A DNA stretch of 32,000 nt, taken from positions 480,001 through 512,000 of the forward strand of contig NC_006138.1 in assembly GCF_000025945.1 (NCBI RefSeq). The letters are read 5' to 3'. Position 1 is the first letter of the stretch; each line of letters starts with the position of its first letter. The notes under the pieces are model-generated. The model did not search any database. It was not told where the DNA came from and saw only the letters and a list, made by a program, of their open reading frames with translations. This document shows positions 1 through 32,000 of the stretch, piece after piece. The position numbers and the translations under genes were made by a program. This stretch comes from Desulfotalea psychrophila LSv54. GTDB lineage: Bacteria; Desulfobacterota; Desulfobulbia; Desulfobulbales; Desulfocapsaceae.

Positions 1-1
1 C

Positions 2-451
2 AAAAACGCCATTTACATGAGGCGTTTCCTCAAAGACCTACACACAAAAGTTAAGGCCAAGCAAGACCTCTTCCCCACGAAGATCAACGACCACGGTTAT
101 GGCAGAATAAAAAACTTCAAAGAATTTGATGACTGCTACACGGCCCCCATTCACGGTTTTAAAAATGCAGAGGATTATTGGCAGAAATGTAGCTGCCTGC
201 CATGGCTAGACAAGATAAAGCTCCCCTGTATGATGGTCAACAGTCTCGACGACCCCTTCCTCAGCAAGAGCTGTTACCCTGTAGAGATAGCCCGTCAGAC
301 AAAACAGCTCCACCTTATCAGGCCACGATACGGTGGCCATGTGGGTTTTGTCGCCCTGAACAGGGAAAAGGAGTACTGGTCTGAGGCAATCACCAAGAGT
401 TTCATCCGCTCAACCCTCGATCAGCATCATCTGCCAGATCAGCCTGAATAA
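2..451 (+). CDS. alpha/beta-fold hydrolase, YheT/ABHD-like, C-terminal fragment (5' end lies outside the window)
   Basis: The frame is open from base 2. The C-terminal region (APIHGFKNAEDYW ... LDDPF ... GGHVGF) resembles the catalytic Asp/His part of the YheT-type hydrolase family. Stop at 449-451. Confidence 0.55.
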   Translation, partial: KNAIYMRRFLKDLHTKVKAKQDLFPTKINDHGYGRIKNFKEFDDCYTAPIHGFKNAEDYWQKCSCLPWLDKIKLPCMMVNSLDDPFLSKSCYPVEIARQTKQLHLIRPRYGGHVGFVALNREKEYWSEAITKSFIRSTLDQHHLPDQPE

Positions 452-1628
452 GCCCCCCGGGACGCAGAAGGGACAAGGCTGTCTGGGCAAGATAGGCCGC
501 TCCTATGGGCAGGGCGTCCTCATCAAGGATCATATGGGGGCTATGGAGCGGAGCCGTCCCACTCTCCGGCGGCATTGTTCCCAACAGGGCCAAACAGGAG
601 GGTACCTCTCCTGCGATAAAGGAGAAATCTTCTGCGCCCATACAGGGTTCTACCTCCAGCAGGGCCTCTTCACCAAGGATCTCCACCACAGCATCTCGGG
701 CAAGCTGGACCACCATCTCACTGTTTTCGGTAAGCGGAATAGAGTCTAACAGACTAAAGGAGATAGAGGTCTGATACAGACCGGCCAAGGCATCGCATCT
801 CTGCTCAACAAGAGCACGTACTCTACCCTGCAGGGCTGAATTAAGGGCACGAATTGTCCCCGTCAGCCGGACATTATCGGCAATGATATTGGCGGCCTTT
901 CCCCCTTCAATGGTACAGATGCTGAGCACTGCCACCTCAAAGGGGCTAACCTGCCTTGAAACAACTGTCTGTAGGCCCAGGACCAGCTCCGAGGCAATAA
1001 GAATGGCATCGATACCTTCCTGGGGAGAGGCTCCCGCATGGGCAGCCCGGCCCCGGACGACGATTTCAAAAATATCTGATGCGGCCATCACTGCCCCGGA
1101 GTTGAGAGCAATGGTTCCACTGGTCAGAGTAGGGACCTGATGCAGGGCAAGAGCGGCATCAACACCGGCAAGAACCCCTTCCCCTATCATCCTCCTAGCC
1201 CCGGAAAAGCCATCCGGATCATCATAACAGCCCTCTTCTGCAGGCTGAAAGAGCAGGCGCACCCGCCCCGAAAATGATTCATTTCGAAGCAGGGAGGCAG
1301 CGCCAAGGACCATGGCCACATGGGCATCATGACCACAGGCATGCATACACCCCTCAATTTGAGAGGAAAATGACAGACCCGTCTCCTCTGCAATGGGCAG
1401 GGCATCCATATCGGCTCGAAGCAAAACCCTTGCTCCCCCGCCAGGACCAAATTCTGCCACAATCCCCGTACCACCAAGACCGGAACGAAATTCTATACCC
1501 AAATCCCTAAGCATTCCACCGATCAACTCTGCTGTTTTATGCTCCTGATAACCAAGCTCTGGATAACGGTGAATCTGCCTACGTACCCCTATAATAAAGT
1601 CCCTTATAGCCTCTGCCTTTTGTCGCAT
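402..1628 (-). CDS. M20D-family amidohydrolase (N-acyl-amino-acid amidohydrolase / hippurate hydrolase-like)
   Basis: 408-aa ORF. N-terminus IRRQIHRYPELGYQEHKTAELI and metal-ligand region HACGHDAH are typical of peptidase M20D. The 3' end overlaps the convergent hydrolase gene by 50 nt. Confidence 0.85.
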   Translation of the reverse strand: MRQKAEAIRDFIIGVRRQIHRYPELGYQEHKTAELIGGMLRDLGIEFRSGLGGTGIVAEFGPGGGARVLLRADMDALPIAEETGLSFSSQIEGCMHACGHDAHVAMVLGAASLLRNESFSGRVRLLFQPAEEGCYDDPDGFSGARRMIGEGVLAGVDAALALHQVPTLTSGTIALNSGAVMAASDIFEIVVRGRAAHAGASPQEGIDAILIASELVLGLQTVVSRQVSPFEVAVLSICTIEGGKAANIIADNVRLTGTIRALNSALQGRVRALVEQRCDALAGLYQTSISFSLLDSIPLTENSEMVVQLARDAVVEILGEEALLEVEPCMGAEDFSFIAGEVPSCLALLGTMPPESGTAPLHSPHMILDEDALPIGAAYLAQTALSLLRPGGLIQADLADDADRGLSG

Positions 1629-1723
1629 CGCTCCCCCCTCTTACCTTTTAAGTGTAGGCCTTATACTAGCAAAAGAGAGAGAACAGAGCAAAAAATAGTC
1701 AACTTTTTGAGAGGAGAGGGCAA

Positions 1724-2767
1724 TCAGCCAACAATTTCGACATGGTTTATCTGCACATAGAGCTCACTGCCAAATTGCAATCCGACAGAGACCTTCTCGG
1801 CCACCTCGGAGTACAGAGATAGGTCTCCCACCTGCAGACAGATCAGACAGAGACCAGGCAAAGATGGACGCAACTCGACCACCCGGGCAGGAAAGGCATT
1901 AAGGACACTCCCCTCACCAGGCTTCTGAAAACAGAGAAGAACATCACGGGCCAACACCTGCAAACGCAGCTCTCGCCCCTCAGCCAGACCTTGGTGGGGC
2001 AGAGTAAAAATACCAGCCGCCGAGGAGAAGAGACAGAGACCCGGCTCAGAAGAGTGAAGAACATGGACAGGAAAAACATTACGATACCCCCCTGAGGAGG
2101 GGTAGAGCAGATGAGACAGCTCCTGCATAGGCCCATTGGCCTGTAGTCGCCCCTCATCCAAAATAAGAAGGTGATCGGCAAGGCGCATAACCTCATCGGC
2201 TGAATGACTGACATAGAGGACAGGAATCTCCAGCTGGCGATGAAGAGACTGAAGATAGGGAATGATCTCCTGCTTATGAGCCATATCCAGGGCAGCAAGA
2301 GGTTCGTCCATAAGAAGCATGGTAGGACGTGCAGCCAGGGCCCGGGCAATGCCCACCCGCTGCTGTTCACCGCCCGAAAGACCCGCGATACTTCGGTCGA
2401 GGAGATGCCCTATCTGTAATAGTTCAACTGCCTGATGCAGGGTCTGCCGATCAGCCCTGCGACGCCTCAGCCCATACTCTACATTACGACGCACAGAGAG
2501 ATGTGGAAAGAGACGTGGCTCCTGAAAAACATAGCCAATGGATCGTTTATGGGCCGGGACAAAGGAGTCTCTGTCCTGCCAGAGAAGATTCCCCACCTGA
2601 AGAAAACCAGACTCAAAACGCTCCAGACCGGCGATAGCACGAAGCAGAGTTGTCTTGCCACAGCCGGAGGGTCCAACCAGAGCGGTGAGACCTCGGGCAG
2701 GAAATTTCAGATCAACATCGAGAGAAAAGCCCTCTCGCTCAACCAGAAATCTGGCTAAAATTGTCAT
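1724..2767 (-). CDS. modC: molybdate ABC transporter ATP-binding protein with C-terminal TOBE/Mop domain
   Basis: Walker A GPSGCGKTT, signature LSGGEQQRV, Walker B LLMDEP, plus a C-terminal extension of about 120 aa (347 aa total) as in ModC. The start overlaps the modB stop by 4 nt. Confidence 0.88.
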   Translation of the reverse strand: MTILARFLVEREGFSLDVDLKFPARGLTALVGPSGCGKTTLLRAIAGLERFESGFLQVGNLLWQDRDSFVPAHKRSIGYVFQEPRLFPHLSVRRNVEYGLRRRRADRQTLHQAVELLQIGHLLDRSIAGLSGGEQQRVGIARALAARPTMLLMDEPLAALDMAHKQEIIPYLQSLHRQLEIPVLYVSHSADEVMRLADHLLILDEGRLQANGPMQELSHLLYPSSGGYRNVFPVHVLHSSEPGLCLFSSAAGIFTLPHQGLAEGRELRLQVLARDVLLCFQKPGEGSVLNAFPARVVELRPSLPGLCLICLQVGDLSLYSEVAEKVSVGLQFGSELYVQINHVEIVG

Positions 2768-3447
2768 GAGCGGGCCACCGTAAATCGTCGATTAACGGCG
2801 TAAACCACGATCAGAAGAGAGAAGGAGAGAAGAAGGAGAAGACCAGACATGATATGTGCCTGAGTATACTCAAGAGATTCGACATGGTCATAAATGGCAA
2901 TGGAAATCACCTGAGTTGTGCCCGGAATATTACCGCCAATCATCAGAACCACGCCAAACTCCCCCAAGGTATGGGCAAAACCAAGGACGGCAGCAGTTAA
3001 GAAACCGGGCCTGGCCAAAGGCACGGCCACAGAAAAAAAACGATCCAGAGGTGACGCGCCCAGGGTAGCAGCCACCTCTAAGGGCTTTCTGCCAACGGCA
3101 ACAAAGGCATCCTGTAATGGCTGCACCACAAAGGGCATGGAGTAAAAAACAGAACCCACCACCAAGCCGGCAAAGGTGAAGGCCAATGGTTCCCCCCCAA
3201 AGTAAACCATTAAAGCACCCAATGGCCCGTGAGCCCCCAGAGCCACCAGAAGATAAAAACCGAGCACAGTGGGGGGCAAGACAAGGGGCAGGGCCACTAA
3301 CGCTTCCAGCAAAAACTTCCAGCGCCAACGGCTCGTAGCAAGCCACCAGGCGATGGGGGTGCCCACCACCAGTAAGATAACGGTGGTCAGCGAGGCAAGC
3401 TTCAGGGTGACGAACAGGGCAGATAAATCATACTCATTAAAGATCAT
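2764..3447 (-). CDS. modB: molybdate ABC transporter permease
   Basis: 227-aa polytopic membrane protein of the ModB/CysT type. It is translationally coupled to modA and modC through 4-nt overlaps. Confidence 0.88.
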   Translation of the reverse strand: MIFNEYDLSALFVTLKLASLTTVILLVVGTPIAWWLATSRWRWKFLLEALVALPLVLPPTVLGFYLLVALGAHGPLGALMVYFGGEPLAFTFAGLVVGSVFYSMPFVVQPLQDAFVAVGRKPLEVAATLGASPLDRFFSVAVPLARPGFLTAAVLGFAHTLGEFGVVLMIGGNIPGTTQVISIAIYDHVESLEYTQAHIMSGLLLLLSFSLLIVVYAVNRRFTVARS

Positions 3448-4199
3448 GGACAGGAGTAACCAAAACCTCGAATAATTTTAAGGGCCTCTTCTCCCTTGGC
3501 AAATTCAAGGAACTGAGCTGCAACCTTATTGTCCCGGAGAAGAACGGCCTGCTGCTCAATGGGGCTATAAAGAGCTACAGGCACCTTCCATAGAGAACCC
3601 TGAAGATCAGCCTTACCACTCTTAAGCTGGGAGAGGGCAATAAAACCAAGCTCGGCATTACCACTCTTAATAAACTGCAGGGCCTGACTGATATTTTCGC
3701 CACGGACAAATTTAGGCTGCAATTGCTTCCACAGGCCAAGATTCTCTAACACCTGCTGAGAGGCCTTGCCATAGGGGGCAAGTTTTGGATTGGCAAAGGC
3801 CAGATGGTGAAACCGGCCCTCTTTCAAGGCAGTCGCGGAATCATCTAATAACTGCGGATCAGCACTCCAAAGTACCAAGGTACCCATGGCATAGGTAAAG
3901 CGAGTTCCAGCAACGGCAAGACCCTCCTCCTCCAGAAGTTTTGGACGTCTGACGTCTGCGGCAAAAAAGGCATCAAAGGGAGCACCGTTTTTGATCTGGG
4001 CATAATGTTTACCTGTGGAACCAAAAAGAAGAACGACCTTATGCGAAGTTTTCGCTTGAAAAGAGCTGGCAATTTCTTTTATGGCACCGGTAAAGTTACT
4101 GGCCACCGCCACTCGAATTTGTTCTGCCGAGGCAGATCCCGCCACCAGCAGAAAGCTCAGCACGATAATTGAACAAAAAAAACAGACTCCCCTCTTCAT
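3444..4199 (-). CDS. modA: periplasmic molybdate-binding protein
   Basis: ModA-like sequence (VAVASNF..., FGSTG, APYGKA). I place the start at ATG 4199 (MKRGVCFF..., signal peptide ending ASA), which is preceded by GGAGG. The 34-aa extension in the ORF track is probably not translated. Confidence 0.85.
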   Translation of the reverse strand: MKRGVCFFCSIIVLSFLLVAGSASAEQIRVAVASNFTGAIKEIASSFQAKTSHKVVLLFGSTGKHYAQIKNGAPFDAFFAADVRRPKLLEEEGLAVAGTRFTYAMGTLVLWSADPQLLDDSATALKEGRFHHLAFANPKLAPYGKASQQVLENLGLWKQLQPKFVRGENISQALQFIKSGNAELGFIALSQLKSGKADLQGSLWKVPVALYSPIEQQAVLLRDNKVAAQFLEFAKGEEALKIIRGFGYSCP

Positions 4200-4583
4200 A
4201 ATACTCCTCCCTTCTTTAAACAGCCTAAGGAGGATTTGAGCATAATCCAAAGCAGAAGATGTTCCCTCCCATTTTCTGCAAAAAAACATACAACAACTCA
4301 TTTACAAAAACAATCCGAATAATAACAAGATAATGAAGCAGCTACATTCTACCAACCACTTTTCATTTAAATGACAGAAAATGACAATAACAGACCATTA
4401 AAGGCAAAGTGACCTCTAACAATAAAAGAAAAAAGAAAGAAAAAGATTATTGCCTCCCCTTCTCCGCTCTTACATTATTGACTATAACAATGTATCAATA
4501 GGGCTATTGTAAAAAAGAGCAAAAGGCCCTGAAAGCGTAGCCCCCACACACCACCCTAAATATCATTTATCCGAGGATGAGTT

Positions 4584-6161
4584 TTGCATCTCTTAATCAA
4601 GACATTAGTTATTCCCATCGAAAAAGATGGAATGGCAGAATATATAAAAACCATCGCCAAAATAGTAAAAATTAATGAAGACGATATAAGAGTAGTAAAA
4701 ACCCTGAGCAAGGCCATTGACCTGCGGGATCAAAATCAATTTTATTATAAGCTCTCGCTCGTCATATCCGTCCCTGATCTATTTGAGAACCCAGCCGCCA
4801 TACCTCTCTATGAAGAGCATCAGGAACCAAAAAAAACGCAGCTTCCAGGAAGAGAGAAACCCATCGTAGTGGGTTTTGGCCCCGCTGGCATGTTTGCGGC
4901 CCTGGAACTCATCGAATATGGATTGAAACCTCTTATCTTTGAAAGAGGGGAAAAAATAGAGGTGCGCGCCCTTGACGTCCAGAGATTTATTCGGGAAAAG
5001 ATTCTCAATCCGGCGTCCAACATCCAATATGGCGAAGGCGGGGCAGGCTCCTTTTCTGACGGCAAGCTCTTTTCAAGAAGAAACAACAATACCGGATACA
5101 TCAACAAGGTACTGCAGACATTTATCCGCTTTGGTGCCCCGGCAGAGATAGAGTATATGGCCAAGCCCCATCTGGGAACCGATGTGCTCTGCAAGATCGT
5201 ACGCAATATACGTAATTACATCCTTGAGCGGGGCGGGGAAATACACTACCGCTCGCAGATGACCGATATCATCATAACAGAGGAGAGGGCCGTGGGAATT
5301 GTGGTCAACGATGAGAGAGAATATCTCGCATCCACCATATTTATTGCCTCCGGTCACTCTGCCCGCGACACCTACCAGATGATGGCCGACCGGGGCATTG
5401 CCCTCGAGCAGCGACCTCTTTCAGTGGGACTAAGGATCGATCACCCCGTGGAGACCATTAATCTCCTCCGCTATGGAAATAAATATAAGGACTTTCCAGG
5501 ACTCGGGGCCGCCACATATTCCATTAACTACACCAACAGAAAAATCAAAAAAGGTGTCTATACCTTCTGCATGTGCCCGGGTGGCGAGATCGTCAACGCC
5601 TCCTCGGAGCCGGGACACTTTGTGGTAAACGGAATGAGCTACTCGCAGAGGTCATCGCCCTACTCCAATGCAGCTCTGGTGGTCAGCTGTCACCCCAGTG
5701 ACTACCCATCAGCTGATCCACTGGCGGGAATCGAGTTCCAGCGAGCAATTGAAAAAAAGGCCTACCAGGCAGGCAGAGGCACATGGCAGGCACCGGCCCA
5801 AAACCTGCTCGACTTTCTCGCCGACAGGCCCTCTACCACCCTCAATCCCAACTCCTTTAAGATGGGGGTGATCCCAGCCAATATGCGCGATATCATGCCC
5901 GCCTTTATCATAAGAGAGCTTCTTGCAGCCTTTGCTAAATGGAAGGCAGAAGTGCCCTTGTTTATTTCTGAACAGGCCATACTCTTAGGGGTGGAAACCA
6001 GAACATCATCTCCAGTGCGAGTGCAAAGAGATGAGCACTATGAGTCTATAAATATTAAGAACATCTACCCAATCGGCGAAGGATCGGGGCATACGGGTGG
6101 TATCACCAGCTCTGCCGCCGATGGCATAAGGGCCGTGCAGAAATTTGCCGCACGGCAGTAA
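4584..6161 (+). CDS. FAD-dependent protein, COG2509 family (uncharacterised NAD(FAD)-utilising dehydrogenase)
   Basis: 525-aa ORF with a TTG start. The dinucleotide-binding motif VVGFGPAGMFAALEL and the overall length match COG2509 proteins. Confidence 0.7.
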   Translation: MHLLIKTLVIPIEKDGMAEYIKTIAKIVKINEDDIRVVKTLSKAIDLRDQNQFYYKLSLVISVPDLFENPAAIPLYEEHQEPKKTQLPGREKPIVVGFGPAGMFAALELIEYGLKPLIFERGEKIEVRALDVQRFIREKILNPASNIQYGEGGAGSFSDGKLFSRRNNNTGYINKVLQTFIRFGAPAEIEYMAKPHLGTDVLCKIVRNIRNYILERGGEIHYRSQMTDIIITEERAVGIVVNDEREYLASTIFIASGHSARDTYQMMADRGIALEQRPLSVGLRIDHPVETINLLRYGNKYKDFPGLGAATYSINYTNRKIKKGVYTFCMCPGGEIVNASSEPGHFVVNGMSYSQRSSPYSNAALVVSCHPSDYPSADPLAGIEFQRAIEKKAYQAGRGTWQAPAQNLLDFLADRPSTTLNPNSFKMGVIPANMRDIMPAFIIRELLAAFAKWKAEVPLFISEQAILLGVETRTSSPVRVQRDEHYESINIKNIYPIGEGSGHTGGITSSAADGIRAVQKFAARQ

Positions 6162-6210
6162 TGCCCGGACAACGAATTTTACAAAATATACCTAAAAAGA
6201 TGGAGCATAC

Positions 6211-6903
6211 ATGAGATTACAAAAATTTTTATCTGATATCGGCTACTGTTCACGCGGTCAGGCGGAAGATTTGATCCGCAAAAGAAAGATCATGGTAAAT
6301 GGCAAGCAGGCAACCCTGGGCGATAAGGTCAGAGGAAATGAAAAGATTGTCATAGAGGGACGCCTGTTGGAAAGAAAAAAAGGACCGGCGAAAAAGGTAC
6401 TTCTCTTTCACAAGCCCGAGGCCGTAGACTGTTCTCTGGCTCCATCAAAAACCACCAAGACCCTGCTCGACTTTGATTTCGGTACCGACCGTGTTTTCCC
6501 CGTTGGCTACCTTGACCAAGCCTCCGAGGGCATACTACTCCTGACCAACGACGGAGAAATCGCGAACAAACTCTCCCTACCGGAGTTTAGGCCAGAGGAT
6601 GAGTACCTTCTAACCAGCCCAGAAGAAATTGACGCAGAGATGATCGAAAAGCTCACTCAGGCCAGAAAGGCAGAAAAGAACAAATCAGTGGTCGATATTG
6701 AGCAAATAGACGCCAAGCACCTGCGAATACTACAGCAGGGCGGCCGCAGTAAGGACATTAAGAAGATGTGTGAGGCTGTTGAACTGGTGATTGAGCAGCT
6801 GGTTCGAGTACGGGTGGGTAATATCACTCTGGAAGGACTTGAAAAAGGCATATACATCCCCCTTGATCCTGAACAGCTCAAGCGCCTCCTCAAAAAGCAG
6901 TAG
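6211..6903 (+). CDS. RsuA/RluF-like pseudouridine synthase homologue with N-terminal S4 domain and divergent active-site motifs
   Basis: S4 domain MRLQKFLSDIGYCSRGQAEDLIRKRKIMVNGK. Catalytic-core signature VGYLDQASEGILLLTNDG, where the family motif is GRLD...SEGLLLLTNDG. Confidence 0.7.
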   Translation: MRLQKFLSDIGYCSRGQAEDLIRKRKIMVNGKQATLGDKVRGNEKIVIEGRLLERKKGPAKKVLLFHKPEAVDCSLAPSKTTKTLLDFDFGTDRVFPVGYLDQASEGILLLTNDGEIANKLSLPEFRPEDEYLLTSPEEIDAEMIEKLTQARKAEKNKSVVDIEQIDAKHLRILQQGGRSKDIKKMCEAVELVIEQLVRVRVGNITLEGLEKGIYIPLDPEQLKRLLKKQ

Positions 6904-6921
6904 CCCCTACCCGAGAAATAG

Positions 6922-6953
6922 CACAGGCCATAAAATGATGTTTATGGCCTGTG
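6922..6953. terminator. perfect 13-bp stem hairpin between convergent genes (bidirectional terminator candidate)
   Basis: CACAGGCCATAAA-atgatg-TTTATGGCCTGTG, followed by ATTTAT. It begins 19 nt after the pseudouridine synthase stop. Confidence 0.6.
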
Positions 6954-6987
6954 ATTTATCGCCTTTCCCTAAGGCCTGTCAGAAAAT

Positions 6988-7006
6988 AAGATAAACATCT
7001 TATCTT
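6988..7006 (-). terminator. short hairpin with T-rich tail after the symporter gene
   Basis: On the minus strand: AAGATAA-GATGT-TTATCTT followed by ATTTTCT. It lies 17 nt after the stop at 7023. Confidence 0.35.
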
Positions 7007-7022
7007 GTAACAGCCTTTAAGA

Positions 7023-8453
7023 TCACTCTCTCTTCTTACCTGCACAGATCACCTGCACCAGCAAAAAGGCCAGAAGTGAGGCCAAAAGTGAGGAGACAAT
7101 GGCATGCAAGCCAAAGATCTTTATCTTCAGGAATGTTTGAGGTAGATAAAATGCCAAGCCAAGTACCATACTAGCCAAAGCCGCCTGACTGGAGGCCGCC
7201 GGCCAAAAAAGGCCAAGAACAAGCGGCCATAAGAAGACCACCTGCAGGGCGCCAAAGGCCGCCATATTAAGCCAGATAATCATCTGCGGTGGATTAAGGG
7301 CGAGCAGAGTACAGACCCCCGCCACCACAATAGTTATCACTCTGGTCAGCCATTTTTGCTGGCCCTCACTTAAGCTGTAATTTCGAATGGCAAGATCATT
7401 CACCAGGGTAGATGTAGCCTGGAGCAACATTGAATCCACCGAAGACATGATGGCGGCAATGGGGGCAGCAAGGAGCAATCCCGCCACCCAGGGTGAAAAC
7501 AGGCGGAGCATCAAGGTGGGCATAATCTCATCGGGACTGCTGAGCTCCGGCACCAGAGGTCGGCCAAGGGCACCAATAAGGTGAGGCAGGAAGGTGACAA
7601 GAGCTGTCACCGCAGTACCAAGCACCATGGCCCTGGCAATGGCCTTACCGTCTTTGGCAGCCATTACCCGAAGCACCGTATGAGGCAGGCCGATGGTTCC
7701 GAAACAGACCAAGATCCAAAAGGAGAAGAGGAAGGGCCAGGACATAAAGCCGCCTGCTCCATGGGGCTGAACAAGCCCTGGATCAATGCTCGCCATCTGC
7801 GAGGTAAGATTTGCCATACCACCACCATGAGCAAGCACTCCCAGCAGGAGAGCAACCATACCTGCCAGCATGATAAGTCCTTGGATGGCATCGGTATAAC
7901 TTACAGCCCGAAATCCGCCCCAGAGGGTATAGACCACAACGGTTCCCACAAAGAGAAAGAGGCCATTTGCATAGGACATACCCACCATAACGTTGAGCAG
8001 ACGAGCCCCACTGGTAAATTGGACCACAATCATACCTAAGAAACCGGCAACAAGACTCATGCCGGCAAGCCAGAGCAGGGCCTTTGAATGATAACGATCT
8101 CTGAAAATATCAAGTATGGTTACAGCCTTACTCTCTTTTGCCAGAGTCCAGAGACGGGGGCCTAAAACCCCCAGGGTCAGCATAACAACTGGCACCTGAA
8201 TAACGGCAAGCAGTACCCAGCCCAGGCCAAAGGTATAGGCCGCCCCGGGACCACCGATAAAAGAGCTGGCACTGGTATAGGTAGCCACCAACGAGAGGGC
8301 CAGGACCCCCCCGCCCATAAACTGACCACCAAGAAAATATTTACGGGAAAAATCTTCATCTCCGCCAGCGCGGTTAGCTGCAAAACGAGAGACAAGAAGG
8401 GTCAAGACAAGATAGATGACAATCGAAACAAGAATCGGGTTCACAGAGATCAA
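7023..8453 (-). CDS. sodium:solute symporter family transporter (PanF-like)
   Basis: 476-aa protein with about 13 hydrophobic segments and an SSS-family appearance. It is coupled to an upstream YhdT/DUF997-like small membrane protein, as in E. coli yhdT-panF. Confidence 0.8.
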   Translation of the reverse strand: MISVNPILVSIVIYLVLTLLVSRFAANRAGGDEDFSRKYFLGGQFMGGGVLALSLVATYTSASSFIGGPGAAYTFGLGWVLLAVIQVPVVMLTLGVLGPRLWTLAKESKAVTILDIFRDRYHSKALLWLAGMSLVAGFLGMIVVQFTSGARLLNVMVGMSYANGLFLFVGTVVVYTLWGGFRAVSYTDAIQGLIMLAGMVALLLGVLAHGGGMANLTSQMASIDPGLVQPHGAGGFMSWPFLFSFWILVCFGTIGLPHTVLRVMAAKDGKAIARAMVLGTAVTALVTFLPHLIGALGRPLVPELSSPDEIMPTLMLRLFSPWVAGLLLAAPIAAIMSSVDSMLLQATSTLVNDLAIRNYSLSEGQQKWLTRVITIVVAGVCTLLALNPPQMIIWLNMAAFGALQVVFLWPLVLGLFWPAASSQAALASMVLGLAFYLPQTFLKIKIFGLHAIVSSLLASLLAFLLVQVICAGKKRE

Positions 8454-8653
8454 CGCTCAAGCAGAAGGAAATAGGCAGCAACCACCAACAGGGTGGGAGC
8501 CATTACACAGGAAAACCAAAACCATAGGGGTAATCCGGCAAACATCTCAGGTATCACCCTACCATCGGTTCCAAAAATAATTGGACCGAGCGCCCAAAGA
8601 AAACAGTAGGCAAAAGTCAAAAGCAGGGCCCTTGACGTCATCTTTTCAGACAT
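8450..8653 (-). CDS. small two-TM membrane protein, YhdT/DUF997-like
   Basis: 67 aa from ATG 8653, preceded by AAGGGGA. Two hydrophobic helices. 4-nt overlap with the symporter start. Confidence 0.55.
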   Translation of the reverse strand: MSEKMTSRALLLTFAYCFLWALGPIIFGTDGRVIPEMFAGLPLWFWFSCVMAPTLLVVAAYFLLLER

Positions 8654-9015
8654 AGAATTTTCCCCTTGGATTTTTTGTTTCTTCACAGAAAATATCTCCC
8701 TTTTTACAGAGCAGATGCTTATACCCTTACAAATTCTCCCAATAGCCACATTAACCGATGACTGTCAACAGAAAGTCTATGGCGAGAAGATAAGAAATTT
8801 TGTTCAAGACAGGGGACGGCCAAGGCCTAAGCCTAAATTCTATCATTTTCCAATATGATAAAACGGACAAAACCTCTTTAAGCCCTTATGGCTTTTAAAA
8901 ACAATCTGATTGTAGGCGCCAACTTAATTTATTACACTCAATATTCATTTTTAATGATAAACAGCGGCCAACCCCCTCAACAGCCTTTACAACAACACCA
9001 TCAAAGAGAGCTTTT

Positions 9016-10461
9016 GTGAATAATAAAAAATATTTTCTGGTGGGAGTCCTGACTCTTTTACTCCTTCTGGGCTTCATTACAACCTGTTTTGTCAGTTACT
9101 ACGTGGCCCACAAATCCATCTCCGAGCAAATTGCCAAAACCACCCTGCCTCTGACCAGCGACAACATCTACTCAGAAATACAGAGGGACCTCCTTCGCCC
9201 TATTTTCATTTCATCACTGATGGCCAACGATACCTTCGTTCGCGACTGGGCCATGGAAGGGGAACAAAACGAGGAGGCTATCATTAAATATCTCAGCGAA
9301 ATCCAGAAGAGATACGGCACAGTTTCCTGTTTCTTTGTCTCTGAAAAGACAGGAAGATACTACCATCCAGAAGGAGTTATAAGGCAAATCAGCCCGACAG
9401 ACTCTCAGGATCAGTGGTATTACCGTCTGAAAAAAATAAAAGAGAGATATGAGGTAAATGTAGATGTTGACTCTGCGGACAAAAAATCCATGGTGATTTT
9501 CATTAATTACCAAATGTATGACTATAGCGGCAATTATATCGGGGCCACGGGCGTAGGCCTGGAGGTTAACTCCGTTATAGATCTGATAAATACATATCAA
9601 AATCGATATGGAAGAAGGGTATTTTTCGCAGACATGGAAGGAAATATCAGGCTACGGAGTAGTCAGGATGGCGGACCAAAAAATATTCGCCAGCTAGATG
9701 GGATTTCAGCACACACCACCAGAATACTCACCACACCCAGCAGCAGCATCTCCTATAAACGCCAGGGAAAAACCGTTTACCTCAATAGCCGTTTTGTCCC
9801 TGAGTTTAAATGGATTCTTCTGGTGGAGCAGGTAGAGGATCCACTGGAAACGCGGCTCTTTAATACCCTGATGATAAACCTTGGCATCAGTCTTATCATC
9901 ACCGGCATAATATTGTTTTTCGCCTACCTGACCATTGGCGGCTACCAGAGAAAGTTGGAAGAGATGGCCACAACCGATAGTTTAACGGGAATAGCAAATA
10001 GACAAATATTTGATATTCTCTTTAACCAAATGTCCAAGCACAGCAGGCGACAGGGATGGCCATTATCCGCCATTATGTTTGATCTGGATCACTTTAAAAA
10101 GATAAATGACAGCTACGGACATCCTGCAGGAGATCTCATCTTAAAAGCTGTTAGCCAAATAGCTCAAAATATACTCCGCGATTCAGATATCCTCTGTCGC
10201 TGGGGAGGAGAGGAGTTTTTAATCCTCCTGCCAAATTGCAATACAGCTCAGGCTCAAGGAGTAGCTGAAAAAATCCGCCAAGGTCTCGAAACTGCCTCAG
10301 AATTAATTTACAATCAGCAGCTCATCTCCATTACGGCAAGCTTTGGCCTTACAACTCTTCAGGATTATGACAGCAAAGACGAATTGATCAAACGAGCGGA
10401 TATTGCCCTCTATGCCGCCAAAGAAAATGGCCGAAACCGGGTTGAGGTGGCTCAGCTATAG
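9016..10461 (+). CDS. diguanylate cyclase with a periplasmic Cache-like sensor, two TM segments and a C-terminal GGDEF domain
   Basis: GTG start. N-terminal TM, extracytoplasmic region of about 260 aa, second TM. GGDEF domain with SLTGIANRQ, FDLDHFKKINDSYGH, RWGGEEF and ALYAAKENGRNRV. Confidence 0.85.
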   Translation: MNNKKYFLVGVLTLLLLLGFITTCFVSYYVAHKSISEQIAKTTLPLTSDNIYSEIQRDLLRPIFISSLMANDTFVRDWAMEGEQNEEAIIKYLSEIQKRYGTVSCFFVSEKTGRYYHPEGVIRQISPTDSQDQWYYRLKKIKERYEVNVDVDSADKKSMVIFINYQMYDYSGNYIGATGVGLEVNSVIDLINTYQNRYGRRVFFADMEGNIRLRSSQDGGPKNIRQLDGISAHTTRILTTPSSSISYKRQGKTVYLNSRFVPEFKWILLVEQVEDPLETRLFNTLMINLGISLIITGIILFFAYLTIGGYQRKLEEMATTDSLTGIANRQIFDILFNQMSKHSRRQGWPLSAIMFDLDHFKKINDSYGHPAGDLILKAVSQIAQNILRDSDILCRWGGEEFLILLPNCNTAQAQGVAEKIRQGLETASELIYNQQLISITASFGLTTLQDYDSKDELIKRADIALYAAKENGRNRVEVAQL

Positions 10462-10529
10462 ACTAACGCAACAGAGCCGGACAAGCTCAGTAAGTCAACC
10501 ACGAGGCGAAGCTCCAAATTTACCAACTC

Positions 10530-10561
10530 CTTCCCTCCCTTCTTTCGCAAGGGAGGGGAAG
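10530..10561. terminator. GC-rich hairpin between convergent genes
   Basis: CTTCCCTCCCTT-ctttcgc-AAGGGAGGGGAAG, a 12-bp stem with one bulged G. It lies between the GGDEF stop (10461) and the DUF364-like stop (10592). Confidence 0.5.
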
Positions 10562-10591
10562 AAGATATCACCAGCCGCCTTTACAGGAGGG

Positions 10592-11323
10592 CTAGTTACT
10601 TTCACAGCAAAAACGTTTCAAGCCCAAGTGATCAGCGGCGGCAGCCACGGTTGTACCAAAGAAAAGTGTTGGTTTATCCTTAAGGATAAAATCACCAATG
10701 GTATCGTTGACAATGGTGGAACCGGTAGCCACAATCAGTTCAGCATCTGCAACGGCAGCAGCACTACTGTCCGGCCCCTCAATGACAACACCACACTTCT
10801 GATTACCAATATTATCTGGATCAAGATCCACTATTCTCAGGGTAAATTTTTCGGCCAAGGCTTCAATCAACTTGGGTTGATAACCAATTTGAGTAATGCG
10901 TACCTGGCCATACTTCTCCATGATATAGTCGGCCATCTTAGGAGCACAGATACTCGGGCCCTTATCCCGACAGTGGATGGTTCGATCTGTCTTACCCAAA
11001 CTACGCTGAACCGCATTAAGACTGGCCACAAAGATCGCCCGACGAAAGTTATTATCCAATTTCATCTCAGCTATTTCACGAAGAGATGAACTAAAATCAC
11101 CAAAGGTATCTGTAAAGGCCTGGCCCCGCTCATTGCGAAATTGAGCTTCCATAAGTTTTTCTTTGCCCCGTTGCAGGGGAAAATCATCACCCTCCGGGTT
11201 GCCAATGGCCTCCTCCGTGCTCAGGGTACGGGCCGTTATAGCAATACTCTCACCGAGAATTCCCTCCTTCATCCATATTTCCCGGGCCTCTGCCTGCAAC
11301 TGATTCAAGATTGGTCTGTTCAT
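10592..11323 (-). CDS. hypothetical protein, probably the DUF364/DUF4213 (putative metal-chelation Rossmann-like) family
   Basis: 243-aa ORF starting 12 nt after the permease stop. The segment AELIVATGSTIVNDTIGDFI resembles the DUF364 Rossmann core as I recall it. The family assignment is tentative. Confidence 0.4.
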   Translation of the reverse strand: MNRPILNQLQAEAREIWMKEGILGESIAITARTLSTEEAIGNPEGDDFPLQRGKEKLMEAQFRNERGQAFTDTFGDFSSSLREIAEMKLDNNFRRAIFVASLNAVQRSLGKTDRTIHCRDKGPSICAPKMADYIMEKYGQVRITQIGYQPKLIEALAEKFTLRIVDLDPDNIGNQKCGVVIEGPDSSAAAVADAELIVATGSTIVNDTIGDFILKDKPTLFFGTTVAAAADHLGLKRFCCESN

Positions 11324-11335
11324 GAAAAATCCTTA

Positions 11336-12019
11336 TTATGTGTTAGATATTTTTTTCAGGGCAATAAACATAGCTACAGATGCAGACCCTATTATAAGAG
11401 AGAGCACCACAGCCCTCTCAAATTCTCCATTAAAAACAGCATTGTATATTTCTAAAGAGAGGGTATTTGTTCTGCCAATAACATTGCCACCAAGCATAAG
11501 GGTAATGCCAACTTCCCCCAAGGAACGGCCCATGGCCAAGAGCATCCCGGTCACAATACTGCCCTTAACATAGGGAATGAGTACTCGAATCAGTATGGTC
11601 GTTTCCGATTTGCCAAGCACTGCCGCAACTTCAGAGAGCCGAGTGGCCTCAGCCGAGGCCAGGGCAGTCTGTACCGGTTTTATGGCAAGGGGCAGGCCGG
11701 CAATAAAGGCAGCGATAACTAAACCGGGAAAGCTAAAAATAATCCTCTCCCCGAGGAGACTGGCAAATGGTCCCTGTCGGCCAAGTAAGAGAAGAAGGGC
11801 AAAGCCCGTTGCTATAGGTGGAAACACCAGCGGAAAGGTTACAGCGGTATCAACAACATTCTTCAACACCCCACGTGAACGCGCAAGCCAACAGGCCAGA
11901 GGCACACTTAAGAAGAGCTGCATAAAGCCAGAGACAAGCAGGACACGAGCCGAAAGGGCAAGCGGGTCCAGAGTCTCACTATCTGAGAGAATAGCAAAAA
12001 ATCCCATCCTACATTCCAT
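11336..12019 (-). CDS. ABC transporter permease, ModB/TupB-like (molybdate/tungstate class)
   Basis: 227-aa polytopic protein of the ModB/CysT-type permease class. It overlaps the binding-protein gene by 11 nt. Confidence 0.8.
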   Translation of the reverse strand: MECRMGFFAILSDSETLDPLALSARVLLVSGFMQLFLSVPLACWLARSRGVLKNVVDTAVTFPLVFPPIATGFALLLLLGRQGPFASLLGERIIFSFPGLVIAAFIAGLPLAIKPVQTALASAEATRLSEVAAVLGKSETTILIRVLIPYVKGSIVTGMLLAMGRSLGEVGITLMLGGNVIGRTNTLSLEIYNAVFNGEFERAVVLSLIIGSASVAMFIALKKISNT

Positions 12020-12731
12020 GTTCGGCTACTATCTTACGAGCCCCTTCCGTATCAAGAAAACTCAAAAAATCTGCACACGCCTCTATTTTGACAGAGCTTG
12101 CCATCTCGCCCACAACAATTTTAATAGGCAGGTAGGCCTTTTCATCAACGATGGTATAACCGCCTATGCTTTTTTCAATCTTACGGGCATGGGTAAGGTT
12201 GATAAATGCAAAATCAACTTCACCGGCGACAATATATGATCCTGCCTGAGGTACTGTGGAAACCACAAGAATATTTGGTTTTGCCCCATCGTAAACCCCC
12301 TTGTTTTTCAGATACTCTATGGCCGCCTTGCCATAAATAGCACGGGAGGTATCAGGAATAGCAATGCGGCTTACATCGCTTGCAAGTAAATCATTTGCCC
12401 CCGTGAAATGAGATCCCTTGGGATAAGCTACCACCAATTTTCCCCGTCCCACCAAGGTGGTGGTGGCAAAGCCAAGCTTGGCCCTTTTAAAAAAAGAGGC
12501 ATCACCCAAGACCAGATCTACAGCGCCGCTTACCCGAGCCTGAGCAATTACCCGAGCCATATTTCCATAGATAAGTTCTACCTTATTCCCTGTTTGAGCA
12601 TGATAGGCATCAACAAGGTCATCAACAACGGAACGATATCCCGCTCCAGAGGCAAGGACCACTGCTGCCTGGGAGGAGAGGGGGAGGGCCAACAAAAACA
12701 TTAACAACAAGGATAGGCTACGAACACGCAT
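12009..12731 (-). CDS. periplasmic oxyanion (molybdate/tungstate)-binding protein, ModA-like
   Basis: Signal peptide MRVRSLSLLLMFLLALPLSSQA. The size (about 240 aa) and the segments ASGAGY, AIYGKAA and VPQAGSY resemble ModA-family binding proteins. Confidence 0.7.
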   Translation of the reverse strand: MRVRSLSLLLMFLLALPLSSQAAVVLASGAGYRSVVDDLVDAYHAQTGNKVELIYGNMARVIAQARVSGAVDLVLGDASFFKRAKLGFATTTLVGRGKLVVAYPKGSHFTGANDLLASDVSRIAIPDTSRAIYGKAAIEYLKNKGVYDGAKPNILVVSTVPQAGSYIVAGEVDFAFINLTHARKIEKSIGGYTIVDEKAYLPIKIVVGEMASSVKIEACADFLSFLDTEGARKIVAEHGM

Positions 12732-12755
12732 GAAAAATTCTCCACTTATTCAATA

Positions 12756-13430
12756 TTATTGGGATAATTGGACCGCTCTAAGGTTTTTTTGCCTCTCCAG
12801 CCACTGCGGAGCAAGCCGTCCCTCCTCGACTACACAAATATCATCGGCAAGATAAAAGGCCTCTTCCAAATCGTGGGTAACATGGATTACCGGAATATTA
12901 AGGATCTCTTTTATTTTTTTAAGTTCGCCACGAAGATTGGTTCTGGTGGCCACATCTAAAGCAGAGAAAGGCTCATCGAGCAGAAGCAGGGCCGGTTTAC
13001 GGGCAAGGGCCTGACAGAAGGCAACCCGTTGCCGCTCCCCACCGGAAATCCCAGCAGGCCTGCGCTCAGCGATATGGTCAACACCAAATCGAACCAAGAG
13101 CTCCTGAACGCAATCTTTATCGACGGCGGCAAAGGCCACATTTTTTCTAACCGTGAGATGAGGGAAAAGGGTATATTCTTGGAAGACAAGACCAACACCT
13201 CGATCTTGAGGAGGTATACAGAGATTATTGCAGGTATCATTCCACAGCACTCCGTCAAGGGAAACGGTGCCATGATCAGGACGTTCAAGACCGGAAATAA
13301 TCCTTATCAAGGTACTTTTTCCAGCACCGGATGGACCAACAATGGCGGTAAGAGATCCCGCAGGACAGACCAGAGAGAGGTCCAGGGTAAAATTTGCCAG
13401 CTTCTTACGGATATCCAAACAGAGAGTCAT
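12756..13430 (-). CDS. ABC transporter ATP-binding protein with no TOBE domain
   Basis: Walker A GPSGAGKST, signature ISGGERQRV, Walker B LLLDEP. ATG at 13430; the track begins at TTG 13436. Confidence 0.85.
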   Translation of the reverse strand: MTLCLDIRKKLANFTLDLSLVCPAGSLTAIVGPSGAGKSTLIRIISGLERPDHGTVSLDGVLWNDTCNNLCIPPQDRGVGLVFQEYTLFPHLTVRKNVAFAAVDKDCVQELLVRFGVDHIAERRPAGISGGERQRVAFCQALARKPALLLLDEPFSALDVATRTNLRGELKKIKEILNIPVIHVTHDLEEAFYLADDICVVEEGRLAPQWLERQKNLRAVQLSQ

Positions 13431-14269
13431 AAACAATTACCAATTCCCAAAAAATGCCATCAACAATAGAAGTAGTAAGAAATACAACTTAAATAACATT
13501 TTGCAAGATATAATAAAAACAACTGGGCCACAAAGTACCACTCTGTGGCATCAATTTAATTATGGCAAGTTAACTCTTTTATTCGTTACGGAAAAACTTC
13601 TTATTTACAGCTATTAGATGAGAAAACAAGAGATTAGACTAAAGCCTTAACCAAACAATAACAAATTCGCCAATAAAAACATCACCGCAAGTCTTAGCCA
13701 GAGATCAGCTAAAAGGAAATTGTCGAACGACCATTTAGGACAGGAGCCAATTATCTCTCTATAAAATGTACGGGAGAGGGAGACAGAAACAAACAGCCAT
13801 TTACTGGCTGGGCACAAAAGAAGAAGCCCCCTGACAATCGCCACAAAGATCATTCTCAAGGCAGGGCCACGCTCGTTACGCTACCTCAAACCGACGGCCA
13901 AGACCATCTTGGTCGTCAACTACCCTGGAGGATCTCCACAGAAAAAGCTCTCACAGCCAGTACCAGCTGCAAGTGCTCATTATAAAAAACTGACAAAAAA
14001 GCTCATCTCTTACGGGTGGCAAAGATACCCCCCGGTTCATGGAGATTCTCAAGCAGAAATACAATGAGACAGGGCAACACTACTGATAAAATGCATGCAC
14101 CCAGCAATAGACGACAGGTCGTAAGAGCCAAGTAGCCCTAGCGCTCACAGCTCTTATAATAAAAAAATGTGGGATTCCAGTGTGTTTTGCCGACCCAGAA
14201 AGGGACGACAAAAAAGCAGACAAAGGAGAGTAGCCAACCATAATTGGCTATTGAGCAAACAACTGCCAA

Positions 14270-14296
14270 GAATCGCAGTAGAAAGAACTGCGATTC
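14270..14296 (-). terminator. hairpin terminator of the MCP gene
   Basis: GAATCGCAG-N9-CTGCGATTC, a perfect 9-bp stem, 20 nt after the TAG stop at 14317-14319. On the minus strand it is followed by TTGGCAGTTGTTTG. Confidence 0.5.
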
Positions 14297-14316
14297 TCGG
14301 GGGTGGGGAGCAGTCG

Positions 14317-16308
14317 CTAAGCCACCTTAAACCTGCTGACTAGCCTGGCCAACCCCTCGGCAAGCATTGACAGCTCTATGGCATTCTCTTTAACATTCCG
14401 ACTTCCCTGATTGATCTCTTCTGAATCTGATCTAATTATAGTAATTTCCGCTGTCACCTCGCGACTGGCAGTGGAGCTCTCAGCGACATTTCCACTTACC
14501 TCGACAATACCAGATGAGGCCTGAACAATATTTTCTGCAATTTCAGAACTTACCGCAGATTGTTCTTCAACAGCTGTGGCAATAGAGTATATGACCTCAT
14601 TCACCTCTGTTATCACCTCAGTGATTGTCTCGATGCCTGTAATCGAACCCGTTGTTGTCTTCTGCATCTCCTCTATCTGATGCCTGATATCAACGGTTGC
14701 CTCGGCCGTCTGCTTGGCAAGATCCTTTATCTCATTAGCCACAACCGCAAAACCCTTACCCGCATCACCGGCTCGCGCTGCCTCAATGGTGGCATTAAGG
14801 GCAAGCAGGTTAGTCTGCTCAGATATCTCAGTAATTGTCTCAGTAACCCTACCTATCTTGTTGGCCGCAGCCCCAAGCGCACCCATATTCGACGAGGTGT
14901 CAATGGATTGCTGCACTGCCTGTTCAGATATGTTTTTAGCCTTAGCGGCATTCTGAGCGATCTCGTTCACCGTTGCTGTCATCTCTTCCGTGGCCGTAGC
15001 AACCATACCAACATTACCAGCCGACTGTTCCATTGCTGCCGAGACTGAGCTCATATTCACACTCATCTGTTCAGCTGCAGAGGCAACATTTATGGCACGA
15101 CTAGAGGTGTTCTCGGCATTACCAGAGAGTTGCGCTGAAACGGCAGAAAGCTCGGTTGAGGCGGAGGCAAGAGCTGATATATCTTCGACTATCTCCTTAA
15201 TCATTGTCCCAAGCCCAGCCACCATTCTGTTCAGGGCATGAGCCATCCTGCCAATTTCATCCTCTTGAGCAATATCAAGATGAGAGGAGAAATCTCCACT
15301 GGCAAGAACATCCACATAATCCATCATCTTCCCAACAGGCCCCGTAATAGACCTGGTAATAAGCAGGGCTGCGACAAGGCCTATAAGAAGTGCTATTGCA
15401 GAGGTCAGCAATGCTATCATAATAGTCTGCTTACTCTTTGCCTGAACGGCAAGGCCAAGCTGATCCTGTTCCGCCTTGAGGGATAGTTTTAACTCTCTAA
15501 TAATAAGCGACATCTTCGGGCCCATCTTTGCGAGAGTCCCTGAGATTATCCTGTTACACGTGTGTGTATCGGCAACCACTTTTTTAAAACCAGAAAGATA
15601 CTCCTCTGCATCCCTGCTCATATCTGCATTCATTTTTTTTAGGATTGGATCCTGCAGTAGCCTCTGCAAACGTTCTGCCCCTGACAAAAGAGCAGAAATT
15701 TCATCCAAAACAAGCTCTTCATCCAAGTTACTGCTGGTCTTTAAAAATTTAGTAACATAGAGTCTTCCCAAGAGCATATGGCGAAGAAGGACAGCTGCCT
15801 CATAGCCTGTCGCAGCATCACCCTTATCTTTAGCAGAAACCATTAAAGCTGAAAGTTGTTTTTCCATACTTGCACCCTGCACGGCAAGCTCATTCTTAAC
15901 AAGACTGTCACGCTTTTGAGTCAGACTAACAAGCTGGGAAAATGCCTGGTCGTAACGAGCAAAATCAGCCTCATACCTCTCCACGAGTTTGCCCCGTTCA
16001 GGGCTAACCATTCGCTCACGGGCCTCTCTAAGAAATGAACCCATTTCTTCTTTATATTTTAGATAAATGGCAACATCTTTCTCACTTGATGTCGTAATAA
16101 ATCCCTTGACCCCCATACGCATCGTCAGCATATTTGCCTGCAGGCGACCAACGAGATTGGTCTCGTCCGCCATGACCCTATAGGTCACGAAATTATCCGC
16201 CAAAGACCCCAACCCCTGCCAGGCAACGGAGGAGACCAGTAGCAAAAGAACAAGAACGGCCCCAAAGCCTGTGCCAATCTTAGTCGCTAAATTCATTTTA
16301 TTAAACAT
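14317..16308 (-). CDS. methyl-accepting chemotaxis protein with a large helical periplasmic domain, HAMP and MCP signalling domain
   Basis: N-terminal TM, ligand-binding region of about 270 aa, second TM, HAMP. The signalling hairpin is conserved ([35 protein letters not shown]). RBS GGAGTGAG precedes the ATG at 16308. Confidence 0.9.
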
Positions 16309-16380
16309 TACTCACTCCACTCGTGTTTTCTACATAGCATACCAAACCTCTTAGGACACCCTAAGAATAGACTACCGATA

Positions 16381-16398
16381 TTGCACTAAGCGTACCAA
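16381..16398 (-). promoter_or_regulatory. sigma-54 (-24/-12) promoter candidate for the MCP gene
   Basis: Minus strand reads TTGGTACGCTTAGTGCAA, i.e. TGGTACG-N4-GTGCA. GG and GC have the exact consensus spacing of TGGCACG-N4-TTGCA. The predicted start is about 60 nt upstream of the ATG. Confidence 0.55.
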
Positions 16399-16482
16399 TT
16401 GACATACCAGCCTACAAAAACCTGAAAAATAACAATAAAACAATGATATAGACAGGAGTAAACTTGCCATTGGCCCTTAACT

Positions 16483-16507
16483 ATCTCAGCTGTTGACCAG
16501 CTGAGAT
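16483..16507. promoter_or_regulatory. perfect 10-bp-arm palindrome, candidate enhancer (UAS) for a sigma-54 activator
   Basis: ATCTCAGCTG-ttgac-CAGCTGAGAT. It sits about 100-130 bp upstream of the predicted MCP sigma-54 start site. Confidence 0.35.
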
Positions 16508-16947
16508 GGCTAAGGGGAAAAATGAAGGCAAAAAGACCTCCCTAAAAACCAATAACAGCAGGAAAACCCTTCTCATTGCTCAACAACCAGTCAATAAAAC
16601 GCCTAATAAACAGAGAAAACAGAAGATCCTTTTGAAGGTGGCAAAAAAGCCTCCTTGCATCGCCTCCCCCTTGCCAAAATAAATTCTGAACCAATATCAA
16701 ATTATTACAGCCTGTATTTTCGATGAATTAATGAACATTCTACCTTGACCATAATGGCCAAATAACGTTATTTTACCGCAAAATTTCTGAGGCTATTAAT
16801 ATGCAAGAGACATGAGAAGGACCAGCCACTATTTGCATTAAAGATTCCACCACAGCCTGATAGTGCACTGAAACTAGCCAGACCATAGACCAGCCCCCAA
16901 GGTAGGTAACTGCTTCTCTGCACCTTTATGTCAATTACAGTGGTAAT

Positions 16948-16956
16948 TGCTATAAT
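16948..16956 (+). promoter_or_regulatory. possible extended -10 sigma-70 promoter for the kinase/regulator operon
   Basis: TGCTATAAT lies 78 nt upstream of the ATG at 17034. The -35 region is weak. Confidence 0.2.
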
Positions 16957-17033
16957 GGGTCTAAGGCCTTTACCCCAAAATGCTTGGCCTCACCGCTTAA
17001 CCCCATAATTATGCTTTATAATGTGATAGAATT

Positions 17034-18149
17034 ATGAAAGAAAAAATAGCTGCCCACGACGCTGGGGAGAAGATGTTACTGGAACACAAATATCTGCAAT
17101 CACTTCGTCTCATAACAAGGGGAGTAAGCCACGAATACAACAATATATTCACCGGATTATCTGGGCAATTTCAATTACTCAATAAAGAGATCAAAACAGA
17201 TGACAATCATCACAGAGCCCTGATATCGGAACTTTTAGAACGTGGTTGCCAAAAGACCTCTCTCCTCCATGATTTTTCCAGATATAGTTCAGAGAAAAAA
17301 GAGCTGCACTCAGTGATTCAAGCGGCGGAGATGGCCATTGAATTCCTGGACACAATCTCCAACTCGCACCATTTTACCCTGGAAAGAGGAGAAAACCTCC
17401 CGCGACTGCAGTGCTCCATGAAAGAAATTACCATGGCAATATTTTATCTGGGAGAAAATGCTATTGAGGCAATGCCAGGTGGGGGAACTATTCGAATAGT
17501 AATCAGCACCGACACTGTCCAGACGGGTTTTCTCTCCATCGCTGTCATTGACCGCGGCCGAGGCATAGCCCCTGATATTGAGCATGACCTGTTTAAACCA
17601 TTTATCAGTAGCAAAAATTCTTCAGCAGAAGTCTGCGGTCTTGGATTGTACGCAACCCACTCTATCATGCAACAACACCAGGGCACTGTCTCTATTTCAC
17701 AAGATAAAGACACCGTTGCCACCATCAGCCTGCCATACGAACAAGGGCAAGAGAAACAGGCACCGATGCCCACTCCCCCCCTTATGCAAAGAGACAATCA
17801 GGCAAAGCAGATATTTTTTATTATTGAGGATGACAATGCCCTGCGTGACTTTATCTCCACAGGCCTGCAACGACACGGCCATATAGTCTTCTCAGCTGCA
17901 AGCTGTGCCGAGGCCGTGGAGGAGTTTAAATTTGTCCACGAGATGATCACCGTCATCCTGCTTGATATCGGTTTAAACGACTGTGATGGTTTCAGCTGTC
18001 TTGAAAAAATAGTGCAAATAGATATGCCGAAGCAGATAGTATTCATGTCAGGCGGAGAGATCACAGAGAAGATGAAATATGGTGCCAGGTTCCTGCAGAA
18101 GCCATTCACCATAAAACAGATTGAGGAACTTATATCGCATGCCGAATAA
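17034..18149 (+). CDS. hybrid histidine kinase with no recognisable sensor domain (HisKA + HATPase_c + C-terminal receiver)
   Basis: H-box GVSHEYNNIFTGL lies about 33 aa from the N-terminus. G-boxes DRGRGI and GLGLY. The receiver has IIEDD, ILLDIGL, FMSGG and QKPF. Confidence 0.8.
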   Translation: MKEKIAAHDAGEKMLLEHKYLQSLRLITRGVSHEYNNIFTGLSGQFQLLNKEIKTDDNHHRALISELLERGCQKTSLLHDFSRYSSEKKELHSVIQAAEMAIEFLDTISNSHHFTLERGENLPRLQCSMKEITMAIFYLGENAIEAMPGGGTIRIVISTDTVQTGFLSIAVIDRGRGIAPDIEHDLFKPFISSKNSSAEVCGLGLYATHSIMQQHQGTVSISQDKDTVATISLPYEQGQEKQAPMPTPPLMQRDNQAKQIFFIIEDDNALRDFISTGLQRHGHIVFSAASCAEAVEEFKFVHEMITVILLDIGLNDCDGFSCLEKIVQIDMPKQIVFMSGGEITEKMKYGARFLQKPFTIKQIEELISHAE

Positions 18150-19536
18150 GACGCTAACGAATCACAAATCTGCCCGGGCACTTGTCGTTGATGATGAGAC
18201 TACAATAGCAGATTTTATCGATGATACCCTCACGGCCCAAGGCTATCAGGTGCAATCCTTCTCCGATTCAAAGGCGGCATATGGTATTGCCAGTGCACAG
18301 GATTTTGATATTGCCCTGGTGGATATCAGTATGCCGGGAATAAGCGGGGCACAGCTCTCAAAAAAAATACGAGAACGATCTCCCCAAACAGAAATTATTA
18401 TCATTACAGGCGTTCCAGACCAGGAAAATCTTGAACCATTTCTTAAAATGGGCCTTACCCAATTCCTCTTCAAACCCTTTAATCGGTCACAGCTAGCCTA
18501 CTCAGTCTATGCGGCAATGCACTTCAAGAGGCTCCGAGGTAAATATCTGACCATAGCAGCAGAGACACAGGGAAGTAGCCTCACGGGAATGTCTCGCTCT
18601 ATACGAAACATTCGTCAGGAAATACTCTCGGTGAGCAGAATCAATCTTTCGGTGCTTATCATGGGCGAATCCGGTACGGGAAAAGAGGTTATTGCCCACG
18701 ATGTGCACAAGAACAGCGAGCGCAGCAAAAAACCATTTGTCCCCATTAACTGTGCAACTCTTGGTAGCCTGGCTGAATCTGAGCTCTTTGGACACGAACG
18801 GGGAGCTTTCACCGGCGCGACAAAAACAACCAATGGCTATATAGGTGCCGCCAATGGAGGAACTCTTTTTTTTGATGAGATAGGTGAGCTTGCCCCTGAA
18901 ATCCAGGCAAAGCTTCTCCGTTTTCTCGACGACGGAGAATATAGAAGGGTTGGTAGTTCAGAGATCAGGCATGCCGATACCGGTATTATTGCCGCAACCA
19001 ACAGAGACCTTAAAAATGTGCTGCGAGGGGAGCTTCCGCCAGACCTCTTCTTCCGCCTCTCCGGTTCCGTTATCCAGGTATCACCACTTCGAGAACGTAA
19101 AGCCGATATTTTACCACTTACCCGCCATTTTCTGACCCTCTTTGGCAATGCCAAAAACACCTTCTATGATCTTTCAGCGGAGGCATGCGCCCTTCTCATT
19201 GAAGAGGAGTGGCCAGGCAATACCAGGCAACTCAAGCAGGTACTCTACAAAATCTCCCAGACCTCAACCAACCCCCAATTATCCCTTGCCGATGTACAAA
19301 AAGCCCTGGGAAGAGACAGCAAGAAGCAGGAAATACGTACCTACAAAGAGGCAAAGCATGATTTTTTACTGGAGTTTAACAGAGGATATTTTATTACCCT
19401 CCTCTCTATAACTCGTGGAAGCCTGCAACAGGCCCTGCAGATAAGCGGCATGCATAAAAAGAATTTTTATACAAAAATAAAGCAACTTGGTGTTACGGTA
19501 AAAGATTTCTCCCCAAACAGGCAACAGAAAAGCTAA
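18139..19536 (+). CDS. NtrC-family sigma-54-dependent response regulator (REC + AAA+ + HTH)
   Basis: ATG 18139 overlaps the kinase stop by 11 nt. REC motifs VVDDE and LVDISMPG. AAA+ motifs GESGTGKE, ELFGHERGAFTGA and WPGNTRQL. C-terminal HTH. Confidence 0.9.
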   Translation: MPNKTLTNHKSARALVVDDETTIADFIDDTLTAQGYQVQSFSDSKAAYGIASAQDFDIALVDISMPGISGAQLSKKIRERSPQTEIIIITGVPDQENLEPFLKMGLTQFLFKPFNRSQLAYSVYAAMHFKRLRGKYLTIAAETQGSSLTGMSRSIRNIRQEILSVSRINLSVLIMGESGTGKEVIAHDVHKNSERSKKPFVPINCATLGSLAESELFGHERGAFTGATKTTNGYIGAANGGTLFFDEIGELAPEIQAKLLRFLDDGEYRRVGSSEIRHADTGIIAATNRDLKNVLRGELPPDLFFRLSGSVIQVSPLRERKADILPLTRHFLTLFGNAKNTFYDLSAEACALLIEEEWPGNTRQLKQVLYKISQTSTNPQLSLADVQKALGRDSKKQEIRTYKEAKHDFLLEFNRGYFITLLSITRGSLQQALQISGMHKKNFYTKIKQLGVTVKDFSPNRQQKS

Positions 19537-19670
19537 GCCAAGGTCTCCGAGCAGAGGGAAGATCACCTTTTTTGTGACAATAATCTCCCATGGGTTAAAA
19601 TAGTTATTCTTCCCCATGGCAGCTTTCCCGGATGCCATCGGCAAAACGACTCAACCAACAGGAGACATCC

Positions 19671-19859
19671 ATGAGTAATCCATTAGTTTCAGCTGAGGCA
19701 AGAGTGAAAAAGGCCCTTATTCTCCTCAGCGAACTTATCGAAAAGCAGCCAACAAGTCCGGTAAATAAGCTTCTGCAGAGGGTGGCGTTTGAATGTGATC
19801 TTACCCCCAAAGAGAGTGTCTCCCTCCAGCACCACTTTAATAAAAAAGAGAAGGGGTGA
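19671..19859 (+). CDS. small hypothetical protein (62 aa)
   Basis: ATG at 19671 is preceded by GGAGA with 5-nt spacing. No recognisable family. Confidence 0.4.
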   Translation: MSNPLVSAEARVKKALILLSELIEKQPTSPVNKLLQRVAFECDLTPKESVSLQHHFNKKEKG

Positions 19860-19873
19860 CTTTTTAAATTAGT

Positions 19874-19898
19874 CCTTTTCACTAAAAGGCCATTTTTT
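19874..19898 (+). terminator. weak AT-rich hairpin plus T-run
   Basis: CCTTTT-cact-AAAAGG followed by CCATTTTTT. Confidence 0.3.
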
Positions 19899-19935
19899 CA
19901 AGATTGTCCGGTAACAACAGAGAGAGGATTATACG

Positions 19936-20628
19936 ATGGACGCCTACCAACAACTCATAACCACCATTGCCCTGACCATGGGGGTCGCCTGGGCAAGTGG
20001 AATTAATCTCTATGCAACCATTGCCATGCTGGGAATTCTCGGTTCAACGGGCAATATCGATCTGCCGACTCAACTGCTGGTAGTGCAGGATCCACTGGTC
20101 ATTGGCTCCGCCGCCATCATGTACTGTGTAGAATTTTTTGCAGATAAAACTCCAGGTCTTGATACAGGCTGGGATGCTATCCACTCCTTTATCAGAATTC
20201 CGGCAGGGGTGATGCTGGCAGCAGGCGCAGTTGGCGATGTCAGCACCCCGCTGGTAGTAGCCTCGGGAATTTTAGGCGGAACGATAAGCGGGGTCAGCCA
20301 TAGCATAAAGGCAGGCAGCCGAGTACTGATCAATACCTCACCGGAGCCCTTCAGCAACTGGACGGCATCGGTATTGGAAGATGTAGCGGTAATCGCCGGT
20401 ATATGGACAGCTATAAACTACCCACTCCTCTTTATCGGCCTCTTTATTCTCTTCATCATCCTCGCCATCTGGCTCCTCCCTAAGATCATGCGGGGAATTA
20501 TCATCCTCCTGAAAAAAATCAGAGGATTTTTTGGAGCAACGCCAGAGCCAACCTCTCAGTATAAGCAGCCAGCCAGGGCAAATCCGCCAAAAAAGATAAA
20601 AAGAATTGGCCCTCCCGACAGAAAATGA
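19936..20628 (+). CDS. DUF4126-family integral membrane protein
   Basis: 230 aa with several TM segments. The N-terminal pattern GxxWASGINLYATIAMLGILG ... EFFADKTPGLD is characteristic of DUF4126 as I recall it. Confidence 0.65.
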   Translation: MDAYQQLITTIALTMGVAWASGINLYATIAMLGILGSTGNIDLPTQLLVVQDPLVIGSAAIMYCVEFFADKTPGLDTGWDAIHSFIRIPAGVMLAAGAVGDVSTPLVVASGILGGTISGVSHSIKAGSRVLINTSPEPFSNWTASVLEDVAVIAGIWTAINYPLLFIGLFILFIILAIWLLPKIMRGIIILLKKIRGFFGATPEPTSQYKQPARANPPKKIKRIGPPDRK

Positions 20629-20763
20629 TACACCTCAGGCCCTAAAAAAAACAGGGGCCCTGCGCCTTTAAAATTGCCAGACCATAATTTATTATCGGAA
20701 CCGACGCTGACAAAAAATTGATTCGACGAAGCATCTCTGCCCCGGGAGCAGGCACATAGGCTT

Positions 20764-21034
20764 GCAAAGGCTGACATAGAGATAAAATGCTCCTTACAGG
20801 TCTATGCAAACGCTCTCTCAGCAATAAAGTAGCCTTTGCGGATTCATGCAAGGGCTGTCTGCTCAATAAAATGGCCTTTGCGGGTTCATGCAAGGGCTGT
20901 CGGAGCAATAAAATGGTCTTTGCGGGTCTCCGCAAGGGCTCTCCGCTTAATAAAGTAGCCTTTGCTGGTTCACGCAAGGTCGTTTTATTAGCTTTGCGGA
21001 TCTTTGCAAGGTCGTTTTATTAGTTTAGGACTTT
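20764..21034. repeat. tandem array of five 42-bp units plus two shortened units (32 and 29 bp), each unit junction forming a hairpin
   Basis: Units start at 20764, 20806, 20848, 20890, 20932, 20974 and 21006. The core reads GCAAGGGCTGTCNGCTCAATAAAATGGCCTTTGCGGGTTCAT. At each junction GCCTTTGC-N8-GCAAGGGC forms an 8-bp inverted repeat. Confidence 0.9.
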
Positions 21035-21128
21035 GCGAGCTTCTTACTCTTCCAGATTTTCTGGAAAATCATAAGCTGCAGCAAAACAAAGTTCCTTCTG
21101 AATCTAATCAAGTAGCAGCTTCGGCAGC

Positions 21129-21701
21129 TCAACTCTGCTCACATCGTCTACGGCCTGATGAGACCAGGGGCGGGGCATGCTGGAATGAATCTGGCACATG
21201 GCTGATAAGAGTAGCCTTCAGGGCATCAATCCCCCTACCCTGCCGAGCGCTTACCGCCTGACAGGCAATTCCGTAAAGCCGGCAAAATTGTTCTATCTCC
21301 TGCGAGACAGGGTGAAGATCTATCTTGTTCTGAACAAGAATAAGGGGAACCTTTTGCCGCAGCAGCAGTTCAAGCTCCTGCATATCCCCTGTCGTAAGTC
21401 GTCCGCCTGCCACCACAAAGATAATCATATCGGAACGACTAACTATTTTTTTGCTTGCCTGGACCCGGAGAAGACCTAGCTCACCGCTATCGTCGGTGCC
21501 GACGGTATCGTAAAAGGTAACGGGCCCAAGGGGGAGCAACTCATAGTGCTTTAAAACAGGATCCGTCGTTGCTCCCTCCTGAGACGAAACGCTGGAGACC
21601 TGACCACAGAGGGCATTAAGCAGCAGAGATTTCCCCACATTGCGACGACCTAAAAGAGTAATAACAAGGCGCGAGGATCGTGCTGTTTGCCTATTGCTCA
21701 T
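21129..21701 (-). CDS. hydF: HydF-like [FeFe]-hydrogenase maturation GTPase truncated to the G domain (possible gene remnant)
   Basis: 190 aa from ATG 21701, preceded by AGGAGG. GRRNVGKS, TTDPV, DTVG and NKID align with the HydF G domain. The ORF stops where HydF normally continues for about 200 aa, covering the dimerisation and FeS (CxH...HCxxC) domains. Confidence 0.7.
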   Translation of the reverse strand: MSNRQTARSSRLVITLLGRRNVGKSLLLNALCGQVSSVSSQEGATTDPVLKHYELLPLGPVTFYDTVGTDDSGELGLLRVQASKKIVSRSDMIIFVVAGGRLTTGDMQELELLLRQKVPLILVQNKIDLHPVSQEIEQFCRLYGIACQAVSARQGRGIDALKATLISHVPDSFQHAPPLVSSGRRRCEQS

Positions 21702-21741
21702 AGAGCCTCCTTCTGGATCTAAGACCATTATTTACCACCTT

Positions 21742-22686
21742 CTATACAACAGACGCCACTGAGATAGGCAAAGGGGGCCTCACCTTGGCGGGGTAAATTT
21801 GATAATTCCTGCCCACTCCCGGCAAGGGCATTGCCTCCATGATCACGTTACAACCATGGTCAAGGGCCTTTTCACGCTGACAGTCCACAACCTTTGGCCC
21901 AAGAAGAGAGGCAAGAGCGCTTGTGGCTGAAATATGGGCACGGGGATTACAGAGACGCAGGAGGGCAAGACAGCGATGGCTAAGATCGAGACTACCGGCA
22001 GCCATCTTCCCCAGGGGCGTTTGCGGATGAGGGACAAAGGGGCCTGCCGTAATCATATGCAACTCTAATTTTGAGAGAAACATGATATCAGCGGCTAAGA
22101 GGGCAAGGGGATCTTGATCTGGAGAGGGCAGACCGACAATACAGCCAGAGCCCGTTTCATAGCCAAGAGCCTGCAGATGCCGTAAACTTTGCAGACGACT
22201 GGCAAAGGAACAACCGGGGCGATAGCGGTTATGAAGCTGCCAATTTGTACTTTCAAGCTTAAGCAGATAACGATCTGCCCCCGCGCCCTTCCACAGGGCC
22301 AGGGTCTGACGGTCCTGCTCGCCGAGACAAAGGGTTATGGCAACCGAACTGGCAGCACGTATCTCGGCAATAAGCTCGGCAATATCTTCTGCCGAAAAGA
22401 AGCTATCCTCACCAGCCTGAAGGACCAGAGTCTCAAACCCCATCTCCACAGCATCACGGGCACAGGCGACGATCTCCTCTCTGCTCATTCGGTAACGCCT
22501 ACCCGCATTGGCTCTGCGCAAGCCACAGTAGTGACAGTTACGCCGACAGTAGCTCGACAACTCAACAATGGCAAACAGATGAACAGAGCGACCAAAGCGA
22601 GCCACTGTCTGCTTCTTCGCCTCGGCAAAGAGCCAGCCATCGTGATGACCGGCAAGGAACTCCTCTATTTCTTTAAAGTTAAACAT
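21742..22686 (-). CDS. hydE: [FeFe]-hydrogenase maturase HydE (radical SAM)
   Basis: CRRNCHYCGLR radical-SAM motif. LVLQAGED, ITLCLGE, GADRYLLKLES and GCIVGLP match the HydE/BioB-like pattern. Sits between hydG and hydF. Confidence 0.85.
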   Translation of the reverse strand: MFNFKEIEEFLAGHHDGWLFAEAKKQTVARFGRSVHLFAIVELSSYCRRNCHYCGLRRANAGRRYRMSREEIVACARDAVEMGFETLVLQAGEDSFFSAEDIAELIAEIRAASSVAITLCLGEQDRQTLALWKGAGADRYLLKLESTNWQLHNRYRPGCSFASRLQSLRHLQALGYETGSGCIVGLPSPDQDPLALLAADIMFLSKLELHMITAGPFVPHPQTPLGKMAAGSLDLSHRCLALLRLCNPRAHISATSALASLLGPKVVDCQREKALDHGCNVIMEAMPLPGVGRNYQIYPAKVRPPLPISVASVV

Positions 22687-22688
22687 AA

Positions 22689-24098
22689 TTAAATATACAG
22701 ATCCCTCTCACCTGCCTCCATACGAGCAAGCTGAGCCATGAGCTGTTTCTTCACCGCCGGAGTAGAACTCTCCAGCTCATGGGCAATCTGCCTCATACCT
22801 GCCGCAAGGGTTGCAGGAGAAGCATAATCCTGTAGGTACTCATTAAAGGTCATGACCGAATTGGGATGACAAAATTTCTGGATAAACCCATCCTTGGCCA
22901 GGCTCATAAAATATTCACCGGTGCGTCCCGTCCGATAGCAGGCAGTACACCATGAGGGCATAAAGCCATGCTGTACCAGATCCAAAACAACATCGTCGAG
23001 GCTACGATGGTCCCCCACAGAGAACTGTTGACTGGTGGGCTGATCAGAGACGGGATTACTATAAGCCCCCGGATAGGTACGAGAAGCCGCACTAATCTGT
23101 GAAATACCAAGCTGAAGAAGCTCGGTGCGCATGGCAGCACTCTCCCGGGTACTCATTATCATACCGGTATAAGGCACTGCCAGACGCGTTATGGCAACGA
23201 TCTTCTTAAAGGTATAATCAGAGATTGCATAGGGTGGAGCCAGAGAAATATCGGAGCCAAGCGCTGGTTCCAGACGAGGAAAAGAGATGGTATGCGGACC
23301 GGCCCCCCAACGCCTCTCCAGCTCTTCTGCATGCTTTAGCATAGAGAGCAGTTCAAAACGATGATCATAGAGGCCAAAGAGGACACCAATACCGACATCA
23401 TCAATACCAGCCTCTTGGGCACGATCCATGGCCTGCAATCGCCACAGATAATTAGTTTTATTACCGGCAAGGTGCATCTTTTCATAGGTCGGCTGATGAT
23501 AGGTCTCCTGAAAACATTGATAGGTACCAATCTTTGCCTGGTGAAGAAGTTTAAAACCTGCCACATCCAGGGGGGCACAGTTAATGTTGACCCGACGAAT
23601 AGAACCACTCTTATCAGAGAGGGTCTCATAAACGGTGCCGACACTCTCTGCTATAAAAGTTGCATCAAGCTTGGGATGTTCTCCATAAACCAGAAGCAGT
23701 CGTTTTTGCCCACTATTTTCCAGGACACGCACATCACTGGCTATCTCTTCAGGGCTCAGGGTTTTACGAACAAGCTCCTTATTGGTGGCGTTAAAGCCGC
23801 AGTAGCGACACTGATTAACACATTCATTGGAGATATAGAGCGGAGCAAAGAGAACAATACGGTTGCCGTAGGTTGCCTGTTTTACCTGCTTGGCTGTCGC
23901 AAAAATTTCTGCATCAAGCTCGGCATTGTCATTTTCTAGAAGAATGGCAACATCCAGCAGGGAAAGCCCCTTCTTCTCCCCTGCCTTGGCCAGAATTTCT
24001 CGAACAAGGGAGGGCGCAGGCTGCTGGGCCTTATCAATAATACTCCACACCTGCTCTGCATCTATAAAATTATCTGTGGTATCCGGTTGTATTAGCAT
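22689..24098 (-). CDS. hydG: [FeFe]-hydrogenase maturase HydG (radical SAM tyrosine lyase)
   Basis: 469 aa from ATG 24098 (RBS AGGAA). CVNQCRYCGF motif and C-terminal cluster motif CTACYRTGRTGEYFM. The start lies 29 nt inside the 3' end of the upstream regulator gene. Confidence 0.9.
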   Translation of the reverse strand: MLIQPDTTDNFIDAEQVWSIIDKAQQPAPSLVREILAKAGEKKGLSLLDVAILLENDNAELDAEIFATAKQVKQATYGNRIVLFAPLYISNECVNQCRYCGFNATNKELVRKTLSPEEIASDVRVLENSGQKRLLLVYGEHPKLDATFIAESVGTVYETLSDKSGSIRRVNINCAPLDVAGFKLLHQAKIGTYQCFQETYHQPTYEKMHLAGNKTNYLWRLQAMDRAQEAGIDDVGIGVLFGLYDHRFELLSMLKHAEELERRWGAGPHTISFPRLEPALGSDISLAPPYAISDYTFKKIVAITRLAVPYTGMIMSTRESAAMRTELLQLGISQISAASRTYPGAYSNPVSDQPTSQQFSVGDHRSLDDVVLDLVQHGFMPSWCTACYRTGRTGEYFMSLAKDGFIQKFCHPNSVMTFNEYLQDYASPATLAAGMRQIAHELESSTPAVKKQLMAQLARMEAGERDLYI

Positions 24099-25503
24099 GA
24101 TCTGTTCCTGGCGCCTGCATGGATGATGCCAGGCGGTTATAGAGAGTACGAATAGAGATGCCCAGAGTATGGGCAGCCTGTGTTTTATTGCCGCCACACT
24201 GCTTAATGGCAGACTCCACCTCTTCCTTGCTCACTCTTTTTTTTCTTAAAAGCGGCGCATGAACTGGCGGGGAAGGTGGTCGAAGATTCTCTTGACCATC
24301 TCCAAGGACGGTGAGACGATGAGCTATATGTTCCGGCAGGAGAAGGGGGGCATCAAACATAAAAGTTGCCCACTCCATAAGATTTTTTAATTCACGCACA
24401 TTTCCCGGCCAGGGGTGCTGGAGGAGAAGTTGACAGGCAGCTTCACTTATATTGTGAAACTTCTTATGCCGTTTTTGTGAAGATTGGCGCAGGAGCATCC
24501 GAGCCAGGGGCAGTATATCTTCCCGCCGTTCCCGCAGGGCCGGGATGTATATATGTCCCACCTTAAGACGATAGTAGAGATCCTTACGAAAAGAGCCGTC
24601 GGCTACATGACTGTCAAAGTCAATATTAGTGGCGGCAATAACTCGAATATCGGTGGGAATATGACGCAGACCGCCAACACGATAAAAAGTTTTCTCTTCG
24701 AGGACCCGGAGGAGTTTTGCCTGCAACTCGGTGGGAATCTCTGCAATCTCATCAAGAAAGAGGGTTCCACCATGAGCACAGTCCAACTTACCCTGCTTAC
24801 CACGACTAACAGCACCGGTAAAAGCTCCGGAATCATAGCCAAAAAGCTCACTTTCAAAGAGAGAGGGAGATATTGCCGTACAGTTGATATCAACAAATGG
24901 TAGCAGTGATTTACTCCGGCCAAAATGAATGATTTTAGCAATGATCTCTTTACCCACCCCCGTTTCACCTTCAATCAGGACCGGGATGGAGCGATCGGTA
25001 TGATACATCTCCGCATGACGCACTACCTCCTGCATCTGGGCAGAAAAAAAGCCAAGCCCATATTGACCGAGGCCATCTACCACATTAACAGCTCCTTCTC
25101 TTCCCCCTCCGCTCAGACTGGCTGACACATTGGTTTCCCCCTCCTCGGCGGCAAGAATTACCCCCACGGACTGATACTCCACAATGCTTCCATCTGCCCG
25201 AAAGAGCCCCCTGTTGATATACTCAAGGTACTGAATCCTCCCATCCTTGCAGATAAATTTAGGCCGGGTCGTCACCTCCGCATTTTCCGGGGTTATGGAA
25301 AAAATATCGGCAATGATATCCTCCCGCTCATCCTCACTAAGAAAGGTGGCCAGATTACTGCCTATCATCTCATCAACCGTCTTTTCATAAAAATCAGCGC
25401 AAGCAGCGTTAACAAAGGTAATTGTCCCGTCAGCCTGAAAGGCACGAATGAGTTCATTCTTTTCTGGTAGCATCTGATCCGATACAACTTTACTCTGCGG
25501 CAT
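24070..25503 (-). CDS. sigma-54-dependent transcriptional activator (PAS + AAA+ + Fis-type HTH)
   Basis: N-terminal PAS domain (TITFVNAACADFY...). GETGVGKE, ELFGYDSGAFTGA, WPGNVRELKN. HTH GGNKTQAAHTLGISIRTLYNRL. ATG 25503 is preceded by GGGAGA and overlaps the upstream hycB-like gene by 14 nt. ATG 25473 is an alternative start. Confidence 0.88.
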   Translation of the reverse strand: MPQSKVVSDQMLPEKNELIRAFQADGTITFVNAACADFYEKTVDEMIGSNLATFLSEDEREDIIADIFSITPENAEVTTRPKFICKDGRIQYLEYINRGLFRADGSIVEYQSVGVILAAEEGETNVSASLSGGGREGAVNVVDGLGQYGLGFFSAQMQEVVRHAEMYHTDRSIPVLIEGETGVGKEIIAKIIHFGRSKSLLPFVDINCTAISPSLFESELFGYDSGAFTGAVSRGKQGKLDCAHGGTLFLDEIAEIPTELQAKLLRVLEEKTFYRVGGLRHIPTDIRVIAATNIDFDSHVADGSFRKDLYYRLKVGHIYIPALRERREDILPLARMLLRQSSQKRHKKFHNISEAACQLLLQHPWPGNVRELKNLMEWATFMFDAPLLLPEHIAHRLTVLGDGQENLRPPSPPVHAPLLRKKRVSKEEVESAIKQCGGNKTQAAHTLGISIRTLYNRLASSMQAPGTDHANTTGYHR

Positions 25504-26092
25504 AAATAAGGTCTCCCTGAGCAATAGCACAGTGCCCCAACTTGGAGGCGGCTCTCTGCCGTTTTGATGTCACATTCCCACGCAGGCCGGAAGCAGGCAC
25601 CAGACTGAGGGCTTCGGCTGGACAGATGGCAACACAGGCAGGCTGATCATGGCCTGCACAGAGATCACACTTTGAAACGACAAAAAAAGATTTCTGCTGT
25701 GCCTCTTCCCCACCCTCTACTTGCCCTGAATCCTCGGTGAGCAGGAGTTGATTCCTGGTCGTCTCAACAATCTGTATTGCCCCAAAGGGACAGGCGAGGA
25801 GACAACTCTTACACCCTACACAGAGTTCAGCGATAACATCAATATGAGATTCTCTCTGAACTATTGCCCCTACCGGACAGGCGTTTGCACAGGGAGAGTC
25901 TTCACACTGCCGACACTGCACGGGCACCGTCACCTCTGCCACCTTAACCAGGTTGAGGCGGGAAACAAATGGCGTATTCCGAGCAATAAGTTCTCCTGCG
26001 GGCAGATCCTCATGGGCGCGGGCACAGGCAACCATACAGGCCTGGCAACCAATACAGAGACGGGCATCCCCCAAGACAAAGGAGTTCATCAT
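25490..26092 (-). CDS. HycB/HydN-like polyferredoxin with four [4Fe-4S] motifs
   Basis: CIGCQACMVAC, CRQCEDSPCANAC, CVGCKSCLLACP and CDLCAGHDQPACVAICP. 4-nt overlap with the hydA stop. Confidence 0.85.
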   Translation of the reverse strand: MMNSFVLGDARLCIGCQACMVACARAHEDLPAGELIARNTPFVSRLNLVKVAEVTVPVQCRQCEDSPCANACPVGAIVQRESHIDVIAELCVGCKSCLLACPFGAIQIVETTRNQLLLTEDSGQVEGGEEAQQKSFFVVSKCDLCAGHDQPACVAICPAEALSLVPASGLRGNVTSKRQRAASKLGHCAIAQGDLIYAAE

Positions 26093-27468
26093 TGCCTCCT
26101 CTGTAATGTATGATCGGTATGGAGCAGCTCATGGGCCTGATGGCCAAGGGGCTCACCTAAAAACTTCTCGTACAGTTTCTTTATCTCTGGATTTTCATGG
26201 GACTTACGAACAGGAAGGGCTTTATCATGGGAATATAATCCTGCTCTTCGTCCTGCATGCGCCTCTAGCACCTGGCTAGGCAGAAGAGTTTTCGGTTGCC
26301 CTCCACCGCTTACACAACCCATGGGACAACACATCACCTCCATAAACTGGAAGTCCGCCTCACCAGCTCGTACCTGCTCTAACAGGGGCGCAATATCGGC
26401 AAGCCCCGCAGCTATGGCAACTCGGAGTTCCACCCCCTCGTGCTGAACAGTGGCAAAGCGTACCCCCTCTCCACCCCGGACATAGTCCAACTCAACACTC
26501 GGCAGTGGTTTTCCCGTAAGTACCTCACAGGCACTGCGAAGGGCCGCCTCCATTACCCCACCCGTGGTGCCGAAAATATTACCGGCTCCGGAATAACAGC
26601 CCAAAGGATTATCAAACTCCGCATCTGCCAGGGCGAGAAAATCAATCCCCACATGCTTGAGTAGCTGAGCAAGTTCCCGAGTGGTAATAACAAGATCAAC
26701 ATCGCGATAACCGCTGGCAGCCATCTCCGGCCGCTCACACTCAAACTTCTTGCAGGTACAGGGCATAACGGCAAGACTGAATATCTTTTCAGGGGCAATA
26801 CCAGCCTCTTGGGCCCCATAGGTTTTAAAGAGGGTGCCCGCCATCTGTTGCGGCGATTTACAGCTGGAGAGATGCTCAAGCAGATCGGGATATTGGTCTT
26901 CGACAAACTTCACCCAACCGGGACAACAGGAGGTAAACATGGGAAGCTTACCCTGCCCTCCTATCCGGGCAATAAGTTCAGCACCCTCCTCCATGATGGT
27001 GAGGTCAGCAGCAAAGTTGGTATCATATACCTTGGTAAAGCCCAGGGCATGAAGAGCAGCAGCCAGTTTCCCGGGAGTAAGAGAGCCATAGGGCATGCCA
27101 AACTCTTCACCAAGTGCAACCCGGACTGCGGGAGCACATTGAACAAAGGTAGAGACTTCATCGTCAGCAAGTGCTGCCAGAAGGGGAAATATATCACCCC
27201 GATAGTGAGCGGCAAAGAGAGGTTCGACAACCGTGGCCAGCATACCGCGATTTTGCAAACGCTTACCACGACCAGTGGCATAGCTCATAAGATCCGAATC
27301 GTAACCACTGCATATCTGCACACACTGACCACAGAATATGCAGGCATCTGTGTCTATCTGATGAGCTCTATTAAGTCTGCCGGAGATAGCCCCGACAGGG
27401 CAAACCTCCTTACATCTGCCACAGCCTGTACAGAGTTCCTGATCGATGGAAATAATAGCTTTTGTCAT
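26089..27468 (-). CDS. hydA: [FeFe]-hydrogenase catalytic subunit with two N-terminal ferredoxin-type clusters plus the H-cluster domain
   Basis: H-cluster signatures TSCCPGWVKF, MPCTCKKFE and EVMCCPMGCVSGGGQP. N-terminal CTGCGRCKEVCP and CIFCGQCVQIC. 459 aa from ATG 27468 (RBS GAGGG). Confidence 0.9.
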   Translation of the reverse strand: MTKAIISIDQELCTGCGRCKEVCPVGAISGRLNRAHQIDTDACIFCGQCVQICSGYDSDLMSYATGRGKRLQNRGMLATVVEPLFAAHYRGDIFPLLAALADDEVSTFVQCAPAVRVALGEEFGMPYGSLTPGKLAAALHALGFTKVYDTNFAADLTIMEEGAELIARIGGQGKLPMFTSCCPGWVKFVEDQYPDLLEHLSSCKSPQQMAGTLFKTYGAQEAGIAPEKIFSLAVMPCTCKKFECERPEMAASGYRDVDLVITTRELAQLLKHVGIDFLALADAEFDNPLGCYSGAGNIFGTTGGVMEAALRSACEVLTGKPLPSVELDYVRGGEGVRFATVQHEGVELRVAIAAGLADIAPLLEQVRAGEADFQFMEVMCCPMGCVSGGGQPKTLLPSQVLEAHAGRRAGLYSHDKALPVRKSHENPEIKKLYEKFLGEPLGHQAHELLHTDHTLQRRQ

Positions 27469-27481
27469 TATAATAGCCCTC

Positions 27482-28090
27482 TTAAACTGAGTAATTTCTG
27501 CCAACAGCGGCCAGGCTAAGGGCAGCTGCCTGCATTCGATGCGCTCTATGCTCCCGAGGTACAACCAGCTGCAATGCCTGTTGAGGACAGTTCAGCACAC
27601 AGGCGGGTTGCTCTTCTCCTATACAGAGATCACATTTATTGGCCACCAAACGCTGCTTGTAACGATTATGCAGACCAGAAATACTGCAATCATCCTCACA
27701 AAGGCTAAGGTGTTGCATCACGGCATGACCGTTACGAAAGAGGGGCACCAGTTCCATGGCCCCAAAGGGGCAGGCAAGCATACATGTCTTACAGCCCATA
27801 CATTTTTCCTCATCAACAAATATCACCCCATCTCTTTGGCTGATGGCCTCGACCTGGCATACATTTGCACAGGGAGCATCCTCACAATGACGACACTGAA
27901 CGGGAACATAGGCCTCATGATAGCGAACAAGATGAAGCCGTGGCTGAATGGGACTCATCATACTCCCCACGGTCAGTGGACGATTTCCCTGGGAATGCAC
28001 CTGAGAACAGGCTATTTCACAAATTCGGCAGCCGATACACCTAGTGGAATCTGCGACGACGAAGCTGTTTAAGCTCTGCTTTTTCTTCAT
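27482..28090 (-). CDS. HycB/HydN-like polyferredoxin with four [4Fe-4S] motifs
   Basis: CIGCRICEIAC, CRHCEDAPCANVC, CMGCKTCMLACP and CDLCIGEEQPACVLNCP. 4-nt overlap with the fdh stop. Confidence 0.85.
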   Translation of the reverse strand: MKKKQSLNSFVVADSTRCIGCRICEIACSQVHSQGNRPLTVGSMMSPIQPRLHLVRYHEAYVPVQCRHCEDAPCANVCQVEAISQRDGVIFVDEEKCMGCKTCMLACPFGAMELVPLFRNGHAVMQHLSLCEDDCSISGLHNRYKQRLVANKCDLCIGEEQPACVLNCPQQALQLVVPREHRAHRMQAAALSLAAVGRNYSV

Positions 28091-30171
28091 ACCATCTGCC
28101 TCTTTCTTCTATTATGGGGGGATACAGCCTTCCTCTCTACCTTTTGTACAGAGACAGCGCATATTTTCAGTTCCGGTGTCTGAGTTATAGGATCGGCGGC
28201 GCTATTGGTCAGCATATTTCCCGAACTTTCCGTATAGTGAAATGTCATAAAAACAAGACCCTGAATTACCCGAGTCGTTACCTGGGCCCTGGCCTCTACT
28301 GCTCCACGCCGCGAGGCCACCCGAACCAGATCACCATCAATAATGCCCAGACAGAGAGCATCATGGGGATGGATCTCAACCAACTCATGGGGTGCTACCC
28401 CATTCAGCCCCCAACAACGACGAGTCATGGTTCCGGTATGGTAATGAGCAACAACACGGCCGGTTGTCAGTTTCAGGGGATAATCTGTGTCTGGTACCTC
28501 GGCGGGTTGCCTATGTTGGGCAGGCTCAAAACGGGCCAGGCCACGAATAGCCCCACCCACATGTAAGACCGGTGTACCGGGATGATTTTCATGGGGACAG
28601 GGCCACTGCAGAGATTCATTCTCCAACCGTTCATAGGTAATACCGGCATAGGTAGGGGTAAGAGATCGCATCTCGGCAAAGATCTCCCGAGGATGGGTAT
28701 AGGACGAGGGATACCCCAGAGCCACCATCAACTCGCTGATGATTTGCCAATCTGGCCTGCTCTCACCAATGGGATCAACCGCCCGACGAACGCGCTGTAC
28801 CCTACGCTCTGTACTGCTGAAGGTGCCATCTTTTTCAGCAAATGTGGTTCCGGGAAAGACCACATCGGCAAGCGCTGCTGTTTCCGTGAGAAAAATATCC
28901 TGCACCACGAGAAACTCCACCTGTTCCAGACAGTGCTTAACGTGGTTAATATCAGGGTCACTGCGCAGAGGGTTTTCGCCAAAGACATAGAGAGCCTTCA
29001 CCTCATCTCGTTCTATCCCGCTTAGAACAGAGGGAATAGTAATCCCTGGACGCGCCGAGAGCTCGACCCCCCAGGCCCTAGAAAATTTCTCCACAATCTC
29101 TGGTCGGCTCACCTTCTGATAGCCAGGAAATACATCGGGTAGGGCCCCCATATCGCAAGCCCCCTGGACATTATTTTGTCCACGCAGGGGGTTTACCCCT
29201 GTTTTAGCACGACCAATATTACCAGTAAGAATGGCAACATTAGAGACAGCCATCACGTTATCCACTCCGGAGGTGTGCTGGGTTATCCCCATGGTATAAT
29301 AGGTAGCCACATTGGCGGATTCGCCAAGAATACGAGCCGCCTTCTCCATATCAGCCAATGCCACAGCTGTTATGCTCTCAGCCTCGGCAAGGGATATTTT
29401 TTCCACAAATGACCTATAGGCAGAAAAATTTTCCGTGTGAGCATCAATATAGACCCTGTCTTCCAAGCCATCACGCAGAATAAGATGGCCCAGAGCATTG
29501 AGAAGGGCAACATCACTGCCGGGCTGAAGACGAAGCCATACCTCTGCGTGTTGGGTAAGGGTGGTCGCCCGAGGGTCAGCCACAATAAGCCGGGCACCAC
29601 GTTTGACGGCCCGAAGCATACCAAGACCAATAATAGGATGACACTCCGTCGTGTTGGTGCCGATGGCAAAAATCGTATCACCTGCCCCCATGGTATCAAG
29701 CTCTGCAATGGAGTTGGTCATCGCCCCGCTTCCAAGTGTTGTGGTCAGACCGGCCACGGTGGGAGCATGTCAGAGACGGGCGCAATGATCAACGGAGTTG
29801 GTGCCAAGTGCTGCCCGCATCATCTTTTGAAAGAGGTAATTTTCTTCGTTGGTACAGCGGGCAGAACTAAATCCAGCAATGGCCTGAGCCCCATGCTCTT
29901 CTGAAATTTGGAGAAGACGTTGAGCCGTATAGCTATATGCCTCCTGCCAACTGACGGGGGTGAGAACACCTTTTTTTCTGATCAGTGGTTTGGTTAGGCG
30001 ATCTTTGCTGTGCACAAAATCCGTACCAAAATGTCCTTTGGAACAGAGAGAGCCATTATTTACCGCCCTCACTCTGTTTGGGCTAACCCCGGTAATAGTA
30101 TTATTCTCTACTTCTAAAAAAAATGTGCACCCTGAGCCACAGTAAGGACAGGTTGTCAGTGTTTTTTGCAT
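28087..30171 (-). CDS. fdhF: selenocysteine-containing formate dehydrogenase catalytic subunit, FdhF/FdhH-like and cytoplasmic (UGA at 29770-29772 read as Sec)
   Basis: Two track ORFs (29770..30216 and 28087..29757) are in the same frame and separated only by TGA. The joined sequence reads [30 protein letters not shown], which is the FdhH Sec motif. N-terminal 4Fe-4S motif CPYCGSGCTF...C. No Tat signal. 694 aa from ATG 30171. Confidence 0.9.
29733..29772 (-). promoter_or_regulatory. UGA(Sec) codon plus candidate bacterial SECIS hairpin
   Basis: mRNA reads UGA CAU GCU CCC ACC GUG GCC GGU CUG ACC ACA. GUGGC/GACCAC can pair with a bulged A and an apical CGGUCU loop. The GGUCUG resembles the apical part of the E. 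coli fdhF SECIS. Confidence 0.5.
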
Positions 30172-30208
30172 CTCGATTGGCCAGTGGTATATATGAGTAT
30201 ATCTAAAA

Positions 30209-30229
30209 CTGTGCACAAAACATGCACAG
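30209..30229. promoter_or_regulatory. perfect 7-bp inverted repeat at the predicted 5' end of the fdh-hyd transcript (operator or 5' stem-loop)
   Basis: CTGTGCA-caaaaca-TGCACAG. It lies between the -12 element and the fdh start codon. Confidence 0.35.
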
Positions 30230-30242
30230 ACACATAAAAGTT

Positions 30243-30258
30243 AGCATATTGCGTGCCA
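30243..30258 (-). promoter_or_regulatory. sigma-54 (-24/-12) promoter of the fdh-hycB-hydA operon
   Basis: Minus strand reads TGGCACGCAATATGCT against the consensus TGGCACG-N4-TTGCW, with exact spacing and one mismatch. The predicted start near 30232 is about 60 nt upstream of ATG 30171. Confidence 0.65.
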
Positions 30259-30342
30259 CAACGAAAAACAAAATAAATGATTGTTTTTACGAATATTTAC
30301 AACCAAGACAAACCTTAGCCCGGCGACGACTGCAGACTTACC

Positions 30343-30421
30343 TGCATCGCCACTTGCCAATTGCAGGCAATAAATCAGATGAAGCAGAAAAGGAATTGAA
30401 GGCAAAGAATGCATCGCCACT
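30343..30421. promoter_or_regulatory. candidate enhancer region: 12-bp direct repeat plus a small palindrome
   Basis: TGCATCGCCACT occurs at 30343-30354 and 30410-30421, 67 bp apart. TTGCC-aattgca-GGCAA lies at 30354-30370. These sites are 85-165 bp upstream of the -24 element. Confidence 0.3.
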
Positions 30422-30498
30422 CTTTAAATCAAACTTGCTTAATAGGTGTATCAAAGTTATACATGAAGCAACTATTCACACTATTCCCTAAATGAGCT

Positions 30499-32000
30499 AT
30501 GGCAAATATAATACCCATTGGTAGCATCCCGACAAAAGAGCAGATGCAAAGAGTTATCAGAGCATCGCATAAACGCTCAAGACAATATGGTGTTAATCAA
30601 GAAACCCGTAATCTTGAGCAAAAAAGACTCTCTCCGGCAGAACTTGAAAAGAAGCAGGATGAAAACAAGGAACTGTTAGGTGCTATTGCCGCTACCATTA
30701 ATGAATTTTATGACCTGATGTCTCCCGAGGAATTTCTGGTGGGTTTTGCCGATAGTGAGGGCTATATCCTCCATCTAGCTGGAGGAGACAGGGCAAGAGA
30801 AACGTCAGCTGACCGTCAATTCTCCCTGGGCTACCGTTGGACGGAAAAAGATGTAGGCACCACGGCAACCAGCCTCTGCCTTCGGCTTAAAGTCTCTATT
30901 CAGCTCAAGGGCAGGGATCATTACTGTAAACAGGCTCAGGGCCTCCTCAGCTCCGCAGCACCAATTTTCGGCCACCAGGGCGTTCTTCTGGGATCACTCT
31001 GCATTTTTGGCGACAAGAGCCTTATTCATCCCCACACGCTTATTATGATAACCTCGTCAGCACGCTCTATTGAGCGGCATATGAGGTTAATGCGCTGGAA
31101 TACAGAGCTGATAAGCAATGCGGGTTTTCTCGATAATGTCATAGAAGCTGCCGGAACGGGCCTACTGATAATTGACACAGACTTAATCGTTCAGAAGATC
31201 AACTATCAGGCTAAGAAAATCCTTAATGTCGATGATCTTAAGGGAAAGTCAATTTCATCCCTAAGTGGCCTCCAGCTCGATCTGGACAGCATCTTTGAAA
31301 ACCCCAGTGTATGGAAAAACAGAGAGTGCCACATCCAACATAATAAAAAAGATATTCACCTTGTCTACTCTGCCCAACCAGTACTGTCAAAGAACGACAA
31401 ACCCCTCGGGGCAGTCCTTAACATCACTAAATTTAGTAATATCAGAAAATTAATTGATAAGATCTCCGGCATTAAACCCTATTTTACCTTTGATTCCCTA
31501 ATAGGATCATCACCGGCCTTTACCAAGGCTGTTGATTTGGCAAAGCGTGCCTCTCACTCAGAGGCTACTGTACTTCTTCTGGGAGAGACAGGCACAGGCA
31601 AGGAACTATTTGCTCAGGCGATCCATAACGGCGCCAAGGGAGCGGACAAACCATTTGTGCCAATTAACTGCGGGGCTATACCCGGAGAGCTGCTTGAGAG
31701 CGAACTCTTTGGCTATGCCGAGGGTGCTTTTACCGGGGCTAAAAGAGGGGGGCGATCTGGAAAATTTATTTTGGCAAACGACGGAACCATGCTCCTCGAT
31801 GAGATTGGAGACATGCCACATGATATGCAGGTCAAGCTATTGCGCGTCCTGCAATCAAAGGTAGTCCAGCCAGTGGGGGCACGCAAGCCACTGCAAACCA
31901 ATGCAAGAATAATCGCCTCAACCCATGTTGACCTGGCAGAGGCTATGCTCCACAACCGATTCAGACGGGATCTCTACTATCGTTTGAATATACTGCAGAT
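30499..32000 (+). CDS. sigma-54-dependent activator, AcoR/FhlA-like (N-terminal GAF-like domain + PAS + AAA+), 3' end outside the window
   Basis: Not in the ORF track because there is no stop before the window end. My translation of this frame is open from 30499 to 32000: MANIIPIG...VIRASHKRSRQYGV...LLGETGTGKELFAQAIH...ELFGYAEGAFTGA...RRDLYYRLNILQ. ATG 30544 is an alternative start. Confidence 0.85.
   Translation, partial: MANIIPIGSIPTKEQMQRVIRASHKRSRQYGVNQETRNLEQKRLSPAELEKKQDENKELLGAIAATINEFYDLMSPEEFLVGFADSEGYILHLAGGDRARETSADRQFSLGYRWTEKDVGTTATSLCLRLKVSIQLKGRDHYCKQAQGLLSSAAPIFGHQGVLLGSLCIFGDKSLIHPHTLIMITSSARSIERHMRLMRWNTELISNAGFLDNVIEAAGTGLLIIDTDLIVQKINYQAKKILNVDDLKGKSISSLSGLQLDLDSIFENPSVWKNRECHIQHNKKDIHLVYSAQPVLSKNDKPLGAVLNITKFSNIRKLIDKISGIKPYFTFDSLIGSSPAFTKAVDLAKRASHSEATVLLLGETGTGKELFAQAIHNGAKGADKPFVPINCGAIPGELLESELFGYAEGAFTGAKRGGRSGKFILANDGTMLLDEIGDMPHDMQVKLLRVLQSKVVQPVGARKPLQTNARIIASTHVDLAEAMLHNRFRRDLYYRLNILQ

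Follow-up and report, generated by a model that had tools for sequence, protein, structure and literature searches.

A predicted HDCR-type operon of the sulfate reducer Desulfotalea psychrophila with an embedded sigma-54 activator and a truncated hydF

No biological catalysts are known to hydrogenate CO2 faster than the hydrogen-dependent CO2 reductases (HDCRs), which allow hydrogen to be stored as formate. To our knowledge all characterised HDCRs come from Firmicutes, and we know of no enzyme of this type that has been characterised from a sulfate reducer. Only the complexes of Acetobacterium woodii, Thermoanaerobacter kivui and Clostridium beijerinckii have been shown to act as direct and reversible H2:CO2 oxidoreductases. 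In the T. kivui HDCR, residues P190-R210 of HycB4 and G159-K184 of HycB3 are reported to mediate nanowire formation, and the A. woodii enzyme forms filaments in vitro. The C. beijerinckii complex, CbFdh/Hyd (2026), is a tetrameric non-bifurcating group-A4 enzyme from a non-model host for which both formate hydrogenlyase (FHL) and HDCR activities were measured. A cluster of Desulfotalea psychrophila, DP_RS02370-02385, has been catalogued as a putative HDCR cluster (Schwarz et al. 2018, Table S1), in the same list as that of Desulfovibrio (Oleidesulfovibrio) alaskensis G20, and is also named as such by Schuchmann et al. 2018. As the cluster has been catalogued since 2018, its identification as a putative HDCR is correct but already known and in itself adds little. 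What goes beyond the earlier listing is a larger unit with a regulator and maturases, a truncated hydF and a gene order unlike that of T. kivui.

The window analysed here is a stretch of 32,000 nucleotides from D. psychrophila LSv54 (NC_006138.1, positions 480,001 to 512,000). Judged by its sequence, the locus is a real operon of the HDCR type with four structural genes, and its product should couple a formate dehydrogenase with an iron-only hydrogenase to interconvert formate and H2 + CO2. The features of the unit are as follows, from high to low coordinates.

30243..30258, minus strand: sigma-54-type -24/-12 element TGGCACGCAATATGCT, 87 nt upstream of the fdhF ATG
28087..30171, minus strand: fdhF, cytoplasmic Mo/W-bisPGD formate dehydrogenase of 694 aa with selenocysteine U134
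29717..29775, minus strand: SECIS-like hairpin that starts at the UGA codon, similar to Rfam SECIS_3 (RF01989)
27482..28090, minus strand: hycB (g2), HycB4-type 4x[4Fe-4S] polyferredoxin, 202 aa
26089..27468, minus strand: hydA, M2-type [FeFe]-hydrogenase of the HydA2 type, 459 aa
25490..26092, minus strand: hycB (g4), 4x[4Fe-4S] polyferredoxin of 200 aa with a HycB3-like tail
24070..25503, minus strand: enhancer-binding protein with PAS, sigma-54 AAA+ and HTH_8 domains, from domain matches
22689..24098, minus strand: hydG, radical-SAM H-cluster maturase
21742..22686, minus strand: hydE-like gene, radical-SAM maturase, short at 314 aa
21129..21728, minus strand: hydF remnant (hydF'), GTPase domain alone, 199 aa

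The four structural genes, all on the minus strand, are tightly coupled: fdhF and g2 overlap by 4 nt, a gap of 13 nt separates g2 from hydA, and hydA and g4 again overlap by 4 nt. These junctions agree with the coupling described in the initial annotation, which had also taken the host to be proteobacterial and sulfate-reducer-like and not an acetogen, as the source of the DNA bears out. Its span of 25490-30171 holds for the structural genes, but the functional unit covers about 21129-30258 and takes in the sigma-54 element, the PAS/sigma-54 activator and hydG, hydE and hydF, so that its non-subunit genes are a regulator and maturases. The prior cataloguing, the continuation into the activator and hydGEF, and the truncation of hydF had all gone unnoticed in that annotation. 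The order fdhF-hycB-hydA-hycB-activator-hydG is syntenic in Desulfosediminicola (L001) and in a metagenomic relative (L002), with identities of 67-77%.

For all four structural proteins the best sequence match in the PDB is a chain of the T. kivui HDCR (7QV7), over full or nearly full length, which upholds the proposed inventory of FdhF, two HycB proteins and HydA2. FdhF matches its counterpart in 7QV7 at 761.5 bits and 51.9% identity and scores 827.7 bits against TIGR01591 (cut-off 666.25). It begins with MQKTLTTCPYC and has no signal peptide, and a single in-frame TGA at 29772..29770 encodes U134 within the active-site motif CARL-U134-H, all in keeping with the cytoplasmic FdhF-like Sec enzyme that had been suggested. 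The hairpin covers the full SECIS_3 model (RF01989) at 35.9 bits (E 8.6e-7), which is below the gathering score of 63; it carries one C-A mismatch in the window, and its minimum free energy is no better than that of shuffled sequences. Both fdhF orthologues nevertheless keep the TGA and the hairpin, the latter with compensatory changes (GUGGUC/GACCAC and GUGGAA/UUCCAC), and this retention in relatives of an in-frame TGA and a SECIS_3-like element argues for the reading of the protein as a Sec-FdhF.

HydA is 459 aa long, as had been estimated, and contains two N-terminal CxxCxxCxxxC(P) cluster motifs (C13-C23 and C43-C53), the H-cluster motifs TSCCP179, MPC235 and GGGQP388, and the domains Fe_hyd_lg_C and Fe_hyd_SSU. 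It aligns with the HydA2 of 7QV7 without gaps over 456 aa at 616.8 bits and 58.6% identity. Other solved hydrogenases reach at most 391 bits, with bifurcating HydA1 at 383 and CpI at about 348, and HydA is therefore not nearest to bifurcating or sensory hydrogenases, the placement that had been named as counting against an HDCR. The model for group A6 (NF040763) matches the H-domain only and, with 544 bits, stays under its cut-off of 765, the clostridial models score under their cut-offs, and the extra N-terminal clusters of the bifurcating type are absent. These results also speak against an electron-bifurcating formate dehydrogenase-hydrogenase (HytA-E/FdhA), which together with a membrane-bound [NiFe] formate hydrogenlyase has nothing in its favour beyond the general pairing of a formate dehydrogenase with a hydrogenase. 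Domain and profile searches found no flavoprotein (NuoF/HytB-like), NuoE-like or membrane subunit in or beside the operon, and the hydrogenase is [FeFe] and not [NiFe]. Both possibilities are refuted by this gene content and retain practically no likelihood; the [NiFe] enzyme had already been set aside in the initial annotation.

The two HycB proteins each contain 16 invariant cysteines in four cluster motifs. Protein g2 is clearly of the HycB4 type: its best PDB match is T. kivui HycB4 (196.8 bits, 48-50% identity), and its AF2 model (pLDDT 90.2) has 7QV7_B as its first structural match and superimposes on it with TM scores of 0.82/0.91 and an rmsd of 2.6 Å. The assignment of g4 to the HycB3 type is less clear, as by sequence HycB4 (135.6 bits) scores narrowly above HycB3 (120.3 bits) and the assignment comes from the Foldseek rank of its AF2 model, which has 7QV7_A (HycB3) as best match, and from a 3-residue-longer 'xVxxKR' segment in the tail that is shared with T. 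kivui HycB3. For both proteins E. coli HycB (7Z0S_B) ranks no higher than third, and the NCBIfam models for HydN, AegA and YgfT all score under their cut-offs. The tails past the last Cys-Pro, which had been put at about 25-35 aa, measure 33 aa in g2 and a slightly longer 42 aa in g4. The AF2 models predict long C-terminal helices at about residues 178-202 of g2 and 167-198 of g4, which align with the filament-forming segments of T. kivui HycB4 and HycB3, respectively. This strengthens the suggestion that the tails could form filaments as in T. kivui, and such assembly is plausible from the models, though not proven.

It could be argued that FdhF-HycB and HydA-HycB are separate modules that each pass electrons to and from the ferredoxin pool of the cytoplasm and have no more than an operon in common. 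HycB/HydN-type proteins do also act as generic electron connectors, and a Solidesulfovibrio locus (L003) contains hycB-hydA-hycB without an adjacent fdhF, beside a cluster of the membrane-bound [NiFe] hydrogenase type. However, both HycB proteins of D. psychrophila are nearest to the two core HycB subunits of the HDCR and have predicted helices at the filament-forming positions. Purification of the enzymes of A. woodii, T. kivui and C. beijerinckii gave complexes of four subunits, and direct coupling of H2 and formate has been measured for the latter two. Separate modules are thus regarded as quite improbable, and the likely explanation of the locus is an HDCR-type complex of FdhF, two HycB proteins and [FeFe] HydA that are directly coupled. 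It is proposed that the Mo/W-bisPGD selenoenzyme FdhF and the M2-type HydA would be wired by the two four-cluster polyferredoxins, with the HycB3-like g4 docking to FdhF and the HycB4-like g2 to HydA by homology with T. kivui. Electrons would then run directly along the [4Fe-4S] chains between FdhF and HydA, such that H2 + CO2 and formate could be interconverted independently of NAD(P), free ferredoxin and any membrane, and the long C-terminal helices of both HycB proteins may allow assembly into a filament (nanowire). The physiological role is probably that of a formate/H2 valve or a formate supply and not acetogenesis.

The element TGGCACGCAATATGCT upstream of fdhF deviates at one position from TGGCAC-N5-TTGCW, and across the window the motif is no more frequent than expected by chance. 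The same element also lies upstream of the fdhF orthologues, at -108 in Desulfosediminicola and -104 in the metagenomic relative, so that its position is conserved at 3/3 loci. The activator gene probably starts with the ATG at 25503, which gives it an overlap of 14 nt with g4, and is syntenic in both relatives with 67-69% identity; its product scores far under the cut-off of the FhlA model NF011958. Transcription most likely starts from the sigma-54 promoter, and the transcript probably spans eight co-directional overlapping genes, namely fdhF, hycB, hydA, hycB, the PAS-sigma-54 activator, hydG, hydE and hydF'. As the activator lies inside the operon, it is proposed to autoregulate the unit, in a manner comparable to FhlA on the E. 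coli formate hydrogenlyase.

The maturation set in the window is uneven. HydG is present (TIGR03955, 511.3 bits, cut-off 312), the hydE product falls just under its cut-off (TIGR03956, 243.7 bits against 254.6) and HydF is truncated. FdhD is absent, as previously stated, with no FdhD-like ORF among the scanned ORFs of at least 200 aa; the protein does occur in D. psychrophila (PDB 2PW9). HydF' covers positions 1-175 of the 392 of TIGR03918 with a score under the cut-off and stops where the dimerisation domain should begin, after which a palindromic repeat array follows. It lacks the dimerisation, tetramerisation and FeS domains, and no C-terminal HydF domain occurs in any frame of the window. 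NCBI labels the product only as 'GTPase'. Since the hydF that adjoins the operon is without scaffold domains, maturation of HydA in LSv54 is unproven; in heterologous HDCR production hydG, hydX, hydE and hydF were co-expressed.

The hydrogenase half might accordingly be inactive or decaying in LSv54, with HydA as an apo-protein and at most an FdhF-HycB formate dehydrogenase that uses another electron partner. Besides the truncation, this would fit the identities to Desulfosediminicola, which are only 37% for HydE and 34.5% for HydF' but 76% for FdhF, HydA and HydG, and the finding that no full-length D. psychrophila HydF is among the 120 best relatives (at least 53% identity) of a Desulfocapsaceae HydF. 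On the other hand the ORFs of fdhF, both hycB genes, hydA, hydG and hydE are intact and keep all catalytic and cluster motifs, translational coupling is preserved, a divergent or split hydF may sit elsewhere in the 3.52-Mb genome, and a further type of [FeFe]-hydrogenase, reported for D. psychrophila in one paper, would also need maturases. An inactive hydrogenase is therefore considered unlikely. The boldest extension of the directly coupled complex, a sigma-54-controlled HDCR nanowire serving as a cytoplasmic formate/H2 valve in a non-acetogenic psychrophilic sulfate reducer and matured without the canonical HydF scaffold (by a GTPase-only HydF or with the scaffold supplied otherwise), is a long shot. 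Besides the truncated hydF, the HydE score, the SECIS_3 score and mismatch, the chance-level count of the lone sigma-54 motif and the less clear assignment of g4 by sequence score weigh against the directly coupled HDCR complex.

Biotechnology could take an interest in a cold-adapted HDCR that contains Sec and stems from a marine sulfate reducer, and the locus bears on how sulfate reducers handle formate and H2 in the cytoplasm, whether for cycling, for formate supply to C1 assimilation or for redox venting. Definition of the whole unit with its regulator and maturases and the conservation of the sigma-54 promoter are useful additions, and the truncation of the native hydF matters to anyone expressing or assaying the D. 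psychrophila enzyme.

Among the known systems the T. kivui HDCR (FdhF-HycB3-HycB4-HydA2, 7QV7) shares the same four subunit types and cluster motifs as well as C-terminal HycB helices at homologous positions, which are predicted in D. psychrophila. Identities are 58.6% for HydA, 51.9% for FdhF, 48-50% for g2 with HycB4 and about 37-41% for g4 with HycB3. T. kivui FdhF uses cysteine whereas that of D. psychrophila uses selenocysteine, and the latter is shorter (694 aa compared with 743), without an insertion of ~38 aa and a C-terminal extension. The gene order is fdhF-hycB4like-hydA-hycB3like as opposed to fdhF-hycB3-hycB4-hydA2-fdhD, there is no adjacent fdhD, and the operon includes the sigma-54 activator and hydGE(F'). 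The hosts also differ, one being a psychrophilic sulfate reducer and the other a thermophilic acetogen. The A. woodii HDCR (fdhF1-hycB1-fdhF2-hycB2-fdhD-hycB3-hydA2), compared by description, resembles that of D. psychrophila in its HycB connectors, its Sec FdhF2 and its hydrogenase of the HydA2 type; unlike in the latter, the fdhF/hycB pair is duplicated, in a Cys and a Sec version, and the cluster includes fdhD.

D. alaskensis G20 and other sulfate reducers encode the same predicted class of FdhF, two HycB proteins and an [FeFe]-hydrogenase, and Desulfovibrio-type HydA proteins are ~62-63% identical to that of D. psychrophila. The putative cytoplasmic formate:hydrogen lyase (fhl) of G20 has been studied by genetics only, and its mutants showed no phenotype on formate or lactate, which counts against a clear role in sulfate reducers. 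In C. beijerinckii hydA is flanked by both hycB genes as in D. psychrophila, but the FdhF is a Cys enzyme, the genes, together with Fdh maturation factors, fall into two operons, and the host is a Firmicute. The E. coli formate hydrogenlyase (FdhF-HycBCDEFG) likewise combines a Sec-FdhF and a HycB-type four-cluster connector with sigma-54 expression via a dedicated activator, the last of which is inferred for D. psychrophila. In contrast, the E. coli complex is membrane-bound and its hydrogenase is of the [NiFe] type, and the D. psychrophila activator has a PAS sensory module in place of the GAF-type module of FhlA.

The four structural genes of the putative formate dehydrogenase-hydrogenase operon of Desulfotalea psychrophila LSv54 are as follows:

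30171..28087, minus strand: fdhF, an open reading frame with one in-frame TGA
28090..27482, minus strand: hycB (g2), a ferredoxin of 202 aa, overlapping fdhF by 4 nt
27468..26089, minus strand: hydA, 459 aa counted from the ATG after a 13-nt gap
26092..25490, minus strand: hycB (g4), a ferredoxin of 200 aa, overlapping hydA by 4 nt

FdhF comprises Molybdop_Fe4S4, Molybdopterin and Molydop_binding domains and matches TIGR01591 at 827.7 bits (cut-off 666.25). HydA contains two N-terminal ferredoxin motifs followed by Fe_hyd_lg_C and Fe_hyd_SSU domains, carries the H-cluster motifs TSCCP179, MPC235 and GGGQP388, and passes the cut-off of TIGR02512 ([FeFe] group A) but not the curated ones for the A6 and clostridial hydrogenase models. 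The products of g2 and g4 are both HydN/HycB-like, each with four [4Fe-4S] motifs that together hold 16 invariant cysteines. The initial annotation had described four coupled genes for a Sec-containing FdhF, two HycB proteins and an [FeFe] hydrogenase, and this is confirmed by the layout of the reading frames with their overlaps and gap, the family assignments and the cysteine and H-cluster motifs.

For all four subunits the best match among all PDB sequences is a chain of 7QV7, the cryo-EM structure of Thermoanaerobacter kivui's hydrogen-dependent CO2 reductase (HDCR), which supports the proposal that the module is of the HDCR type. HydA aligns with HydA2 over 456 residues without gaps (58.6% identity, 616.8 bits), far ahead of the next hydrogenase at 391 bits, the bifurcating HydA1 at 383 and CpI at about 348. 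FdhF shares 51.9% identity with its counterpart (761.5 bits), and the alignment of g2 with HycB4 (196.8 bits) stops at most two residues short of the C-terminus. No flavoprotein, NuoE/F-like protein or membrane subunit is encoded among the operon genes. Gene content thus rules out a bifurcating Hyt-type complex, which would call for a flavoprotein and a NuoE/F-like subunit, as well as a membrane-bound [NiFe] formate hydrogenlyase (FHL), which had already been discounted from the sequence and for which the membrane subunit is missing.

The assignment of g4 is less direct. By sequence it scores higher against HycB4 (135.6 bits) than against HycB3 (120.3 bits). AlphaFold2 models of both HycB proteins were built from alignments of 41 rows; the g2 model (pLDDT 90.2) has 7QV7_B as its top Foldseek match (TM 0.82/0.91, rmsd 2.6 Å), and the g4 model (pLDDT 82.3) matches 7QV7_A, the HycB3 chain, best. 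When the families are aligned jointly, the g4 proteins have in common with T. kivui HycB3 a tail segment, xVxxKR, that is three residues longer and that the HycB4 family lacks. On account of the Foldseek match and this shared segment, g4 can with moderate confidence be regarded as the equivalent of HycB3.

The C-terminal tails of both HycB proteins are predicted by AlphaFold2 to be helical; in g2 the helix spans residues 178-201 (pLDDT about 92-94), in g4 residues 167-198 (pLDDT about 79 dropping to 61). Their aligned counterparts are P190-R210 of T. kivui HycB4 and G159-K184 of HycB3, respectively, the helices that papers citing the original study report as cross-linking the HDCR nanowire (Dietrich 2022). 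The g2 tail moreover resembles the T. kivui tail in sequence (P-x-E-x4-R-x3-AALS). The suggestion in the initial annotation that these tails could mediate filament formation is therefore structurally well founded as far as the predicted helices and their positions are concerned, while filament formation itself remains speculative.

The single in-frame TGA of fdhF (29772..29770) corresponds to residue U134 in the active-site motif CARL-U134-H. Although a search of the whole window with Rfam at gathering thresholds yields zero matches, the SECIS_3 model matches in full at 29775..29717, beginning exactly at the UGA, with 35.9 bits against a gathering score of 63 (E 8.6e-7 in a small search). At this codon TGA is likewise present in the orthologous loci of Desulfosediminicola (L001) and of a metagenomic relative (L002), and in both a hairpin follows whose upper stem shows compensatory changes. 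In the window the upper stem (29745-29761, minus strand) reads GUGGCC...GACCAC and contains a C-A mismatch where L001 pairs U-A, so that the hairpin is weaker than in the orthologues. Since the minimum free energy fold of the 58 nt 3' of the UGA is no better than that of shuffles (z +1.23), the evidence for a SECIS element consists of the sub-threshold match and the conservation in the orthologues. Sec insertion at U134 is likely on these sequence features.

The operon extends beyond g4, which is followed directly by four further genes in the same direction:

probable ATG at 25503, minus strand: activator with PAS, sigma-54 AAA+ and HTH_8 domains, overlapping g4 by 14 nt
downstream of the activator, minus strand: hydG (TIGR03955, 511 bits)
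21742-22686, minus strand: short hydE, 314 aa (243.7 bits, cut-off 254.6)
21728..21129, minus strand: hydF remnant, spanning HydF model positions 1-175 of 392

The order fdhF-hycB-hydA-hycB-activator-hydG is kept in both L001 and L002, and identity to L001 amounts to 76% for each of FdhF, HydA and HydG and 67% for the activator. At -87 from fdhF lies TGGCACGCAATATGCT, which has one mismatch to the sigma-54 -24/-12 consensus. As sigma-54 consensus sites across the window are not more numerous than expected by chance, it is positional conservation that supports this candidate promoter, an element of the same type recurring upstream of fdhF at -108 in L001 and at -104 in L002. We infer that the operon is sigma-54-dependent and autoregulated, with a logic that resembles the control of E. 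coli FHL by FhlA. A second sigma-54 enhancer-binding protein is encoded divergently from fdhF (30499-32000, plus strand, continuing past the window end), with a DhaR-like N-terminal half, PAS and AAA+ domains. It has no synteny in L001 or L002 and is therefore less likely to be the cognate regulator than the activator within the operon. Between the candidate promoter and the ATG, the leader of fdhF also holds a stem-loop of 9 bp (CTGTGCATGTTTTGTGCACAG) with TTTT after it (30209-30229, minus strand), which may serve as an attenuator or as a palindrome to which a protein binds.

The hydF reading frame ends at the expected start of the dimerisation domain, leaving the GTPase domain alone, and with full-length HydF as the tblastn query no frame of the window yields the C-terminal domains. 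NCBI names the product simply as a GTPase, of 190 aa. Immediately downstream, about five palindromic units arranged as a 42-nt tandem array occupy 20804-21023; their palindrome type CCTTTGCGG-N6-GCAAGGG has 5 matches where 0.01 are expected by chance. Identity to the L001 counterparts falls to 37% for HydE and 34.5% for the truncated HydF, in contrast to the 76% of FdhF, HydA and HydG, which suggests that this maturase end and the remainder of the operon differ in their history; the nearest relatives of the truncated HydF are Cloacimonadota HydFs (46-48% identity). Homologue searches with the truncated HydF and with a full-length Desulfocapsaceae HydF (best 120 relatives, identity at least 53%) returned no second D. 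psychrophila HydF, though a divergent copy could escape both. Short metagenomic HydF-like GTPases were considered as precedents for a GTPase-only protein, but those at L084 6001-7207 and L085 6001-7228 are each succeeded immediately by a HydF_dimer/HydF_tetramer ORF and, being split or frameshifted hydF calls, are not precedents for the D. psychrophila truncation. Recombinant HDCR was produced with co-expressed hydG, hydX, hydE and hydF, according to a paper citing Dietrich 2022, and in view of the truncated hydF the activity of HydA in LSv54 should not be taken for granted.

Two putative Mo/W-type uptake systems lie within 25 kb of this Mo/W enzyme operon, namely a canonical modABC operon (1724-4301, minus strand) and a second set of ModB-like permease, SBP_bac_11 binding protein and ABC ATPase (10592-13436, minus strand), with a DUF364 gene ('putative heavy-metal chelation') after the latter. 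The window also encodes a hybrid histidine kinase/receiver paired with a response-regulator sigma-54 activator, the third sigma-54 activator within 32 kb, together with an MCP (17034-19536, plus strand; 14317-16308, minus strand). In a Solidesulfovibrio sp. MAG (L003, 7728-20754) a hycB-hydA-hycB unit without adjacent fdhF has focA/mobA-like genes on one side and, on the other, a cluster of the membrane-bound [NiFe] hydrogenase type (with genes for proton-antiporter-like, NADH dehydrogenase subunit 1-like and [NiFe] large-subunit proteins), after which comes fdhD. This arrangement suggests that the same hydrogenase module is wired differently there.

To our knowledge, no sulfate-reducer enzyme of the HDCR type has been characterised. 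The identification of the D. psychrophila cluster as HDCR is itself not new, as DP_RS02385-02370 of strain LSv54 is one of 25 putative HDCR gene clusters (Schwarz et al. 2018) and D. psychrophila one of five sulfate reducers with such clusters, for which CO2 reduction for carbon fixation has been proposed as the role (Schuchmann et al. 2018). The published list of putative HDCR clusters also includes D. alaskensis G20, whose putative cytoplasmic formate:hydrogen lyase is credited to Pereira et al. 2011; mutants in this lyase have no growth phenotype. For anyone testing or exploiting the D. psychrophila enzyme, the truncation of hydF and the definition of the regulatory unit matter.

A third enzyme of the HDCR class, the C. 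beijerinckii complex, catalyses both the FHL and the HDCR reactions (2026). In T. kivui the gene order is fdhF-hycB3-hycB4-hydA2-fdhD, whereas in D. psychrophila it is fdhF-hycB4like-hydA-hycB3like with no adjacent fdhD, although the genome does encode FdhD (PDB 2PW9). The D. psychrophila FdhF is shorter (694 aa as against 743 aa) and has a predicted Sec at the active-site position that is Cys in T. kivui. Unlike the characterised enzymes, the D. psychrophila operon embeds genes for a sigma-54 activator and the hyd maturases.
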